64,000 nucleotides of DNA from Alphaproteobacteria bacterium (GTDB lineage Bacteria; Pseudomonadota; Alphaproteobacteria; CAAHEQ01; UBA3637). Below the pieces are notes generated by a model, which saw only the letters and a list, made by a program, of their open reading frames with translations, searched no databases and was not told the origin of the DNA. Shown here one piece after another: positions 1 to 64,000 of the stretch. Every line of letters starts with the position of its first letter. Within the stretch, counting starts at the first letter, position 1. The position numbers and the translations under genes are program-made. The stretch is from the NCBI GenBank assembly GCA_015062395.1, contig SUUS01000001.1:65429-129428 (forward strand), in the 5' to 3' direction.

Positions 1-393
1 AAACTGTTCAGGATGTACATAAAGCGTTTTTGTCTGAATATCGACTAATTGCAAAATGTTTTTCAACTTTATAATTCGTGGTGAATTGATATCTAAACAC
101 AAAGCATCTATTAAAATTTCTTTTCCAGTTTTAAAAACTCTTCGAATAATGATTTCTCTTTGTTTTAATTCCCCAGATAAAGAGGTGTACTTGACAAAAA
201 CCTGAACGGACAAGCCCCCTTCTATTAAATTTTTTCCACTTAATTTCTTTTGGACCTTTTCAAAAATAGCTTGTTTTTGAGGTGATTCAACTTTTTCTAC
301 AGCTTGAGAATTCCATTCTTTTCTGAAAGCATTAACATCAGCATCAGTAAATCGCGCAACAGCATCCATCAATTCATTACTTACAGCCATAAA
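1..393 (-). CDS. Partial hypothetical protein (N-terminal ~130 aa; gene continues beyond window start), last gene of MoxR/DUF58 operon
   Basis: Reverse-complement reading from ATG at 393..391 gives MAVSNELMDAVARFTDADVNAFRKEWNSQAV... open to position 1; 8-nt gap after upstream gene stop; not in ORF track because truncated by window edge. Confidence 0.35.
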
Positions 394-401
394 AGCATCT
401 C

Positions 402-878
402 CTATATTTTCGTTTTTAAAAACATTTTGATCCATTTTTTATAATCCTGAAAAATCGAGAATCGAACCTCGTTTGATATTTCATAGCTTTTAGCATACAT
501 ACTTTTATGCAAAAGGTCTATATATTCTTTTGAAAAAATTACTTTTTGTAATAAAGAATTCATAAAATCTATCCAATCATCTTCATATAAATCAGCAACT
601 TTTTCACGACCAACGCGCGCAATAGCCAGTCTTTTAGCTAACTGATTCAGCTGATTCACGGCTGTTTTATTATCTTGTATTTTTGATATTCTTTTAAAAT
701 CCTTCCATGTTTGGTACCTTAATGAATGCAGATAAGAATATATCGAAAAATACAAAACTAAAATAAAAATAATAAAAAATATAAGGAATATCCACCATCC
801 AAATGCTAATGGAAAGACATTTGGTTCTATAGGAGTATCCAGATTTTTTAACTTACTTAAATCGATTTTAGAAATCAA
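402..878 (-). CDS. DUF4381-like small membrane protein (one TM helix near N-terminus), downstream of DUF58
   Basis: ORF 158 aa with hydrophobic segment FPLAFGWWIFLIFFIIFILVLYF; 4-nt overlap with upstream DUF58 gene; operon context MoxR-DUF58-x typical of Bat-like clusters. Confidence 0.5.
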   Translation of the reverse strand: MISKIDLSKLKNLDTPIEPNVFPLAFGWWIFLIFFIIFILVLYFSIYSYLHSLRYQTWKDFKRISKIQDNKTAVNQLNQLAKRLAIARVGREKVADLYEDDWIDFMNSLLQKVIFSKEYIDLLHKSMYAKSYEISNEVRFSIFQDYKKWIKMFLKTKI

Positions 879-1807
879 AATTTTCGTCTCCTTGATTTTT
901 GCAAAGCCGTTGCAACAACATCATAATAATCATCTTCTGAAGAAACTGGAATATATCGGATATGAAATTTATTTGTAAATTCCAAAATTTGCCATAATTT
1001 TTTTTGGAAATAATATATATAAGAATCGTGAATATCCTTTTGTCTTGTATCCAATGAAATAAAAGATGAGCCATCAGATATGTTGTATAAGTTTGGACTT
1101 GGACATCTTCCTTCTAACACATCGTACACATTAATAAATGAAATCTCATTTGTTCTGGCGACAGAAGCCAAACACTTTAAAACATCGTCATTTAAGTCTG
1201 AAAAATCACTAATGATAAAGATTATATTGCCATTTCTGCAAGTTCTGCGCAATTTAAGACAGGCTTGAGCCAAAGAAATTTCTTCTTCTTTTTTTTCAAA
1301 ATGCTCTTTTTTTTCTGTTTCTTCACTGATAGCATTAAAAAAAGTCATAATTTGATTGCGTATTTTTGAAGGATTGAAAACTTGCATTTTTTTATCTGAT
1401 AAAACAAGCCCTCCTATTTTATCTCCTTTTTTATAAAAAAACCAAGATAGCATGGCTGTAATATGTGCTGCTATAACGGATTTAAAAGCTTGTTTTGTAC
1501 CAAACTTCATACTTTTGCGTAAATCCAATAAAAACCAAATATGCCTATCTCGTTCTTCGTGAAAAATTTTAGTATATGCTTTTCCTGTCTTTGCCGTCAA
1601 TCGCCAATCAACCAACCTGACATCGTCTCCAGACTGATATTCTCGAACCTCATCAAAATCCATACCTCTACCTTTAAATGCAGAAAGGTTTTCGCCTAAA
1701 TTATGCTTAACTGTTTTTTTCCCTTGAATAGAATTTAAGCGATAAGTTTGATATTGATCTTTAATCAAACTCTCAAGACTTGCAAAAACGGCTTCCGAAT
1801 TATTCAT
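875..1807 (-). CDS. DUF58 domain protein (MoxR-associated, vWA-like)
   Basis: 310 aa; motif region VDWRLTAKTGKAYTKIFHEERDRHIWFLLD characteristic of DUF58; immediately downstream of MoxR ATPase. Confidence 0.75.
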   Translation of the reverse strand: MNNSEAVFASLESLIKDQYQTYRLNSIQGKKTVKHNLGENLSAFKGRGMDFDEVREYQSGDDVRLVDWRLTAKTGKAYTKIFHEERDRHIWFLLDLRKSMKFGTKQAFKSVIAAHITAMLSWFFYKKGDKIGGLVLSDKKMQVFNPSKIRNQIMTFFNAISEETEKKEHFEKKEEEISLAQACLKLRRTCRNGNIIFIISDFSDLNDDVLKCLASVARTNEISFINVYDVLEGRCPSPNLYNISDGSSFISLDTRQKDIHDSYIYYFQKKLWQILEFTNKFHIRYIPVSSEDDYYDVVATALQKSRRRKF

Positions 1808-1819
1808 GCAGCAATCCCT

Positions 1820-2782
1820 TTAAGGCAATGGAACTTTTTGTTTTAATATATCTATAAATGAATCTGGGGTTATTCCTTTCGCTTGTGCTTCATAAGTCAA
1901 TAATATGCGATGGCGTAAAACGTCATGTAAAATTGCATGGATATCTGAAGGCATCACATAATCCCGTCCTTCCAGCCAAGCATGGGCTTTTGAGCAAATA
2001 TCCAATGCAATAGTTCCACGTGGACTTGAACCAAATTCAATGTAGTTATTTAATGCATCGTCATATGTTGTTGGCTTTCGAGTTGCTATAATAAATTGAA
2101 CAATATAATTTTCTAAATCATCAGATAAATGAACATTTAAAACTTCATTTCTAGCTATTTTGACTTGTTTTTGTGTTATTTTTTGAAATAAAATACTTTC
2201 TTCTTTTTTAGCTTCTCCACGTACAATCTGCAAAATACGATGTTCTGCTTGAGCATCTGGATGCCCTATTTTTACATACATTAAAAAACGGTCTAGTTGT
2301 GCTTCTGGTAAAGGATATGTTCCTTCATTTTCAATAGGATTTTGAGTTGCCATAACCAAAAATAATTCAGGTAATAAGTACGTTGTTGCACCAACCGTCA
2401 CCTGACGTTCACCCATAGCCTCCAATAAAGCAGATTGTACTTTTGCAGGAGCTCTGTTAATTTCATCGGCAAGGATAAAATTATGAAAAACAGGACCTTT
2501 TTGGAAAACAAAAGTCCCATTTTCTGGTCGGTAAACATCGCTTCCAGTAATATCGGCAGGAAGTAAATCAGGTGTAAATTGAATTCTGTGCGAATCGCAT
2601 TCAATAGCTGATGCCAACTTTTTAATTGCTTTTGTTTTAGCTAATCCTGGGGCGCCTTCTACCAACAAGTGACCATCAGACAGTAAAGCTATTAACATCC
2701 TATCTATTAACCCTTTTTGTCCGATAATTTCATTGTTCATATACTCACGAAGATTTAAAAATACATTTTGAATTTCAGACAT
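1820..2782 (-). CDS. moxR: MoxR-family AAA+ ATPase
   Basis: Walker A GAPGLAKT, MoxR-like IIGQKGLIDRMLIAL; start moved to internal Met32 (MSEIQ..., ATG 2782..2780) which has a GGAG RBS; extended track ORF start lacks RBS. Confidence 0.85.
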   Translation of the reverse strand: MSEIQNVFLNLREYMNNEIIGQKGLIDRMLIALLSDGHLLVEGAPGLAKTKAIKKLASAIECDSHRIQFTPDLLPADITGSDVYRPENGTFVFQKGPVFHNFILADEINRAPAKVQSALLEAMGERQVTVGATTYLLPELFLVMATQNPIENEGTYPLPEAQLDRFLMYVKIGHPDAQAEHRILQIVRGEAKKEESILFQKITQKQVKIARNEVLNVHLSDDLENYIVQFIIATRKPTTYDDALNNYIEFGSSPRGTIALDICSKAHAWLEGRDYVMPSDIHAILHDVLRHRILLTYEAQAKGITPDSFIDILKQKVPLP

Positions 2783-2853
2783 ATTTTGCTCCTTATAAAA
2801 AAATGCTGTACTTTTTTTTACAATAATATAGAATAAAAGTAAAGGAAAAGCAA

Positions 2854-3618
2854 ATGAGTATTTCAATTTTAACACCTTATAAGCTTTTTTTTACCACCCA
2901 AGCAGATATTTTATATGCTTTGATGAAGGATGGGCGTATCTTAAAAATCAAGCAAATACCGTATTTTTCGAATCTTTCATCAGACAGAACAATGCTTTGT
3001 GGAATTTTCTTTGATGGAGAAAACACGCATATTATGTCGTCTTCTTTAGGAGTCGATTCGTTCGAAAAAAAAGAAATAGCATCTTTGTTTGGTTATTTTT
3101 ATTATCCTTGTCTTTCTAAAACTGGAAAAATGATGGCAATTATTGAGGCTGACTTACTGAAGCCAAAACCTCAAGGGGAACTGCAAATATACATAAAAAA
3201 GATAAAACGATGGTATTTGCAAAAATCTTTACCTGCAAAAATGAAATCGCCTTTTTTATCCTCAATAGATGAATCCGTCTTTTTTATTGATGAACAAAGT
3301 AATTTATGTAAGTTATTGGGTGATAATAAGACTGTATTAGCTATAGACGTTTTGTTTTTTGCGCTTTCTGCTTCCCAAACAAAAATAGTATATTATAATG
3401 GTTCTATTGTTTATGTGTATTCTCTTTTAAACCGAGCTGAAATAACGTCTTTTCCTGCTACGAATTTAACAGCATTATGCTTTGATGCAACAGAAAACGA
3501 AATTCTTTTTTCTGTATCTCAAGACAATCGTTATGCAATTTATAGTCAAAATTACAAAACAAATAAAACTGTTTTATTGGCTCAACCAGATGAAAGTGTT
3601 GTTTTAATATCTTCTTAA
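2854..3618 (+). CDS. Hypothetical protein (254 aa)
   Basis: Long ORF with AAGGA RBS upstream of ATG 2854; no recognisable motif. Confidence 0.4.
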   Translation: MSISILTPYKLFFTTQADILYALMKDGRILKIKQIPYFSNLSSDRTMLCGIFFDGENTHIMSSSLGVDSFEKKEIASLFGYFYYPCLSKTGKMMAIIEADLLKPKPQGELQIYIKKIKRWYLQKSLPAKMKSPFLSSIDESVFFIDEQSNLCKLLGDNKTVLAIDVLFFALSASQTKIVYYNGSIVYVYSLLNRAEITSFPATNLTALCFDATENEILFSVSQDNRYAIYSQNYKTNKTVLLAQPDESVVLISS

Positions 3619-3685
3619 AAATGATTGATATTTTTATAAAACATGCTATTGTATGAATAGTTTTTTTATAAAAAAGGATAGAATA

Positions 3686-4582
3686 ATGAAGTATTTAAAA
3701 TTTTTACTGTTGAGCAGTGTATTGTTTTCAAGTGTTTCTTTTGCTCAAACACTTGATATAAAGCAAGTCACAAAAGTCATTGAACCTAAAACATTAAATG
3801 CAAATTTCAGACGAATCGGGTTAGAGTTGTCTTCTACAGATGTCAAAAACGCAATCTATTATAAAGATTCTCCTGTAAGTCAATTAAATGCTGACAGCCA
3901 GACGCTGATAAAAGGGATTTTTGATTTTGTATTGGAATACGAAACCAACTATTTCAGATGGGACAACAGTGTTTACGCAGAATATGCAGAAACAAAGTTA
4001 AAACCAGCAGATGAACCAGCAGATACAGACGAATCGGCTGATAAAATTTTATTTTCAACGAATTATACTCAAAAAATATGGGACTTAAAATATGGAAGTC
4101 TTGGACCATTTTTTGATGGCGCCTATCAAACTGAATTTACTCGAAATAATGGGGCTCCTAGGATGAGTGTTATTCGTGGTAAGGTCGGTTTAAAGCTTTT
4201 TGATGGTCTGGTATTTAAAGATTTATATTTGGCTGGTGTCACAGAATATGATGCGACATATTCTCCAAATGTCAATAAAACGGCAGGAGAAATCGGTTTT
4301 CGTATTGAAAAAGAAATCCGAGATGGTGTAAAATTTTCGACAGATGGTTATTATAGACGTTATTTTTCTTTTAGTGAATATGAAACAGAAGATTTAAGAT
4401 ATGATTTAAATTTAACAGCACGTATGGACGTTAAATTAAATGGCTATTTGTCAGTTGGACCATATTTGTCTTATAGAAGAGCTCATGCAAGAGGAACGCC
4501 AGTTGCGGCAAGTAATTTTATGGTAGGCTTGTCTTTTAGTTATAGTGACCTATTTAATTTAATAAAAAAGGATGAAAAATAA
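3686..4582 (+). CDS. Putative outer-membrane beta-barrel protein with signal peptide
   Basis: Start at Met12 of track ORF (AAGGA RBS); signal peptide MKYLKFLLLSSVLFSSVSFAQT; alternating amphipathic beta-strand pattern; C-terminal aromatic-rich end. Confidence 0.5.
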   Translation: MKYLKFLLLSSVLFSSVSFAQTLDIKQVTKVIEPKTLNANFRRIGLELSSTDVKNAIYYKDSPVSQLNADSQTLIKGIFDFVLEYETNYFRWDNSVYAEYAETKLKPADEPADTDESADKILFSTNYTQKIWDLKYGSLGPFFDGAYQTEFTRNNGAPRMSVIRGKVGLKLFDGLVFKDLYLAGVTEYDATYSPNVNKTAGEIGFRIEKEIRDGVKFSTDGYYRRYFSFSEYETEDLRYDLNLTARMDVKLNGYLSVGPYLSYRRAHARGTPVAASNFMVGLSFSYSDLFNLIKKDEK

Positions 4583-5058
4583 TGAAAAAGGTAATTGCAG
4601 AATTTAAAAAATTTGCTATGCGTGGTAATGTTATCGATATGGCTGTCGGTATCATTATCGGTGGCGCATTTGGTAAAATAGTGGATAGCTTGGTAAAAGA
4701 TGTTTTAATGCCTCCTTTAGGTGTTTTGTTGGGTAAAATAGATTTTACAAATTTGTTTATTGTTTTAAAAGACGGAAGTGGGAGTTCATCGCCCTACCCA
4801 TCACTTGAAGCAGCAAAAGCTGCGGGAGCTATTACATTAAACGTTGGATTATTCTTAAATACCGTTATTAGTTTCATCATTGTTGCATTTGCTGTTTTTC
4901 TGCTGATTAAAGCTGTAAATAAATTGCAAGAAAAAATGGATAAAGACGATGCAGCTGAAGAAATCAAAAAGCCAACAGTAAAAAATTGTCCATATTGTTG
5001 CTCTTCAATTCCTATAGATGCTGTCAGATGCCCGAATTGTACATCAAAATTAAAATAA
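4582..5058 (+). CDS. mscL: Large-conductance mechanosensitive channel MscL with C-terminal CxxC...CxxC zinc-ribbon extension
   Basis: N-terminal MscL signature MAVGIIIGGAFGKIVDSLVKDVLMPPLG; C-terminus CPYCCSSIPIDAVRCPNC. Confidence 0.85.
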   Translation: MKKVIAEFKKFAMRGNVIDMAVGIIIGGAFGKIVDSLVKDVLMPPLGVLLGKIDFTNLFIVLKDGSGSSSPYPSLEAAKAAGAITLNVGLFLNTVISFIIVAFAVFLLIKAVNKLQEKMDKDDAAEEIKKPTVKNCPYCCSSIPIDAVRCPNCTSKLK

Positions 5059-5079
5059 TAATATTCTTAAAAAATGAAA

Positions 5080-5104
5080 AAGCCCTAGAAAAGGGCTTTT
5101 TTTT
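5080..5104 (+). terminator. Rho-independent terminator downstream of mscL
   Basis: Hairpin agccct-agaaa-agggct followed by T8. Confidence 0.7.
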
Positions 5105-5347
5105 AAATTAACCTTGACAATAAAAAATAATTTTTGTACCCTCTAGATTAGGACAAGTGATGTTTGTCTTGAGGGTTCAAAGCCTCTTAGAAGTTGCAAA
5201 AAATGCGTAAAACCTTTCAGTTTAACGACTGGAAGGTTGCAAAATACGTTTATTAATAAACAAATATGCACACTATTTCTTCTAAATAGCTTTGAACTTC
5301 CAGTCACCTCTCATCAAGGTGATTTTTTTACAAAAAAGGAAGTTTAT

Positions 5348-6349
5348 ATGAATAAAACTATTTGTGTTGTTATGCCTGTTTATAATGTAGAAAAATACAT
5401 TAAAACGGCATTGGATTCTTTAATAAATCAAACTTATAAAAACTGGATTTGTCTATGTATGGATGATGGTTCCAATGATAATACATTTGAAGTATTAAAA
5501 AAATATGCTCGATTAGATAAAAGGTTTACTGTTTTTTCACAAAATAATCAAGGGGTGACAAAAACTTTAAACACTTTATTGAATAAGGTTCAAGGCGATT
5601 ATTTGTACTACATTGATTCGGACGATTATATTCATCCACAGACATTTGAAACGTTGTTAGCTGTTATGCAAAAAACAGATGCAGATATTGTTGAGTGTGG
5701 CATACAAATCGTTCATGATGAAAAACCAGAAGAACATTTTGAAACTTTTGACATCAAAACACTTCCTGTTGAAGACATAACAGATATGAATATATTTTTA
5801 ACTAAAAAAACTCAAAAAGGATGTTGGATTAATAAAGTAAATAAACTATATAAATGGAGCAAAATAAAGGACTTACGTTTTTCTGAAAATTTATCCTATG
5901 AAGATGATTATTTTTATGCAACACAAATAAGTAGATTAATCTCTAAAAAAAGTATTGTTCCTAAAAATTTATATTTTTATCGTGTAAATCAAACATCAAT
6001 GACGCATCAAGTTAATTTTGAAAAATATCAATTTGCTGCTATCAGTCGTATTAAGCTAACCTATGATTTTTTTATAAAACAAAATAAAGTCCCTGAAATT
6101 TATTTAGAAGATTTTAAGACAGATTTAGTTAATGATGCATACAGGATGATTGTTCGCAAATCATTGAAAAAATGTAAAAATAAAAAACTGCGAAAAGAAT
6201 TATTTTATACTGGGAGTAAATTTATTTCTCAATATATTAAAGAAAGAATTATTGAACCCGAAAGATTGTCTGCTATGAAAAGGTTGTCAATGTTTTTTTA
6301 TTCAAAAAATTTATATTTTTTATCTAGACTTTTAGTTTTTATAGCTTAA
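5348..6349 (+). CDS. Family 2 glycosyltransferase
   Basis: GT2 N-terminal signature ICVVMPVYNVEKYI...DDGSNDNT; start set at Met38 (AAGGAAG RBS). Confidence 0.75.
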   Translation: MNKTICVVMPVYNVEKYIKTALDSLINQTYKNWICLCMDDGSNDNTFEVLKKYARLDKRFTVFSQNNQGVTKTLNTLLNKVQGDYLYYIDSDDYIHPQTFETLLAVMQKTDADIVECGIQIVHDEKPEEHFETFDIKTLPVEDITDMNIFLTKKTQKGCWINKVNKLYKWSKIKDLRFSENLSYEDDYFYATQISRLISKKSIVPKNLYFYRVNQTSMTHQVNFEKYQFAAISRIKLTYDFFIKQNKVPEIYLEDFKTDLVNDAYRMIVRKSLKKCKNKKLRKELFYTGSKFISQYIKERIIEPERLSAMKRLSMFFYSKNLYFLSRLLVFIA

Positions 6350-6378
6350 AAAAAGCCCTCAAATGAGGGCTTTTACTT
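6350..6378. terminator. Bidirectional rho-independent terminator between GT2 gene (+) and valS (-)
   Basis: Hairpin aagccctc-aaat-gagggctt flanked by A-run on one side and T-rich on the other. Confidence 0.65.
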
Positions 6379-6385
6379 TCTAAAT

Positions 6386-8998
6386 TTAAGCTTTTGGCTT
6401 TTTGGGTTCGTCTTCCCCTAAAACGCAGTTTGTTATTTCCAAATCTTCTGAATGAGCTTCAAATTCTATTTTATGCTCTTTAATATTCAAAACATTTTCA
6501 ATATCTGTTTGAGCTTGTTTCAATGCTTCAATCATATTTTGATTTGCAGAAACCGTCATAGTTAAAACCGGTGTACGCAAAGAACGTTTTTCATCGGCTT
6601 TTACCTTACGTCCCAACTCAACCATAGAAACAACTTTTCGATATAAATCTGCGTCTGTTTTTACACCAGCATAGATTTCAGATGATGGGAATGGTTGGAC
6701 GTGAACAGAACCAGTTTCTTTCCCCCAAGCTCTTGCTTGGAACACTTCTTCAGTGATAAAACTTAAGAATGGTGCAAATAATTTAGCAAATAAATCGATT
6801 GTCACCATCAAACTGGAAACAGCTGAAGTTGGATTATCGCTATACGCACGTGTCTTCACAATTTCCAAATAATTATCACAGAAATCCCAGAAAGCATGTT
6901 CTGTTGTTTCTAATGCAAATGAATAGTCATGATTTTCAAATGCTTTTCTGGAAACATCTATTGCGTCACACATACGAGCAATCCACGCCTTATCAAGAGG
7001 ATTTGTAATGTTTTTTACATAATCTGCATTGATGTCAACTCCAGAATTTTCAACGATATTAGAAACAAAACGCGAAGCGTTAAAAATCTTCATGCAAAGT
7101 TTCTTTCCTTGGTCCATAACCTGTTCTTCGAAAGCAATATCGATACCAAGTTTTGCTCTGGCTGCCCAATAGCGAACAGCATCAGAAGAATACTTTTCCA
7201 ACAAATTCATTGGTGTCACAACATTGCCTTTCGACTTACTCATTTTCTTTCTATCTGGATCCAAAACAAAACCACTGATATGAGCTTCTTTCCAAGGCAA
7301 CATATTTTCGTTCGCATATGCTTTCATAATTGTATAAAAAGCCCAAGTACGAATAATATCATGCGCTTGAGGACGAACATCAAACGGTAATGACAGATTA
7401 TGTCCTTCTGGCGCAAAAGCCATTGCTATTTGAGGCGTCACAGATGAGGTCGCCCAAGTATCCATAATATCTTTATCGCCAACAAAACCACCCGCAACGC
7501 CACGTTGTTCTGCTGTATATCCATTTGGAACATCAGTCATCGGATCTATTGGTAATTGTTCGGATGTTGGGAATATAGGGCTGTCAAAATCAGTGTTTCC
7601 GTTTTCATCAACTTTATACCAAACAGGGAATGGAACGCCAAAGAAGCGTTGACGAGAAATACACCAATCTTGGTTTAATCCATCTACCCATGTTTCATAA
7701 CGCGTTTGCATATGAGATGGATACCATTTAATTTTTCGACCTTGTTCAATTAACTGTTGTTTCAACTTTAAAATATCGATAAACCATTGACGAGAAGAGA
7801 CAAATTCCAAAGGTTGTGACCCTTTTTCATAGAATTTAACAGGGTGCATCAAAGGTTTTGGCTCGGCTAATAAATCTCCTGTTTCTTTTAAAAATTCAAC
7901 CAATTGTGCTCTAGCCTGTTTTACTTTTAAACCAGCTATTGCATCGTAGTATTTTTTTGCCTTTTCTACATTTAAAGAAACAAAATTTCCAGTACCATAT
8001 TCTTGTTTGATAATTCTACCATCTAATCCTATAATTTGTTTAATTGGCAATCCTGACTTTTTCCACCAAGCAACGTCAGCTGCGTCACCGAAAGTACAAA
8101 CCATCATAATACCTGTACCTTTATCCATTTCTGCGTGTTCGGACGGAACTATTGGAACAGGGATATCAAATAACGGAACAATTGCATTTTTTCCAAAATA
8201 CTTTTTGTAGCGTTCATCGTCTGGATGAGCCACAACTGCAATACATGCAGGTAAAAATTCTGGACGAGTTGTTGCAATAGTAAAATATGTATCAGGTTCG
8301 CCTTCTACACCAAAACGGATATCATGGAAAAAGCCTGCCGTTTCTCTGTCTTCAATTTCAGCTTGAGCAACTGCAGATTGGAAATCTATATCCCACATGG
8401 TTGGAGATTCCACACTGTGAGCCAATCCTTTTTTTACCAAATCTAAAAAAGATTCTTGAGAAACTTTAATAGCCAAAGGAGAAATTGTTGTATATTTTAA
8501 AGACCAGTCATAAGAATGTCCGATACGTCTGAAAATATCTTCAAAAGCTTTTTCATCTGTTTCAGTCAATATTTCGCAGGTTTCAACGAAGTTTTTACGT
8601 GAAACTTCTTTCAATTCTTTGGCATTTGGATTATGTTCAGCTTTAAAATCCGAATCGTATGGCAGAGCCGCATTACAAGATATCCCATAAAAATTTTGAA
8701 CACGACGTTCTGTCGGCAAGCCATTATCATCCCAACCGATGGGATAAAATATGGATTTGCCCATCATTCTTTGATAACGAACCTGAACGTCTGTTTGAGT
8801 ATAGCTCATAATATGTCCAATATGTAATGAACCAGACACTGTTGGAGGTGGTGTATCGACAACATAAGTATTTTCTCGGCTTGCTGTTTTATCATATGCA
8901 TACACTCGGTTTTCTTCCCAATAATTCATACAACGTTTTTCAATAGCCTCTGAATTAAACTTGTCATCAAGTTTCTTTATTTCTTTATATGTCGTCAT
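6386..8998 (-). CDS. valS: Valine--tRNA ligase
   Basis: Class I HIGH motif (PPPTVSGSLHIGH), KMSKS (KMSKSKGN), ValRS-type editing/anticodon domains; start moved to Met38 (MTTYKEI..., GAGG RBS) rather than extended track start. Confidence 0.95.
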   Translation of the reverse strand: MTTYKEIKKLDDKFNSEAIEKRCMNYWEENRVYAYDKTASRENTYVVDTPPPTVSGSLHIGHIMSYTQTDVQVRYQRMMGKSIFYPIGWDDNGLPTERRVQNFYGISCNAALPYDSDFKAEHNPNAKELKEVSRKNFVETCEILTETDEKAFEDIFRRIGHSYDWSLKYTTISPLAIKVSQESFLDLVKKGLAHSVESPTMWDIDFQSAVAQAEIEDRETAGFFHDIRFGVEGEPDTYFTIATTRPEFLPACIAVVAHPDDERYKKYFGKNAIVPLFDIPVPIVPSEHAEMDKGTGIMMVCTFGDAADVAWWKKSGLPIKQIIGLDGRIIKQEYGTGNFVSLNVEKAKKYYDAIAGLKVKQARAQLVEFLKETGDLLAEPKPLMHPVKFYEKGSQPLEFVSSRQWFIDILKLKQQLIEQGRKIKWYPSHMQTRYETWVDGLNQDWCISRQRFFGVPFPVWYKVDENGNTDFDSPIFPTSEQLPIDPMTDVPNGYTAEQRGVAGGFVGDKDIMDTWATSSVTPQIAMAFAPEGHNLSLPFDVRPQAHDIIRTWAFYTIMKAYANENMLPWKEAHISGFVLDPDRKKMSKSKGNVVTPMNLLEKYSSDAVRYWAARAKLGIDIAFEEQVMDQGKKLCMKIFNASRFVSNIVENSGVDINADYVKNITNPLDKAWIARMCDAIDVSRKAFENHDYSFALETTEHAFWDFCDNYLEIVKTRAYSDNPTSAVSSLMVTIDLFAKLFAPFLSFITEEVFQARAWGKETGSVHVQPFPSSEIYAGVKTDADLYRKVVSMVELGRKVKADEKRSLRTPVLTMTVSANQNMIEALKQAQTDIENVLNIKEHKIEFEAHSEDLEITNCVLGEDEPKKPKA

Positions 8999-9130
8999 AA
9001 TATCCTCTTTCATTAAAAATAATACCTTTGGCATTTTACAATCTTTTATTAAAAAATCAAGTCTTTTTATAAAAAAACTATTTGACGTTGCTTGTTTTTC
9101 TGCATACAATAGTCTTAGAGAGAGGGTTTT

Positions 9131-10255
9131 ATGGATTCAATACATTTTCCAGATTATAAGCATTCGATTTTAAATATCTCTTCCACTTTGCTTAAGTACT
9201 ATGGTGTTGAAACGCCTTATGCGTCATTAGAAAAATTAGAAAAAGAGCTAAATAAAGACTATAAAAATGTTATTCTAATGATTTTTGATGGATTGGGTAT
9301 TGATATTTTAAATAAAAATTTACCAAAAGATTCTTTATTGCAAAAACATATCGTTGAAGAAATTACATCAGTATTTCCTCCTACAACAACAGCTGCAACG
9401 ACAAGTTATTATTCTGGAAAAACACCGATTGAACATGCGTGGCTTGGGTGGATGTGTTACTTTAATAAATTAAACAAAGCTATTGAATTATTTAAAAATT
9501 CTGACTTTTATACTGGTGAAAAAATTGATATTGATGTCATGAAAGAATTACCCTATTCTACAATTTATGAACAGATTACAGAAGCAACAAAAAACAAAGT
9601 TAAAACGCATAAATTGTTTCCTGATTTTATTCAAACAGATGGTTATAAAAATCTTGAAGAATTGCATCGTACAATTTGTCAACTGACAAAATCGAATGAT
9701 AGAAACTTTGTTTTATGCTACAGTCCCTTTCCTGATAAAATAATTCACAGATATGGGACGCAATCAGATGAAACCCAAAAATCTGTTTTAAAAACGGTTC
9801 GATTTATTGAAAATATCTATAAACAACTTGATGATACTTTAATCATTGTATCAGCCGATCATGGACTGATTGATATTGAAAAAGAATTTTTTATTGAAGA
9901 ATATCCTGACTTTATGGAATGTTTATCTCGTCCGTTGTCTTTAGAAGACAGAACGATTAGCATTAAGCTTAAAGATGGAAAAAAAGAACAAGTTTTAAGT
10001 GCTTTCAATCGTTATTTTGCTAAAGATTTTATTTTGTTATCAAAAGAAGAAGTTTTACAAAAACAGCTATTCGGACCAGCAAAGCCAAATCCAAAAGCCT
10101 TGGAGTTTATTGGTGATTATATCATTATTTCAAAATCACATAACTCACTACGCCAAAAAACGGCAAGTAATGAACCTTTAAAAGCGGCTCATGCAGGGAT
10201 TTTAAAAGCAGAAATGCTGGTTCCATTGATTTTGTTAAATACTCATTCAAGATAG
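9131..10255 (+). CDS. Alkaline-phosphatase-superfamily metalloenzyme (nucleotide pyrophosphatase/phosphodiesterase-like)
   Basis: Motifs ILMIFDGLG, PPTTTAATTS (nucleophile Thr region), SADHGL metal-binding; strong RBS gagagagg. Confidence 0.55.
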   Translation: MDSIHFPDYKHSILNISSTLLKYYGVETPYASLEKLEKELNKDYKNVILMIFDGLGIDILNKNLPKDSLLQKHIVEEITSVFPPTTTAATTSYYSGKTPIEHAWLGWMCYFNKLNKAIELFKNSDFYTGEKIDIDVMKELPYSTIYEQITEATKNKVKTHKLFPDFIQTDGYKNLEELHRTICQLTKSNDRNFVLCYSPFPDKIIHRYGTQSDETQKSVLKTVRFIENIYKQLDDTLIIVSADHGLIDIEKEFFIEEYPDFMECLSRPLSLEDRTISIKLKDGKKEQVLSAFNRYFAKDFILLSKEEVLQKQLFGPAKPNPKALEFIGDYIIISKSHNSLRQKTASNEPLKAAHAGILKAEMLVPLILLNTHSR

Positions 10256-10317
10256 TTCTTGACCAAAAAAACTTATTCGTTTATAATTTAGAAAATCTTG
10301 TATGAAAAGGAGTGAAA

Positions 10318-11178
10318 ATGATTGGTTTATTGATGAATTTTGTTTTAATGGGAATTGTTTTAAGTGGACTACTTAAAACTTACTATTTCTTTCCTTTATT
10401 AAGCGATAATCCAGAAATGACGGGGACAGTTGGTCTTATGATTATGTTAATCATTATCTGGATATTTCCCAAAATTATTGGATTATTTATTAAGTTTGCC
10501 ATATTTTGCGCTATTGTATTTTTTATTGGAAATTTCATGGGATTGAATATGGATATATTTAAAGATTCATCGAATGTCGTAGATAAAATTGCAGAAAAAA
10601 CAAAAGAATTAACAGATGTTGCAGATAAAATAAAACTGTCTTCTGAAGCAAATCAATCTTTTTCAGCAACTCCATCACGGGTAAATACAGGAAGAAATAT
10701 ACAATTTGGAAATGAAAGTGTACAACTTTATGGCATTGATGCTCCTGATTTAGCTCAACCCTGTAAAAATTCGGCTGGAGTTAATTATAATTGTGGTCAA
10801 GTTTCCAAAGAACAGTTAGAAAAATTAACGATTGGAAAATCTTTAAACTGTGTAAACAAGGGGAAAAACGTTTACGGTCAGCCAGTTGCGTCGTGTTCTG
10901 TTGACGGTGAAGATTTAGCATCCTTAATGGTTCGGTCGGGATGGGCTGTTGCCGATCCCAGTATCACAGATGCGTATGTAGCAGATGAAAAAATTGCTTA
11001 TCATCAAAAAACTGGATTATGGAATGGAAAATTTCATTCTCCTTGGCGTTGGAGAATGCGGCAAGTCAATTCCAATTTGTCAAAGACAAAAAAATCGAAT
11101 TTTACAAATAAAAAAAATGTAAAAAAGTCTGAATCTGCAAAAACCCCATTTCAAAAAGTAATGGATTTTTTCAAATGA
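10318..11178 (+). CDS. Membrane-anchored thermonuclease (SNase-like) family protein
   Basis: Two N-terminal TM helices then SNase-like region VQLYGIDAPDL...CSVDGEDLASLMVRSGWAV; ATG at 10318 with GGAG RBS. Confidence 0.7.
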   Translation: MIGLLMNFVLMGIVLSGLLKTYYFFPLLSDNPEMTGTVGLMIMLIIIWIFPKIIGLFIKFAIFCAIVFFIGNFMGLNMDIFKDSSNVVDKIAEKTKELTDVADKIKLSSEANQSFSATPSRVNTGRNIQFGNESVQLYGIDAPDLAQPCKNSAGVNYNCGQVSKEQLEKLTIGKSLNCVNKGKNVYGQPVASCSVDGEDLASLMVRSGWAVADPSITDAYVADEKIAYHQKTGLWNGKFHSPWRWRMRQVNSNLSKTKKSNFTNKKNVKKSESAKTPFQKVMDFFK

Positions 11179-11636
11179 AAACATTTCAAATTTCAACATT
11201 AGCGCAAACAGTTAGTTTGGCCGAATCTTTTGCTAAACTATTAAAAAAAACAGACATCATTGCCTTGTATGGAACATTAGGTGTTGGAAAAACGGCATTT
11301 ACTCGTGCTTTAGTACAGTCTTTTTTGCCTTCTGAAGAAGTTCCAAGTCCTACGTTTACACTTTTACAAACGTACGAAACAGAAAAATTTCCAGTTTTTC
11401 ACTTTGATTTATATCGGTTAAAAAATCCTGAAGAAGTTTTTGAACTTGGTATCGAAGACGCTTTCTATGATGGCGTTTCTTTAATTGAATGGCCTGAAAA
11501 AATGGGAAAAATAGCACCAGAAAAAAAACTGTTAAAAATAAAAATAGAATGTGATAACAATATAAGAACTTTTACATTTTCTTCGGAAAATCCTCAATGG
11601 ATTGAAAGGCTAAACTTATGGAACGTGCAGATTTAA
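11175..11636 (+). CDS. tsaE: tRNA threonylcarbamoyladenosine biosynthesis protein TsaE
   Basis: P-loop LYGTLGVGKTAF, SPTFTL, HFDLYRL motifs; ATGA overlap with upstream gene. Confidence 0.85.
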   Translation: MKTFQISTLAQTVSLAESFAKLLKKTDIIALYGTLGVGKTAFTRALVQSFLPSEEVPSPTFTLLQTYETEKFPVFHFDLYRLKNPEEVFELGIEDAFYDGVSLIEWPEKMGKIAPEKKLLKIKIECDNNIRTFTFSSENPQWIERLNLWNVQI

Positions 11637-12610
11637 TACGTTTATTTTTAAAAAAGAATAATTTAGATAAAGCAAATTTTTCATGGCTTCCTTCGGACGC
11701 TTCATTTCGACATTACGCACGAATAAATGATGGAAAAAAAAGTTATATTTTTATGGATGCACCACCTCCAGAAATTCCAGAACAATTTGCGTTAGTTGCT
11801 CAAATTTTATGTGAAAACGGATTAAGTGCACCAGAGATTTATAGCACAGACTTTGAAAACGGTTTTATTTTGTTGGAAGATTTTGGAAACAAAGATTATT
11901 CCTCTATGTTATCAGCTGGTTTTAATGAAAAAGAATTATATAAAACTGCCGTAGATGCTTTAATTCAAGTTTCAAAAATAAAAAAAATGGATGGAATTCC
12001 TTTATATGACAGAAATTGGCTTTTTGAAGGATTGTCTGTTTTTTGTGACTGGTTTATTCCCCATGCAACGGGAGAAAAATTATCTTCAAAAGAGCTTAAA
12101 TCATTTGAAAAAATTTGGGATAATTTGTTTAATTCTATTCAAGATGCGCCTTTTGGACTGGTTCTCAATGATTTTCATATGAATAATATGATGTATTTGG
12201 AACGAAAAGAACATCAAATTTGTGGGTTATTAGATTTCCAAGATGCGCGTATTGGTCCTTTAGCATACGATATGGTTTCTTTTATCGAAGATGCCAGAAG
12301 AAGTGAATTACCAGAAGATTTAAAAGAATATCTTTTTGCAAGATATTTGGAAAATAATCCAACCTATCCTAAAGACTTGTTTATGAAGTCTTATCATATT
12401 ATGGCTGTAAAACGTCATTTGCGTGTTATCGGTGTTTTTGTCCGACTAAAAGCACGTGATGGAAAAGGAAAATACCTAAAACACATAAACCATGTTTGGA
12501 AATTATTGGAAAATCATTTAGATTTACCTTACATGAACGATTTTAAAACTTGGTTAGATATAAATGTTCCAAAAGCTTACAGAAAATGTCCTGATGGTTT
12601 AGAGGAATAA
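11618..12610 (+). CDS. Aminoglycoside-phosphotransferase-fold kinase (AmgK-like anomeric sugar kinase family)
   Basis: APH-fold motifs LNDFHMNNMMY, LLDFQDARIGPLAYD; conserved alphaproteobacterial position between tsaE and addB. Confidence 0.65.
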   Translation: MERADLIRLFLKKNNLDKANFSWLPSDASFRHYARINDGKKSYIFMDAPPPEIPEQFALVAQILCENGLSAPEIYSTDFENGFILLEDFGNKDYSSMLSAGFNEKELYKTAVDALIQVSKIKKMDGIPLYDRNWLFEGLSVFCDWFIPHATGEKLSSKELKSFEKIWDNLFNSIQDAPFGLVLNDFHMNNMMYLERKEHQICGLLDFQDARIGPLAYDMVSFIEDARRSELPEDLKEYLFARYLENNPTYPKDLFMKSYHIMAVKRHLRVIGVFVRLKARDGKGKYLKHINHVWKLLENHLDLPYMNDFKTWLDINVPKAYRKCPDGLEE

Positions 12611-12611
12611 T

Positions 12612-15443
12612 ATGATTTATACAATCCCCTCTTCTGTTTCATTCTGTGACGTATTGGCAAAAGAATGGATTGTTAATGCCCAAGATAAAATTTGGGGATT
12701 ATCACATATAACTTTAATAACCCCAACAAACAGAGCAGCTAAAACATTCAAAGATGCGTTTTTAAGACAGTCCGAAGGTAAAAGTTTATTATTACCTAAA
12801 ATTATATCTTTTTCTGATATGGATTTTTTAGCGACAGGGATTCTCCCTGCAATATCTCCATTAGCCAGACAAATTTTATTGTCTAAATTAATACAAAAAA
12901 AACAACCAATGGGGGAAGATAAAGCCTTTTGCTTATCTTCATCTTTAGCAGAACTAATCGATTTAATGCATCATTATGATGTTGATTTTCATAAATTAAA
13001 AGATATTGCTACTGAAAACTTTTCACTTCACTGGCAACAGACGATGTCTTTTTTAGAAATTATTCAAAATTATTGGCCCCAAATTTTAAAAGAAAGACAA
13101 CAAATAGATCCTGCTTTAAGGCAGATAAAAGTTATTGAAAATTTAATTCATCAATGGAAAGTAAAACCTCCCAAAACTCCGATTTTTGCCATTGGTTTTA
13201 CGGGGGGATTACCAATCATTGAACGTTTTTTAAAAGCAATTTATGAATTACCAAACAGCAATATCTATATCCCAAATCTCGATAAAACCTTATCTAAAGA
13301 AGATTGGGACAGCTTGGATGAAACACATTCTCAATTTTATATCAAAAAATTACTCAATTTTTTGAAGGTTAAGCCTTCTGATGTAAAAACATATGCTGAT
13401 TTTAACGATAGATTTTTATTACTATCAAAAGCCTTAAAACCTGCTGCTAGAACATCTACGTGGCAATCAGATAAAGAGCAATTAAAGAAAAGCTGTATTA
13501 ACAATGTCAGACTCATTGAATGTAAAACGCCACAAACAGAGGCTTTTGAAATTGCGTGTATTCTTCGTGAAGTACTAGAAACTCCTGCTAAAACAGCAGC
13601 ACTGGTGACGACAGACAGATTACTGGCTAGACGTGTTCGAGTACAAATGGCTCGTTGGGGAATTAATTTGGATGATTCTGCAGGAACGAGCTTGTCTAAA
13701 ACCCCTATTGGAACTTATTTAAATTTAATTGCGCAATTTGCCTTAACGGGATCGTCTAGAAATTTGTTAGCTCTGCTAAAACATCCTTTAGCTCTTGATG
13801 GAAAAGAATTTAACACATTCCGTAAAGAAATACATAAAGAAGAAAAACGCACTCGTGTAGAAAAACGAAAATTTCGCCCCATATTAAAAACAGATTTATC
13901 CGAATTTACAAATCTATTTAAGAATGGAATTTCTGTTTCTTTTGAGGAAATTTTACGTAAACATTTGGATGCAGCTCAAAAATTAGCTGAAAGTTCAGAT
14001 AAAACAGGAGCAGAACGAATGTGGGCAAATGAAGCTGGAGATGTTGCCAGTACCTTATTTACAGAAATTTTGATGCATTCTGAAAGTATTGGACTTATCG
14101 AACCAGAAAACTATCCAGCTTTTTTAGACGCTCTTTTAAGTTCGGTGACAGTTCGTTCAAAATATGGTATGCATCCAAGATTAGATATTTTAGGTCCGAT
14201 TGAAGCCAGATTACAGCAACCAGAGCTTGTCGTTATTGCAGGAATGAATGAAGGAACTTTTCCACAAACTCCTGATGCAGATGCGTGGTTAAATATAGCC
14301 ATGAAAAAAGCTTGTGGTTTGCCAATTCCAGAAGAAAAAATAGGTGTTTCAGCGCAAGATTTTTTGCATCTAATGCAAGCAAAAGAAGTCATTTTAACGC
14401 GTTCATTAAAAGCAGATGGAACGCCTACGATTCAATCTAGATGGCTTTCTCGATTAAAAGCTTTGTTAGAATGTGCTCACATGGATTGGTCAATAGAAAA
14501 TGAAAAATATGCCTTTTTATTGGAAAAAAATCAAGGTTATAAACCAACACAAAGACCAGCTCCAAATCCAGCATTAAATACGAGACCATCATCTTTTTCT
14601 ATTTCAGATATTTCAACTTTTATTTCAAATCCATACAGTATTTATGCGAAAAAAATTTTGAACTTATATAAATTGGAAGATTTAGAAAAAGAAATCGGAA
14701 ATTCTGATTTTGGAACAGCAGTCCACAATGCATTATCTTTATATTTTGATGAAGGAAAAGAAAAAATAAAATATGCCTCTCATACTGAAAATGTATTGTT
14801 TTTATTAGCTATCGGTAAAAGATGCTTTGCAGAACAAAAAATTGATATTCAAGAAAACCCATTTTTATGGGAAAAATTTAAACGAATTGCCGAATGGTTT
14901 GTTGAACAAGAAGAAAATTCACAAAACATATTGAAAGTTGATAAATTTTTAGAAAAAAATGCATTGTTAGAATTAAACATCAAAAATACATTATTTTCAA
15001 TAAAAGGACGTTCTGATCGAATCGATATATCAAAAGACAATACAGCAACCATTATCGATTATAAAACAGGATTTACACCAAGCAAATCTCAAGTTTGTGC
15101 TGGTTATGCTCCGCAACTTCCTTTGGAAGCAATTATGCTGGAAGCAGGTTCATTTGCAGATATTCCTAAAGAAAATATAGAAGTAAATCATCTATCTTAC
15201 TGGAAATTAAAAGGCAAAAATGAAACTGGTGAAATTATTGAGGTGTCTCCTGATGAGAAAAAAATGTCAATGAAAGATTTATTAACTAAAACGAAAAAAA
15301 ATCTTTACTCTCTTTTATCTTATTATTTAGATAAGGATGCAATCTATCCTGCAAAAATACAGACAGAAGAAGAACAAAAATATAATGACTATGCTCATTT
15401 AGAACGCAGAGCCGAATGGCAAGTAACGGAGGATGAAGAATGA
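12612..15443 (+). CDS. addB: Double-strand break repair protein AddB (alphaproteobacterial type)
   Basis: 943 aa, immediately upstream of and 4-nt overlapping addA; C-terminal PD-(D/E)xK-like nuclease region (IDYKTG). Confidence 0.8.
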   Translation: MIYTIPSSVSFCDVLAKEWIVNAQDKIWGLSHITLITPTNRAAKTFKDAFLRQSEGKSLLLPKIISFSDMDFLATGILPAISPLARQILLSKLIQKKQPMGEDKAFCLSSSLAELIDLMHHYDVDFHKLKDIATENFSLHWQQTMSFLEIIQNYWPQILKERQQIDPALRQIKVIENLIHQWKVKPPKTPIFAIGFTGGLPIIERFLKAIYELPNSNIYIPNLDKTLSKEDWDSLDETHSQFYIKKLLNFLKVKPSDVKTYADFNDRFLLLSKALKPAARTSTWQSDKEQLKKSCINNVRLIECKTPQTEAFEIACILREVLETPAKTAALVTTDRLLARRVRVQMARWGINLDDSAGTSLSKTPIGTYLNLIAQFALTGSSRNLLALLKHPLALDGKEFNTFRKEIHKEEKRTRVEKRKFRPILKTDLSEFTNLFKNGISVSFEEILRKHLDAAQKLAESSDKTGAERMWANEAGDVASTLFTEILMHSESIGLIEPENYPAFLDALLSSVTVRSKYGMHPRLDILGPIEARLQQPELVVIAGMNEGTFPQTPDADAWLNIAMKKACGLPIPEEKIGVSAQDFLHLMQAKEVILTRSLKADGTPTIQSRWLSRLKALLECAHMDWSIENEKYAFLLEKNQGYKPTQRPAPNPALNTRPSSFSISDISTFISNPYSIYAKKILNLYKLEDLEKEIGNSDFGTAVHNALSLYFDEGKEKIKYASHTENVLFLLAIGKRCFAEQKIDIQENPFLWEKFKRIAEWFVEQEENSQNILKVDKFLEKNALLELNIKNTLFSIKGRSDRIDISKDNTATIIDYKTGFTPSKSQVCAGYAPQLPLEAIMLEAGSFADIPKENIEVNHLSYWKLKGKNETGEIIEVSPDEKKMSMKDLLTKTKKNLYSLLSYYLDKDAIYPAKIQTEEEQKYNDYAHLERRAEWQVTEDEE

Positions 15444-18400
15444 ATTTAAGTTTAACCGATATTGCCAATAATGCTCAACGTCAAGCTTCTGATCCATATA
15501 TCAGTGCGTGGGTTTCTGCTTCTGCAGGTTCTGGAAAAACAAAAGTTTTAACTGATCGTATATTGCAGTTATTATTGGCTAAAAACGAACCAGAAACGAT
15601 ACTTTGTTTAACTTTTACCAAAGCTGCAGCGGCAGAAATGGCGAATCGATTATCTAAAACCCTGAAAGATTGGATGCTGTTAGATAATGATAAATTGATA
15701 GAAGAACTAAAAAAGCTGACAGGACAAGACGAATGCGATTTAGTTGAAAAAATTGATTTTGCAAGAACTTTGTTTGCCAAAGTTTTGGACACCAAAGGTG
15801 GAATGAAAATAATGACAATCCACAGTTTTTGTCAAAGCATTTTAAAACGTTTTCCTTTGGAAGCAGGCATTTTACCCTCTTTTGAAATTGCAGAAGATGC
15901 TACAGCAAAAGAATTGTTAAATAATGCAATTATGCAAACGTTCAGAAATCCTGTATTTCAGAAACAAATGTATATTTTATCTGGCTATCTGGAACAAAAG
16001 GATTTATTAAAACTACTTTCTGACATTCGTTCTGATCAACTTGAATTAGAACATTTACTAGATGAAAATATGAGCTTTCAATCTTTACAAGAGAAAATAT
16101 ATACCTCTTTAGACGTTCATCCAAATCAAACAGAAAATGATTTGATAAAAACAGTCTATGAAGGCAATGATTTTGAAGCTTATAAATTGAAATTTTTGAC
16201 AAAGAAAAATGAAATTAGAGATTGCATATTAAAAAAAGGGGATGAACAAAAAGAAATAGCTCAAAAAATTTTAATAGTTCTTGAAAAAATAAATTCACTG
16301 AAGATAGCTCAAGCGACTTGCGCATTTTTAAGTGTGGCTTTTGACGTTTTACAAAATTTTGAAACGTTAAAAAATAAAGCTGGTTTATTGGATTATACAG
16401 ATTTGATATTCAAAACACGAGCTCTGCTTGAAGAAAAAGATATGACAGCTTGGGTTCTTTATAAATTAGATGGTGGTATCGACCATATCCTTTTAGATGA
16501 GGCACAAGATACCAGCCCAGATCAATGGGCTATAATCAGAGCCATTTGTGAAGAATTTTTTGCAGGAGAAGGCAGAAAAGCTGATAAAATAAGAACGCTT
16601 TTCGCTGTGGGCGATAAAAAACAATCGATTTATCGTTTTCAAGGAGCTGATGCAAATGAATTTGAAAAAATGCGAGTATTCTTTACCAATAGAATACAAG
16701 CCTCTCAAAATACCTTTAAAGATATTCCATTAAACATTTCCTTTCGTTCGACTCAAGCTGTTTTAGATTTGGTTAATTTTTTACTTAAATCAGAGCCTGC
16801 ACGCAAAGGTATTTTAGGAACGCACGAAGATGGCACGCATTTTGCTTATCGAAAAGGACATGCTGGATTGGTTGAAATATGGCCGTTGGAAGAATACCAT
16901 AAAAAAGAAAAGAAAGATGAAAATGATTGGACAATAGATAATGAAAATGATGTAAAACAATCCCCTGTTGCAAGATTATCTGCAAAAATTGCATCAAAAA
17001 TAGCTTCTATGCTCAATAACCATGAAATGCTTGTTTCACAAAATCGCCCTATTCAACCTGGCGATATAATGATTTTAGTACGTTCAAGAAAACGCCAATC
17101 AATCGTTTCTGAATTAGTCAGAGCATTAAAAAAAGAAAACATTCCATTAGCTGGAGTTGATAGATTGATTTTAAATCAACATATTGCTGTTATGGATTTA
17201 ATTTCTTTGGGTGCTTTTTTGTTATTACCAGAAGATGATTTGTCTTTGGCTGAAGTATTAAAAAGCCCTATGTTTGGCATATCTGAAGAAGAATTGTTTG
17301 ATTTGGCCTATGACAGAAACGGACAATCATTATGGTCTCAAATCGCTTTAAAACGCAGTGATATTTATGAAATGCTCAAAAATATGCTTTCAAAAGTTGA
17401 TGTATTACCTGTTTTTGAATTGTATTCTTATATTTTAGATACCCTGCATATTCGGGAAAAGTTTTTATCTAAAATGGGGGCAGAAACAAATGAAATGCTT
17501 GATGAATTTTTAAATTTAGCATTAAATTTTGAAAAAAATCACATATCTAATTTAGAAGGTTTTCTTCAATTTTTAAAGAAAGAAGATATTGAAATCAAGC
17601 GCGATTTAGATAATTCAGAAATTAATGCTGTTCGAATTATGACGGTTCATGGTTCAAAAGGATTACAGGCAGGAATAGTTTTTTTACCTGATACTTATTC
17701 AAAAACATCAAAACCACCTAAATTTATTTGGAATGGTAATTTACCTATATGGGTTCCCAAAGCAGATCTTAAAACAAAATTTACTGAACGAATTTTAAAC
17801 AAAATTGCAGAAGAAGATGATGAAGAATATAATCGTTTGCTGTATGTCGCCTTGACCAGAGCTCAAGATAGACTTTATATCTGTGGTTTTGAAACAGGGA
17901 AAAAAGTGCAGGATAATTCTTGGTATGACATGATAAAAACTGCATTACCACAAAATGTAAGCAAGATAGAATATCCTCAAACAGTCGATTTTGAAAAGAA
18001 AAAAGAAATAAAAAAATTCAAAACAGATAAGATTGAAGAACCTGAATGGTTTTATAAGGAATTGCCTGAAGAACCTGTTCCATCTCGTCCGTTATCGCCA
18101 TCAAAATTAACCCAAAATGAGCCTGAAGCGCCCTCTCCTTTAACAAAAGAACAGGAAAAAGCTATGCAAAAAGGAACTTTTATTCACAAACTGCTGCAGT
18201 TTTTACCAGATATAGAAGAAAAACAACGTGTCGATTTTATTCAAAAATTAACACCTCTCGGAATGGAACCTCCTTTAGATATATTAGATTTATTTGACAA
18301 TCCAGAAATGAAGATTTTATTTGGAAGCAATTCTATTCCTGAAATTCCAATTATTGGAGTTAATACAGAAGGAAAAGTTATTTCTGGACAAATTGATAGA

Positions 18401-18601
18401 TTAGTTGTCAGTCAAAATGAAGTTTTAATTATTGATTTTAAAACAAATCGTTATCCACCTAAAAACATAAAAGACGTTCCTTTAGCATATACGGAACAAA
18501 TGAATGCATATAAAGGCTTGCTAAAAAACATTTTTAGTGATAAAAAGATACGATGTTTTTTATTATGGACAACAACTTTAACTTTAATGGAGCTAAAATG
18601 A
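15440..18601 (+). CDS. addA: Double-strand break repair helicase/nuclease AddA (UvrD-like)
   Basis: UvrD helicase Walker A ASAGSGKTKVLTDR, helicase motifs, C-terminal RecB-like nuclease (IDFKTN). Confidence 0.9.
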   Translation: MNLSLTDIANNAQRQASDPYISAWVSASAGSGKTKVLTDRILQLLLAKNEPETILCLTFTKAAAAEMANRLSKTLKDWMLLDNDKLIEELKKLTGQDECDLVEKIDFARTLFAKVLDTKGGMKIMTIHSFCQSILKRFPLEAGILPSFEIAEDATAKELLNNAIMQTFRNPVFQKQMYILSGYLEQKDLLKLLSDIRSDQLELEHLLDENMSFQSLQEKIYTSLDVHPNQTENDLIKTVYEGNDFEAYKLKFLTKKNEIRDCILKKGDEQKEIAQKILIVLEKINSLKIAQATCAFLSVAFDVLQNFETLKNKAGLLDYTDLIFKTRALLEEKDMTAWVLYKLDGGIDHILLDEAQDTSPDQWAIIRAICEEFFAGEGRKADKIRTLFAVGDKKQSIYRFQGADANEFEKMRVFFTNRIQASQNTFKDIPLNISFRSTQAVLDLVNFLLKSEPARKGILGTHEDGTHFAYRKGHAGLVEIWPLEEYHKKEKKDENDWTIDNENDVKQSPVARLSAKIASKIASMLNNHEMLVSQNRPIQPGDIMILVRSRKRQSIVSELVRALKKENIPLAGVDRLILNQHIAVMDLISLGAFLLLPEDDLSLAEVLKSPMFGISEEELFDLAYDRNGQSLWSQIALKRSDIYEMLKNMLSKVDVLPVFELYSYILDTLHIREKFLSKMGAETNEMLDEFLNLALNFEKNHISNLEGFLQFLKKEDIEIKRDLDNSEINAVRIMTVHGSKGLQAGIVFLPDTYSKTSKPPKFIWNGNLPIWVPKADLKTKFTERILNKIAEEDDEEYNRLLYVALTRAQDRLYICGFETGKKVQDNSWYDMIKTALPQNVSKIEYPQTVDFEKKKEIKKFKTDKIEEPEWFYKELPEEPVPSRPLSPSKLTQNEPEAPSPLTKEQEKAMQKGTFIHKLLQFLPDIEEKQRVDFIQKLTPLGMEPPLDILDLFDNPEMKILFGSNSIPEIPIIGVNTEGKVISGQIDRLVVSQNEVLIIDFKTNRYPPKNIKDVPLAYTEQMNAYKGLLKNIFSDKKIRCFLLWTTTLTLMELK

Positions 18602-19353
18602 AAAAAATACTATTCCTTTTTATTTGTTTATTCTTGGTTTCTTGCACATCAGGGGAACCTAAAATAAAAGGCTTTAAAAAACAAAGCTTCATTGCAAATG
18701 AAATAGAGCTTTCTGGTCAAGTAAAAGAAATTAAAGCTGGAAAAAAATTGCGTGTTTATATCGATGCTGATGCAAAAACAAAGGGATTATTCAAACCCAA
18801 GGCAACTTTGCCCAATCCTGTTGCAGCTCAATTAGCTCAAAAAGACAAATATCCGTATATCATATACTTAAACCGTCCTTGTTATTTTTCAAATAATCCT
18901 ATTTGTACACCTCAGGTTTGGGAAGATGGTAGATTTTTGCCAGAAGTTGTTGATGAAATGAAAAGCGCTCTTTTACGCATTCAAGCAAAATACCAAATTC
19001 CAGAATTTGAATTTATCGGATATGATGGTGGTGCTGCTATGGCATTGCTATTGGCCAGCAGAATAAAAGGCATACCAATAAAAGTTTATACCATTTCTGG
19101 TATATTAAATACAACTCAATATGCTTTACTGATGGATGAAGTTTTACATCAAGATAGTTTAAATCCTGCAACGGAAACATTTTCTTTGGCTCACATACCT
19201 CAAGTTCATTTTGTTGGAGGAAAAGATAAGCAAGTTCCTTTGGCTCTAACGAAAGATTTTACAAAGAAAATTTCAAAACCTTACTCGCTTCAAGTAAAAT
19301 CATACCCATCTGCAGATCATTTTAATTGGGCACAATTTAAGATGGAATACTAA
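18598..19353 (+). CDS. Lipoprotein, alpha/beta-hydrolase-like
   Basis: Lipobox LVSC after MKKILFLFICLF; start at Met16 overlapping addA stop (ATGA); nucleophile-elbow-like GYDGG has Asp in place of Ser. Confidence 0.5.
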   Translation: MKKILFLFICLFLVSCTSGEPKIKGFKKQSFIANEIELSGQVKEIKAGKKLRVYIDADAKTKGLFKPKATLPNPVAAQLAQKDKYPYIIYLNRPCYFSNNPICTPQVWEDGRFLPEVVDEMKSALLRIQAKYQIPEFEFIGYDGGAAMALLLASRIKGIPIKVYTISGILNTTQYALLMDEVLHQDSLNPATETFSLAHIPQVHFVGGKDKQVPLALTKDFTKKISKPYSLQVKSYPSADHFNWAQFKMEY

Positions 19354-19832
19354 TTTATAAGCGCAGTTCCTAAATTCAAGTAGGTTGCAAAAATACACCA
19401 CAATAAATAGGGTATAAGCATATAGCTGGCCAAAACAGAAATTTTATAATAACTTTTTATCATCAAAGCGATAATGATCCAAAGAAGAAGTAAAACACCT
19501 GTCCCTGCTAAAATTTGATGTGAATAAAAGAATGTAAAACTCCAAACAATTTGTCCGATTAACTGGGAAAAAAATAAAATTTTAGATGTTGAGTTGGCTT
19601 TTTGCCAAATAAACACGCCACTTAACGCAATTAAAGCATATAAAACAGACCAAACAATGCTAAAAACATATCCTGGAGGCGTTAAAAAGGGGTGTTTTAA
19701 ATTTTCATACCAAGCCATGTTTTCTGGCGTTTGTAAAAAAGCCATAATAAAAAAGCCTGTTCCATAACAAAGTAATAAAAATAATAAAATTTTATTTTTC
19801 AACAGCTCCTTTGGCAAAGTTTTTGTTATCAT
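19350..19832 (-). CDS. tspO: TspO/MBR tryptophan-rich sensory protein
   Basis: Five TM helices, conserved WYxxLxKPxxTPP and SIVWSVLY motifs. Confidence 0.8.
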   Translation of the reverse strand: MITKTLPKELLKNKILLFLLLCYGTGFFIMAFLQTPENMAWYENLKHPFLTPPGYVFSIVWSVLYALIALSGVFIWQKANSTSKILFFSQLIGQIVWSFTFFYSHQILAGTGVLLLLWIIIALMIKSYYKISVLASYMLIPYLLWCIFATYLNLGTALIN

Positions 19833-20577
19833 CTTGGTTTAAAATCCCTTCTAAAGTTGTACCTAAAATACTTAAATGTTCAGGAGACGATAATGCATGA
19901 TCACCTCCTTTAATCAAGTTAATTATCAAATCTTCAGAAGTCAATACGTCTTTAATTTTAAACGCTGTTTGATATGGAACTAAAACGTCTTTATCGCCTT
20001 GTAATAAACGAACAGGTCCATTGTAAAGCAAAGGATTATCTAAAATAAAGTGTTTTTCAGCATCCTGAAACATTTGATAGGTAAAACAATATCCTTTGGT
20101 TTCTTCGGATGGTCCTAAAACAACGCCTCCTTTTAAAGCCTCTTTATGCTGTTCTGATAACAAATTATTCCATATAAATTTGGTAAAATCAGGTCCTGGA
20201 GCCAATCCAATAAATGCATGAACCTTTTGTGGAACATGCTTGCACAAAAGCAAACCAATCCACCCTCCCATACTACTTCCCACAATTATTTGTGGCGTTG
20301 AAGTATATTTTTCCAAAACCTCTAATGCATCTTGTAAACAATGGCTAATCATAAAATCAGAAGGTTCTCCCCATGATTGACCATGAGCTGAAAAGTCAAA
20401 ACACAAATAAGATACCCCTTTTTTTTGAGCAAAAGCTTTCAAATAACGCCCTTTTTTACTTGTCATATTTGATAAAAGTCCATGCAGATACACAATCCCT
20501 GGACGAGAAGTATCCCCAGCAATAAAATCGACATTTAAAAACGTTCCATTTTGTTTTGTAAAAATTTCTGTTGTCAT
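19792..20577 (-). CDS. Alpha/beta hydrolase
   Basis: HG oxyanion motif IVYLHGL, nucleophile elbow GSSMGG. Confidence 0.7.
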   Translation of the reverse strand: MTTEIFTKQNGTFLNVDFIAGDTSRPGIVYLHGLLSNMTSKKGRYLKAFAQKKGVSYLCFDFSAHGQSWGEPSDFMISHCLQDALEVLEKYTSTPQIIVGSSMGGWIGLLLCKHVPQKVHAFIGLAPGPDFTKFIWNNLLSEQHKEALKGGVVLGPSEETKGYCFTYQMFQDAEKHFILDNPLLYNGPVRLLQGDKDVLVPYQTAFKIKDVLTSEDLIINLIKGGDHALSSPEHLSILGTTLEGILNQDDNKNFAKGAVEK

Positions 20578-20649
20578 CTTAAAACCTTATACTTGAAAAT
20601 TTAAAATAAATATAAGATAATATAAAAAAATTAATAAGAAAATAATAAA

Positions 20650-21384
20650 ATGAAAAAAATAATTAAACTGATACGTTTTATTTTTGATATTCTATTACCA
20701 CCTCGTTGTTTGATTTGTGGCGAAATTGTCTATAAAGAAAATGGGCTGTGTGCAAAATGTTTTTCAAAAATAAACTTTTTATCAAATCAAAGTTGCCCAA
20801 TTTGTGGTCGTCCATACACATTCCCAATAGAAGATGGAAACACACTAATTTGTGGAAAATGTTTATCTAAACCACCTGTTCTACGGGGATTGAAGGCTGT
20901 TTTTGCTTATGATGATTTTTCTAAAAATCTTATTTTACCATTTAAACATGCTGACAGAACTGATTTAGTTCCATACTTAAGTAAATTAATGTTTAAACGA
21001 GGCAAAGAATTTTTTGAAGAAGCAGACTGTATTATCCCAGTTCCATTACATTGGAAAAGAAAGCTAAAACGAAAATATAATCAAGCTGCTTTATTGGCTC
21101 TTAACATCGAAAAATTAAGTCAAAAACCATGCCTGCTTAGTGTATTAAGCCGTCATCGATACCTAACTTCTCAAAAGAATAAAACAAGAAAAGAAAGATT
21201 GGAAAATATCAAAAATGCATTTAAAGTTAAAGATGCAAATTTGATAAAAAACAAAAAAATTGTTTTAATCGATGATGTATATACGACTGGTGCAACATTG
21301 AATGAATGTGCTCGTGTATTGTATAAAGCAGGAGCAAAAGATGTTGTAGCTGTCGTTATTGCAAGAGTTTGTTATTTTGAATAA
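20650..21384 (+). CDS. comF: ComF family protein (phosphoribosyltransferase domain with N-terminal zinc finger)
   Basis: N-terminal CxxC x2 pairs, C-terminal PRTase motif IVLIDDVYTTGATL. Confidence 0.75.
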   Translation: MKKIIKLIRFIFDILLPPRCLICGEIVYKENGLCAKCFSKINFLSNQSCPICGRPYTFPIEDGNTLICGKCLSKPPVLRGLKAVFAYDDFSKNLILPFKHADRTDLVPYLSKLMFKRGKEFFEEADCIIPVPLHWKRKLKRKYNQAALLALNIEKLSQKPCLLSVLSRHRYLTSQKNKTRKERLENIKNAFKVKDANLIKNKKIVLIDDVYTTGATLNECARVLYKAGAKDVVAVVIARVCYFE

Positions 21385-21392
21385 AAACAAAT

Positions 21393-21435
21393 AGTTAAAG
21401 ATATAAGTTAAAGTTAAAGTTAAAGTTTAACTTTA
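21393..21435. repeat. Tandem hexamer (GTTAAA)x3-4 plus short palindrome between convergent comF and ruvX
   Basis: agttaaag...gttaaagttaaagttaaagtttaacttt read directly. Confidence 0.6.
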
Positions 21436-21437
21436 TG

Positions 21438-21890
21438 TTATAACGCAGATAATAAATCCAAAGCACCCTGTAAAATATAAGCTGCAGCAACTTTATCTAA
21501 TACTTCTTTTTGTCGTTTTCTGGATAAGTCAGCTTCTTGAGTTAAAACATAAGATGCCACAGACGATGAAAAACGTTCATCCCAAAACAAAACTGGTTTT
21601 TGCGTTTTTTGAGATAAAATTTCAGCCCATTCTCTGGTTAATTTTGCTTGCGAACCTTCTAGTCCATTCATTTGTTTTGGTAAACCAACAATAAATCCTG
21701 AAATTTGCCTGTCTGATAACAAGATTTCTAATTCCTTCATCGAATGAACAATCCCTAATGGAGTTGCGCTCATCCACATTAAATCTGAAACAGCTACACC
21801 GATTCGTTTAATACCATAATCAATACCAACTAACTGCGTCATTGGTTTTAATTGTTTTTTAAAATCAACAGGTATTTCAAAAACAGACAT
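21438..21890 (-). CDS. ruvX: Holliday junction resolvase-like protein RuvX/YqgF
   Basis: LVGIDYGIKRIGVAVSD N-terminal RNase H-like motif; true start may be Met17 (21842). Confidence 0.85.
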   Translation of the reverse strand: MSVFEIPVDFKKQLKPMTQLVGIDYGIKRIGVAVSDLMWMSATPLGIVHSMKELEILLSDRQISGFIVGLPKQMNGLEGSQAKLTREWAEILSQKTQKPVLFWDERFSSSVASYVLTQEADLSRKRQKEVLDKVAAAYILQGALDLLSAL

Positions 21891-21893
21891 TTG

Positions 21894-22775
21894 TTATCTT
21901 TCATATCCTTGACAAGCAAGAAGCTGTCTCATCCACATTTTCTTTTGAGATAAAGTCGGAAGCACCCTCAATTCATGTAAAATATGACGTCTGGTTTTAT
22001 CGTCTTTTTTAGAATGCCGTTGATGAGAAACTAAAAAACGCTGTAATTTTTCAGGATTATTTGTTCGCATTAATAAACGATTTTGATCTAAATAATCGCA
22101 ATAAGAAATACTACCATCGGTATTGAAATAGGTTTTAATAGAAACATCTTTTAAATTTTTTGGCTTAAAAACAGAATAAATTAAACGACCGTTTTGGTAT
22201 CCCTTTACTTGTTGAAAGGATACTTCTTTAAACCTTAAAGGCAAGTTTCTTGTTGAGGTTTCTTCAAGTACATTTCCTTGTTCATCATAACGAACAGCAT
22301 CGAAGTTTCCTTTACTTCTTTGCTTTTTTTCTTTTTCAAGAATGCGACCATTTACATTAAAAAAGTATGTCAAAATATAATCATCATGAAAAAAACGTTC
22401 TGATAAAATATAATTCTTGTGTTTATCTCTGTCACACAGTTGTTCTACTTCATAGATTTTCTTTCCTAATTGGTCATAAAAAACATCTAGCTGGACAAGA
22501 TTTTTATTTTGATCAACCCTTCTATAAGACCACAATCCAATTTTAGTGCATCTTTGTCCATCTGAATACTTACCTTCTTCTGCGATGTATTTTCCATCGT
22601 TTGTATAGCGTACGTACTTTACTTCTCCATTTGCTAGAGTTTCAAACGTTTTATACCTTATTTTTCGACCAACAGGAAAAATCCCCCAGCATGGCTGTAA
22701 ATAATAGGTAGTTAAATTGCCATTTTTCTCCACAAGTTTTCTTTTCATAGTATCTCCAAAATTCTCTGCTATCAT
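21894..22775 (-). CDS. MORN/YwqK-like repeat protein
   Basis: Repeated G-x-Y/W-x-x-Y-x-x-G units (YSDGQRCTKIGLWSYRR, YDEQGNVLEE, YQNGRLIYS). Confidence 0.4.
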   Translation of the reverse strand: MIAENFGDTMKRKLVEKNGNLTTYYLQPCWGIFPVGRKIRYKTFETLANGEVKYVRYTNDGKYIAEEGKYSDGQRCTKIGLWSYRRVDQNKNLVQLDVFYDQLGKKIYEVEQLCDRDKHKNYILSERFFHDDYILTYFFNVNGRILEKEKKQRSKGNFDAVRYDEQGNVLEETSTRNLPLRFKEVSFQQVKGYQNGRLIYSVFKPKNLKDVSIKTYFNTDGSISYCDYLDQNRLLMRTNNPEKLQRFLVSHQRHSKKDDKTRRHILHELRVLPTLSQKKMWMRQLLACQGYER

Positions 22776-22877
22776 ACAGGAATTATTTTTTTTGTCAAGT
22801 ATTTATTCAATAAAAAGCTTGTAATTATATTTTTTTTAAATTACTATAAAACAAATCATCAAATATAAGGATTTAAA

Positions 22878-23318
22878 ATGTTAAATAAAAATATCATTAT
22901 TGCCTCTGATCACGCTGGTTTTTTACTAAAAAATCAACTGGTTGCTTATTTAAAAGAAAATGCTTATAAAGTCTTGGATTTAGGAACAAACGACTCTCAA
23001 AACAGCGTTGACTATCCAGTGAAGGCTCAAGAGTTGGCTCATGAACTGGAAAAAAGCACAGAAAACATTGGGATTTTGGTTTGTGGTTCTGGAATTGGTA
23101 TGTGCATAGCAATTAACCGTTTTCCTTTTGCCAGAGGTGCTTTAGTATATGAGGTAGAAGCTGCTAAATTAGCAAGACAACACAATAATGCAAATGTTTT
23201 ATGTTTAGGTGGCAGAATGACAGATTTTGAAACAGCTAAACAATTAGTTGACACTTTTTTAACGACCCCTTTTGAAGGTGGTCGCCACGAACGTAGAGTT
23301 TCACAATTAGGAGGTTAA
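22878..23318 (+). CDS. rpiB: Ribose-5-phosphate isomerase B
   Basis: [21 protein letters not shown] motifs. Confidence 0.9.
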
Positions 23319-23319
23319 A

Positions 23320-24621
23320 ATGACTTGCAACTGCACACATCACTGCGATACAAAAGATTTCTTTTATGAAACACTAAAGGAAAGGGATCCACAAATAGCG
23401 CGTTTAATTCAAAAAGAACTTTGGCGTCAACAAGATCACATAGAACTCATTGCTTCTGAAAATATTGTTTCGGAAGCTGTTTTACAAGCTCAAGGTTCAA
23501 TTTTAACAAATAAATATGCTGAAGGATATTCTGCACATCGTTATTATCATGGTTGCGAATTTATCGATGAAATAGAAACTTTAGCAATAGAACGAGCAAA
23601 AAAATTATTTAACTGTGAATTTGCAAATGTTCAACCCAATTCGGGTTCTCAAGCAAATCAGGCTGTTTATTTAGCTTTACTGCAACCAGGCGACACTTTA
23701 ATGGGAATGAGTTTAGATGCAGGTGGTCATTTAACTCATGGTGCAAGAGTTTCAAGTTCTGGTAAATTTTATAATGCAGTTCAATATGGTGTCAATGAAA
23801 AAGGGTTAATTGACTATGATGAAGTTGAAAAATTAGCTATCGAAAACAAACCCAAATTAATTATTGCAGGAGGTTCTGCGTACGCAAGGATTATTGATTT
23901 TAAACGTTTCAGAACTATTGCAGATAAAGTTGGTGCAAAATTAATGGTTGATATGGCTCATTTTGCTGGATTGGTTGCAGGTAATCAATACCCTTCCCCA
24001 TTGCCTTATGCTGATGTTGTGACAACGACGACCCATAAAACATTAAGAGGACCTAGAGGGGGGATGATTTTAACAAACGATGCAGATATTGCAAAAAAAA
24101 TTAATTCTGCTGTATTTCCAGGTTTACAAGGTGGTCCATTAGAACACGTTATCGCGGGAAAAGCTGTTGCTTTTGGAGAAGCTCTAAAACCAGATTTTGC
24201 AGAATATGCAGAGCAAATTATCCAAAATGCAAAAAGTTTAGAAAAAACACTCGCAGAACGTGAAATTGATATGGTCACAGGTGGGACTGATACGCATTTA
24301 ATTTTAATTGATTTGCGTTCCAAAGGTTTAAAAGGAAATGAAGTTTGCGATTCCTTAGCAAGAGCGCACATCGTTTGCAATAAAAATGCTGTACCTAACG
24401 ACCCACAAAAACCAAGCATAACATCAGGATTAAGAATTGGCACACCTGCTGGAACAACACGTGGTTTTGGAATTTATGAATTTGAGGATATTGCCGAAAT
24501 GATAGCAGACATTATTGATGGAATGAAATTGTCTCCTGAAGATAATTCTGTTATGGAAGCAATCGTTCGACAAAAAGCTTCAGAATTATGCTCTACTTTT
24601 CCAATTTATCCAAATAAATAG
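23320..24621 (+). CDS. glyA: Serine hydroxymethyltransferase
   Basis: [14 protein letters not shown]-Lys region [14 protein letters not shown]. Confidence 0.95.
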
Positions 24622-24629
24622 GAGTATTC

Positions 24630-25088
24630 ATGCGTTGCCCTTTTTGTCACAGTGAAGATAGTCAAGTAAAAGACAGCCGAACAGCTGAAGATGGTTCAGC
24701 AATTCGAAGAAGACGTGTCTGTACAGTATGTAATGCCAGATTTACAACTTTTGAACGCGTTCAATTAAGAGAGTTAACAGTTGTCAAAAAAAACAACTTT
24801 AAAGTTCCTTTTGATCGGGATAAGCTTTCTAAATCTTTGCATATTGCGACCAGAAAGCGCCCAGTTGAAATGAAACAAGTTGAAAATTTAGTAAATCAAA
24901 TACAACGTCAGTTGGAAGAACTTGGTGAAACAGAAATAACATCAACTCAAATCGGTACGCTTGCTATGTCTGGACTTTTAAAACTTGACAAAGTTGCTTA
25001 TATTCGGTATGCTTCTGTTTATCGAAATTTTAGCGAAACAAAAGATTTTGAAGAATTTATTAGACCTTTATTAGAAGAAGAAAATTAA
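24630..25088 (+). CDS. nrdR: Transcriptional repressor NrdR
   Basis: [17 protein letters not shown] zinc ribbon + ATP-cone. Confidence 0.95.
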
Positions 25089-25089
25089 A

Positions 25090-25575
25090 ATGACACAAAT
25101 ATCAAAAACACAAAAATTTACAAATGCTCGATTAAACGCAATTCAAGCGCTATACGCCTCTGAATTTTCCGATAAACCAATAGCAAAAATTATTTTTCAA
25201 TTTTTAAATGGAGAAATTGGAAAAAATATTCTTTATGAAAATGAAAAAGGGAAGGAAGAGTTCCTTCCTTTGACTGATATGGATAATGAATTGTTTGCAC
25301 AAATTGTCCAAGAAGCTACATCAAGAAAAGAGGATTTGGATAAGATAATTTTAGAAGCTGTTTCTACAGGCTGGAAAAATGACAGATTAGAAGTTTTACT
25401 ACAATCCATTTTACGAGCAGGATTGGCTGAATTTTTCGTAAATACGAATTTAGATGCACCGATTATTATTAATGAATATACAGATATTACACGCTCTTTT
25501 TATGAGGGAGCCGAAATTAATTTAGTAAATGCGATTTTAAATAAATTCGCTAATATAATTAAAGGGAAAGAATAA
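25090..25575 (+). CDS. nusB: Transcription antitermination factor NusB
   Basis: ARLNAIQALYASEF N-terminal NusB signature; directly follows nrdR. Confidence 0.85.
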   Translation: MTQISKTQKFTNARLNAIQALYASEFSDKPIAKIIFQFLNGEIGKNILYENEKGKEEFLPLTDMDNELFAQIVQEATSRKEDLDKIILEAVSTGWKNDRLEVLLQSILRAGLAEFFVNTNLDAPIIINEYTDITRSFYEGAEINLVNAILNKFANIIKGKE

Positions 25576-25596
25576 CACTTTCTACAAATAGGTTGA

Positions 25597-25634
25597 AAAA
25601 TATGTTTCTATTTTGGTAGGAACATATTTTTTTG
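25597..25634 (+). terminator. Rho-independent terminator after nusB
   Basis: Perfect 10-bp inverted repeat aaaatatgtt / aacatatttt with 14-nt loop, followed by T-run. Confidence 0.6.
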
Positions 25635-25842
25635 TGCTTTATCAAAATATACATCAGTTTTGCTTTAAATTAAATTCATTATTAAATTAAAATATCTAAA
25701 AAAGTACTTGCAAAGGGAAAAAAAACGTGCTAATAATTCCTTGTTTTAAAAGAATTCATGTTCCGAAAGTTTTAGGAATTTTATTTCATACATTTCGGAA
25801 ATGTTTTTTTGTTTGTTTAATTTAAAGAAAGGATAATTATCC

Positions 25843-28500
25843 ATGACAAAATGGGTTTATACGTTTGGTGACGGCATTGCTGAAGGCCGTGCTGATATGA
25901 AAAACCTGTTGGGCGGTAAAGGTGCTAACTTGGCAGAAATGTCAAGTATTGGTGTTCCAGTTCCTCCAGGTTTCACAATTACAACAGAAGTTTGTACATA
26001 CTTTTATGATAACAACAAAACTTATCCAACAGAATTAAAAGATCAAGTTAATGCTGCTTTGGCTGGTATTGAAGCTAAAATGGGCAAAAAATTTGGAGAT
26101 GCTGAAAATCCTTTGTTGTTCTCTGTTCGTTCAGGCGCTCGTGTTTCAATGCCTGGTATGATGGACACAGTTTTAAACTTGGGTTTAAATGATGAAACAG
26201 TTAAAGGTTTAGCTAAAGTTTCTGGTAATGAAAAATTTGCTTACGACTCTTACCGTCGTTTCATCCAAATGTATGGTGATGTTGTTATGGGCGTTCATTC
26301 CGACAATTTCGAACATGTTTTGGATAAAGTTCGTGAAGAAAACGGATATAAATTTGACAACCAAATGACAGTTGAACAATTAAAAGATGTAATTGCTCAG
26401 TTCAAAAAAATCTGTGATGACGCAGGTAAGCCATTGCCACAAGACCCTCAAACTCAATTATGGGGTGCTATTGGGGCTGTTTTTGGTTCTTGGATGATCG
26501 ATCGCGCTATCACATATCGTAAATTAAACAACATTCCAGGAAACTGGGGTACAGCTGTTAACGTTCAAACGATGGTTTTCGGTAACAGTGGCGACAATTC
26601 AGCTACAGGTGTTTGCTTCTCTCGCGACCCAGCAACTGGTGAAAATTATTTCTATGGTGAATACTTGAAGAACGCTCAAGGTGAAGACGTTGTTGCAGGT
26701 ATTCGTACACCACAACCAATGACAAAATTGGTTAAAGAACGTTCTGGTACAGATATGCCTTGCATGGAAGAAGAATTCCCAGAATTGTTCAAAGAATTAT
26801 CTGATATTCGTGCAAAATTAGAAGCTCATTACAAAGACATGCAAGATATGGAATTTACTATTCAAGATGGTAAATTGTGGATGTTGCAAACACGTAATGG
26901 TAAACGCACAGGTACAGCTGCTTTACGCATTGCTGTTGAAATGGTTAAAGAAGGTTTAATCGACAAGAAAACAGCTATTATGCGTGTTGAAGCTGGTCAA
27001 GTTGATCAATTATTACATCCAATGTTTGATAAAGGGGCAAAGAAAAACGTTGTTGCTCGTGGTTTGCCTGCATCTCCAGGTGCTGCTGTTGGTCAAATCG
27101 TTTTCTCTGCTGCCGATGCAGAAACATGGGCTGAACAAGGTAAAAAAGTTGTTTTGGTTCGTATTGAAACATCTCCAGAAGATATTTCTGGTATGCACGT
27201 TGCTCAAGGTATCTTGACAGCTCGTGGTGGCATGACATCTCACGCAGCCGTTGTTGCTCGTGGTATGGGTAAACCATGTGTTTCTGGAGTTCCAGAATTG
27301 CGCATCGACTATGCTGGCAAATTCTTGAAAATCGGTGACTTGATTATGAAAGAAGGCGACATGATTTCCATCGATGGTTCTACTGGTGAAGTTATGGAAG
27401 GCGCTTTGAATTTAGTTTTACCAGAAATGACAGGAAATTTCGGTGAATTTATGGGATGGGTTGATGAAATTCGTAAATTGCGCGTTCGTGCAAATGCTGA
27501 AACTCCAAAAGATGCTCAAACAGCTCGTCAATTTGGTGCTGAAGGTATTGGTTTGTGCCGTACAGAACATATGTTCTTTGACCCAAGCCGTATTAACCAC
27601 ATGCGTGAAATGATTTTGGCAAAAACAGAAGCAGACCGTCGTGTTGCTTTAGATAAATTGTTGCCATATCAACGCAATGACTTTGTTGAATTATTCAAAA
27701 TTATGGAAGGTTTACCTGTCACAATTCGCTTGTTAGACCCACCTTTGCATGAATTCTTGCCTCATAAGCATGAAGAACAAGTAGAAATTGCTCAAGAATT
27801 GGGTGTATCTGTTGAAGAAATTCAAGCACGTACAGCTCAATTACACGAAGCAAACCCAATGTTAGGTTTACGTGGTTGCCGTTTAGCTGTTGTATTCCCA
27901 GAAATTTGTGAAATGCAAACACGCGCAATCATTGAAGCTGCTTTAGAAGTTTCTGCACAAGGCATGAAAGTAATTCCTGAAATCGAAGTTCCTTTGATTT
28001 CTTCAAAGAAAGAATTGGAAATCTGCAAAAAGATTATCGACGATACTGCTGAAAAAGTTTTTGCTGAAAAAGGCGCTAAAGTTGAATACTTCGTTGGTAC
28101 AATGATTGAATTGCCTCGTGCAGCTTTATTGGCTGATGAAATCGCTGAAATCGCAGACTTCTTCGAATTTGGTACAAACGACTTAACTCAAACAACTTTG
28201 GGTATGAGCCGTGACGATGCTGGTGCATTCTTACCAAAATATGTAGAAAAAACAATTTACGAACGCGATCCTTTCCAATCTTTGGATACAACTGGTGTTG
28301 GTAAATTAGTTGCAATGGCTTGCCAAGATGGACGCAGCACAAATAAAGAATTATATTTGAGTATTTGTGGCGAACATGGTGGTGACCCAGCTTCTATCAT
28401 GTATTTGAATAAGTATTTAGACGGTGTTTCTTGTTCTCCATATCGTGTTCCTATTGCACGTTTGGCAGCAGCTCAAGCAGCCGTTAAAGATGAACAATAA
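25843..28500 (+). CDS. ppdK: Pyruvate, phosphate dikinase
   Basis: 885 aa; phospho-His region GGMTSHAAVVARGMGKPCV, PEP-utilising enzyme TIM-barrel motifs. Confidence 0.95.
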   Translation: MTKWVYTFGDGIAEGRADMKNLLGGKGANLAEMSSIGVPVPPGFTITTEVCTYFYDNNKTYPTELKDQVNAALAGIEAKMGKKFGDAENPLLFSVRSGARVSMPGMMDTVLNLGLNDETVKGLAKVSGNEKFAYDSYRRFIQMYGDVVMGVHSDNFEHVLDKVREENGYKFDNQMTVEQLKDVIAQFKKICDDAGKPLPQDPQTQLWGAIGAVFGSWMIDRAITYRKLNNIPGNWGTAVNVQTMVFGNSGDNSATGVCFSRDPATGENYFYGEYLKNAQGEDVVAGIRTPQPMTKLVKERSGTDMPCMEEEFPELFKELSDIRAKLEAHYKDMQDMEFTIQDGKLWMLQTRNGKRTGTAALRIAVEMVKEGLIDKKTAIMRVEAGQVDQLLHPMFDKGAKKNVVARGLPASPGAAVGQIVFSAADAETWAEQGKKVVLVRIETSPEDISGMHVAQGILTARGGMTSHAAVVARGMGKPCVSGVPELRIDYAGKFLKIGDLIMKEGDMISIDGSTGEVMEGALNLVLPEMTGNFGEFMGWVDEIRKLRVRANAETPKDAQTARQFGAEGIGLCRTEHMFFDPSRINHMREMILAKTEADRRVALDKLLPYQRNDFVELFKIMEGLPVTIRLLDPPLHEFLPHKHEEQVEIAQELGVSVEEIQARTAQLHEANPMLGLRGCRLAVVFPEICEMQTRAIIEAALEVSAQGMKVIPEIEVPLISSKKELEICKKIIDDTAEKVFAEKGAKVEYFVGTMIELPRAALLADEIAEIADFFEFGTNDLTQTTLGMSRDDAGAFLPKYVEKTIYERDPFQSLDTTGVGKLVAMACQDGRSTNKELYLSICGEHGGDPASIMYLNKYLDGVSCSPYRVPIARLAAAQAAVKDEQ

Positions 28501-28516
28501 TAAATTTGTTTAGCTG

Positions 28517-28550
28517 AAAATATCCCGATCCACGATCGGGATATTTTTTT
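28517..28550 (+). terminator. Rho-independent terminator after ppdK
   Basis: Perfect 13-bp stem aaatatcccgatc-cac-gatcgggatattt then T-run. Confidence 0.85.
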
Positions 28551-28574
28551 ATGAAGAAAAAAAAATAAAAACGC

Positions 28575-28603
28575 TTGACAAATTTTATTTTTTATTATAG
28601 TAT
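28575..28603 (+). promoter_or_regulatory. Putative sigma70 promoter for small ORF 28643..28924
   Basis: TTGACA (28575-28580) - 17 nt - TAGTAT. Confidence 0.4.
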
Positions 28604-28642
28604 AAAGTTTTTTAAGATAACTCGATGAAAGGAAACTGAAAA

Positions 28643-28924
28643 ATGGCTATTGCAGATGCAATCGAAACAAAAGGTGTTTTATGGGTAGTACATGAAGATG
28701 GATACATTACCCGTAAAACAGGTAATTATACAGAAGAAAAAGCTCCAGAATTGTTTTCGTATCCTAAAAGACCAGAGATAAAGCCCGAAGAAATGATAGC
28801 CCATACTTTAAATGGTGAGGTTGTTTGCCGAGATACTGAAGATGGAAAATTGCCATCTGGTTATCTGCGTGCGAAGATATTGAACAACAAAACGCTTTAT
28901 ATGCTGCTCAATGGAATAAATTAA
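28643..28924 (+). CDS. Hypothetical small protein (93 aa), monocistronic
   Basis: ORF with own promoter-like sequence upstream and hairpin terminator downstream (29025-29052). Confidence 0.45.
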   Translation: MAIADAIETKGVLWVVHEDGYITRKTGNYTEEKAPELFSYPKRPEIKPEEMIAHTLNGEVVCRDTEDGKLPSGYLRAKILNNKTLYMLLNGIN

Positions 28925-29024
28925 GAAAACAAAAACTGCGTAGAATAGTTTCTTCTTATAGAAGACAACAAATAAAAGAATTTATTTCTCGCGTTTTTAG
29001 AAAAGAAAACACTAGATAAAATTA

Positions 29025-29052
29025 AAAACTCTGCATTTAGCAGAGTTTTTTT
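29025..29052 (+). terminator. Rho-independent terminator
   Basis: ctctgc-attta-gcagag followed by T7. Confidence 0.6.
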
Positions 29053-29077
29053 ATAATTAATCAGAATAGATTATAAG

Positions 29078-29101
29078 GAAAAAGCCCTCTTTCGAGGGCT
29101 T
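29078..29101 (-). terminator. Rho-independent terminator downstream of DUF465 gene (minus strand)
   Basis: aagccctc-tttc-gagggctt hairpin; A5 upstream on + strand gives U-run on minus transcript. Confidence 0.6.
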
Positions 29102-29106
29102 TAAAA

Positions 29107-29280
29107 TTATTTTTCTAAAGCTGTAATTTCTTCTTTCAATTTAAGCTTTTGTTTTTTCCATTCTTGAATAGATATTTCATTTGGTGCAGGACGAGCCATT
29201 TCTTCTTCAATCATAACATCCAAAGCATGATGTTTTTCTTTTAATGCTTGTAAGTGTTTATCTTGTTTTTCTGTATTCAT
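29107..29280 (-). CDS. DUF465 (YdcH-like) small coiled-coil protein, 57 aa; not in ORF track (<60 aa)
   Basis: Reverse-complement translation MNTEKQDKHLQALKEKHHALDVMIEEEMARPAPNEISIQEWKKQKLKLKEEITALEK with AAGGAG RBS; matches DUF465 pattern (KHxxLDxxIxxE...RPxxD/NxxxIxxLKKxKLxLKEEI). Confidence 0.6.
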   Translation of the reverse strand: MNTEKQDKHLQALKEKHHALDVMIEEEMARPAPNEISIQEWKKQKLKLKEEITALEK

Positions 29281-29354
29281 TTTGTACTCCTTTATCTTTT
29301 AAACCATAATATAGTATAGATAAGCATTTTTAAAAATGCAATACCTTTTTAAAT

Positions 29355-30449
29355 TTATTCACCGACATACATACCTAAACCACGAGCGACACGAACCATC
29401 TCGCCATTAGGATCAACAGGTGTATTTGCGATTTTCAACACATTGTTTAATGCCATATCTGATACCTTTCCATCGCGACAGACAACGACTCGATTAGTTA
29501 ATCCTTGTTCCAATAAATTTACAGCATGAACACCAAAAGAAGACGCCAAAATTCTATCTTGCGCATCTGGAGAACCTCCTCGTTGAACATGACCTAAAAT
29601 AGTTGCACGAACATTGAATTTATCTGGTTCAGTTGCTAAACGTTCTGCAAAATAAGCTGAAACACCAGCAAAAGTTCTGCCATTTGAAGAATATACAAGT
29701 TTTCCTTCTGGATTCTTAATCCCTTCGGCAACAACCATCAAAGCATGTCTTCGTCCAGCTTTGCGTAATGCACGCAATTTTTCTACAACACCTTCATATG
29801 TATAGGGAACTTCTGGTATCAAACAAATATCTGCCATTCCTGCGATTGCGCCTTCCAAAGCTAAATGACCTGCTCCACGTCCCATAACTTCCAAAATCAT
29901 AATACGTTCGTGAGAATGGGCTGTTGTATCTACTTCATCTAACGCCTTCATTACAATATCACGCGCTGTTGAAAAACCAATAGCTTCTTCTGTTGCTGGA
30001 GCGTCATTATCAATCGTTTTAGGAATACCAACCATTTTAACGCCTGCTTGCTTACAATAGTTGCTAACAATAGCCATACTGCCATCTCCACCAATAACAA
30101 CCAAAGCATCCAAGCCCAATTCCTTAACCCCATCATGGAAACGTTGAATAATTTGCTCATTAGTCAATTCTTCAATAGTTCCATCTGCACGACGCAAGAT
30201 GTTTGGATTTCCAGAATTATTTGTTCCCAACATTGTTCCTCCAATTTTGGCATAAGGAAAATTAAAATCTGCCATAGTCAATTTTCTATAACGCATTGGA
30301 CGAACAATTAAACCATCTGTTGCATTTTCGATTGCAAAAACTTCCCAACCTTTTGAAATTGCCGAAGATGTCACAGCCCAAATAGCCGTGTTTAAACCAG
30401 AACAATCGCCTCCACTTGTCAAGACGCCGATTCTTTTTATTGTTTCCAT
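29355..30449 (-). CDS. pfp: 6-phosphofructokinase family (likely PPi-dependent Pfp type)
   Basis: IGVLTSGGDCSGLNTAI, GGDGS, MGR motif (EVMGRGAGHLA). Confidence 0.85.
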   Translation of the reverse strand: METIKRIGVLTSGGDCSGLNTAIWAVTSSAISKGWEVFAIENATDGLIVRPMRYRKLTMADFNFPYAKIGGTMLGTNNSGNPNILRRADGTIEELTNEQIIQRFHDGVKELGLDALVVIGGDGSMAIVSNYCKQAGVKMVGIPKTIDNDAPATEEAIGFSTARDIVMKALDEVDTTAHSHERIMILEVMGRGAGHLALEGAIAGMADICLIPEVPYTYEGVVEKLRALRKAGRRHALMVVAEGIKNPEGKLVYSSNGRTFAGVSAYFAERLATEPDKFNVRATILGHVQRGGSPDAQDRILASSFGVHAVNLLEQGLTNRVVVCRDGKVSDMALNNVLKIANTPVDPNGEMVRVARGLGMYVGE

Positions 30450-30532
30450 AATATCCTCTCTTTTATTAAATTATTGAATAGCAATTTTATACCTGCTTTT
30501 TTATTTTTTTTCCAGTAAAATTTTATAATTTT

Positions 30533-33019
30533 CTACTTTTTATTTTTTTCTTTAATCAAATCAACAGCTTGTTGTAAAGTCGGTTTAATATCTAAACCTT
30601 TCAATTCTTTAGGTAAAGCTATATTCAGTTTTTCCCACTTTAAGTAAGGTCCATACTTTCCAACAATCCATAAGATGGGTTTTCCCTCATAATCGCCTAA
30701 AGAAATTCCTTCATCCTTTGCTTTATTTTTTCCATTTTCTAATAAAATTAATGCTCTTTGCAAGTCAATTTTTAACACATCATCTGCTGTCGTCAAAGAT
30801 TGAAATACTTTTCCAGATTTTACATAAGGACCAAATCGTCCGATAGAAGTTTCTACATCTTCTTGAGTTTGAGGATTCTTTCCAAGTAATCTTGGTAAAG
30901 ATAACAATCCTTTTGCTTGTTCTAATGTCAAATCATCTGAAGACAGATTTTTAGGGACGGAAATACGTTTAGCCTCTTTTCCCTCACCTAATTGGACATA
31001 CCAACCATATGGTCCTTTTTTTACAAAAACATTCAATCCTGTTTTTTCATCGATACCTAATATGCGATTATTATCTTGAACTTCTACTGTGGTATTTTCC
31101 TCTCCGTCTTCATCTGTTGAAGAAGTTGAAAATTGACGGGTATATTTACATTCTGGATAGTTTGAACAGCCAATAAATGCTCCAAAACGCCCTACTTTTA
31201 AAGATAAAGTACCTTTTTGACATTCAGGACAAATTCGACTTTCTTCTGTTGGAAACAAATGTTTTTCCAACGCTGCATCAACCTTTTGTAATACATCAGC
31301 CGTTTTAAATGGAGAAACCTGCTGAACTGTAGCATAAAAGTTTTTCCAAAATTCAGATAATACATTTTTCCATTGTGCATCGCCAGAAGTAATATCGTCA
31401 AGCAAGCTTTCTAACTTTGCCGTAAAGTCATATTGAACATATTGATTAAAATAATTTTCCAAAAAAGCTGTGACAACTCGTCCTCTGTCTTCTGGAATAA
31501 ATCGTTTTTTATTTAAAACGACATAAGCTCTGTCCTGAAGAACTGACAAAATGGATGCATACGTTGAAGGTCTTCCAATCCCCAATTCTTCCATTTTTTT
31601 GACCAAACTTGCTTCTGAATATCTAGGTGGTGGTTCGGTAAAATGTTGCTCTGTCGTTGCTTCTAATAAAGCAAGAGCATCTCCTTTATTCATCAGTGGC
31701 AACAACGCAGAATCTTCTTCTTTTTCATCATCAACATCTTCTTTATACACCTTAATAAATCCTGCAAAAGCGATTGTTTGTCCCGTTGCATGCAACATTA
31801 AAGAAGAATCTGAACTTGGAATATCTACAGAAACCTTATCTAGCAAAGCACTTTCCATTTGACAAGCCAAAGCACGTTTCCAAATCAGTTCATATAAACG
31901 CAATTGATCTTTGTCCAAAAACGCTGAAACAGATTGAGGTGTCCTGTTTATATTAGTTGGTCGGATAGCCTCATGCGCTTCTTGCGCATTTTTTACCTTA
32001 TTTTTATAAATCCGTGGTTTTTCAGGTAAAAAATCCTTTCCATATTCTTTTTCAATAAAAACACGCATTGCATCCACTGCTTCCTGAGCCAAAGTAACAC
32101 CATCTGTTCGCATATAAGTAATTAAACCAACGCGTTCGCCATTTATTTCAACACCTTCATAAAGTTCTTGAGCTGTTTTCATTGTTTTTTTAGCTGCAAA
32201 ATTCAATTTACGAGATGCTTCTTGCTGTAATGTTGAAGTTGTAAAAGCTGGAGCTGGATTTCGTTTTACTTGTTTTTTTTCAATTTCACCAACCGAAAAA
32301 ACAGAAGACAAAACTTTGGCCTTCATTGCTGATGCTTGTTCTTCATTTACAATAGCAAACTTATCTAACTTTTTGCCATCGACATGCGTCAAGGAAGTCT
32401 TAAAAACATCTTTATTTAGTGTTTCCATTTGTGCAGATAAAGACCAATACTCTTGCTTTTTAAAGGCTTCTATTTCACTTTCTCGCTCACAAACTAAACG
32501 CAAAGCAACGGATTGAACTCGACCTGCTGATTTACTGCCTGGAAGTTTTCGCCACAAAACAGGTGATAAAGTAAAACCAACCAAATAATCCAATGCGCGT
32601 CTAGCTAAATAAGCATTAACTAAATTCATGTCTATTTCGCGAGGATTTTTCATAGCCTCTAAAACTGCTGTTTTTGTAATTTCATTAAAAACGACCCGAT
32701 GAACAGGAACTTTTAATTTTTTTCTACGAGTTAATTCTTGTACGATATGCCATGAAATAGCCTCTCCTTCTCTATCTGGGTCAGATGCAAGATAAACTTC
32801 TTCAGCCTTTTGTAAAGCATTTACAATATCTTTTACGTGTTTTTCTGATTTGCTTTCAACAGCCCACGTCATTTCAAAATCTTTGTCAGGTAAAACAGAA
32901 CCATCTTTAGCTGGTAAATCTCGAATATGACCAAAACTGGCCAACACCTGATAATCTTTTCCCAAATACTTATTAATTGTTTTTGCTTTTGCTGGAGATT
33001 CCACAATAACTAACTTCAA
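30533..33019 (-). CDS. topA: DNA topoisomerase I
   Basis: Toprim N-terminus MKLVIVESPAKAKTI, C-terminal zinc-ribbon/topo-I C-terminal repeats. Confidence 0.95.
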   Translation of the reverse strand: MKLVIVESPAKAKTINKYLGKDYQVLASFGHIRDLPAKDGSVLPDKDFEMTWAVESKSEKHVKDIVNALQKAEEVYLASDPDREGEAISWHIVQELTRRKKLKVPVHRVVFNEITKTAVLEAMKNPREIDMNLVNAYLARRALDYLVGFTLSPVLWRKLPGSKSAGRVQSVALRLVCERESEIEAFKKQEYWSLSAQMETLNKDVFKTSLTHVDGKKLDKFAIVNEEQASAMKAKVLSSVFSVGEIEKKQVKRNPAPAFTTSTLQQEASRKLNFAAKKTMKTAQELYEGVEINGERVGLITYMRTDGVTLAQEAVDAMRVFIEKEYGKDFLPEKPRIYKNKVKNAQEAHEAIRPTNINRTPQSVSAFLDKDQLRLYELIWKRALACQMESALLDKVSVDIPSSDSSLMLHATGQTIAFAGFIKVYKEDVDDEKEEDSALLPLMNKGDALALLEATTEQHFTEPPPRYSEASLVKKMEELGIGRPSTYASILSVLQDRAYVVLNKKRFIPEDRGRVVTAFLENYFNQYVQYDFTAKLESLLDDITSGDAQWKNVLSEFWKNFYATVQQVSPFKTADVLQKVDAALEKHLFPTEESRICPECQKGTLSLKVGRFGAFIGCSNYPECKYTRQFSTSSTDEDGEENTTVEVQDNNRILGIDEKTGLNVFVKKGPYGWYVQLGEGKEAKRISVPKNLSSDDLTLEQAKGLLSLPRLLGKNPQTQEDVETSIGRFGPYVKSGKVFQSLTTADDVLKIDLQRALILLENGKNKAKDEGISLGDYEGKPILWIVGKYGPYLKWEKLNIALPKELKGLDIKPTLQQAVDLIKEKNKK

Positions 33020-33029
33020 TTTTTCACCC

Positions 33030-34214
33030 CTAATCTTCCATCCAATCTAAATTTTCACTTAATACATGAGACGTTCCATCATAAACTAAAGAAACTCTTC
33101 CATTTGCATGCCTTTGCAGTCGTCCTGATAACTCTAATTCTAACAAAACAGCGCCAACAATCATTACAGGCATATCTAATTGACGACTTAATTCATCTTC
33201 TGATACAGGATTTGCAGACAATTCGCGTTCAATTAATTGTCTGGCAGATTTTATTTGTTCTTCATCTGGCAAACAATACGTAGTCCTTTCTTCAACCTGT
33301 TCACATAAAGAAAAATCGTTTTTATTTGCATTTAAATCAGAAATTGCATTTAAAATATCCTTTGAACTTTCTATAAATACAGCACCTGATTTCAATAATG
33401 CATTTGGAACAGCGCTTCTGTCATCTAATGGAGAGCCTGGAACTGCCATAACCAAACGACCTTGTTCTTTTGCAAATTCGGCTGTAATTAAAGAACCCGA
33501 CTTTTCTTTTGCCTCCACTACCAGTGTAGCCAAAGACAAACCAGAAATCAAGCGATTTCGTCTGGGAAAATTCGATGCAGATGGACGTGTTTGTAAAGAA
33601 AATTCACTAACCAGCAATCCATTTTCTTTTATTTGATTATAAATATCCTGATTTTCAACAGGATAAACAACATCGATTCCACATCCTAAAACTGCAATAG
33701 TTCCAGCATTTAAACTTTTAGCAGATAAAGCGCCTTCATGCGCAGCCCCATCGATTCCCAAAGCCATTCCAGAAATAACATTTATATTTGCTTGAACACA
33801 ATCAAAAGCAAGTCTTCTTGTTAAATTTTTACCATTTAACGAAGCATTTCTTGCTCCGACAAAAGCAACTCCATCTGTTTGTAATAATCTTTTATTTCCT
33901 AAAATAGTTAAAACAGGGGGGGCACTTTTTATTCTTCGAAGCTGTTCTGGATAATCTTCTTCACAAGAAAAAATTATCCGAGCGCCCAGCTTTTCTGTAT
34001 TTTCTATTTCCTCCAAAGCCATTTTTTCAGAACAGATTTTAATCGTTTTTTTTGAATTGTTTTTATTCAACCAATGAGGTAAGTCATTTAACACATCAGA
34101 TGGTTTTTCATAAAAACGCATCAATGCTTCAAAAGTTGCAGGTCCGATATTTTCACTTCGTATCAAACGCAACCAAGCTAATTTTTCTTGTTCTGAAAGC
34201 TTTGTTAAATTCAT
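33030..34214 (-). CDS. dprA: DNA processing protein DprA
   Basis: Rossmann-like DprA core (GMALGIDGAAHEGAL), conserved plsY-dprA-topA arrangement. Confidence 0.85.
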   Translation of the reverse strand: MNLTKLSEQEKLAWLRLIRSENIGPATFEALMRFYEKPSDVLNDLPHWLNKNNSKKTIKICSEKMALEEIENTEKLGARIIFSCEEDYPEQLRRIKSAPPVLTILGNKRLLQTDGVAFVGARNASLNGKNLTRRLAFDCVQANINVISGMALGIDGAAHEGALSAKSLNAGTIAVLGCGIDVVYPVENQDIYNQIKENGLLVSEFSLQTRPSASNFPRRNRLISGLSLATLVVEAKEKSGSLITAEFAKEQGRLVMAVPGSPLDDRSAVPNALLKSGAVFIESSKDILNAISDLNANKNDFSLCEQVEERTTYCLPDEEQIKSARQLIERELSANPVSEDELSRQLDMPVMIVGAVLLELELSGRLQRHANGRVSLVYDGTSHVLSENLDWMED

Positions 34215-34816
34215 TATTTTTTCTTCTTAAAATTAATTTTTGTTTCTTCCCCACGCAATAATCTTTCGATATTTGCACGATGTCTAACGATAGAAAGAAT
34301 CGCTAAAAACGCATAAGCCAAAACATAAGCTTCTTTATTTGCATCAACCAAAAAATATGCATAAAAAGGCGATAACGTCAATGCCGTTAATGCAGATAAG
34401 GAAGAATATCTAAAAACAAAAGCCATAAAAAGCCACGTTAAGCAAGATAAAAGACCGACCAAAGGATTTGTCGCTAACATCATACCTAATGTTGAAGCAA
34501 CGCCCTTTCCCCCTTTGAAATTCAACCAAATTGGAAAGTTATGACCTATAACACCAGCTAAACCGGCAAATAATCCAGCCATAGGATTAAAAATCCATGA
34601 AGCTAACAAAGCCGCAAAACCAGCTTTACCAGCATCTAAAATCAGTGTCAATATGGTTAAATCCTTACGTTTTGTTATTCGCAAAACATTTGTTGTTCCG
34701 ATATTTCCAGAACCTTGTTTTCTAATATCCCCAAAACCAGCTAAATAAGCTATAACCAAGCCAAAAGGAATTGAACCTAAAAAATAACCACATAAAAGAC
34801 TTATCAGATAAGACAT
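34214..34816 (-). CDS. plsY: Glycerol-3-phosphate acyltransferase PlsY
   Basis: GSGNIGTTNVLR signature; 200 aa multi-TM. Confidence 0.9.
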   Translation of the reverse strand: MSYLISLLCGYFLGSIPFGLVIAYLAGFGDIRKQGSGNIGTTNVLRITKRKDLTILTLILDAGKAGFAALLASWIFNPMAGLFAGLAGVIGHNFPIWLNFKGGKGVASTLGMMLATNPLVGLLSCLTWLFMAFVFRYSSLSALTALTLSPFYAYFLVDANKEAYVLAYAFLAILSIVRHRANIERLLRGEETKINFKKKK

Positions 34817-34887
34817 ATTAAAACTCCTCTATAAATTTCATCATTATTGAAGGTTATACATAACTTTCAAATCAAATTCAAGTAAAA

Positions 34888-34918
34888 AATTAAAGGGGAG
34901 AAAAAACTCCCCCCTTTT
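34888..34918. terminator. Terminator hairpin downstream of proS (minus strand)
   Basis: ggggag-aaaaaa-ctcccc hairpin flanked by A/T runs on both sides. Confidence 0.6.
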
Positions 34919-36637
34919 TTATTGATATTTTTTCATTTCTTCTTCAATCCATTTTTGGGTAAAAGATACAACTTGCTCTAATGGAAGCGTTCCTTTTTCA
35001 TCCGTACCACGAATTTTATATTCGACCATTCCGTTTGCCAAGGCTTTTGGTGCAACAATCAAACGTAAAGGAATTCCCATCAAATCAGCTTCTGCAAATT
35101 GAGGACCTGCACCCAAATTACGATCGTCGTATAAAACTTCAATGCCCAGATTTTCCAATTCAGAATAAAGTTTTTCTGCAGTTTCCCGAACGCCTTCTTT
35201 ATCCATTTGAAGAGCATTTATTTGAACTTGCCATGGGGAAATTGACAAAGGCCATATTGGACCATAATCATCGTGACTAGCTTCAATAACTGATGCCAAC
35301 GTTCTGCCAACACCGATACCATAACATCCCATAATCGGTGTTTGTTCATCGCCATTTTCATCGGTATAGGTCAAGTTCATTGCTTTACTGTAGCGAACAC
35401 CTAACTGGAAAATGTTTCCAACTTCAATACCTCGAACCATTTTTAAAGGAGCACCACATTTAGGGCATTTTTCCCCTTCTTGAACACAGGCGATATCTGC
35501 TATAATAGCGTTTGGAACATCTCTTGATAAATTAAAGTTGTACATATGATAATCAGTTTTATTTGCTCCACACAACAAATTTGCAGTATTGGCAACAGAA
35601 TTATCTACGACTTGGATACAATCGTGCAAACCGATACCACTTGCAAAACCAGGAACAGCCCCTATAGATTCGATTTGCTCATCATTTGCAAATTGGAATG
35701 TTTCTTTTAAAACTTTTGCTAATTTACATTCGTTTACTTCTATATCGCCACGGATAGTCACTGCAACCATTTTTCCACTATCTGTGATATAAAATACCAT
35801 TTTGGCAGTTTGTTCTGGGTGTAAATTAAGTAAAGCACAAACATCTTCAATTGTTTTTACATTTGGCGTATGAACTTCTTGCAAAGGTTTAGGCTCTTCA
35901 TTATTGTATTTGAGCTGACCAGAAGATGCAACTTCTTCGTTTGCAACATAATCGCATTTAGAACACTTTGCGATTTTATCTTCACCAGCGTCACAAATTA
36001 AATCGTATTCATGTGAAACCTTTCCCCCCATCATGCCATTATCTCCTTCAATAGCGACAACTTGAGGGATACCACAACGGGCATAAATACGCGCATAAGC
36101 ATCTGCACAACGGGCATAGTATTGATTTAAATCTTCTTGCGTTCTGTGGAAAGAATAAGCATCCTTCATTGTAAATTCACGAACACGAACCAATCCACCA
36201 CGAGAACGAGCCTCATCACGGAACTTTGTCTGAATTTGATACAGCATAAACGGATATTCTTTATATGAAGTAATCTCACTTCTAGCAATAGCAACACACG
36301 CTTCTTCATGCGTCATTGCTAACAACATTCCATGTTTATTTCTGTCTTGAAAACGCAACAATTCAGATTGAACAGAATCATATCGACCCGTTTCGTCCCA
36401 TAATTCCCTGGGCAAAACAACAGGCATTTTGATTTCTTGTCCTTCAATCGCGTCCATTTCTTGACGAACAATGTTTTCAATTTTTTGAGAAATACGAAAA
36501 GCTGGTGGCAACATCGAATATATACCGTTCGCGACGGGTCGGATATATGCACCACGTAATAAATAAATGTGGCTGATAAGTTGCGCTTCTGTCGGTTTTT
36601 CCTTATAGCGACGACCAATTAATTTGCTATTTCTCAT
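34919..36637 (-). CDS. proS: Proline--tRNA ligase, bacterial type with full INS editing domain (572 aa)
   Basis: Class II motifs (FRDEARSRGGLVRVREFTMKDAYSF motif 2), 572 aa like E. coli-type ProRS; sits next to the conserved plsY-dprA-topA block. Confidence 0.9.
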   Translation of the reverse strand: MRNSKLIGRRYKEKPTEAQLISHIYLLRGAYIRPVANGIYSMLPPAFRISQKIENIVRQEMDAIEGQEIKMPVVLPRELWDETGRYDSVQSELLRFQDRNKHGMLLAMTHEEACVAIARSEITSYKEYPFMLYQIQTKFRDEARSRGGLVRVREFTMKDAYSFHRTQEDLNQYYARCADAYARIYARCGIPQVVAIEGDNGMMGGKVSHEYDLICDAGEDKIAKCSKCDYVANEEVASSGQLKYNNEEPKPLQEVHTPNVKTIEDVCALLNLHPEQTAKMVFYITDSGKMVAVTIRGDIEVNECKLAKVLKETFQFANDEQIESIGAVPGFASGIGLHDCIQVVDNSVANTANLLCGANKTDYHMYNFNLSRDVPNAIIADIACVQEGEKCPKCGAPLKMVRGIEVGNIFQLGVRYSKAMNLTYTDENGDEQTPIMGCYGIGVGRTLASVIEASHDDYGPIWPLSISPWQVQINALQMDKEGVRETAEKLYSELENLGIEVLYDDRNLGAGPQFAEADLMGIPLRLIVAPKALANGMVEYKIRGTDEKGTLPLEQVVSFTQKWIEEEMKKYQ

Positions 36638-36756
36638 ATTAAAATCCTTTCATAAATGTTTTAGGTGTGCAGAATACATAAAACTTAATAAGATTTCAAG
36701 AGAAAAGTTATTGATTTTTTAATAAATATCGTTTATCGTACAAAACGGAGTTAGAA

Positions 36757-36948
36757 ATGGAAGAACGTTTAAACGATATTGAAATAGCACTAACGAATTT
36801 AGAAAAGACTGTCGATGAAATGAATACCGAATTGATTCGTCAAGCAAAGATTATTGAAAAACTAGAACGTGAAAATAAAGCTTTAAAAGAAACTATCGGA
36901 GGGAATGTTAAACCTTTATCAGAAGAAACACCTCCTCCACATTACTAA
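36757..36948 (+). CDS. slyX: SlyX family protein
   Basis: 63-aa coiled coil ending ...ETPPPHY, the conserved SlyX C-terminus; GGAG RBS. Confidence 0.7.
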   Translation: MEERLNDIEIALTNLEKTVDEMNTELIRQAKIIEKLERENKALKETIGGNVKPLSEETPPPHY

Positions 36949-36963
36949 TAAGGAGAAACACAT

Positions 36964-37950
36964 ATGATTATCGTCACTGGTGGCGCTGGATTTATCGGTT
37001 CAAACATTGTTGCTGGATTAGAAGAAAAAGGATACAAAGACATTGTTGTTGTTGATTGGCTTGGAAATGAAGATAAATGGAAAAACATCGCCAAAAGAAA
37101 CTTATCAGCTATTGTTTCTCCTGAAGATTTAGACGTTTTTTTGGAAAATAACCACAATCAAATTTCAGCAATTATTCATATGGGAGCTATCTCTACAACC
37201 ACCGAAAAAGACGTCGATTTAATTAAAGCGTCAAACATAGATTTAACTTGGAAACTTTGGTGTTTTTGCCGAGATTTTAAAAAGCAATTTATATTTGCAT
37301 CTTCTGCAGCAACTTATGGAAGTGGAGAAAACGGCTTTAATGACAATGACGGCTTGGAATATCTTAATTCATTGCGACCATTGAACCCATATGGTTGGAG
37401 TAAAGCTTTTATTGACAGAAAAATTGCTTTTGAATTATCTGAAAAACGCCCTACGCCACCTCAATTTGTCGGTTTAAAGTTTTTCAACGTTTATGGACCA
37501 AACGAATACCATAAAGGAGGACAAAAAAGCGTTGTCGCACATATTTTTCCTCTTGTTCAAAAAAATGAAGAAGTCTTGCTGTTTAAATCATATCATCCAG
37601 ATTATAAAGATGGTTGGCAATTACGGGACTTTGTGTGGATAGAAGACATTGTCAATGTTATCATTTGGATGCTAGAACACAAATCTGTCAGTGGCTTATT
37701 CAACGTTGGTTCTGGGGAAGCGCGTTCTTTCTATGATTTAGCAGCATCTACTTGGATTGCTATGGGAAAAGAGCCTAAAATTGGTTTTAAAGACATGCCT
37801 GAAGAGTTAAAAGGTAAATACCAATACTACACAAAAGCAAATATAGATAAATTAAGAAGTATAGGCTATACAGCGCCTATGACAAAATTGGAAGATGGCA
37901 TTCGTCAATACGTACAAAATTACTTAAACAAGGAAGATTCATACAGATGA
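36964..37950 (+). CDS. hldD: ADP-L-glycero-D-manno-heptose 6-epimerase
   Basis: N-terminus MIIVTGGAGFIGSNIV essentially identical to HldD/RfaD consensus; SDR-extended fold. Confidence 0.85.
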   Translation: MIIVTGGAGFIGSNIVAGLEEKGYKDIVVVDWLGNEDKWKNIAKRNLSAIVSPEDLDVFLENNHNQISAIIHMGAISTTTEKDVDLIKASNIDLTWKLWCFCRDFKKQFIFASSAATYGSGENGFNDNDGLEYLNSLRPLNPYGWSKAFIDRKIAFELSEKRPTPPQFVGLKFFNVYGPNEYHKGGQKSVVAHIFPLVQKNEEVLLFKSYHPDYKDGWQLRDFVWIEDIVNVIIWMLEHKSVSGLFNVGSGEARSFYDLAASTWIAMGKEPKIGFKDMPEELKGKYQYYTKANIDKLRSIGYTAPMTKLEDGIRQYVQNYLNKEDSYR

Positions 37951-39713
37951 TATTTAAAAAAATTAAAGAAAAATTTAAATCGCTTAATTTTATTCAAAAC
38001 TATCGAAAAATATATCCGTATGTGAAACCGTATAAGACGCGTGCGATCCTTGCATTACTGATAACTTTGCCCATTGGATCTATGGATGCAGTTATTGCAT
38101 GGGTTTTAAAACCTTACATGGATACTGTTATGATAGAAAAAAGCGTTCAAGCAACATCTTTAATCCCGATACTAATTATTTTATTTAGCTTGCTACAAAG
38201 TTTACTAAATTACGGAGCGACATATTTAAATACTTGGGTTGGAAATCGTATTACGATGGATTTAAAGATGACGCTTTTTAAAAAGATGATGCGTAAAGAT
38301 CCTGCCTTTTTTGACAAAACAAATTCTGGAGAAATTTTATTTCGTTTCAACAACGACGCAGATACGGCTTGTTCTGGTTTATTAAGTAATTTAAAATTAT
38401 TTTCTACTCGTTTATTTTCTTCAATATCTTTAATTTTTGTCTTGTTTTATAACTCTTGGCAACTAGCTATAATTGCTTTAATCGTTTTATTTGGAGCCTT
38501 ATATCCCCTATCAACGGTAAGAAAAAGAATCAAAGATTTAATGAGTAAAAACGTTGTTTCTGCGTCTGCTATATTAACGCATTATAACGAAGCTTTTTCA
38601 GGAAATAGAGTAGTTGCTTCCTTTAATTTATACGATTATCAAAATAAAAGATTCAAAGAAACGCTACGTCAAATGTTTAAAATTGTTATGAAAATGACAA
38701 AAAAAACAGGGTTATTAACGCCTATGATGCATTTTATTATCTCTATCGGAATTGCAGGCGTTATTTGGTTGGGAAGTTATCTTATTATGAATAATCAATT
38801 ATCGCCAGGTGGTTTTGTTTCATTTATAACAGCTTTATTGATGTTGTATCATCCTATCAAATCGATTGGAACAAACTTTACAAATGTACAATTTTCATTC
38901 ATGGCAATGGAAAGAATTTTTGCTATATTAGAACAAAAAACAACATTAACGACACCTCCGAATGCAAAAATTTTAACATCGGTTGAAAATGTTATTGAAT
39001 TTAAAAATGTCACATTTGGGTACACACCGAATAAACCAGTATTAAAAGATATAAACATAACAGTAAACAAAGGACAAACCATTGCATTAGTTGGTAATTC
39101 TGGAGGTGGAAAATCGACTTTGGTCAGTTTATTGACACGTTTCTATGATATTCAAAATGGTTCGATTGAAATAGATGGAACAAATATTCGAAATTTGAAT
39201 TTAGATTCACTGCGTTCGCAAATAGCTTTTGTTTTCCAAGACAACATTTTATTTGCAGGAACGATTCGAGAAAATATATTGCTTGGAAACAAAAACGCCA
39301 GCGAAACAGAATTAAAAGAAGCAGTAAAAAATGCCTGTTTAGATGAATTTATTGCCTCTTTGCCTTTGGGACTGGATACACGCATTGGAGAAAGGGGAAC
39401 GACTTTATCAGGAGGTCAACGTCAACGCATTGCTATTGCAAGAGCTTTTATAAAAAACGCACCTATTGTAGTTTTGGATGAAGCAACGTCTGCGTTAGAT
39501 AACAAGTCCGAAGGAATCGTACAACAGGCAATCTATAATTTAATGAACGATAGAACAGTATTTATCATAGCACACAGACTATCAACTGTCAGAAATGCAG
39601 ATAAAATAGCCGTTATCAATCATGGCGTTTTAGCCGAAATTGGAACTCATGATGAATTAATTGCTAAAGAAAATTCAATTTATGCATCGTTATATCAAAC
39701 TCAACTTAAATAA
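37947..39713 (+). CDS. ABC transporter permease/ATP-binding protein (MsbA-like lipid exporter)
   Basis: 6 TM N-domain + Walker A GNSGGGKST, signature LSGGQRQR, Walker B VVLDEATS; overlaps hldD stop. Confidence 0.8.
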   Translation: MIFKKIKEKFKSLNFIQNYRKIYPYVKPYKTRAILALLITLPIGSMDAVIAWVLKPYMDTVMIEKSVQATSLIPILIILFSLLQSLLNYGATYLNTWVGNRITMDLKMTLFKKMMRKDPAFFDKTNSGEILFRFNNDADTACSGLLSNLKLFSTRLFSSISLIFVLFYNSWQLAIIALIVLFGALYPLSTVRKRIKDLMSKNVVSASAILTHYNEAFSGNRVVASFNLYDYQNKRFKETLRQMFKIVMKMTKKTGLLTPMMHFIISIGIAGVIWLGSYLIMNNQLSPGGFVSFITALLMLYHPIKSIGTNFTNVQFSFMAMERIFAILEQKTTLTTPPNAKILTSVENVIEFKNVTFGYTPNKPVLKDINITVNKGQTIALVGNSGGGKSTLVSLLTRFYDIQNGSIEIDGTNIRNLNLDSLRSQIAFVFQDNILFAGTIRENILLGNKNASETELKEAVKNACLDEFIASLPLGLDTRIGERGTTLSGGQRQRIAIARAFIKNAPIVVLDEATSALDNKSEGIVQQAIYNLMNDRTVFIIAHRLSTVRNADKIAVINHGVLAEIGTHDELIAKENSIYASLYQTQLK

Positions 39714-39862
39714 TTTTTTTTATAGTTGACAAACTGTTTTAAAATAGTATTCTAACATTATACAGATTTAGGTATGAATCTGCATTGAACAACAAAAAGG
39801 AGATTATAATGAAATTAAGTCAAACAGCGATTAGAGAATTATCTTCTTAATATCGAAGTGTT

Positions 39863-41041
39863 TTGAAAAAATGCTTCATTTTAAATGCCATCGTATTAAT
39901 GGCAGTTGCCCCTGCAATGGCAGCAGATTATGGCGTAGATGTGACGGAAACCAAAACATACACAGAAACATCTTTTGATGGAACTGTTGCTGGTATTTAT
40001 TCTGGTACTGGAAAAACAGGTACTTTTACAGCTGAAGACATCGTAATTAAAGACACCGAAAGAGGAATTTATGCTGTAGGCACTGACTCTAAAGTGATTA
40101 TTGGTAGCGAATCGGAATTTACCGACAGTTTAACTATATCGAACGTATCTAACAGAGGTATCAGAGCAGAAAAAGGTGCTGAAGTAGATATTTATACTGA
40201 CGATGTCTCGATAAGTGCTGGTGATGACGTATATGCATTACATGTTCGGGGAACGACAAGTACAAATCAAAAAGACGAATCAGACATTGTCACATTGATT
40301 TCCATTAATGCAGAAGATGTAAATTTAACCAGTAAAAATGTTGCTGCTGTTATTGTAAATAATGCAAGTATAAAACAAGATAAAAACAATTCTCCTACGT
40401 CAAAAATTAGTATTGTAGCAGATAATATCAATATTTCATCAGATTCCATAGCACTTTCAACAATGAGTGAAGGAATTATTGAATTAACAGGAAATACTGT
40501 TTTAAACGCACCAGATGTAATTTCTGCTCGTGGAGAATCTACAATTAACATAAATACAACAGACGCAACAAAAACATTAAAAATGGATGGAAACATCAAC
40601 TTTAGTTATAACAATGCGACATCAAAAAGTGGTATTGACGCAAATGTTAACGTAGCGTTAAACGGTACTGAGTCTTATTGGTCTGGAAATACAACAGTTA
40701 ACTGGGATGTTAAACCAGAAAACGAAAAATTGATTGTCTCTAATGCGACTGTTTCATTGAATGAAGGCGCTACTTGGAATGTTGCAAAGATTGAAGAAAC
40801 GGATACACTAAGACAAAACGCATTGAATAACTTAATTGTAAACAAGGGAACTATTTCTGTTGGCACAGGCGCAAAAGCTTGGGTTGAAAATATGCAAGTT
40901 AATGGTAATTTAACCTTAAACGGTTCTGTTACAGCAGATTCCGTTGTTTTTGCGAATAATTCATCCTTAACAACAACATTATTAAAAGATACTGCCATTA
41001 TTACAGCAAATACTGTAGAAGTTGGTGAAAATTCTATTTAA
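39863..41041 (+). CDS. Autotransporter passenger-domain fragment (TTG start in track; part of disrupted gene)
   Basis: Signal-peptide-like LNAIVLMAVAPAMAADYG then T/S/N-rich beta-helix repeats. Confidence 0.4.
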   Translation: MKKCFILNAIVLMAVAPAMAADYGVDVTETKTYTETSFDGTVAGIYSGTGKTGTFTAEDIVIKDTERGIYAVGTDSKVIIGSESEFTDSLTISNVSNRGIRAEKGAEVDIYTDDVSISAGDDVYALHVRGTTSTNQKDESDIVTLISINAEDVNLTSKNVAAVIVNNASIKQDKNNSPTSKISIVADNINISSDSIALSTMSEGIIELTGNTVLNAPDVISARGESTININTTDATKTLKMDGNINFSYNNATSKSGIDANVNVALNGTESYWSGNTTVNWDVKPENEKLIVSNATVSLNEGATWNVAKIEETDTLRQNALNNLIVNKGTISVGTGAKAWVENMQVNGNLTLNGSVTADSVVFANNSSLTTTLLKDTAIITANTVEVGENSI

Positions 41042-41388
41042 ATATCTCGAACGGTACAGGAACATACGCATTCATCGATGCTCAATTAACTGGAGATTTT
41101 TTAAATACTTTATATAACTTAGATGCAACAACAGAACAAGGAAAACTTATTGTATCTGAAAAATCTGCAGAAGATATTGCAAGTAATACAGGTATTTCCA
41201 CTGATGCGGCGGCCACAATTTCTGGATTAGCTGGTTCAGATAATGAAAAAGCTCAATCTATTGCAACCTATATTGAAAGCGAAATTAACTCCGGAAATAC
41301 TGATATCGTAGAAAAGATTACCAACAACATTAATCCGACTTCAAATCCTGTTGTTCAATCTGTATCAACAGAAGTTAATGGGCAAATT

Positions 41389-42213
41389 ATGAATTTAGTT
41401 GGCGCTCGTTTAGCTCCTGCAACAGGACGTTCTGCAGGTGACTTTACAGGTGAATTTGGTGGTTTATGGGCTAAAGGCTTATACAACCGTTCAAAACAAG
41501 ACGGTCAATTCCACAGATACACAAAGGGCGTCGCAATGGGTGCTGATGTTATCTTTGACGAAACATTCACGTTAGGGGTTGGTTATGCTTACAATACAAC
41601 AGACGTCAAAGCCGATGCAAGAAAGACTGACATTAAAGGTCATAACTTCTTTGCTTACGCAGAATATCAACCAAACAACTGGTTCATGAATGCTGCAGTA
41701 AGTTATAGCAAAGCCGATTATACAGAACATAAAGAATTAGTCGGAGAAGAAGCTAACTACAATGTTGAAACTTACGGAGCTCAAGCAATGACTGGATACG
41801 ATTTTGCAGTTGGTTTAACACCTCAAGTTGGATTAAGATACTTGCATGTAAGACAAGATTCTTATAATGATGGTCTAACTTCTGTAAAAACAGAAGATAC
41901 TGACTTATTAACGGCTGTTGCAGGCATCAATTTTGCGAAAGATATGAAAGCATCAATCTTTACATTTACGCCAGAACTTCGTTTGGCTGCAACTTATGAT
42001 GTTGTTTCAGATGGAACAGAAGCCAATGTTATATTAGGAAATGCATCTTATACTGTTAAAGGTCAACGCTTACCTCGTTTTGGTGTCGAAACAGGTGTCG
42101 GTGTTCAAATGAATGTTGCCGATCGTCTTAACGTTAACGTTGATTATGATTTAGGTGTTCGCAGAGATTATATGAGCCATACAGGTACTGTATCTTTGAA
42201 ATACAACTTCTAA
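41389..42213 (+). CDS. Autotransporter beta-barrel translocator fragment (frame open from 41029; no own RBS)
   Basis: Autotransporter beta-domain pattern with C-terminal aromatic (..LKYNF). Confidence 0.4.
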   Translation: MNLVGARLAPATGRSAGDFTGEFGGLWAKGLYNRSKQDGQFHRYTKGVAMGADVIFDETFTLGVGYAYNTTDVKADARKTDIKGHNFFAYAEYQPNNWFMNAAVSYSKADYTEHKELVGEEANYNVETYGAQAMTGYDFAVGLTPQVGLRYLHVRQDSYNDGLTSVKTEDTDLLTAVAGINFAKDMKASIFTFTPELRLAATYDVVSDGTEANVILGNASYTVKGQRLPRFGVETGVGVQMNVADRLNVNVDYDLGVRRDYMSHTGTVSLKYNF

Positions 42214-42414
42214 TCATTGTTATAAAAAAGAAAAGTCTATGGTTGTGAAATCTGGCTCGAAGGCCAAAATTTAATAGTTCGTGGAAAAATAGCCTTTTTA
42301 GGAAGAAATCAAAAATAGCTCGCAAATAAAGATTTTAAATCAGAAGAAAATATAGACTTGATACCAAAGAAACCAAAAATAAAATAAAAAAAATGAAAAA
42401 AATAAAAAAAGGTA

Positions 42415-42443
42415 TTGACAAGCATTTTTTTATTGTCTATAAT
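42415..42443 (+). promoter_or_regulatory. Perfect consensus sigma70 promoter for tRNA-Pro(TGG)
   Basis: TTGACA (42415-42420) - 17 nt - TATAAT (42438-42443), 10 nt upstream of tRNA 5' end. Confidence 0.75.
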
Positions 42444-42453
42444 GCCTTTTATT

Positions 42454-42530
42454 CGGAGCGTAGCTCAGTCTGGTAGAGTACTTGGTTTGGGACCAAGGTG
42501 CCGTAGGTTCAAATCCTATCGCTCCGACCA
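42454..42530 (+). tRNA. tRNA-Pro (anticodon TGG)
   Basis: 77 nt cloverleaf folded by hand: acceptor CGGAGCG/CGCTCCG, anticodon stem CTTGG/CCAAG loop TTTGGGA, T-arm GGTTCAAATCC, A73, CCA encoded. Confidence 0.9.
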
Positions 42531-42537
42531 ATATAAA

Positions 42538-42567
42538 AAAGCGGAAGTTTATACTTTCGCTTTTTTT
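42538..42567 (+). terminator. Rho-independent terminator after tRNA-Pro(TGG)
   Basis: gcggaagt-ttat-actttcgc hairpin then T7. Confidence 0.75.
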
Positions 42568-43058
42568 GTTGTCCAATTCCCCTGCAAAGCCCTAGGACAG
42601 CCAACTGCTGAAAAGTGATTTTATACCAAAATCGATGTGGTTGCCGAGATTTTTCCAAATTGATATATACTTTTGCCCGAATATATATACCTTGTGCAAT
42701 GTGATTTTTTCGCCAGAGCCACTTGACCGTAAGTTATTGTTTTTGAATAATTGATTATAATGGTATGACATTAACTTTCCGAATCTTGCCAAGCAGTGGT
42801 TGGTTTAGAAACCCAAAAACTGATACCACAATTTGCACACACCTCTAAAAGCCTTATTTTATAAGGAGTTTAAATTTTTTATAACTTATACACATGGTGT
42901 TTGGGGCATATAAAGAGATTTTCATTTTTTTTGAAAAAAATGACTATTTTCTTGCAATTTTAGGTAGAAGTCGTTAAAATGTGACGGATTATAATTTTAT
43001 GCTGATAAATGAGGTGTTTTCATGGCAGACGATATTCAAATTCAAAAAATGGACGGCA

Positions 43059-43178
43059 TCACCTTTTTTTCAAGCTTTTTGTGATTGCTTCAATACCCGC
43101 TTTTACAGCGCGGTCAGCATCGGCCTTGGTTAATCCTGCTGTTTTAGCAATAGCTTCAACTAATTCTGTTTTATTCAT
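43059..43178 (-). pseudogene. Remnant of HU/IHF-family DNA-binding protein gene (first ~39 codons intact, then frameshift/decay)
   Basis: Minus-strand translation MNKTELVEAIAKTAGLTKADADRAVKAGIEAITKSLKKR* with AAGGAAA RBS; matches HU N-terminus (MNKTELV..IA...L.K)...; stop within poly-A tract; downstream frames do not resemble HU. Confidence 0.45.
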
Positions 43179-43322
43179 TGTATTTTCCTTTCTTTATATA
43201 TAAAGTTAAATGAAGGCTCATGATACCTTCATTTAGTATTAGAGAGAATTTAGATGGGTATGTCAAGAGGAAAATTAATTATACCAATAATCTGCATTAA
43301 GAGTGGCCAGTAATCTTTTTTC

Positions 43323-43351
43323 TTGACAAAAAAACAAAAAAGTGATATAAT
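43323..43351 (+). promoter_or_regulatory. Perfect consensus sigma70 promoter for second proS
   Basis: TTGACA (43323-43328) - 17 nt - TATAAT (43346-43351); RBS agagagagg before ATG 43394. Confidence 0.7.
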
Positions 43352-43393
43352 ACGACATCGTGTTTTAAACATAAAAAGAGAGAGGCTATAAAA

Positions 43394-44908
43394 ATGACTT
43401 TAAAAAATACAAGAGCGAGCAACTATCCTGAGTGGTATCAGAATGTCATAACTGCAGCTGATATGGCAGAAGTATCTTCTTCGCCAGGATGCATGGTTAT
43501 TAAGCCTTGGGGGTATGGGATATGGGAACGTATTCAACGGGTTCTAGATGATAAGATCAAAGAAACAGGTCATGAGAATTGTTACTTTCCTCTATTTATT
43601 CCTTTAAGCTATTTTCAAAAAGAAGCAGAGCATGTTGAAGGTTTTGCTAAAGAAATGGCAATTGTTACTCATAGTCGCTTAACTATGCAAGATGGCAAAT
43701 TGACACCTGATGGAAAATTGGAAGAACCTCTTATTGTTCGTCCTACCTCTGAAACAATTATTGCGGATTCGTTCTCAAAATGGGTCAAATCATACAGAGA
43801 TTTGCCAATTATGATAAATCAATGGGCAAATGTTGTCCGTTGGGAGATGAGACCAAGAATCTTTTTACGAACAAGAGAGTTTTTATGGCAAGAAGGTCAC
43901 ACTGCACATGCTAGTTATGAGGAAGCGGAACAAGAAGCAAAAACCATGTTGAATGTGTATTCTGATGTGGCACGAGATGCTTTGGCTATGCCTGTTATAA
44001 AAGGACGCAAGCCCGAGCATGAAAAATTCCCAGGCGCTGTTGATACATATTGTATAGAAGCAATGATGCAGGATGGTAGAGCTTTACAAGCTGGTACCTC
44101 GCACTTTTTAGGCCAAAATTTTGCCAAATCAGCTGATATTAAGTTTCTAGGTAAGGATGGGAAACAACAATATGCATACACAACCTCTTGGGGTGTAACG
44201 ACACGTCTAATTGGTAGCTTAATTATGACGCACGCTGATGATGAAGGAATGGTCGTTCCTCCAAAGATTGCACCACATCAAATTGTTATCGTCCCTATCA
44301 TCAAAGATAAAGCTCAAAGAGAGGAAGTAATGTCCTACGTGATGCGCTTGTATTCTGCTTTATCTAAACAGAGCTATGATGGCGAAAAAATTCGTGTAAA
44401 AGTTGATACAAGAGACAAGGAATCTGTAGACAAAATGTGGGAGTGGACACGAAAAGGTGCCCCCATTGTATGTGAGGTTGGACCTCGTGACGTAAAAAAC
44501 AATGGTTTAATGGTCAGAACAAGAAATAAGATCAACACCCCAGAATGGAAACAAGTTGTTCAGTTTGATGATTTTGTTTCATCAGCTTCTAAGAGGTTGG
44601 AAGATTTCCATATGGATTTATATAACGCTGCGAATACTCGTTTACAACAAAATCAAAGAACAGATATTACAACGGCAGAGGAAATGCAAGCATATTTTGC
44701 GCAACAAAACTCTTGGGTAAACGGTCAAGGGCAAAAGGTAGCTTTTGTCCGTGGCAAATGGTCTGAAGATCCAGAAAGCGTTGATAAAATGAAGGAAATG
44801 AAAATTTCAATTCGCTGTATTCCTGAGGATCAATCTCAGAAGGAAGGAAATTGCCTTTTGACTAATAAAAAAGCGAAACTTGATGTTATTTATGCAAGAT
44901 CTTATTAG
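43394..44908 (+). CDS. proS: Proline--tRNA ligase, archaeal/eukaryote-like type (504 aa, C-terminal Tyr)
   Basis: Class II ProRS motifs (IVRPTSETII, FLRTREFLWQEGHTAH), no INS insertion, C-terminal domain ending ...IYARSY typical of archaeal-type ProRS. Confidence 0.9.
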   Translation: MTLKNTRASNYPEWYQNVITAADMAEVSSSPGCMVIKPWGYGIWERIQRVLDDKIKETGHENCYFPLFIPLSYFQKEAEHVEGFAKEMAIVTHSRLTMQDGKLTPDGKLEEPLIVRPTSETIIADSFSKWVKSYRDLPIMINQWANVVRWEMRPRIFLRTREFLWQEGHTAHASYEEAEQEAKTMLNVYSDVARDALAMPVIKGRKPEHEKFPGAVDTYCIEAMMQDGRALQAGTSHFLGQNFAKSADIKFLGKDGKQQYAYTTSWGVTTRLIGSLIMTHADDEGMVVPPKIAPHQIVIVPIIKDKAQREEVMSYVMRLYSALSKQSYDGEKIRVKVDTRDKESVDKMWEWTRKGAPIVCEVGPRDVKNNGLMVRTRNKINTPEWKQVVQFDDFVSSASKRLEDFHMDLYNAANTRLQQNQRTDITTAEEMQAYFAQQNSWVNGQGQKVAFVRGKWSEDPESVDKMKEMKISIRCIPEDQSQKEGNCLLTNKKAKLDVIYARSY

Positions 44909-44913
44909 AAAAA

Positions 44914-45573
44914 ATGAGCAAAATTTTTCTTTATCATGTAGATAAATCAAAAATTGATGAGTCTCAGCTTTCTGTTCTGGAGTCTATTTTGTCAGCAACA
45001 GAAAACAAAAGATTTAAAAAGATAAAAATGATAGATGCGAGAAAGAATTTTATTCTTTCTCGTTTTCTGATTAATAAGGCATTAATGAATTTCAATTGTG
45101 CGCAAAGATTTCATATTGGTAGAACTATATATGGGAAACCATATTTATCTCCAAATCCTAAAAATTTAAAAATATCAATAAGTCATACGAGAGATATTAT
45201 TTGCCTTTTAATTGCAAAAAATATAGAGTTTATAGGTGTTGATATAGAGGAAAAAAACAGAAAAATAAATAAAAAAGGTATTATAAATTTTCTGTACTCT
45301 CCTGATGAAAAATTGTATCTTAAAACAAAAGATTTGTATAAAAATTTTTTTAAATATTGGACCTTTAAGGAGGCATTTACGAAAGCTCTTGGAAAAGGAC
45401 TTTTAATTCCATTTAATCAAATATCCTTTTCCAAAAAATACCAAAAGTATTATGTTACCTCTGTGCCTATTGATATAAACTCTAATACAACAGGGTTCAT
45501 AGTATGTTTAGATAAAAATGAAAGATCAGCCGATATTAACATAAATAATGTTATTATAGGAGGGATAAAATGA
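44914..45573 (+). CDS. 4'-phosphopantetheinyl transferase, Sfp/EntD type
   Basis: 219 aa; motifs ISISHTRDIICLL and FIGVDIEE (metal-binding GxD..E), FKEAFTKALGKG (W/FxxKEA-K motif). Confidence 0.75.
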   Translation: MSKIFLYHVDKSKIDESQLSVLESILSATENKRFKKIKMIDARKNFILSRFLINKALMNFNCAQRFHIGRTIYGKPYLSPNPKNLKISISHTRDIICLLIAKNIEFIGVDIEEKNRKINKKGIINFLYSPDEKLYLKTKDLYKNFFKYWTFKEAFTKALGKGLLIPFNQISFSKKYQKYYVTSVPIDINSNTTGFIVCLDKNERSADININNVIIGGIK

Positions 45574-46409
45574 AAAGAATTTGTATTGCGACAGATGAAG
45601 ATAATATCAATGATCCTGAGAATTTACTAATTAGTAAAATTCTTAATGACATGGGAGCTAAAGCAGAATTGACTATTTGGGATAAACAAGAAAGTCTTTT
45701 CAAAGATTGCGACTATGTTTTAATTCGTTCTTGTTGGAATTATCACAAATACCCAGATAAATTTATTCAATGGATAAATTCTCTCAATATTCCAACAATC
45801 AACGCTAAGAGTTTAATCCAATGGAATATTCATAAAAAATATCTTCTTGAGTTAGAAAAACACAATATTGAAATTCCAAAAACATATGTTATTCAAAAAG
45901 AAAATGTAAAAGATTTTAATTTTAATATATTTGATGAATTTGTAATAAAACCAGCAATATCAGCAAGTGGCTATTTGACATATAAATATAATAAAAATGA
46001 TAGTGAAAAGGTAAATTCTTTACTTCCATTGTATTCTTCAGATGTTTTAATACAAGAATTCATTCCGGAAGTAATACAAGAAGGTGAAATATCCTTTGTA
46101 TTTTTCAACAATAGCTTTTCACATGCTGTAAAAAAAATACCTTCACTATCTGATTTCAGAAGTCAAGCAAGATATGGAGGAACTGTTAAAAATTTTATTC
46201 CAAATCAAGCTTTAAAAAATAAGGCAGTAGAAATAGTACAAAAAATCATGGATATCACTAACGAATGCCCTTTCTATATGAGATTAGATGCGGTTTTGAG
46301 AAAAAATAATTTAGTTATAATGGAAATTGAGGCAATTGAACCCAGGCTTTTTTTATCGAATTCAAATTGTGATATCTTTAAAAAAGCTTGGCAATCTATT
46401 CTTCCTTAA
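45570..46409 (+). CDS. ATP-grasp family ligase (RimK/glutathione-synthetase-like)
   Basis: ATP-grasp pattern FVIKPAISASGY...LIQEFIPEV...GEISFVFF; ATGA-coupled to PPTase. Confidence 0.6.
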   Translation: MKRICIATDEDNINDPENLLISKILNDMGAKAELTIWDKQESLFKDCDYVLIRSCWNYHKYPDKFIQWINSLNIPTINAKSLIQWNIHKKYLLELEKHNIEIPKTYVIQKENVKDFNFNIFDEFVIKPAISASGYLTYKYNKNDSEKVNSLLPLYSSDVLIQEFIPEVIQEGEISFVFFNNSFSHAVKKIPSLSDFRSQARYGGTVKNFIPNQALKNKAVEIVQKIMDITNECPFYMRLDAVLRKNNLVIMEIEAIEPRLFLSNSNCDIFKKAWQSILP

Positions 46410-49400
46410 CTGTATCTTCTAAAAGGGATATATACAAAGAAGCCCAGTCTTTAATGGTATTTATATCAAAACGATGAACATGATACCAAAAATTAAAACG
46501 AAGATTGCTTTTCTGCATGTCGACTATCAGAAATAATCCCGCTAATTCTCTTAAGGTTGAATAGTTTAATGTATTCAACAATGGTTCTGAAATGGTTCCA
46601 AGTGTTTCTAAAACTTCTACTTTAGGCCAGACATTGTCTTTTTCTTTGTGATAATTATTCAGCATGATATAGGCATCTGTGAAATAACTTGATCGAGAGA
46701 AATTCAAAAACTTTTCGACATACTTAGGTAAAAGATTCACTGGGTAGTAAGACCTTTCATTCACAAGAGATACAATACTATTAATTTGGGTTATTTGTGT
46801 CATATTAGAAAGAGTTTCATCTAAAGAAATCGGAAGTGGGAATTGTTTAACGAATGGGCCTATTGTTTCTTTAAAATTATCCTCTGTTCGTCCATTGAAA
46901 ACAGTTCCTATTAATAAATTATGTTGTCTTGTTAATTTTACCAATAACTTCGAATAAACAAACAACAATACTGAAAAAACGGATACATGCGCTTTATGAG
47001 CAAATTTATTTAAGGATTCATATACTTTTTCTGAAGAAAAAATGGTATAGCAACTTGACGGATAACACTGTTCAAAAAATTCATCTCCGGTTTTATTTGG
47101 CAAAATTACAGGACGTGCAATACCAGCATATAACCCACCAAAGAAGGCTTCATTTTCCTTTTCTGTCTCCAGTAAAAATTTATGTTGCCAATCTACATAT
47201 TGATCATAGAGAACTGGATTTGGGAGTCTCAAATGTGATTTTTGAAGAAAAGAGGCATAAAATTTTCTTAATTCTTCAACAAATACCGTCACAGATGTTC
47301 CATCGAATGGCAAATGATGCGTAAAAAGAAGACATATAAACTGATTATTATTTAACTTTAAAATTTTTAAAATCCAAGGTGGGGTTTTTGTAATATCAGG
47401 AAAAGAAGATGTTAACGTACATGCTAAATTTTTTATATATTCAGCAACATTTTCTACACCCTTCATATTCACAAAAATACTTTCACTAGAAATGAAATCT
47501 TTTATATTACAAGTTTCATAATGATTATCAACATAACAATGTGTCAAAATTGGATGTCTTGAAATAACCTCTTTTAAGGCGTTCAAAAATGAATTCTTTT
47601 TTAGTTCGCAATGGAAAAGTATTGGTATCAATAAATATCCATATTTAATTCTTTCTAATGCCACCCACCTTTGTTCTTCATATGATAACTTGTTTTCACT
47701 ATTGTTCTTATCCAAGACAATCTCTGTTTTTTCACATAGTTTTTTATCCAATGATTTACTGGAACAATTTTTGATACAAAAGGCTGTTAAATTTCTTAAA
47801 GTTCTTTCTTTAAATACAACACTAACAGGGAATGAAATATTTAACAAATGTCTAATAGCGTTACGTAATTCTATTGCGCTTAAAGAATCAAGTCCCAAAT
47901 CAAAAAGATCATCATCTTTTTCAATATGGCAATTATGTGTATATTTGTCTAAAACTCGAGCAACTTCGGATGAGACAATACTAGGAATGTCTTGAATGCT
48001 GTATTGAGTTAATGTATCCGTGTTCTTTTCCTCAACAGGCAAATAATCTTTTGCTAACAATCTAAAGAACGGGCTATTTTCGAGTTTATATTTTCTTAAA
48101 AAGATATTCCAATTCATAGGTAATAAAATTACCTGTTCTTGTAAACTAAGTATTGATGACATTATCTCATCGAAATCGTTTTTTTTAAGATAAGAATATC
48201 CCTTTTCTTCTAATTTCTGCTGTAGATTCTTGTTTATATCAATAGTTCCTAAGTCCCCCCATGCTCCCCAATTAATACTTAATGCTGGTAATCCCAAAGA
48301 TATCCTATATTTACACACAGAATCCAAGAATGCGTTTGCTGTTGTATAATTAGATTGTCCAGGATTTCCTATTACGGATACAGCGGAAGAAAAGACTACA
48401 AAAAAATCTAACTGTGTATTTAAAGAGAGTTTATGTAAATTCCATACTCCAAGAACCTTTGCCTTTGCAATTTTCTTAAAGTCCTCCATAGTCGTATTTG
48501 TAAAGGATTTATCCTCAATACAACCAGCCGCATGCACAATTCCACCGATATTTTTTATATCAAGTTTTGAAGACAATGCAAAAAACTTGCTCTCATCGGA
48601 AATATCCATACTTATATATTCTAGGTCTAATGTGTCATCAAGCAGCTTTAAAGTTCTTATTTGTTCTATCACCTCATTCTTTTCCCGACGGCCAACTATC
48701 ACAATTCGTTTTGCACCATTTTTAATGAGCCACTTACTGGTTAAAAGTCCTAATGCACCTACCCCCCCTGTCACTAAATATTGTTTTTTAGGAACTATAG
48801 TGAGTTTCCGTTCTGATGATAAAGAAATGGGGGCTAAAGTTGCTTCAAAGACACTTTTCCCGCCTGGATCAATTTGAAAAAAACTAAACGACTTTTGCTG
48901 ACGTATACACGAAGCAATCTTTGAAATAGAATTTTCTGTCAATGCCTTTGCAAAAAAACAAGAGCATTTGATTTCTGAATTTTCAAGACAAATTGTTTTT
49001 AAAAGAGAAACTAGAGATTCATTTAAAAAGTCATTACCAACAAAAATAAACGAAATATTTTCTATTTTCCCCATTAAAAAGGCTTCTTTTAAGGAATAAA
49101 AAACGTTTTTGATCTTATTTAAATAAAGCCTTAAGATATCAGATGAGGTGTAATTCTGCACATCATCGGAAATACTGTCTATAACATATACAATACGTTC
49201 TATTTTCTTCTTAAAAGAATCAAGTTTTTCTTTTAAGAAGAATGAGTTATTTGAAATATCTGTACTTACAAGGAGATTCTTTTCTGATGAGAAGTGTGCT
49301 ATTTGACTTTTATCTCCTATAATTAACGAATTCTCTATATAAGATTTAGAAAAATTAGAAAGCGAAACTGATTCCCATTGAATTTTGTATAAATCGTTTC

Positions 49401-52400
49401 TCCAACTTGCCTTTTGTAATAAATCAACCGGCTCAAGATAATATTTTTTTAAATCAAAAGGATAAGTTGGTAGTTCAATTAATAAACAATTATCTTTCGG
49501 TAGGATATGGTCAAAATTAACGGATATTCCTTTCGAAAATAATTTTCCAAATGCTGAAAGTAATTGTTCTGTATCATCAGTAGTTTTTCTCATCATAGGT
49601 ATATATGTTGCGTTCTGCTCATCATAACATTCTGCAACCATATTAAGAAGCACAGAATTTGGACCTATTTCCAAGAAAATATCAACATCCTTATTTTTTA
49701 AATTATGGATCATATTTTCAAAATTGACAGGTTGAATCATGTGGTTACACCAATAGTCTGAAGATATTTCTCCTGTTTGAATAAAATCCCCCGTTACATT
49801 TGAAAGTAATTTTATAAAAGGATCCTTAAATGAAAATTTGGAAAGATATTTTTTATATACCGCCACAAGGGGATTAGCAACACTTGAATGGCCAAAACTG
49901 CTGTTATCTAATTTTTGTGCTTCAATCTTCTGATCATGTAAAGCTTTAAAAAGTGATAGTATTCTCTCTGTTGGACCAGATACAACCACTAAATTAGGTG
50001 TATTGATAGATGCTATAGATATCTCATTATAGTTTTCCAACAGTTTTTCGACAGTATTTTTATTAGCTCTGATTGCTAACATTTTTGCATGAATTTTTAA
50101 TGAAGTTAACAAAACAGCTCTATGATAAACTATTTGAAGTAATTCATTTAATTTTAGTATACCAGCACAGTAAGCTGCAACGTATTCTCCCAAACTATGT
50201 CCTAATACAAATTTAGGCAAAATTGCCATTTGTTTTAAAATTTCTAGAATAGATACTTCTATGGCTACAATTGCCAGTTGATTTAAAATAACATCTTGTT
50301 CTGAATATTTTTCCTGTTTCCATATTATATCGATTAGATCAAAATCCGTAAATTTCTTTATAATTTTATTACATTCCTGAATCTTTTTCTTAAAAATAGC
50401 ATTTTTCTCATACAGCCTCTTTCCCATCCCAAAATATTGAGATGTATAACCAGAAAAAATAAAGGCAAGCTGTTGTTTTTGTGAGACCTTAAAATCATCT
50501 TTTGTAACAGATGGGAGTTTTAATCGTTTTTCAGTATTTGACAGTTCGTATATCAAACGATCCATTGTATTCGCAACAAAAGAGACCCTATAATCAAAAT
50601 GATATTTCCTCTTTAAAAGTGAATAAGAGATATCCTGTAGACGTAAATCACGATGATTTTCGAAGAAAATTCTATGATTGTGTATTATTTTAACTAAATC
50701 CTCGAATTTCTTTCCAGAAAAAACAAACAAATAAAAATTATTCTTTTGTTTTGTTTGGTTGTTTTTTTTGTGTGAATAACTTTCTAAAATGACATTAGCG
50801 TTAGTACCACCAAGACCAAAGGAATTCACTAAGCAATAATGTTTCTTTGATTTCCAAGGGATCGTTTTATTATTTACATAAAAGGGAGAATCATCCAACT
50901 CCAATAAGGGGTTATTTTTTTTAAAATGAAGTGTAGCAGGTATTTGTTTATGCTGAATACATAAAATTGCTTTTATTATCCCTGCCATGCCAGAAGCCCA
51001 ACCGAGATGACCTATATTAGTTTTTACGCTCCCAATAACGCAATCCCTTTTCCTATTATTACCGAAAACATTTTTTAATGCTTGGATTTCAACTGCATCT
51101 CCAACGACAGTTCCAGTTCCATGTGTTTCAATAAAAGAAATTTTATCTGGCAGTATGTTTGCATCTTTTAAAGCTTGCTGTAATGATCGTGTTTGTCCAT
51201 CAATTGTTGGTGCTAGAAAATTAGATTTCCCATTATTTCCATCATTACTAACACCACTTCCTGAAATAATGGCTAAAATATTATCTTTATCTTTTATGGC
51301 TTTTGATAGTGGTTTTAATAAAACTACTCCTAATCCTTGGGCCATCATCATACCTTCTGATCTTTCATCGAAAGTACGTGTATGGCCATCTGGTGACCAA
51401 GGCATGTCTTTTTGGAAAGTATATTTATGTTTTGATGGGGACATAATGTTTACAGCACCAACTAGTGCCATTTCACATTCTCCATTCAAAAGAGCTTGTT
51501 TTGCCAAGTGAATTGCAACCAACGATGAAGAACATGCAGATTGTACATTAATACTTGGTCCTTCTAACCCCAATTTAAAGGAAACTTTTGTTGGTAAGTA
51601 ATCCTTATCCCCGCCCATCATAACTTGCAAATCCGAAAAACGTTCGAAGAAATACCTATTAGAACGATAATCTAAGTTTGGGTTAAGGTTATTAACAAGA
51701 TAGCTACTAAATCCTTGGGAAGCAAAGACTCCTATCTTTTTAGTCGTATTATTGTTAAGATATCCTGTTTTTTCTAGTAGTTCCCAAGATAATTCCAAAA
51801 ACTTTCGTTGTTGTGGATCCATCATTTCTGCTTCAGTCTTTGAATATCCAAAGAATTCAGCATCAAACAAATTTGCATCATCAATTGTAGATGAACAAAA
51901 TACATCATGCTCAAAGGGATCCAGCATTGACAAATCCTGTGATGGGCCAAAAGATTCGATACTTTCTTTACCAGTTGAAAGAAAATTCCAAAATTCGTCA
52001 GGAGTATGGCACTTAGGAAAATTGCATGCCATTCCTATTACAGCGATTTTTTCTTTTACAGGTTTTCCAAAATCTTGAATAACTGCTTCTTTCCCCTGTA
52101 TTATATTTCCTTTTAAGAGATCAGATACAGCATTAAATGTACTATTTTTTAGTAGCATAGCAACTGGTATTTTTTGCTTGAATGTTTCGAAAATTTTCGT
52201 GTATAGCTGAAGCAAGAGTAATGAGGTTCCACCTAGCTCAAAGAATGTCTTATTTTTGTCAAAGTCGGTTATGTGCAAAAGATCTCGCCAGATTTCTTCC
52301 AACTTAGTCAATTCTGAATGGGTTGTTGTTTCTTTTTTTTCTATATACGTTTGAATTAATACTTTTCTATCCAGTTTCCCTGACGGGGTTCTCGGTAATT

Positions 52401-53811
52401 TGTCAATTACGACAAAATCTTTAGGAGTCATATAATTAGGCACCAGAGTACCAATGGATTGCTTTATATCCAAAATCTCAGTTTTTTCGTTTTTCAAGAC
52501 AATAAAAGCGACAAGGAAAGTGGGCCGATTTTCAGCCATTATCGGACAAACAGCACATTCAAGAACATTTTTATCTTTTGATAATAGGTACTCTATTTCT
52601 GCAAGTTCTATTCTATACCCACTTATTTTTACTTGGTCATCTTTTCGCCCAACGAATTCAAGTTGCTTTTTCTTGTTTAGCTTGACAATATCGCCTGTTG
52701 CATATAGAAGATTTTTTGTGTTTTGAGGATCTGGGATGAAAGATTTATTTGTATCCTTTGGATTATTTACATACCCTTTAGCAATAAACGGAGCACAGAT
52801 AAACAATTCACCCTCCGTAGTAGCTGTAAGTTTTTCATTTAGAATTTTTAACTGTATATTGGATATAGGCTTTCCTATGGGAGGGAGTTTCCCCCACTGA
52901 TTAACATTCTTTGGTAATGTAAACGAAGTGACAACATGGGTCTCACTCGGACCATACTGATTGATTAGACGGCAATGCTTTAGAATTTTAAAAAAAGAAC
53001 GAATTACTGGCGTTATAATCAACTGTTCACCGGCTGTGATTACTTCTTTAAGAGAGGTAGGAAAGGTTTTATTAAGATCTGCGATTTGCGCTATGTAATT
53101 TAACATTACTGCGGGGAGAAAAATCCGTTCAATCTTGAACTTGTCAATTAAGTACAGCAGTTTTTCAGGATCTTTTCTTTCATTTTCTTCAATCAGTACT
53201 AATGAAGCACCCGTACATAAAGTAGAAAAAATTTCTTGAAAAGAAACATCGAAGCTAATTGGGGCAAATTGTAATGTTCTTTTTATCGCAGATTCTTTAA
53301 TTTGCCATGTAATAAGATTTTCAAGAACTGATGTTGGCATAACAACACCCTTTGGAGCTCCCGTAGAACCAGAAGTAAATATAATATAGGCCAATTTACC
53401 AAAACCGTTATTGTTTACGGTTTTATTTCCCCTTGAATTTTTAATTATCTTTTCAAAAAAAACAAACTTTTTATTTCTTTTGTCAATGGTTACATCATCT
53501 GTGATAATTAAATTTGTACCGGATTTTTCCTGCATAAAATTCAAACGCTCGACAGGATAACTCTTATCAAGTGGAACATAAGGGTTTCCAGACTTTAGAA
53601 TTCCTAAAATAGAGATAATTAACTCTATTGATCTGTCAAATAGTACTCCTACTGGTTTCTTATAATTTAATGATTTTATATAACCTGCAACTAAATCTGA
53701 TTTGAAATCTAATTCTCCATAAGTTAGCTCTATACCATCCTTAATAATGGCTACCTTATCGGGAGTCTCGACACAAATCTTCTTAAAATTGTTATATAAA
53801 CTACTTTGCAT
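46396..53811 (-). CDS. Hybrid NRPS-PKS megasynthase: A - T - KS - AT - KR - ACP - C (2471 aa)
   Basis: A domain cores (LTYGEL, LKSGNPYVPLD, YIIFTSGSTGAPKGV, YATGD, GRKDDQVKISGYRIELAEIE, PSGKLDR); T (ELGGTSL, Ser ~530); KS (QSACSSS Cys~760, ETHGTGT, NIGHL); AT (GHSLGE Ser~1206); KR (TGGVGALG, NYTTAN); ACP (LGLDSL Ser~1976); C-terminal condensation domain (HHLPFDG ~2165-2171); no TE. Confidence 0.9.
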   Translation of the reverse strand: MQSSLYNNFKKICVETPDKVAIIKDGIELTYGELDFKSDLVAGYIKSLNYKKPVGVLFDRSIELIISILGILKSGNPYVPLDKSYPVERLNFMQEKSGTNLIITDDVTIDKRNKKFVFFEKIIKNSRGNKTVNNNGFGKLAYIIFTSGSTGAPKGVVMPTSVLENLITWQIKESAIKRTLQFAPISFDVSFQEIFSTLCTGASLVLIEENERKDPEKLLYLIDKFKIERIFLPAVMLNYIAQIADLNKTFPTSLKEVITAGEQLIITPVIRSFFKILKHCRLINQYGPSETHVVTSFTLPKNVNQWGKLPPIGKPISNIQLKILNEKLTATTEGELFICAPFIAKGYVNNPKDTNKSFIPDPQNTKNLLYATGDIVKLNKKKQLEFVGRKDDQVKISGYRIELAEIEYLLSKDKNVLECAVCPIMAENRPTFLVAFIVLKNEKTEILDIKQSIGTLVPNYMTPKDFVVIDKLPRTPSGKLDRKVLIQTYIEKKETTTHSELTKLEEIWRDLLHITDFDKNKTFFELGGTSLLLLQLYTKIFETFKQKIPVAMLLKNSTFNAVSDLLKGNIIQGKEAVIQDFGKPVKEKIAVIGMACNFPKCHTPDEFWNFLSTGKESIESFGPSQDLSMLDPFEHDVFCSSTIDDANLFDAEFFGYSKTEAEMMDPQQRKFLELSWELLEKTGYLNNNTTKKIGVFASQGFSSYLVNNLNPNLDYRSNRYFFERFSDLQVMMGGDKDYLPTKVSFKLGLEGPSINVQSACSSSLVAIHLAKQALLNGECEMALVGAVNIMSPSKHKYTFQKDMPWSPDGHTRTFDERSEGMMMAQGLGVVLLKPLSKAIKDKDNILAIISGSGVSNDGNNGKSNFLAPTIDGQTRSLQQALKDANILPDKISFIETHGTGTVVGDAVEIQALKNVFGNNRKRDCVIGSVKTNIGHLGWASGMAGIIKAILCIQHKQIPATLHFKKNNPLLELDDSPFYVNNKTIPWKSKKHYCLVNSFGLGGTNANVILESYSHKKNNQTKQKNNFYLFVFSGKKFEDLVKIIHNHRIFFENHRDLRLQDISYSLLKRKYHFDYRVSFVANTMDRLIYELSNTEKRLKLPSVTKDDFKVSQKQQLAFIFSGYTSQYFGMGKRLYEKNAIFKKKIQECNKIIKKFTDFDLIDIIWKQEKYSEQDVILNQLAIVAIEVSILEILKQMAILPKFVLGHSLGEYVAAYCAGILKLNELLQIVYHRAVLLTSLKIHAKMLAIRANKNTVEKLLENYNEISIASINTPNLVVVSGPTERILSLFKALHDQKIEAQKLDNSSFGHSSVANPLVAVYKKYLSKFSFKDPFIKLLSNVTGDFIQTGEISSDYWCNHMIQPVNFENMIHNLKNKDVDIFLEIGPNSVLLNMVAECYDEQNATYIPMMRKTTDDTEQLLSAFGKLFSKGISVNFDHILPKDNCLLIELPTYPFDLKKYYLEPVDLLQKASWRNDLYKIQWESVSLSNFSKSYIENSLIIGDKSQIAHFSSEKNLLVSTDISNNSFFLKEKLDSFKKKIERIVYVIDSISDDVQNYTSSDILRLYLNKIKNVFYSLKEAFLMGKIENISFIFVGNDFLNESLVSLLKTICLENSEIKCSCFFAKALTENSISKIASCIRQQKSFSFFQIDPGGKSVFEATLAPISLSSERKLTIVPKKQYLVTGGVGALGLLTSKWLIKNGAKRIVIVGRREKNEVIEQIRTLKLLDDTLDLEYISMDISDESKFFALSSKLDIKNIGGIVHAAGCIEDKSFTNTTMEDFKKIAKAKVLGVWNLHKLSLNTQLDFFVVFSSAVSVIGNPGQSNYTTANAFLDSVCKYRISLGLPALSINWGAWGDLGTIDINKNLQQKLEEKGYSYLKKNDFDEIMSSILSLQEQVILLPMNWNIFLRKYKLENSPFFRLLAKDYLPVEEKNTDTLTQYSIQDIPSIVSSEVARVLDKYTHNCHIEKDDDLFDLGLDSLSAIELRNAIRHLLNISFPVSVVFKERTLRNLTAFCIKNCSSKSLDKKLCEKTEIVLDKNNSENKLSYEEQRWVALERIKYGYLLIPILFHCELKKNSFLNALKEVISRHPILTHCYVDNHYETCNIKDFISSESIFVNMKGVENVAEYIKNLACTLTSSFPDITKTPPWILKILKLNNNQFICLLFTHHLPFDGTSVTVFVEELRKFYASFLQKSHLRLPNPVLYDQYVDWQHKFLLETEKENEAFFGGLYAGIARPVILPNKTGDEFFEQCYPSSCYTIFSSEKVYESLNKFAHKAHVSVFSVLLFVYSKLLVKLTRQHNLLIGTVFNGRTEDNFKETIGPFVKQFPLPISLDETLSNMTQITQINSIVSLVNERSYYPVNLLPKYVEKFLNFSRSSYFTDAYIMLNNYHKEKDNVWPKVEVLETLGTISEPLLNTLNYSTLRELAGLFLIVDMQKSNLRFNFWYHVHRFDINTIKDWASLYISLLEDTVKEE

Positions 53812-54043
53812 GATTCTGAATGAAACTCACAACATCCCCTATCGCTTTCATTTTGGCTATTTCTTCATTTGGAAAAGAAATATTAAATTTTTCTTCCAAC
53901 CGAAAAAATAAATCCATTTTATCTAAGGAATCCACTTCCATTTCTTTAAAAGACATATCACTGGTCAATATCTTATCATGTAAAGCGAACTTTACCTCTT
54001 TTAACGTTTCTTGAACTATTTGAAAAATATCGTTATCACTCAT
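53801..54043 (-). CDS. Discrete acyl carrier protein
   Basis: 80 aa, MEVDSLDKMDL with DSL phosphopantetheine-attachment motif; overlaps megasynthase start by 11 nt. Confidence 0.75.
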   Translation of the reverse strand: MSDNDIFQIVQETLKEVKFALHDKILTSDMSFKEMEVDSLDKMDLFFRLEEKFNISFPNEEIAKMKAIGDVVSFIQNHAK

Positions 54044-55004
54044 TTTTGCCTCCTGTCAATGTTAATAAACAATTACACCAAGAAAAACCCGTTCCAAATC
54101 CAGATAATACAAGGTAATTAGCATCTTTTTGTTTCAGATGTGGCTCTAGGATTAATGGGATTGATGATGAACTCGTATTACCATAATTAGCCGCTTTGAA
54201 TTTTAACTGATTTTCTTTTAGATTCAGGGTCGAAGATAATCTTTCCAGTAGATATCTTGATGGTTGATGACACAAAAACTCAGAAATATCACAAGTATCC
54301 AGTCCGTTTTTTAACAATAAGTTTTTAATTGATGCTGGAATTTCTTTCAACACATTATTAAAGACCATACGACCATCCATTCTTAAAAAATTTTTTTCTA
54401 TTATGGTCTCATAAGAATTTGGCAATGTTCCAAAATCCCAATCTTTTAAAATATATCCTGTTGAAACATCTTTTGTTATATAAGTCACTGTTGCTGCGTC
54501 GCCAAAGAGTAATACTGTATTTTTATCTTTTGGGTCTAGAATCCTCGATAACTGGTCACATGTGAAGAAGAGAGCGTTTTTCAAATGAAGGGTTTTCATC
54601 ATAGATAAAACGGTTAGTAAAGCATGGCAAAAACCAGCACATCCTTGACCGATATCAAAAGTAATACATTTTTTTGATAAACCTATTTTATTATGTAAAA
54701 TCGCGGACATATATGGAGCCTTATGATCTGGTGTTTGTGTTACCGTACATACTAAATCAATATTTTCAATGTCAATTTTGATTTTTTTCTCTAAATCATG
54801 CCATGCAGATAAACACATATCAGCCAAAGTCTGATGTTCTTTTATTTTAGACCTCCTAATTATTCCCAATTTATTTTCTATGAAATCTGGACTTACCTCA
54901 AAAGTTGTTAATAAATCCATATTATTTACATAGTTATCTGGAATATAAGTGCCAATACATTTTATTTTAAAGTTTTGCAAGCTCATCCCTCCTATTGATT
55001 TCAT
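54036..55004 (-). CDS. 3-oxoacyl-ACP synthase III (FabH-like KAS III)
   Basis: Active-site Cys in GQGCAGF, His/Asn region, C-terminal GFGTGFSW. Confidence 0.8.
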   Translation of the reverse strand: MKSIGGMSLQNFKIKCIGTYIPDNYVNNMDLLTTFEVSPDFIENKLGIIRRSKIKEHQTLADMCLSAWHDLEKKIKIDIENIDLVCTVTQTPDHKAPYMSAILHNKIGLSKKCITFDIGQGCAGFCHALLTVLSMMKTLHLKNALFFTCDQLSRILDPKDKNTVLLFGDAATVTYITKDVSTGYILKDWDFGTLPNSYETIIEKNFLRMDGRMVFNNVLKEIPASIKNLLLKNGLDTCDISEFLCHQPSRYLLERLSSTLNLKENQLKFKAANYGNTSSSSIPLILEPHLKQKDANYLVLSGFGTGFSWCNCLLTLTGGKNE

Positions 55005-56067
55005 ATATTGGGAAATATGTTGGAATTTCAGAATTTTGATAATCTAGTATTAGTTGTGGAATATCTTCCCAACAATAGGTATACACGTCATCTATTATAG
55101 GCATCCAATTGTGCGAAATTGCATAGTTCATCGCATCTAAAGCTTCCTGACGATTTGCATAATGAGTATTTACATGTATGTGTCGATTAATGCATTCAAC
55201 CGTTCTTGAAATAGGAAGTAAGGATCCTGTCTTCCAACCACATGATGAAATTACGGCGTTCCTTCCCAATCCTTTTAGTGCTATTTTTGTGAATGTTCCT
55301 CCTAAATTATCTATAAATATTGATGCTCCCTCATTATGTGTTTCTCTTGAAATATACGACAAAAAATCTTTTTCAAAATCCTTAAATGTGGTTCGATTTA
55401 TGGGGATTATCCCTGAAGAACGAGCATATCTCTCTCTGTACTCATTTGATACCGTCATATAAACACTAAACCCCACTTTTTTTGCGAGAAGAAGTTCAGC
55501 ATATGAAACTCCACCACCATAAGCAAAAACGGACAATCCCTTTGGCTTTCGTTTCGAAAAGGTTTGTATTTTCCAACAGCCATACGCTTGCCGCCAATTT
55601 GAATAAGCAGAAATGAAGCGACCAGAGAATGCGGCCCATTGTTTCAAGGAAAATTGTGAATTTGGGGGTATCTTAATAACCTGTTCCTCTTTCAATTTGA
55701 TTTTTTTTGCTAAATTTCCCATAATTCCTTTTGCATCATAACCCGCTATCTTTATCGGATAACCTTGGGCGTCAGAGATACCATTCCCAAAATAAATGGC
55801 AAAATCACCAATTTCCACTGAGGAAACCTTCTTTCCTCTATTTTGAATATAAAGAACACCAGTATTACCCAAAATTATTTCTTCTTCTGCTCTATCTTCA
55901 TTAATGTTTGTGGGAACTTTTTGTACAGCATGTAAGATGTTTGCTTCAAAACAACCATAAACAGGTAAAGCCAATACCTCATCATCCTCAATATCCGGAA
56001 AATGAATTATTTTTCGTTCTAAAATAGATGAATCCTTCTGTAAAACATACGCCTCTGTTTCAATCAT
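54967..56067 (-). CDS. Medium-chain dehydrogenase/reductase family oxidoreductase (putative trans-acting enoyl reductase)
   Basis: MDR fold with nucleotide-binding AYGGGVSYAELLLAKKVG; operon position between KAS III and DH. Confidence 0.55.
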   Translation of the reverse strand: MIETEAYVLQKDSSILERKIIHFPDIEDDEVLALPVYGCFEANILHAVQKVPTNINEDRAEEEIILGNTGVLYIQNRGKKVSSVEIGDFAIYFGNGISDAQGYPIKIAGYDAKGIMGNLAKKIKLKEEQVIKIPPNSQFSLKQWAAFSGRFISAYSNWRQAYGCWKIQTFSKRKPKGLSVFAYGGGVSYAELLLAKKVGFSVYMTVSNEYRERYARSSGIIPINRTTFKDFEKDFLSYISRETHNEGASIFIDNLGGTFTKIALKGLGRNAVISSCGWKTGSLLPISRTVECINRHIHVNTHYANRQEALDAMNYAISHNWMPIIDDVYTYCWEDIPQLILDYQNSEIPTYFPIYEINRRDELAKL

Positions 56068-56840
56068 TTTTTGCTCCGAAGTAAATACGTTTTACTCAAA
56101 GTACTTGGCTGTATTTTGGATATTATACTAAAACCAATTTGTTTAATCTCATCCTCTGATACATCTTCGTATAAAAGAGTTGCAGCTTTTTGTGGTAAAC
56201 GTAACAGAATATTAACATTAGTTTTGGCGGTATCTTTAATTTTTAATAATGTTTTTTTCTTATTAGATAGTCCATTTGCTAAAAGTACGATATTTTCATC
56301 CTTATACGAGAAATCAAAGGATCTCTTTTTTATAAACGTGAAATCTTTTGAAATATCTTTGGAGCACGTCTGTTTGATATACGCTTCAGAGGCTTTAAGA
56401 GCTTGTGTATCATAATCCAAACAAACTGGTATAATCCTCTGATAATTTTGTTTAAGTTCAATTAATGTTTCAGGGTGGTATCCACTACCAGCCATAAGAC
56501 AACGTTTCTGGCTGGATAGATCCTTAATAAGATTAAATTCGCAAAGAACTCCAGCATATCCTTCTTTTTCAAGAATGGATATGCTATTTACCTTTTCACC
56601 ATTCAAAAAATCCTTAACCTTGTTCCTTTCTAATTCTTTTATATACTTATTCCATTTTAAAGAAATTTCCTTTTTATCATCAGAAGATAAAGAAGTAAGC
56701 AAGTCAGAGATTTCATTTTCAGATAAACCAATTAAAATCTTCCAAAAATCCTGAAAGACTAATAAGTCAGGTTCAGTGTAATAAGCCTTTAAAGGTATAG
56801 ATAAAACCTTTTGCGTAATTTGTAATATGGACACTCTCAT
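56064..56840 (-). CDS. Hypothetical protein (258 aa), possible SAM-dependent/nicotianamine-synthase-like fold
   Basis: Weak resemblance of CLMAGSGYHPETL and NIVLLANGL to Rossmann-type SAM-binding motifs; in-operon, ATGA-coupled to downstream gene. Confidence 0.35.
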   Translation of the reverse strand: MRVSILQITQKVLSIPLKAYYTEPDLLVFQDFWKILIGLSENEISDLLTSLSSDDKKEISLKWNKYIKELERNKVKDFLNGEKVNSISILEKEGYAGVLCEFNLIKDLSSQKRCLMAGSGYHPETLIELKQNYQRIIPVCLDYDTQALKASEAYIKQTCSKDISKDFTFIKKRSFDFSYKDENIVLLANGLSNKKKTLLKIKDTAKTNVNILLRLPQKAATLLYEDVSEDEIKQIGFSIISKIQPSTLSKTYLLRSKK

Positions 56841-56912
56841 AATTCATACATCAAATCATTCAAACATTTTCGTTTAGTATACTTTAAAATACACCCTAGA
56901 GTCAACAAAAAA

Positions 56913-57353
56913 TTACTCACTGACAGCAGTTGAAGAAAAAATAGCTTCTGCAACAATTCTATTGTTGATTCTAATTGTTCCTTCAAACTTATAAGCATTA
57001 CCGATAGAGTGTTTTTTTATAGCCTCAATGTAAAGAGTATCTCCAGGGCGAGCTTGCCCTCTAAATTTTGCACTTTCAATAGTCATAAAAAGAAAAATTA
57101 AATTATGACATTTTCTTTCTTTAAGGTCAAAATACATCAGTATATTCGACAATTGGGACATTGCTTCAACAAAGAAAGTTCCAGGAAAAATGGGGTTATT
57201 TGGGAAATGTCCTTTTAAGAAGAATTCATCTGATGAAATTTCTTTTATGCCCGAAATTTTATCACTGGTATAGTCCAACACAGCGTCAACCATCAACATA
57301 GGATAACGATGCGGAAGAATTGTTTTTATTTTTTCTAAATCTAAACTTGGCAT
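56913..57353 (-). CDS. 3-hydroxyacyl-ACP dehydratase FabZ-like (hotdog fold)
   Basis: LPHRYPMLMVD and GHFPNNPIFPG FabZ signatures; first gene of minus-strand biosynthetic operon. Confidence 0.8.
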   Translation of the reverse strand: MPSLDLEKIKTILPHRYPMLMVDAVLDYTSDKISGIKEISSDEFFLKGHFPNNPIFPGTFFVEAMSQLSNILMYFDLKERKCHNLIFLFMTIESAKFRGQARPGDTLYIEAIKKHSIGNAYKFEGTIRINNRIVAEAIFSSTAVSE

Positions 57354-57376
57354 AAAAACTCCACTGGCTAGTTAGT

Positions 57377-57440
57377 ATGGAAAATTTGTGATAAGAACAA
57401 CTTTTTAGACAGGGACAAAAGAATGTGTCTAAAAAGTTGT
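57377..57440. repeat. 25-bp perfect inverted repeat (hairpin, 14-nt loop) between tRNA-Pro(CGG) and FabZ-like gene
   Basis: tgtgataagaacaactttttagaca (57377-57401) / tgtctaaaaagttgttcttatcaca (57416-57440), loop gggacaaaagaatg. Confidence 0.8.
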
Positions 57441-57452
57441 TCTTATCACATT

Positions 57453-57529
57453 TGGTCGGAGTGGCGGGATTTGAACCCACGACCCCTACGTCCCGAACGT
57501 AGTGCTCTACCAAACTGAGCTACACTCCG
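57453..57529 (-). tRNA. tRNA-Pro (anticodon CGG)
   Basis: Minus-strand 77-nt cloverleaf: acceptor CGGAGTG/CACTCCG, anticodon stem CTACG/CGTAG loop TTCGGGA, T-arm GGTTCAAATCC, A73, CCA encoded. Confidence 0.85.
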
Positions 57530-57653
57530 ATTTTTTATTTATCTTTTTTTGAAGTTATATCAAAAGAACCATAAAACATCAAGTATTTTTTAAAATTTTC
57601 TTGCCTTTTTTGCTATTTTCCAATATCATCAAATTAAAAAGTTGGAGTAAAAT

Positions 57654-58073
57654 ATGACAAAGTACGAAGAAAAAGTAAAACAATTTCACAAAGTAATGAA
57701 CTTACCTGTAAATAGTCAATTTAACGTTGAATTATTACAGTTAAGAAAAAAACTTATTTTAGAAGAAACTCAAGAACTTATTGCAGAGTTGGATTATGCG
57801 ATTAACCAACTTCAGACAAAAGATAAGTCCGTTTTACGCCCTACTTTCGAAAATATGTGTAAAGAAATGGCCGATGTACAATATGCTTTATCAGGACTGG
57901 CTATTTCTTTTGGTTTACCGATAGAAGAAGCTTTTGATGCTACACACAACAGCAATATGTCTAAATTAGGTAATGATGGGAAACCCGTTTACAGAGAAGA
58001 TGGAAAGATTACCAAAGGTCCAAATTATCATAAGCCAGATTTATCAAATCTTATTCAGAAAGTAGAAGAATAA
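57654..58073 (+). CDS. MazG-like nucleotide pyrophosphohydrolase family protein
   Basis: 139 aa all-alpha; EExxE/ExxD-type motifs LILEETQELIAEL ... EMADVQYAL; GGAG RBS. Confidence 0.5.
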   Translation: MTKYEEKVKQFHKVMNLPVNSQFNVELLQLRKKLILEETQELIAELDYAINQLQTKDKSVLRPTFENMCKEMADVQYALSGLAISFGLPIEEAFDATHNSNMSKLGNDGKPVYREDGKITKGPNYHKPDLSNLIQKVEE

Positions 58074-58074
58074 A

Positions 58075-58809
58075 ATGGAAAAATTCATTCAAAATCATCA
58101 CATATACAGCTATGAATGTGACAAAGAAGGAAAATTAAGGTTATTAACATTATTCAATCTTTTGCAACACATGGCCGATTCGCATGCAGATTTATTAAAT
58201 CTTGGATATAAAAATTTTTCCACTCGAAATATAACTTGGGTTGGTTCGCATTATGCACTTCACATAAATAAACGTCCAAAATGGAATGAAAACGTTATTA
58301 TTGAAACATGGCCATCTGGTTTGGGACCTGTTTCTGCGATTCGAGACTTTAGGGTTCTATCCCCCAAAAATGAACCTTTATTTACTGCATCGAGTCAATG
58401 GGTCATAATTGATTTAAGTTCTGGTCGGCCTCAACCGACAAAAAAATATGTTAATAATTTAGAATCGCTTGAAGAAAGAGCTCTTGATACAAAGTTTCCT
58501 ACCATACCAACTGTTCAAAGACAGGATTTTCAGAAAGATTTTTATGTTCGTTACGATGATATAGACATCAATCAACATGTGAATAATGCTATTTATCCTG
58601 TTTGGGCTAGCGAGTCGGTCCCTAATGACTTTAGAGAATCGAACGAAATCGAAGATTTAGAAATTTCATTCAAAAAACCAGCATTTTATGGACAAAAAAT
58701 AAAAGTTTCAACTCAAATTGATGAAAATACATCGCTTCATCAAATTTTTTCAGATGATAAAAGCATTGAATTTGCTCGCATTCGTATAAAATGGCGTAAA
58801 AAAAGTTAA
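58075..58809 (+). CDS. Acyl-ACP thioesterase (FAT/FatA-B family, tandem hotdog)
   Basis: 244 aa; YECDKEGKLRL..., NQHVNNAIY conserved acyl-ACP TE motifs; 1-nt gap after MazG-like gene. Confidence 0.7.
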   Translation: MEKFIQNHHIYSYECDKEGKLRLLTLFNLLQHMADSHADLLNLGYKNFSTRNITWVGSHYALHINKRPKWNENVIIETWPSGLGPVSAIRDFRVLSPKNEPLFTASSQWVIIDLSSGRPQPTKKYVNNLESLEERALDTKFPTIPTVQRQDFQKDFYVRYDDIDINQHVNNAIYPVWASESVPNDFRESNEIEDLEISFKKPAFYGQKIKVSTQIDENTSLHQIFSDDKSIEFARIRIKWRKKS

Positions 58810-58899
58810 AAAAATACAAAATACACGTAATAATATATTGCATTATTATATTTTCTATTGTATATATACATTATCTTATATACAAAAGGAGTAAAAAAA

Positions 58900-59082
58900 A
58901 TGTATGATGCAGTAGATAATTTTATAATGTGTGAAACAAATAAAGTCGATAAAATCACAGTAGCAATTTTAGCTAGCGCCCTCATTTATCAAAAGAAAGA
59001 CGCTACGCCAGAAGATGTTGCTGATATTTTTAGCATGGTCTATATGAAGTTAAAGGAACGGAAACTAATTACATTCCCATAA
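58900..59082 (+). CDS. Hypothetical small protein (60 aa)
   Basis: AAGGAG RBS then ATG 58900; hairpin gacag-ggc-ctgtc + T-run downstream. Confidence 0.3.
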   Translation: MYDAVDNFIMCETNKVDKITVAILASALIYQKKDATPEDVADIFSMVYMKLKERKLITFP

Positions 59083-59167
59083 ACTTTATACCATTTCACA
59101 AAGAGCAGCTCTGTTTATTTTGACAGGGCTGTCTTTTGTGTATCGAATATATTAAATAAAAACGATC

Positions 59168-60940
59168 TTACGCTAATGCTATATCATGAATAATCATTTG
59201 GACCTTTTTTTGAGTATTCCAAGTATCTATACGCAACTGACCTGCAATATGATAATACTGTCCGACACGATTTTCTAAAAGAGTTTGACCTATTTGTGTT
59301 TTTTCTGCCCTAAAGCATACAGCGTCTAAATATCCACCACTTTTACCTGTAAACTTACAAACAACATGTCCGTTTTTGGTTAAAATAGTTCTGGATAATA
59401 AAACATCATGAACAGCAAAAACAGGTTCTTCATTTCCTTCCCCATATGGTTCAAGCAAACTGATTTTATCCAATAAATCTAAATTAACTGCATGAATATC
59501 TAATACACCATCGATTATTAGCTCTTTAGGTTTATCTACCTCAAGATTGCATTGAGTATTAATATATTCTTTTAAAAAGGCTCTAAAATCGTTAATCCTA
59601 TTGGTATCTAATGAAAAACCAGCAGCCATAGGATGTCCCCCTCCTCGAGATAAAATCCCTTTTTGCATTGCTGTAATAACCAATGTACCTAAATCAACTC
59701 CAGGAACAGAACGACTAGATCCTTTAGCATCAGAACCTTCGACACTTAAAACAAAGGAAGGTAAATTAAATCGTTCTTTTAATCGACCAGCAACAATTCC
59801 AACTACTCCTTGATGCCAATTTTCCCCTTGTACCAAAATAAAAGGATGACCTGCTTGAATATCATCCATAGCCTGTTTAGTTGCCTGTTCTAAAACATCG
59901 CTTTCAATAGAACGTCTTAATAAATTTAATTCTTCCAATTCATTTGCAATCATGGCCGCTTCGACTTCATCAAATGTAGAAAGAAGACGCATCCCTAAAT
60001 CAGACTTACCAACGCGCCCACCAGCATTAATTCTTGGCCCTAAAATATAGCCCAAATGATAAGAAGTTATTTGTTCATGAATTTTCGAAATATGAGATAA
60101 AGCCTTAATCCCCACATTTTTATTGGCTAAAATTTGCTTTAATCCACTTTTTACCAGCAAACGATTAACACCTTTTAATGGAACAACATCGCAAACCGTA
60201 CCAAAAGCAACCAAATCCAACCATTGACGTAAATCGGGTTCTGGTATCTTATCGTCATAAAAACCACGTTGACGTAAAATTTTATTAATCGCAACAACAA
60301 CCAAAAAAACGACTCCAACGGCAGCCATAGAATGACAAGGATGTTTAATATCTTCATCCAACCTTTTAGGATTTACCACAGAATAAGCATTAGGAAGCAT
60401 CCTTTCTGGTTCATGATGATCAATAATAACGATATCCAAACCTAACTTTGTACCAAAATCAATAGGCTCAAAAGCCGTCATACCACAATCGACTGTTGCG
60501 ACTAAACGAATTCCTTCGTCATAAAATTCTTGCATTTTTTGTGCATTTGGACCATAACCATCATCTCTGTCAGGAATGAATGTTTTCGTTTTTGTCCCTG
60601 TACTTTGCAAAAAAAGCTTTAATAAAGCGCTGGACGTTGCACCATCGACATCATAATCCCCCATGATACCGATTGTTTCGCCTCGTTCAACAGAATCAGC
60701 AATTCGTTCGGCTGTTTTTGTGACATCCTTTAGTGTTTCTGGATTGGGTAAATTTTTACGTAAAGTTGGATATAAAAAGTTTTCTAAAACATCTACATCA
60801 AGATTTTTTACCACTAAAATACGTGCTAAAATTTCTGGAATATCGAATTTTTGAATAATGTGCGCAATTAATTTTTCATCTGCAAAATGCTGAACCCACT
60901 TTTTTTTCGATAAAGACTCTTCTACACCTAATACTAACAT
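59168..60940 (-). CDS. recJ: Single-stranded-DNA-specific exonuclease RecJ
   Basis: DHH motifs (GDYDVDGATSSAL, VIIDHHEP), DHHA1 domain GGGHPMAAG. Confidence 0.9.
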   Translation of the reverse strand: MLVLGVEESLSKKKWVQHFADEKLIAHIIQKFDIPEILARILVVKNLDVDVLENFLYPTLRKNLPNPETLKDVTKTAERIADSVERGETIGIMGDYDVDGATSSALLKLFLQSTGTKTKTFIPDRDDGYGPNAQKMQEFYDEGIRLVATVDCGMTAFEPIDFGTKLGLDIVIIDHHEPERMLPNAYSVVNPKRLDEDIKHPCHSMAAVGVVFLVVVAINKILRQRGFYDDKIPEPDLRQWLDLVAFGTVCDVVPLKGVNRLLVKSGLKQILANKNVGIKALSHISKIHEQITSYHLGYILGPRINAGGRVGKSDLGMRLLSTFDEVEAAMIANELEELNLLRRSIESDVLEQATKQAMDDIQAGHPFILVQGENWHQGVVGIVAGRLKERFNLPSFVLSVEGSDAKGSSRSVPGVDLGTLVITAMQKGILSRGGGHPMAAGFSLDTNRINDFRAFLKEYINTQCNLEVDKPKELIIDGVLDIHAVNLDLLDKISLLEPYGEGNEEPVFAVHDVLLSRTILTKNGHVVCKFTGKSGGYLDAVCFRAEKTQIGQTLLENRVGQYYHIAGQLRIDTWNTQKKVQMIIHDIALA

Positions 60941-61006
60941 TTTTTACTTCCTTTTGTACTGACATTTATATATTAAACGAAAAAAGGATTAAAATGCAAG
61001 CTTTTT

Positions 61007-61831
61007 TTAATCTTTTATCTTTTGAGTTTCGTTTGCTTGAGTGCATAAGGATTTGTATCTTCCAACAATGAACATCGAATGAGATGTAATAATCCTTGGC
61101 AAAGTAATCATTTTATCCATACATTCTGTAAAAGTACTTTCCATTTGAGATAGCATAAAAGAATGATATGTTTCTCTATCCTCTTTAACACTTAAAGCTT
61201 CTAAACTATCTAAATAATCAGATCTTTGGTGTGGATGAATCACAACAGGAAAATAAGCATGCTTTAATAAATGAAAATTCATTAACAAACGCCCTGTTCT
61301 GCCATTTCCATCTGCAAAAGGATGAATAGAAACAAACTGATGATGCATATTAAATGCCTGTAAAACTATTTCAGAAGATGTTTTTTCATAATCACGAACT
61401 AACCGTTCCATTAAACCTGGTACTTTTGTAGCCGAAGGTAAAATTGTCGAAGAATTTAATAGTCTTACCCTATCTCTTCGGTAAAAACCAGCTTCATAAT
61501 CATTAATTTTTTTTAAAACTTCTCTGTGTAATGAAAAAATCAACATTTCAGAAAGAGGGATATTCATCGCGACAGCTTCAACCATTAAATTAAATGCATC
61601 AAAATGATTGCTGTCTTCCAACTCATAAACTCGCTGTATATCTTCATCTTTGACACCCATTTGCTTTGCCATCCGAGTAATTGTTTGGCAACGCTCCAAA
61701 GCTGAAGAAGTTGATACCATTTGTTTTTGCAGCCAATTAAAGTAAGTATTTCTATCTTTCAAACTTTCATATAAAACTTTATATTCTTCTTTATTTTCTT
61801 TTATACGCGCAATTCGTTCTTCTTTAGTCAT
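61007..61831 (-). CDS. fic: Fic/Doc family protein (adenylyltransferase-type Fic motif intact)
   Basis: Canonical HPFADGNGRTGR (HPFx[DE]GNGRxxR) motif. Confidence 0.85.
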   Translation of the reverse strand: MTKEERIARIKENKEEYKVLYESLKDRNTYFNWLQKQMVSTSSALERCQTITRMAKQMGVKDEDIQRVYELEDSNHFDAFNLMVEAVAMNIPLSEMLIFSLHREVLKKINDYEAGFYRRDRVRLLNSSTILPSATKVPGLMERLVRDYEKTSSEIVLQAFNMHHQFVSIHPFADGNGRTGRLLMNFHLLKHAYFPVVIHPHQRSDYLDSLEALSVKEDRETYHSFMLSQMESTFTECMDKMITLPRIITSHSMFIVGRYKSLCTQANETQKIKD

Positions 61832-61948
61832 ATCTTTACCTATCTTATGTAAATTTCATAGCACAAAATATCGCATTTGTGAAGACTTTTGATAAAAAAA
61901 ATCTCCAGTTTTTTACAACTGGAGATTTAATTTTCATTTACTGTATAG

Positions 61949-62485
61949 TTATTCTTTTACATCTGCAGCAACCTGCATTTTTACAATGATATCTGGATTG
62001 TTCATCAAACCACTTTGAGGATGTCCTTTTTTAATCATATCAACATATTCCATACCACTGACAACTTTTCCCCAAGCTGTATATTGTCTGTCCAAAAAAC
62101 GAGCATCATCAAAGCAAATAAAGAATTGACTATCTGCAGAATCTGGGTCACTTGCACGAGCCATAGAAACCGTTCCACGAACGTGTGGCACATTATTAAA
62201 TTCAGCATTTAATTTCTTACCACTTCCCCCTGTTCCATTTCCAAGAGGATCTCCTGTTTGAGCCATAAAACCATCAATAACACGATGGAACTTCAGTCCA
62301 TTATAGAAACCTTGACGTGTCAACTCTTTAATTCTAGCAACATGATTTGGCGCTTCATTTGGTAATAATTCAATTACGACACGACCATAATCTAAATCTA
62401 AATATAAAGTATTTTCTTTATCCATAGCTTTTACTCCACTTGCAATTAAACATAAACCTAAAATTAAACTAACTATTTTCTTCAT
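61949..62485 (-). CDS. ppiA: Peptidyl-prolyl cis-trans isomerase, cyclophilin type, periplasmic
   Basis: Signal peptide MKKIVSLILGLCLIASGVKA; FHRVIDGFMAQTGDP cyclophilin signature. Confidence 0.9.
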   Translation of the reverse strand: MKKIVSLILGLCLIASGVKAMDKENTLYLDLDYGRVVIELLPNEAPNHVARIKELTRQGFYNGLKFHRVIDGFMAQTGDPLGNGTGGSGKKLNAEFNNVPHVRGTVSMARASDPDSADSQFFICFDDARFLDRQYTAWGKVVSGMEYVDMIKKGHPQSGLMNNPDIIVKMQVAADVKE

Positions 62486-64000
62486 TTATTTCCTCCCCTC
62501 GAGATAAATCTTGTTGTACATTATCACTTTCATTTTGCTGTTCAACAGACGCATCCGTTTCATCAGTAGCATAATCTTTTACAACCGAAACAGAAACAAC
62601 TTTTTCATTGTTTCCTAAACGGAACAAAATCACACCTTTAGAATTTCGACTGACGATTCTGATATCCGAAGCACGCATTCTGATTAATTTACCAGCATCC
62701 GTCACCAACATTACATGTTCATCTTCTGTCACAGGCATTGATGCAACCACTTCAGCTGGAGCTTTTGTAATATCGATATTTGTCACACCTTGAGCCCCTC
62801 TGGATGTAATACGATAAAGATATGCAGAAGAACGCTTACCCAATCCTGCAGAAGTCACAGTCAAAATAAACTGTTCTTCTTTTTGCATTTTTTCAAATTC
62901 TTCGTCAGACAAAACAACATCTGTTGAAGTTTCTGATACTTCATCATCTAATGTTTCTTCTATATCGTCAACACTTCCAGCTGCTACACGTCTAGCATTT
63001 GCCATCTTCAAATAAACATCACGCTTTTCGACTTCTGTTTCAACATGTTCCAAAACGCTCATAGATATAACTCGGTCATTATTTAACAACCTGATACCAC
63101 GAACGCCAGTAGAAGCTCTAGATTCGAAAATACGAACGGCAGTCACTGGACAACGAACACAACGACCACCAGCTGTTGCAATTAAAATATCTTGATTTTC
63201 TTTGCATATACGAACATCGACCAGTTTATCGCCCTCATCCAACTTCATAGCAATTTTACCATTGCTATTTACTCGATAAAAGTCATCCAAACGATTACGA
63301 CGGATACTACCAGACATTGTAGCAAAAACAACAGACAAACCTTCGCATTCTTCTTGTTTTTCAGGCAAAGTCATCACTGTTGATATTGTTTCACCTTGTT
63401 CCAAAGGCAATAAGTTAATCAACGCTTTGCCCAAACTGTTTGGTCCACCTTCAGGTAAACGATAAACCTTTACCTTGTAAACCATCCCCTTTGAAGAGAA
63501 GAATAAAACAGGATCATGAGTAGATGCTACAAATAATTTACAAACAGCATCTTCTTCACGAGTTGTCATACTGTTCCGTCCTTTTCCTCCTCGATGTTGC
63601 GCTTGGTAAGTATTTAAAGGAACTCTTTTAATGTATCCTGTATTTGTGACTGTCACTACCATTTCTTCACGAGGAATCAAGTCTTCCAAATCTTGTTCAA
63701 ACTCACTATCTTCGATAGTTGTTTTTCTTGGAGTTGCAAAATCACCTTTAACTTGTAAAAACTCTTCGCGCATAATTTCATACAGTTTTTCACGAGAAGA
63801 CAAAATAAACAATAACGCTTTTATCTGTTCGCTTAAATCACCAACTTCGCCATGAATTTTATCGCGTTCCAAGCCTGTTAAACGGTGCAATTTTAAATCC
63901 AAAATCCCTTTAGCTTGAGCTTCGGACAACATATAGCAACCATCCACAATTTTTCGGTCTGGTTCATCGATTAAATCTATTAAAGCTGTCACATCAGCAG
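62469..64000 (-). CDS. gyrA: DNA gyrase subunit A, C-terminal portion (gene continues beyond window end)
   Basis: GyrA-box QHRGGKGRNS, beta-pinwheel repeats, acidic C-terminal tail; frame open to 64000. Confidence 0.9.
   Translation of the reverse strand, partial: ADVTALIDLIDEPDRKIVDGCYMLSEAQAKGILDLKLHRLTGLERDKIHGEVGDLSEQIKALLFILSSREKLYEIMREEFLQVKGDFATPRKTTIEDSEFEQDLEDLIPREEMVVTVTNTGYIKRVPLNTYQAQHRGGKGRNSMTTREEDAVCKLFVASTHDPVLFFSSKGMVYKVKVYRLPEGGPNSLGKALINLLPLEQGETISTVMTLPEKQEECEGLSVVFATMSGSIRRNRLDDFYRVNSNGKIAMKLDEGDKLVDVRICKENQDILIATAGGRCVRCPVTAVRIFESRASTGVRGIRLLNNDRVISMSVLEHVETEVEKRDVYLKMANARRVAAGSVDDIEETLDDEVSETSTDVVLSDEEFEKMQKEEQFILTVTSAGLGKRSSAYLYRITSRGAQGVTNIDITKAPAEVVASMPVTEDEHVMLVTDAGKLIRMRASDIRIVSRNSKGVILFRLGNNEKVVSVSVVKDYATDETDASVEQQNESDNVQQDLSRGEEINEENS

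Follow-up and report, generated by a model that had tools for sequence, protein, structure and literature searches.

The window, a 64,000-nucleotide stretch of an alphaproteobacterial contig, raises the question of what is made by a one-module megasynthase that ends in a condensation (C) domain, how its chain is released and why a second prolyl-tRNA synthetase (ProRS) gene is encoded beside it. The megasynthase is encoded on the minus strand by an uninterrupted ORF (46396..53811) whose translation has 2471 aa, and Pfam and NCBIfam domains define a hybrid NRPS-PKS with the order A-T-KS-AT-KR-ACP-C. Pfam boundaries place A at aa 11-479, T at about 500-567, KS at 587-963, AT at 1117-1429, KR at 1678-1852, ACP at about 1950-2020 and C at 2066-2469. 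Within these 2471 aa, no thioesterase (TE), DH or ER domain was found by Pfam, so the domain map bears out the earlier note, which had described a synthase without TE or embedded DH/ER and with a C domain at its end. The public JGI gene call begins at the internal Met236 and is truncated. Homologues of the same architecture show 25-40% identity, and about 20 related loci (labelled in part L001-L028) were used for comparison. As more than 20 metagenome contigs, independent of one another, repeat the gene order of the window, the locus is not an assembly artefact. Judged from its sequence, the megasynthase forms the core of a conserved, widespread, orphan one-module NRPS-PKS pathway of antibiotic type, for which a literature search found no published counterpart. 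The scheme favoured here combines a proline start, extension with an alkylmalonyl unit, off-loading by the C domain and an immunity copy of ProRS; taken as a whole it is tentative, its probability falling a little short of even.

The proposed immunity gene encodes a type I (archaeal/eukaryote-like) ProRS at 43394..44908 on the plus strand (TIGR00408, 490 bits; cutoff 437), whose top PDB match is the T. thermophilus ProRS (1e-129). The housekeeping type II (bacterial-type) ProRS lies outside the cluster at 34919..36637 on the minus strand (NF006625, 675 bits against a cutoff of 558) and shares only 26% local identity with the type I protein. Since this type II enzyme is complete and encoded in the same window, the type I gene is an extra copy. 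Two tRNA genes detected by ARAGORN and Rfam, tRNA-Pro(UGG) at 42454..42530 (plus strand) and tRNA-Pro(CGG) at 57453..57529 (minus strand), are located on opposite flanks of the cluster. No other features of the locus are as informative as the second ProRS and these flanking tRNA-Pro genes, which had been overlooked in the earlier note. In 10 of 15 lineages, drawn from five bacterial classes (window, L001, L003, L005, L008, L009, L010-L012, L013/L014, L016/L019, L020), a type I ProRS gene is no more than 7 kb away from the synthase; this co-localisation extends over Alpha-, Beta- and Gammaproteobacteria, Actinobacteria and Clostridia MAGs, and gene order and orientation vary among them. The extra type I ProRS suggests a self-resistance gene and a ProRS inhibitor as the putative product: a proline-mimicking compound would inhibit the bacterial-type ProRS, and the adjacent type I enzyme would act as the self-resistance copy. 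Clusters with aminoacyl-tRNA synthetase (aaRS) immunity genes, such as those for mupirocin (IleRS), borrelidin (ThrRS) and vibriomycin (ThrRS), likewise contain a divergent synthetase copy a few kb from the PKS/NRPS genes and share a housekeeping copy elsewhere in the genome; the obafluorin cluster also carries a ThrRS immunity gene. Unlike these examples, the synthetase found here is a ProRS and its resistance function is putative, and no natural-product cluster carrying a ProRS immunity gene turned up in a literature search. If the assignment is true, the product would attack the essential prolyl-tRNA synthetase.

An unlikely, albeit credible, explanation is that the type I ProRS does something other than confer self-immunity: it could have a biosynthetic role (Pro-tRNA supply or a proline-activating helper), shield translation from a proline analogue that arises as an intermediate or be a passenger of the island. 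The protein resembles a normal, fully conserved ProRS and is about equally near to the T. thermophilus enzyme and to other cluster-linked copies. Sequence comparison identified neither a resistance signature nor an obvious active-site deviation and three lineages (L015, L017, L018) lack a ProRS within 10 kb of the synthase, both of which speak for a role other than immunity. Moreover, aaRS genes in PKS clusters can be biosynthetic (bioRxiv 2020.06.01.128595), and an analogue of proline, azetidine-type or N-alkylated, might be formed by the nicotianamine-synthase-like (NAS-like) enzyme described below. However, the window already encodes the type II ProRS, tRNA-dependent enzymes (CDPS, Fem-type, PEARL-type) were observed in none of the loci, the co-localisation persists over five bacterial groups despite shifting order and orientation, and the pattern fits the known immunity genes of the mupirocin, borrelidin and obafluorin clusters. 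Self-resistance is retained here as the preferred function.

The starter unit can be predicted from the adenylation (A) domain (52375..53781, minus strand), which scores 326 bits with TIGR01733 and exceeds its cutoff. Anchoring on the motifs FDVSFQEIF (aa 187), RIF-LPA, VITAGEQ, NQYGPSETHVV and SGKLDR yields the proline-type pocket DVQFIAQVVK. Alignments show the proline code in 28 family members, in which position 322 is either Q or H, and published Pro codes include DVQFVAQVVK and DVQY[IV]AHVVK (PMC9113097). As the A domain bears this code, proline is the likely starter. The proline specificity was overlooked in the earlier note. Judging from the pocket, L-proline or a very close analogue would be activated by the A domain and loaded onto the thiolation (T, or PCP) domain (52111..52314, minus strand), recognized by a PP-binding match in two stretches and by the position of the serine in its GGTS motif (aa 530). 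In BLAST, ordinary NRPS-PKS hybrids align without interruption across A-T-KS-AT, over about 59% of the query, and the T-KS junction is, on sequence criteria, of the canonical hybrid type. The ketosynthase (KS; 50923..52053, minus strand), defined by Pfam and family alignment, keeps Cys760 (QSACSSS) and the HGTG and NIGH histidines and would lengthen prolyl-S-T by one C2 unit.

The nature of this unit depends on the acyltransferase (AT; 49525..50463, minus strand), which was aligned with the CurL, ZmaA and DEBS ATs and with the family. It presents GHSLGE at aa 1204-1209 and GYTSQ in place of GQGSQ, while the carboxylate-binding Arg1231 is retained (YHRAV, aa 1229-1233). At the position of HAFH or YASH, the motif had been read as F-G-H-S at 1306-1309 and called non-canonical; the latter holds, whereas the register was one residue off, as the alignment with CurL (SHAFHS) makes S1305-F1306-G1307-H1308 the equivalents of HAFH. 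With SFGH at aa 1305-1308, the domain is neither a standard malonyl- nor a methylmalonyl-AT. The glycine, which replaces the Phe of malonyl-ATs, is a family trait (R/T/V-A/P-GH) and invariant in all members with a cis AT except one: the lone canonical HAFH AT among the relatives is that of L007. ATs with SPGH and VPGH motifs accept isobutyrylmalonyl and 2-(2-methylbutyl)malonyl units (PMC6490886, PMC3943440).

The Gly-type motif co-occurs either with a gene trio for an MDR-superfamily enzyme, a KASIII and an ACP or with a true crotonyl-CoA carboxylase/reductase (CCR), and in L007 neither the trio nor a CCR is in view. The MDR-KASIII-ACP order is shared by the window, L001-L005, L010-L012 and L021-L028, and in L009 KASIII-ACP precede the synthase and the MDR gene follows it. 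True CCRs take the same position in L013, L014, L016, L017, L019 and L020 (TIGR01751, about 510 bits). Relatives with a true CCR immediately upstream belong to Streptomyces, Pseudomonas, Photorhabdus and Moraxellaceae and have R[AP]GH ATs; the closest solved relatives of their CCRs are 9kva and AntE (E=2e-128 for AntE). They share the CCR-dependent alkylmalonyl-CoA supply of AntE in antimycin, CinF, SalG and RevT, whereas the window has no true CCR and uses the ACP-linked trio instead. Since the Gly-type AT tracks with the trio or a true CCR, the trio most likely supplies an alkylmalonyl extender rather than a nucleophile for the C domain, and this co-occurrence lends comparative support to the earlier proposal that MDR and KASIII may provide an unusual extender.

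Within the trio, the discrete ACP (53801..54043, minus strand) is genuine, with a PP-binding match and the DSL serine (EVDSLD), and its co-occurrence with KASIII and MDR makes it the probable extender carrier. The KASIII (FabH-like; 54036..55004, minus strand) was identified by Pfam and by PDB FabH matches at 1e-37, with an aligned Cys-His-Asn triad. The MDR enzyme (54967..56067, minus strand; 366 aa) is divergent, with a weak ADH_zinc_N match, a single weak PDB match in a sequence search and no match to the CCR model TIGR01751. Nevertheless, hhalign of its family against true CCRs gave 98% probability, and the invariant E41/N43, Y110-D111 and H302 align with the CCR motifs VNxN, WG[YF]E and GSHxAN, which makes it a candidate enoyl-ACP reductase/carboxylase; it could instead be a plain enoyl reductase. 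A comparable operon is known from the polyoxypeptin cluster, where ply orf5-orf6-orf7 encode a CCR-like MDR of 377 aa, a KASIII of 312 aa and an ACP of 82 aa, paired with PlyU-AT (VPGH); this cassette was proposed to make and use alkylmalonyl-ACP (PMC3943440). The window has the same order (366, 322 and 80 aa) and a Gly-type AT, but its MDR is much more divergent from true CCRs and ply additionally contains branched-chain keto-acid dehydrogenase genes. From co-occurrence and this precedent, the extender is proposed to be a bulkier alkylmalonyl unit, neither malonyl nor methylmalonyl; KASIII, FabZ and the MDR as reductive carboxylase would assemble it while it is attached to the discrete ACP, and the AT would choose it through its size-determining Gly. 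The FabA/FabZ-type dehydratase (56913..57353, minus strand; Pfam FabA 2.5e-25) is the first gene of the minus-strand operon, a position conserved in L021-L028 and L003.

A β-hydroxy product, predicted previously, is reasonable because the ketoreductase (KR; 48256..48780, minus strand; Pfam, alignments) keeps its catalytic Tyr1822 (GQSNYTTAN), a residue replaced by His in all 11 aligned protein homologues and in 10 of 16 aligned related loci. In this organism, the KR would thus yield 3-hydroxy-2-alkyl-3-(pyrrolidin-2-yl)propanoyl-S-ACP on the cis ACP (47752..47964, minus strand; Pfam PP-binding match and alignment, LGLDSLS at aa 1972-1978). The extension of an amino acid by a single malonate unit is shared with jamaicamide JamO/JamP/JamQ and dolastatin-15 Dol15F/Dol15G, systems of methoxy-pyrrolinone formation. 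Dol15G is a discrete O-methyltransferase acting on the tetramate, and most synthase relatives have a methyltransferase and a KR without the catalytic Tyr; the methyltransferase gene is close downstream of the synthase, directly after it in several loci. In contrast, the window lacks a methyltransferase and retains the KR Tyr. Additionally, the nitrogen in the Jam and Dol15 systems is an amide within a long chain, whereas here it would be the free ring nitrogen of the starter proline.

The terminal C domain (46405..47616, minus strand) gives a Pfam Condensation match of 150 bits over aa 2066-2469 and contains THHLPFDGTS at aa 2164-2173. Its catalytic His-xxx-DG is conserved in 17 of 17 aligned loci. 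No relative lacks the domain, and in those whose synthase is a single stretch it always comes last. The family profile fits elongation C domains (1e-36 to 1e-22) better than E domains (about 1e-17). Neither an epimerase nor a dead fold, it is a real condensation domain of the elongation type that looks catalytically competent. Its AF2 model, like that of the NAS-like protein, is of low confidence (pLDDT 65-67) and was also searched with Foldseek. With the catalytic His intact, the C domain would off-load the chain through an amide or ester bond. In the simplest version, the pyrrolidine nitrogen attacks the thioester, giving a five-membered lactam (pyrrolizidinone) with no extra component, which would parallel the closure of a pyrrolinone/tetramate ring that has only been proposed for the C-like enzyme JamQ. 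Acylation of the pyrrolidine nitrogen would make the lactam a poor proline mimic, which is awkward for a ProRS target. Alternatively, the acceptor could be a free amine, which the NAS-like or ATP-grasp enzyme might produce or attach; the proline-like nitrogen would then stay free.

Ordinary elongation C domains, which the terminal C resembles, normally take a carrier-bound aminoacyl acceptor. This expectation would suit a different logic, that of salinosporamide, in which the PKS SalA (…ACP-C) ends in a C domain, SalB is A-PCP, SalG is a CCR and SalI is a target-copy immunity gene. Applied to the window, a short PKS acyl chain would be moved by the terminal C onto the nitrogen of prolyl-S-T, with A-T as the acceptor module; a trans thioesterase would then free the chain from T, or Dieckmann cyclisation would release it as a bicyclic tetramate. 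The two systems are alike in a PKS ending in C, an A-T unit that can be separate (own ORF in L007-L009 and L016-L020), a CCR-derived extender and a duplicated target in the cluster; a type II TE also follows the synthase in L016, L017, L019 and L020, and KASIII with ACP could prime the KS in window-type loci. However, a loading ACP and AT are part of SalA itself and the salinosporamide target is a proteasome subunit, whereas here no loading AT or ACP was found, the sole loading unit is an A-T fused to the KS and the duplicated target would be ProRS. In CCR-type loci only A-T could load the KS, and T and KS form one block, contiguous over a linker of about 20 aa and homologous to canonical NRPS-to-PKS junctions. 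Such a transfer onto prolyl-S-T is improbable.

Quite improbable, too, is that a trans hydrolase frees a linear β-hydroxy acid and that the C domain is structural or serves another step. Type II TE or β-lactamase-fold genes do recur in relatives, and the candidate in the window, an acyl-ACP thioesterase gene (58075..58809), is 1.2 kb away from the start of the operon and keeps its synteny across all contigs of this organism. Nevertheless, this gene and a MazG gene are found in no other locus, are divergently transcribed and resemble housekeeping genes, whereas nothing in the family is more constant than the C domain with its invariant His-xxx-DG. It is hardly likely that, as the earlier note suggested as one option, the C domain joins the polyketide to a nucleophile borne by the discrete ACP, for although the ACP gene overlaps the synthase gene start, encodes a valid DSL serine and would offer the carrier-bound acceptor normal for elongation-type C domains, it strictly accompanies KASIII and MDR and is missing from CCR-type loci while no locus lacks the C domain, the cluster contains no second A domain or aminotransferase to put an amine on it, and the like operon in ply is read as an extender cassette.

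Off-loading by the C domain itself is thus preferred, and two further genes concern its possible amine acceptor. The ATP-grasp ligase (45570..46409, plus strand; Pfam ATP-grasp) is distantly DcsG-like (NCBIfam, 99 bits, below the cutoff of 360) and restricted to the version of the cluster in this organism, as no homologue was found in the other loci. The candidate NAS/CntL-like SAM enzyme (258 aa; 56064..56840, minus strand), overlooked in the earlier note, is weakly defined: it has no Pfam match and its best PDB match by phmmer is CntL (E=0.23). Its AF2 model (pLDDT 67) has MtNAS as the leading Foldseek match (E=1.4e-7), and the L007 homologue matches Pfam NAS at E=2.4e-4, under the family cutoff. 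Homologues adjoin the synthase in L007, L008 and L021. Finally, an Sfp-type phosphopantetheinyl transferase (44914..45573, plus strand; Pfam ACPS and AASDHPPT_N) recurs in L003, L005, L007, L008, L010 and L015.

The larger finding to emerge from the synthase gene at 46396..53811 (-) is a widespread orphan pathway family that combines a predicted proline-loading module, one predicted alkylmalonyl extension, a terminal condensation (C) domain and, very often, a second prolyl-tRNA synthetase (ProRS) of type I. The gene is an uninterrupted open reading frame of 2471 aa on the minus strand, along which Pfam places AMP-binding (A, aa 11-479), PP-binding (T, about 500-567), KS (587-963), AT (1117-1429), KR (1678-1852), a further PP-binding (ACP, about 1950-2020) and Condensation (C, 2066-2469) domains. 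The same scan of the full 2471 aa detected no thioesterase, PS-DH or ER domain, bearing out the earlier note, which had described a synthase devoid of thioesterase, DH and ER. The catalytic residues are complete, comprising Cys/His/His of the KS, the NADPH motif and Lys/Ser/Tyr of the KR and both carrier serines. The motifs GHSLGE (1204-1209), FGHS (1306-1309) and THHLPFDGTS (2164-2173) are located where that note had placed them, and the neighbouring genes are as it described them, encoding an ACP with a DSL serine, a KASIII with Cys-His-Asn, an MDR-family protein and a FabA/Z dehydratase. Since more than 20 contigs of independent JGI and ENA samples carry the gene string, an assembly artefact is ruled out; the gene order is also kept in a relative at 65% identity, and the organism, apparently a low-GC alphaproteobacterium, is present in many metagenomes. 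The public JGI gene call (P0001, 2236 aa) begins at the internal Met236 and lacks the first 235 codons (53105-53811), which encode the N-terminal half of the A domain, so that annotation-based searches would misjudge the architecture of the synthase.

A protein search returned full-length homologues with an identical seven-domain order at 30-36% identity. Additionally, scanning the GTDB species genomes with a C-domain profile yielded 15 further loci, hosted by uncultured Gammaproteobacteria, a "Moraniibacteriota" bin, Aquabacterium, Clostridia MAGs, three Streptomyces, Polaribacter, Photorhabdus tasmaniensis T327, a Moraxellaceae MAG, Pseudomonas kairouanensis KC12 and Pseudomonas sp. 286. When 1.84 billion cluster representatives were searched exhaustively by phmmer with the C domain, 1745 proteins matched at E<=1e-30; among the 150 best, about 45 are single-domain matches at 30-40% identity within proteins of 1900-2600 aa, in which the C domain finishes at the extreme C-terminus. 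The terminal C domain is the signature of this synthase family. In several loci, A-T forms a separate ORF just upstream of KS-AT-KR-ACP-C, and two synthases carry an embedded C-methyltransferase domain ahead of the KR (L007:4244-11296, L008:5174-11287). The Rickettsia-type PKS/NRPS clusters (R. buchneri, Ca. Megaira) were set aside, as the literature describes different clusters.

The A-domain pocket was read by anchoring on A4 FDxS, A5 NxYGPTE and A10 GK, which are standard A-domain core motifs, with pocket position 278 placed by what we take to be the GrsA numbering. The resulting code, DVQFIAQVVK, fits the proline pattern DVQ[FLY][IV]A[HQ]VVK, and proline codes are documented for friulimicin and laspartomycin (DVQY[IV]AHVVK) and for telomycin (DVQFVAQVVK and DVQFVSQVMK) (PMC9113097). 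Essentially all family members share the same pocket residues, position 322 being Q or H (DVQFIAHVVK in six loci), and the sole deviating enzyme is that of Aquabacterium. Proline is the likely starter of the synthase on this pocket reading. The T-KS linker measures about 20 aa and BLAST alignments to ordinary NRPS-PKS hybrids are continuous across A-T-KS-AT, which makes a colinear reading parsimonious; here, prolyl-S-T would be passed to the KS.

The AT domain had been noted for FGHS in place of the HAFH or YASH motif. Neither motif is present, but the register was one residue off: alignment with CurL pairs its S-H-A-F-H-S with S-S-F-G-H-S in the window, and the HAFH equivalents are S1305-F1306-G1307-H1308. 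The domain departs from malonyl-specific ATs (SFGH for HAFH, GYTSQ for GQGSQ) as well as from methylmalonyl-specific ATs (SFGH and GHSLGE for YASH and GHSQGE). It agrees with alkylmalonyl-ATs, as Gly1307 takes the place of the malonyl-AT Phe or methylmalonyl-AT Ser and the carboxylate-binding Arg1231 (YHRAV) is kept, and it is predicted to select ethylmalonyl or a larger alkylmalonyl unit. Smaller residues are typical of ATs that take exotic alkylmalonyl-CoA substrates, among them ossamycin AT7, whose SPGH picks isobutyrylmalonyl-CoA (PMC6490886), and PlyU with VPGH has been proposed to pick 2-(2-methylbutyl)malonyl (PMC3943440). Judged by alignment, the odd motif is a family trait. SFGH in the window corresponds to VGGH, TSGH or TAGH in other MDR-KASIII-ACP loci and to VAGH in protein P0030. 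RAGH is found in L009 (KASIII-ACP plus MDR), L015 (MDR only), the Streptomyces loci L013/L014 (true crotonyl-CoA carboxylase/reductase, CCR) and L018, in which no extender supply gene was identified, and RPGH in the true-CCR loci L016, L017, L019 and L020. HAFH occurs in L007 only, and L006 and L008 represent a variant within the family that lacks a cis AT.

Two types of supply genes accompany these ATs. In the window, genes for an MDR protein (54967..56067 (-)), a KASIII (54036..55004 (-)) and a discrete ACP (53801..54043 (-)) precede the synthase, and the same order, with an MDR of 360-366 aa, is found in L001/2, L003/4, L005, L010-12 and the metagenome contigs L021-28; in L009, the synthase is preceded by KASIII and ACP and followed by the MDR gene. 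In L013, L014, L016, L017, L019 and L020, the trio is absent and a bona fide CCR is encoded immediately upstream. The CCRs of L013, L016 and L017 reach about 510 bits on TIGR01751 (cutoff 378.55), that of L016 has 9kva and AntE as its best solved relatives (2e-128), and those of L014, L019 and L020 were identified by tblastn. For L007, the locus with the canonical HAFH AT, neither trio nor CCR was found in the sequence available. The trio or a CCR tracks the Gly-containing AT motif, which supports the previously voiced idea of an unusual extender.

The polyoxypeptin cluster contains the same kind of operon, with genes for a CCR-like protein of 377 aa, a KASIII and an ACP of 82 aa, and its authors proposed that this operon builds an ACP-tethered alkylmalonyl extender. 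Profile-profile comparison (hhalign) relates the 360-aa MDR family to true CCRs with 98% probability over 313 columns, and the MDR-invariant residues E41/N43, Y110-D111 and H302 align with the CCR motifs VNxN, WG[YF]E and GSHxAN, which we take to hold the Asn, Phe, Glu and His residues of the CCR CO2 pocket. The window MDR had no TIGR01751 match in the family-cutoff scan and a single PDB match by sequence (E=7e-5), by which no function can be assigned. This correspondence of motifs is suggestive of CCR-type chemistry, not proof of it. In the proposed scheme, KASIII, FabZ and a ketoreductase would use the discrete ACP to assemble an enoyl-ACP, the MDR enzyme would turn this enoyl-ACP into alkylmalonyl-ACP, and the AT would transfer the alkylmalonyl unit to the cis ACP. 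The family offers a natural comparison of two alkylmalonyl routes feeding homologous ATs, the CoA-linked CCR and the ACP-linked MDR/KASIII cassette. FabD, FabG, FabZ and a biotin/lipoate ligase-family protein are also encoded in L003 (2014-7018 and 17344-18348), together with a complete acetyl-CoA carboxylase (AccC, AccD, AccA, BCCP), and an isocitrate/isopropylmalate-dehydrogenase-family gene lies upstream in L003, L005 and L010-12.

The oxidation state of the product may differ within the family. The window KR keeps its catalytic Tyr (GQSNYTTAN, aa 1818-1826, window 48334-48360), as do the CCR-type loci; His occupies this position in all 11 aligned protein homologues and in 10 of the 16 aligned related loci (G-Q-x-N-H-A-x-A-N). 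With the Tyr kept, the beta-hydroxy product foreseen in the earlier note is reasonable for this organism: the window synthase should yield a beta-hydroxy compound, which FabZ could dehydrate. In most relatives, a methyltransferase of roughly 250 aa is encoded a short way downstream of the synthase, in several as the very next gene, and no such gene lies downstream of the window synthase. A discrete O-methyltransferase acts on an amino acid plus malonate tetramate in dolastatin-15, and closure of the pyrrolinone ring of jamaicamide has been proposed for JamQ, a C-like enzyme (PMC13643306, PMC2799420). By analogy, His-type relatives may keep the beta-keto group, cyclise and O-methylate. An assignment of their methyltransferase as an AzeJ/VioH-type azetidine-2-carboxylate (AZE) synthase is unsupported, the best PDB matches being ordinary methyltransferases (HvrF, 3ege), with no AzeJ/VioH match at E<=0.01. 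The KR subfamily with His for the catalytic Tyr, which may be inactive or catalyse a different reaction, is one of three enzymological questions raised by the family, together with the two extender routes and the acceptor of the universally terminal C domain.

PF00668 matches the synthase C-terminus with 150 bits (aa 2066-2469), and the motif reads THHLPFDGTS in the window and QH[LI][DE]FDG in relatives, with the second, catalytic His invariant. The terminal domain is full-length and predicted to be a catalytically competent condensation domain. A profile built from eight family members favours C domains following E domains or other elongation C domains: BacC, PvdL, DhbF and TycB C domains score 2.5e-36 to 6e-22 (BacC 2.5e-36, PvdL C3 4e-26, DhbF 1e-22, with Txo2 and TycB1 also among the best), E domains of TycA, TycB3 and GrsA 6e-18 to 4e-15, the CDA starter C domain 4.5e-12, VibH 2.6e-5 and the lovastatin-type CON domain 6e-3. 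Since C domains outscore E domains, the domain is no epimerase and does not look like an inactive fold, the two outcomes that would have spoken against the release model of the earlier note, and it is best placed as a predicted elongation-type C domain of a divergent clade. An AF2 model (pLDDT 65) matched only members of the C superfamily in Foldseek; SgcC5 came first, without separation from the other folds, and as the E-values of SgcC5, SrfA-C, TycB, DhbF, CmnI, X, Cy and E fall within about two orders of magnitude, they indicate no subtype. The note's competent terminal C domain and unusual extender therefore hold up, but not the role it gave to the discrete ACP: as carrier of the releasing nucleophile the ACP is not supported, because it vanishes wherever a CoA-linked CCR replaces the trio and the C domain never does.

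Four acceptors can be considered, the first two at about equal probability. The pyrrolidine nitrogen could attack intramolecularly to give a five-membered lactam (pyrrolizidinone), which requires no further component and suits the minimal clusters. Equally, a free amine or alcohol could serve as acceptor; the proline-like nitrogen would then stay free, in better agreement with a ProRS-directed product than the lactam. A T-bound amino acid ranks lower and would apply to loci with extra A-T proteins (L001, L015). Prolyl-S-T itself as acceptor, in a SalA/SalB-like scheme, also ranks below the lactam and the free nucleophile because only A-T can prime the KS in CCR-type loci. Several related loci encode beta-lactamase-fold proteins, class A-like (L001:17567-18427, L016:12013-12930 and L020) or of PF00144 type (L013:14895-16139, L015:2430-3635), and none was detected in the window. 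Their recurrence may hint at a hydrolysable product ring or at a maturation or immunity hydrolase.

The window encodes two ProRS genes less than 10 kb apart, which share only 26% local identity. The bacterial type II enzyme, ProRS-II, lies at 34919-36637 (-) (NF006625, 675 bits vs cutoff 558) and the type I (archaeal/eukaryote-like) enzyme, ProRS-I, at 43394-44908 (+) (TIGR00408, 490 bits vs cutoff 437). ProRS-I leads an apparent operon with an Sfp-type PPTase and an ATP-grasp gene, which converges on the 3' end of the synthase gene. By tblastn, 10 of about 15 independent lineages have a type I ProRS no more than 7 kb from the synthase (window, L001, L003/4, L005, L008, L009, L010-12, L013/14, L016/19 and L020); no ProRS was detected in the flanking 10 kb of L015, L017 or L018, and the contigs of L006 and L007 break off on the side on which the gene should lie. 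The chance of finding proS in a 20-kb stretch of a genome with one or two proS genes is well under 1%, which argues that the association is functional. Simple synteny fails as a cause, as order, orientation and distance vary from one linked locus to the next and the hosts belong to several phyla.

The usual enzyme of Proteobacteria and Streptomyces is a type II ProRS, and its presence beside type I is shown directly for the window only. An extra ProRS-I next to the synthase, a separate ProRS-II and co-conservation across taxa resemble the target-duplication immunity of mupirocin, borrelidin and vibriomycin; obafluorin immunity follows the same pattern. The linkage of ProRS-I combined with a proline-specific loading domain suggests a proline-mimicking ProRS inhibitor, and we give roughly even chances to a product that inhibits bacterial-type ProRS, with ProRS-I as the bypass. 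Against this inhibitor reading, ProRS-I looks entirely normal: its conserved motifs match in the alignment with the T. thermophilus enzyme, the closest relative of solved structure (E=1e-129), and it shares 40-53% identity with the other cluster-linked copies, no closer than expected for unrelated type I enzymes.

A more far-reaching claim, that this is the first recognised natural-product cluster family with a ProRS immunity gene, is put forward only tentatively, with the balance somewhat against it. Jointly, it would entail a small proline-derived beta-hydroxy or beta-keto acyl product acting as a prolyl-adenylate mimic (pyrrolidine plus 1,3-dioxygenated chain), to which the terminal C domain would attach a group filling the adenosine/tRNA pocket. 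This product would be selective for type II ProRS, with escape through a horizontally acquired type I enzyme, and two flanking tRNA-Pro genes would tie the window cluster further to proline decoding. No publication on a ProRS-linked biosynthetic cluster was found in the incomplete literature collection searched. ProRS is a validated drug target, on which halofuginone and febrifugine act and which is the subject of antimalarial and antifibrotic programmes; to our knowledge, no microbial pathway to a ProRS inhibitor has been described, and our literature searches found none. As the family occurs in cultured, tractable strains (P. kairouanensis KC12, Pseudomonas sp. 286, Photorhabdus tasmaniensis T327, Streptomyces sp. 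A5-4 and TRM49041), the prediction of a ProRS inhibitor is directly and cheaply testable. If true, a translation-targeting small molecule would bear on the competition or host interaction of the producing organism.

The two tRNA genes that bracket the cluster are tRNA-Pro(UGG) at 42454-42530 (+) and tRNA-Pro(CGG) at 57453-57529 (-). Their 3' ends face inward, and both have C1:G72 and A73, which are bacterial-type identity elements, and an encoded CCA. Linkage to tRNA-Pro is specific to this genome and was rejected as a family trait, none of 20 related loci having such a gene; the cluster may have inserted at a tRNA, linkage may have been selected for, or the arrangement may be coincidental. 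Rfam at gathering thresholds detected only these two tRNAs in the window and no riboswitch or leader. A short ORF at about 43040-43180 (-), between tRNA-Pro(UGG) and the ProRS-I gene, resembles by eye the first 45 residues of an HU/IHF-type DNA-binding protein and may be a gene remnant.

Between the FabZ and MDR genes, a 258-aa protein (56064..56840 (-)) has no Pfam match. Three weak, independent pointers suggest that it belongs to the nicotianamine-synthase (NAS)/CntL family of SAM aminobutyryl transferases: CntL is its top PDB hit (E=0.23), its L007 homologue matches Pfam NAS at E=2.4e-4 (21 bits vs cutoff 27), and Foldseek with its AF2 model (pLDDT 67) ranks MtNAS first (E=1.4e-7, TM-score 0.47) and CntL eleventh. 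Its homologues share the motif M-x-G-x-G-x-x-P-E-T-L and always adjoin synthase genes (L007:1487-2329, L008:2519-3346, L021:2331-3107), directly upstream of A-T in L007 and L008, both of which are without the discrete methyltransferase. Speculatively, an azetidine-type or N-aminocarboxypropyl amine formed by this enzyme could serve as acceptor or proline analogue, and it is the one protein to which the azetidine-2-carboxylate idea may still apply.

The ATP-grasp ligase (45570-46409 (+)) is distantly similar to the D-cycloserine synthetase DcsG (99 bits vs cutoff 360). Its gene is translationally coupled to the PPTase gene, overlaps the opposite-strand synthase stop by 14 nt at its 3' end and has no counterpart in the other loci. 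L007 (93-530) and L008 (969-1775) encode a VanX-like M15 D-Ala-D-Ala dipeptidase upstream of their PPTase, NAS-like and synthase genes, in L008 directly after the type I ProRS gene. Genes for a MazG-like pyrophosphohydrolase and an acyl-ACP thioesterase (57654-58809 (+)), divergent from the cluster, are syntenic on all contigs of this organism and absent from all other related loci. The apparently alphaproteobacterial host has a low GC content of about 32%, and its genes include alpha-type AddA/AddB, the alternative ValRS, PPDK, PFK, a heptose epimerase, an autotransporter and a Fic protein.

Follow-up and report, generated by a model that had tools for sequence, protein, structure and literature searches.

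A long perfect hairpin behind tRNA-Pro(CGG) in an uncultured alphaproteobacterium: probably an island-borne terminator lengthened at its junction with a biosynthetic cluster

Comparative analysis suggests that the perfect 25-bp hairpin lying between tRNA-Pro(CGG) and the first gene of a biosynthetic cluster is the terminator on the end of an island integrated at this tRNA gene, lengthened by a copying error at the junction with the cluster, and that it is the sole candidate for a terminator of the tRNA. We hold this to be the probable account, with a good deal of room left for doubt. The 25-bp stem is best explained as a putative island-borne terminator stem of 16 bp to which a palindromic extension of 9 bp was added at the island/cluster breakpoint, and the rearrangement junction, of which it would be a mutational by-product, best accounts for its unusual length. 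Throughout, the window denotes the whole 64-kb stretch of DNA that was analysed.

Results and discussion

Geometry and statistics of the hairpin

The inverted repeat is perfect over 25 of 25 positions, with arms at 57387-57411 and 57426-57450 separated by a 14-nt spacer. Read in the RNA sense of the minus strand, the hairpin (57387-57450) consists of a 5' arm at 57426-57450, a loop at 57412-57425 and a 3' arm at 57387-57411, joined by 25 perfect pairs. The palindrome and its 14-nt loop had been recognized in the first-pass annotation, but the interval given there (57377-57440) and all of its coordinates are shifted by 10 nt. The distances likewise require correction: the hairpin starts 2 nt, and not 13 nt, past the encoded CCA of tRNA-Pro(CGG), and the ATG of the FabZ-like gene (57351-57353) lies 33 nt downstream of its end rather than about 24 nt.

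Such a repeat is far beyond chance. In 100 shuffled windows there was not one 25-mer match, even with up to 3 mismatches allowed, and within the window itself, the GC content of which is about 32%, the hairpin is the only perfect inverted repeat of more than 15 nt. The folding energy, a calculation that the first-pass annotation had recommended, amounts to -35.1 kcal/mol, with a z score of about -12 (-11.7 to -13) relative to shuffled sequences. The stem is longer than that of an ordinary terminator, as had been remarked, with 25 perfect pairs versus the typical 5-14. A terminator scan did not call the hairpin, the 14-nt loop of which exceeds the 3-8-nt limit of the tool. The hairpin is no assembly artefact, because 10 independent metagenome contigs from JGI/ENA (L001-L010) are identical to the window across it.

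tRNA-Pro(CGG) as a site of integration

The tRNA-Pro(CGG) gene, which encodes its CCA, occupies 57453-57529 on the minus strand (detected by ARAGORN; 67.2 bits with Rfam). It is a syntenic core gene, belonging to a RecJ, thioesterase, tRNA neighborhood, and is found in the same orientation beside RecJ/thioesterase in three of the closer relatives, L016, L017 and L018. The RecJ of L016 is 82% identical to that of the window and is followed directly by the tRNA, and in L017 and L018 (73% identity) the tRNA comes after RecJ and the thioesterase. Behind the tRNA each of the three has a different short U-run terminator (-9.5 to -21.8 kcal/mol) and different downstream genes, and further distinct terminators and cargo are seen at this position in L029-L031. 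Since the 3' flank of tRNA-Pro(CGG) differs across the relatives, the gene appears to be an integration hot spot; tRNA genes in general are hot spots for the integration of islands (PMC4891358). The hairpin module is probably the replacement terminator of one incoming element. Uninformative in this respect were L015 and L019-L022, which have no tRNA at the locus, and L032, the contig of which stops short of it. On the other side of the tRNA and divergent from it, the plus strand of the window bears a MazG/PRA-PH-like gene fused into one operon with an acyl-ACP thioesterase (57654-58809); in L015 and L017-L019 the thioesterase is present and the MazG-like gene is absent.

The same module in a sheep-rectum genome

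The closest counterpart of the hairpin comes from L014, a 5.6-kb contig of a metagenome-assembled genome (MAG) from sheep rectum. The 55 nt behind the tRNA-Pro(CGG) of L014 match the window at 55 of 55 positions (57396-57450, minus strand); between the tRNAs there are about 7 differences. This module comprises a 9-nt 5' flank, TGTGATAAG (57442-57450), the inner 16-bp stem (57426-57441 paired with 57396-57411) and the loop. After the bases GTTGTT the two sequences diverge, L014 reading TTTTGTTTAGG and the window CTTATCACAAATTTTCC. The stem of L014 has 16 Watson-Crick pairs, or 19 when A-U and G-U pairs into the U-run are included, is followed by UUUUUGUUU, and folds with -21 kcal/mol. To judge from its sequence, this version is an ordinary intrinsic terminator. 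The homology between L014 and the window covers about 156 nt, namely the tRNA and the hairpin, and both flanks differ; a DUF3078 protein that the two have in common elsewhere is only about 55% identical.

The boundaries of the element that carries the module could be traced with the help of L028, a sister strain of L014 (the neighboring zeta-toxin protein is 98% identical). L014 and L028 are collinear through the tRNA end and a following ATT, and become collinear again from L014 position 5187, 2077 bp later, L028 representing the empty site for this 2.1-kb insertion of L014. The insertion is flanked by the 9-nt repeat CGACCAATT, made up of the last six bases of the tRNA and three more, and the hairpin module is its very first sequence. 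Its remaining content is an IS3-family element (3178-4529) that lacks a target duplication and sits 11 nt past the hairpin, and an AbiU2-like gene. About 150 nt beyond the insertion, 20 nt of the tRNA 3' end are repeated exactly, with the displaced classical terminator behind them, and L028 contains tandem att-like remnants. A block of about 150 nt (AAAGACCGCCGTTTGGCGGTTTTTG...GGCACGAAT, then the tRNA-3'-end repeat) recurs behind tRNA-Pro(CGG) in L028 (10808-11125), L014 (5187-5393) and L029 (10640-10900); it is present in two copies in L028 and diverged in L029, and looks as if att remnants had accumulated in tandem. In L014 the terminator that follows the final repeat resembles that of tRNA-Pro(TGG) in the window (86% over 63 nt).

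The L014 copy has both marks of an island, direct repeats of the tRNA 3' end and an empty site in a relative; for the window copy neither was found. No right-end att repeat was recovered from the window with the 20-mer (up to 3 mismatches), the 13-mer (up to 2 mismatches) or the 9-nt core. The tRNA-Pro(TGG) gene at 42454-42530 has a similar 3' end, but stands in inverted orientation and has a classical terminator of its own. A search for an empty-site strain of the window's species yielded none, the contigs with an identical FabZ-like gene or RecJ all having the same arrangement (99.98-100% identity over 6.3-11.6 kb). No tyrosine or serine recombinase was detected in the L014 island, the only genes of which are those for an IS3-family transposase and the AbiU2-like protein, or among the 20 window ORFs scanned (34919 to 63992), and for want of a recombinase we treat both copies as decayed remnants. 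The earlier suggestion of a relic att or recombination site is hence close to the mark in one respect, as the module of L014 lies first inside an island bounded by tRNA-3'-end repeats, but the hairpin adjoins the att core and is not the core itself.

The junction with the cluster

On the cluster side, blastn homology with L026, a relative of the cluster (94.9% over 908 nt), begins at window position 57383, 4 nt from the base of the stem, and on the tRNA side the homology with L014 stops at 57393-57396. The interval between them is a 12-nt filler, CTTATCACAAAT (57384-57395, minus strand), which has no homology to the L014 module or to the L026 leader. Its first 9 bases of 12 are the reverse complement of the 5' flank TGTGATAAG; in other words, a 9-nt palindromic extension, CTTATCACA (57387-57395, minus strand), is the exact reverse complement of 57442-57450 and stands where L014 has its U-run. 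No other donor for the filler was found in the window or in the 49 fetched loci. At the join, the U-run of L014 and the leader of L026 have the microhomology TTT(T) in common. An alternative placement of the junction, at an AAAAAnTTGT microhomology suggested by a MAFFT alignment of the 3' arm with the L026 promoter, was rejected: no more than about 50% of the positions between it and TTTC are identical, and the homology seen by blastn begins at 57383.

Inverted copying of neighboring bases into a junction filler is the hallmark of fold-back/template-switch synthesis, and this mechanism is the most likely origin of the extension. Template switching at imperfect inverted repeats is known to make and to extend perfect hairpins (PMC8794818, PMC7202029, PMC13100816). 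In the present case the complementarity to 57442-57450 is 9 of 9, and L014, the one outgroup from which the polarity of the change is read, has 16 bp followed by unrelated bases.

The cluster and its promoters

The first gene of the cluster encodes a FabZ/ApeI-like dehydratase (56913-57353, minus strand; Pfam FabA, 2.5e-25, with ApeI-like/ApeP-like precomputed hits). It is followed on the same strand by genes for a 258-aa protein of unknown function, a zinc-ADH-like enzyme, a KAS III, an ACP and a 2471-aa megasynthase with the domains AMP-binding, ACP, KS, AT, KR, ACP and C. Facing the megasynthase on the opposite strand are genes for a PPTase, an ATP-grasp enzyme and a second prolyl-tRNA synthetase. 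In the megasynthase gene an otherwise identical contig from JGI 3300032167 (L001 position 5271, window 53201) has TGA for TTA at codon 204, a nonsense variant in the natural population, and the ends of three of the contigs of about 9.6 kb (L002-L004) all fall into a stretch of about 80 bp, around 52869-52950, some 900 nt into the gene.

Homologues of the FabZ-like protein are few. Among them are those of L026 (95% amino acid identity) and L023-L025 (76%, with the same gene order), loci that have neither a tRNA nor a hairpin upstream of the cluster. Instead, they share a conserved promoter 35-40 nt before the ATG, with TTGATT or TTGTTT, a 17-nt spacer and TATAAT. Upstream of that promoter L026 has, at 38-232, a 64-aa ORF with a lipoprotein-type signal (…LSALSGC…), a different cluster context on a contig of 1.2 kb. 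The window retains merely the last 30 nt of this leader (57354-57383, minus strand), which match L026 at 28 of 30 positions and include the Shine-Dalgarno sequence GGAG (57359-57362) 5 nt before the ATG; the -35/-10 promoter of the L026/L023-L025 type is absent. A promoter scan detected no promoter-like site between the tRNA and the ATG of the FabZ-like gene. One candidate within the hairpin, TTGTTC-15-CATACT, was discarded: it matches at only 7 of 12 positions, has a short spacer of 15 nt and was not flagged by the scan.

Because its own promoter has been lost, the FabZ-like gene is most likely transcribed by read-through from the promoter of the tRNA. A candidate for the latter, recognized by its match to the consensus only, lies at 57554-57582 on the minus strand: a -35 element TTGATG (57577-57582), a 17-nt spacer and a -10 element TATAAC (57554-57559) preceded by TG. 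The promoter scan missed it on account of the C that ends its -10 element. The hairpin is probably the only terminator of the tRNA and would as such limit the read-through into the FabZ-like gene. The proposal of a strong tRNA terminator is right in part. In its favor stand the terminator-type core directly behind the tRNA and the 16-19-bp stem with UUUUUGUUU in L014; however, the U-tract that follows the stem in the window, AAUUUUCC (57379-57386, minus strand), is a weak one, with four U and an onset 2 nt after the stem, whereas in L014 the run of U begins directly after it.

The rest of the cluster has a promoter of its own. Separating the FabZ-like gene from the gene for the 258-aa protein are 72 nt that contain TTGACT-18-TATACT (56876-56905, minus strand), the hexamers of which are invariant in the window, in the 95% relative L026 and in the 76% relative L023, while the spacer varies. 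As this internal promoter is conserved in all three versions of the cluster, the description of the hairpin as the prime cis-element of cluster expression is overstated.

A proposed sequence of events

In the scenario that we favor, an island would have integrated into the last bases of tRNA-Pro(CGG) and pushed the native terminator away, supplying in its place a terminator with an AU-rich stem of 16-19 bp and a subsequent U-run. A remnant of this island, about 67 nt long, would later have been fused straight to the 5' leader of the FabZ-like gene, with loss of the promoter of the latter. Synthesis at the breakpoint, most likely of the fold-back/template-switch type, would have added 9 nt that repeat the 5' flank in inverted orientation, lengthening the stem to 25 perfect pairs and replacing the original U-run. 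This extension would have buried the single-stranded spacer after the CCA, and may have altered both the efficiency of termination and the 3' processing of the tRNA. In its present form the hairpin, together with the AAUUUU that follows, is predicted to set the amount of transcription from the tRNA promoter that reaches the FabZ-like gene, and its perfect 25-bp RNA duplex would be a suitable substrate for RNase III. Genes 2-6, having their own conserved promoter, would be largely independent of it.

Alternative explanations

The direction of the change is read from L014 as the single outgroup, and the 25-bp form could be the older of the two. The palindrome would then be the original island end, for example a cruciform or a site bound by a recombination protein, L014 would have a truncated version of it, and the breakpoint would have been drawn to its fragile base. 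Long palindromes are indeed known sites of breakage; moreover, just two versions of the module are known, their polarity is not fixed by independent means, and the IS3-family element without target duplications 11 nt past the L014 hairpin indicates that this flank was disturbed as well. Nevertheless, the UUUUUGUUU right after the L014 stem fits the design of a terminator, as do all other hairpins behind tRNA-Pro in the lineage, and the extra 9 nt fall inside a 12-nt interval that belongs to neither parent, which is expected of junction filler and not of an inherited arm. These two points lead us to regard an ancestral palindrome as unlikely, if the most serious of the competing views. A further possibility concerns function rather than origin, namely that the hairpin is mainly a processing stem, at which RNase III cuts the tRNA from the mRNA and sets the stability of the latter, termination being secondary. 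The classical RNase III substrate is a duplex of more than two helical turns, a size attained by the 25 uninterrupted pairs, which also surpass the minimum of about 20 bp of continuous duplex by which such substrates were recognized here. The stem starts 2 nt after the CCA and buries the spacer that is free in L014, leaving little access for another endonuclease, and a close relative has an RNase III gene. Yet such processing is compatible with a lengthened terminator and does not exclude it, and the L014 form, shorter and with a G-U pair, evidently works without it; as the principal role of the hairpin we consider it improbable.

A dedicated regulator of the cluster, be it an attenuator, a riboswitch-like leader or the operator of a DNA-binding regulator, selected for the control of biosynthesis, is suggested by the position of the hairpin between a promoter-bearing tRNA gene and a promoterless first cluster gene. 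The comparative data largely refute it, and we deem it very improbable: the homologous clusters have a normal promoter in place of the hairpin, the identical module occurs in L014 where there is no cluster, ahead of an IS element and an AbiU2-like gene, and genes 2-6 are served by the conserved internal promoter. Moreover, no alternative, anti-terminator fold was found and there is no adjacent regulator gene. Among the Rfam covariance models only that of the tRNA passed the gathering score, the matches to the hairpin being sub-threshold ones to generic microRNA-precursor and long-hairpin models. From the idea of an attenuator gating transcription out of the tRNA promoter, read-through survives as the most likely source of FabZ-like transcripts, the gene's promoter being lost, but the absence of any alternative structure or Rfam family speaks against a dedicated attenuator; for a regulator operator we found no supporting evidence, and homologous clusters do without the hairpin. 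Least credible of all, and to our minds close to dismissed, is membership in a dispersed family of REP- or MITE-like repeats, even though a long AT-rich palindrome in an intergenic region would be typical of such a family. Of the further copies that the first-pass annotation proposed to look for, none turned up in the sequence covered: the 64-kb window, the part of this genome that was examined, contains no second hairpin with up to 3 mismatches allowed, and a scan of one genome per species (185,579 species) with a 20-mer of the arm returned L014 once and three unrelated single-arm matches attributable to chance, the MAG of L014 having one copy of the module and the other representative genomes none. 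There were 0 matches in viral contigs for the arm and 0 for the loop region, and blastn against phage and plasmid records produced only weak chance matches. In the JGI metagenome collection a 22-mer of the loop region had 0 matches and a 19-mer of the arm had 17, all of them single-arm chance matches; since this collection evidently lacks even the hairpin-bearing JGI contigs L001-L008, its negative outcome carries little weight.

Surroundings and significance

The bacterium has an outer membrane, as is evident from the presence of an autotransporter gene. The second prolyl-tRNA synthetase (ProRS) beside the PPTase and ATP-grasp genes (43394-44908, plus strand) has a ProRS-C_1 domain, and at a distance of 7 kb there is a ProRS of the bacterial type that includes an editing domain (34919-36637, minus strand). 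The extra enzyme could confer self-resistance, or could load proline for the terminal C domain of the megasynthase. A consensus-like promoter, TTGACA-17-TATAAT, is located just upstream of its gene. The region as a whole spans 15 kb between tRNA-Pro(TGG) (42454-42530, plus strand) and tRNA-Pro(CGG) (57453-57529, minus strand), the 3' ends of which face inward. Between the terminator of tRNA-Pro(TGG) and the second ProRS gene about 800 bp (42570-43390) are apparently non-coding, and include a truncated HU-like reading frame (43059-43178, minus strand), MNKTELVEAIAKTAGLTKADADRAVKAGIEAITKSLKK.

A bolder reading, which we offer as speculation and think decidedly doubtful, is that the fold-back event, in creating the 25-bp duplex, rewired the first cluster gene to the tRNA-Pro promoter through an RNase III-dependent processing or attenuation gate, so that tRNA, hairpin and cluster would work as one proline-linked unit. 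If true, it would tie the transcription of a tRNA-Pro to a cluster that possesses a second prolyl-tRNA synthetase and is flanked on both sides by tRNA-Pro genes, and the function of the whole would relate to the supply of proline or to a proline-containing product.

For the mining of biosynthetic clusters, the region upstream of the first gene would, on our interpretation, not be a native regulatory region, and the FabZ-like gene probably relies on leak-through from the tRNA. Attempts at heterologous expression and predictions of activity should hence allow for the lost promoter of this gene and for the separate promoter of the rest of the cluster. For the study of genome evolution, the locus would be a clean natural case from bacteria of a long perfect hairpin derived from a shorter functional terminator by templated palindromic growth at a rearrangement junction. 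In addition, it shows tRNA-Pro(CGG) to be a busy hot spot of integration in an alphaproteobacterial lineage of the ruminant gut that is known from uncultured members.

Comparison with known systems

The usual intrinsic terminator has 5-14 GC-rich pairs and a loop of 3-8 nt. Like those behind other tRNAs, the hairpin is a stem-loop directly downstream of the tRNA, in the same orientation and followed by U, a description that fits L014 and all other post-tRNA-Pro hairpins of the lineage; the window hairpin differs in its 25 perfect AU-rich pairs, its 14-nt loop and a UUUU that begins 2 nt after the stem. With the RNase III stems of rRNA operons and of the early mRNA of phage T7 it has in common a long perfect duplex placed between a stable RNA and a downstream transcript, a likeness that is purely structural. 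As in tDNA islands, such as those at the Asn tDNAs of Klebsiella (PMC4891358), the L014 module lies just inside a repeat-bounded insertion, L028 has the empty site and tandem att-like remnants, and the 3' flank differs in every relative; here, however, there is no integrase, the window keeps about 67 nt of the island end with no right-end repeat, and the hairpin adjoins the att core. Unlike the quasipalindrome or template-switch mutations described previously (PMC8794818, PMC7202029, PMC13100816), the event proposed here, as polarized by one outgroup, coincides with a junction of two unrelated sequences and is not a correction in place, but as in those mutations a single step can explain 9 adjacent bases, turning an imperfect 16+9 arrangement into 25 perfect base pairs. 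The hairpin is a slightly unusual case of known kinds, and no new kind of regulatory element.
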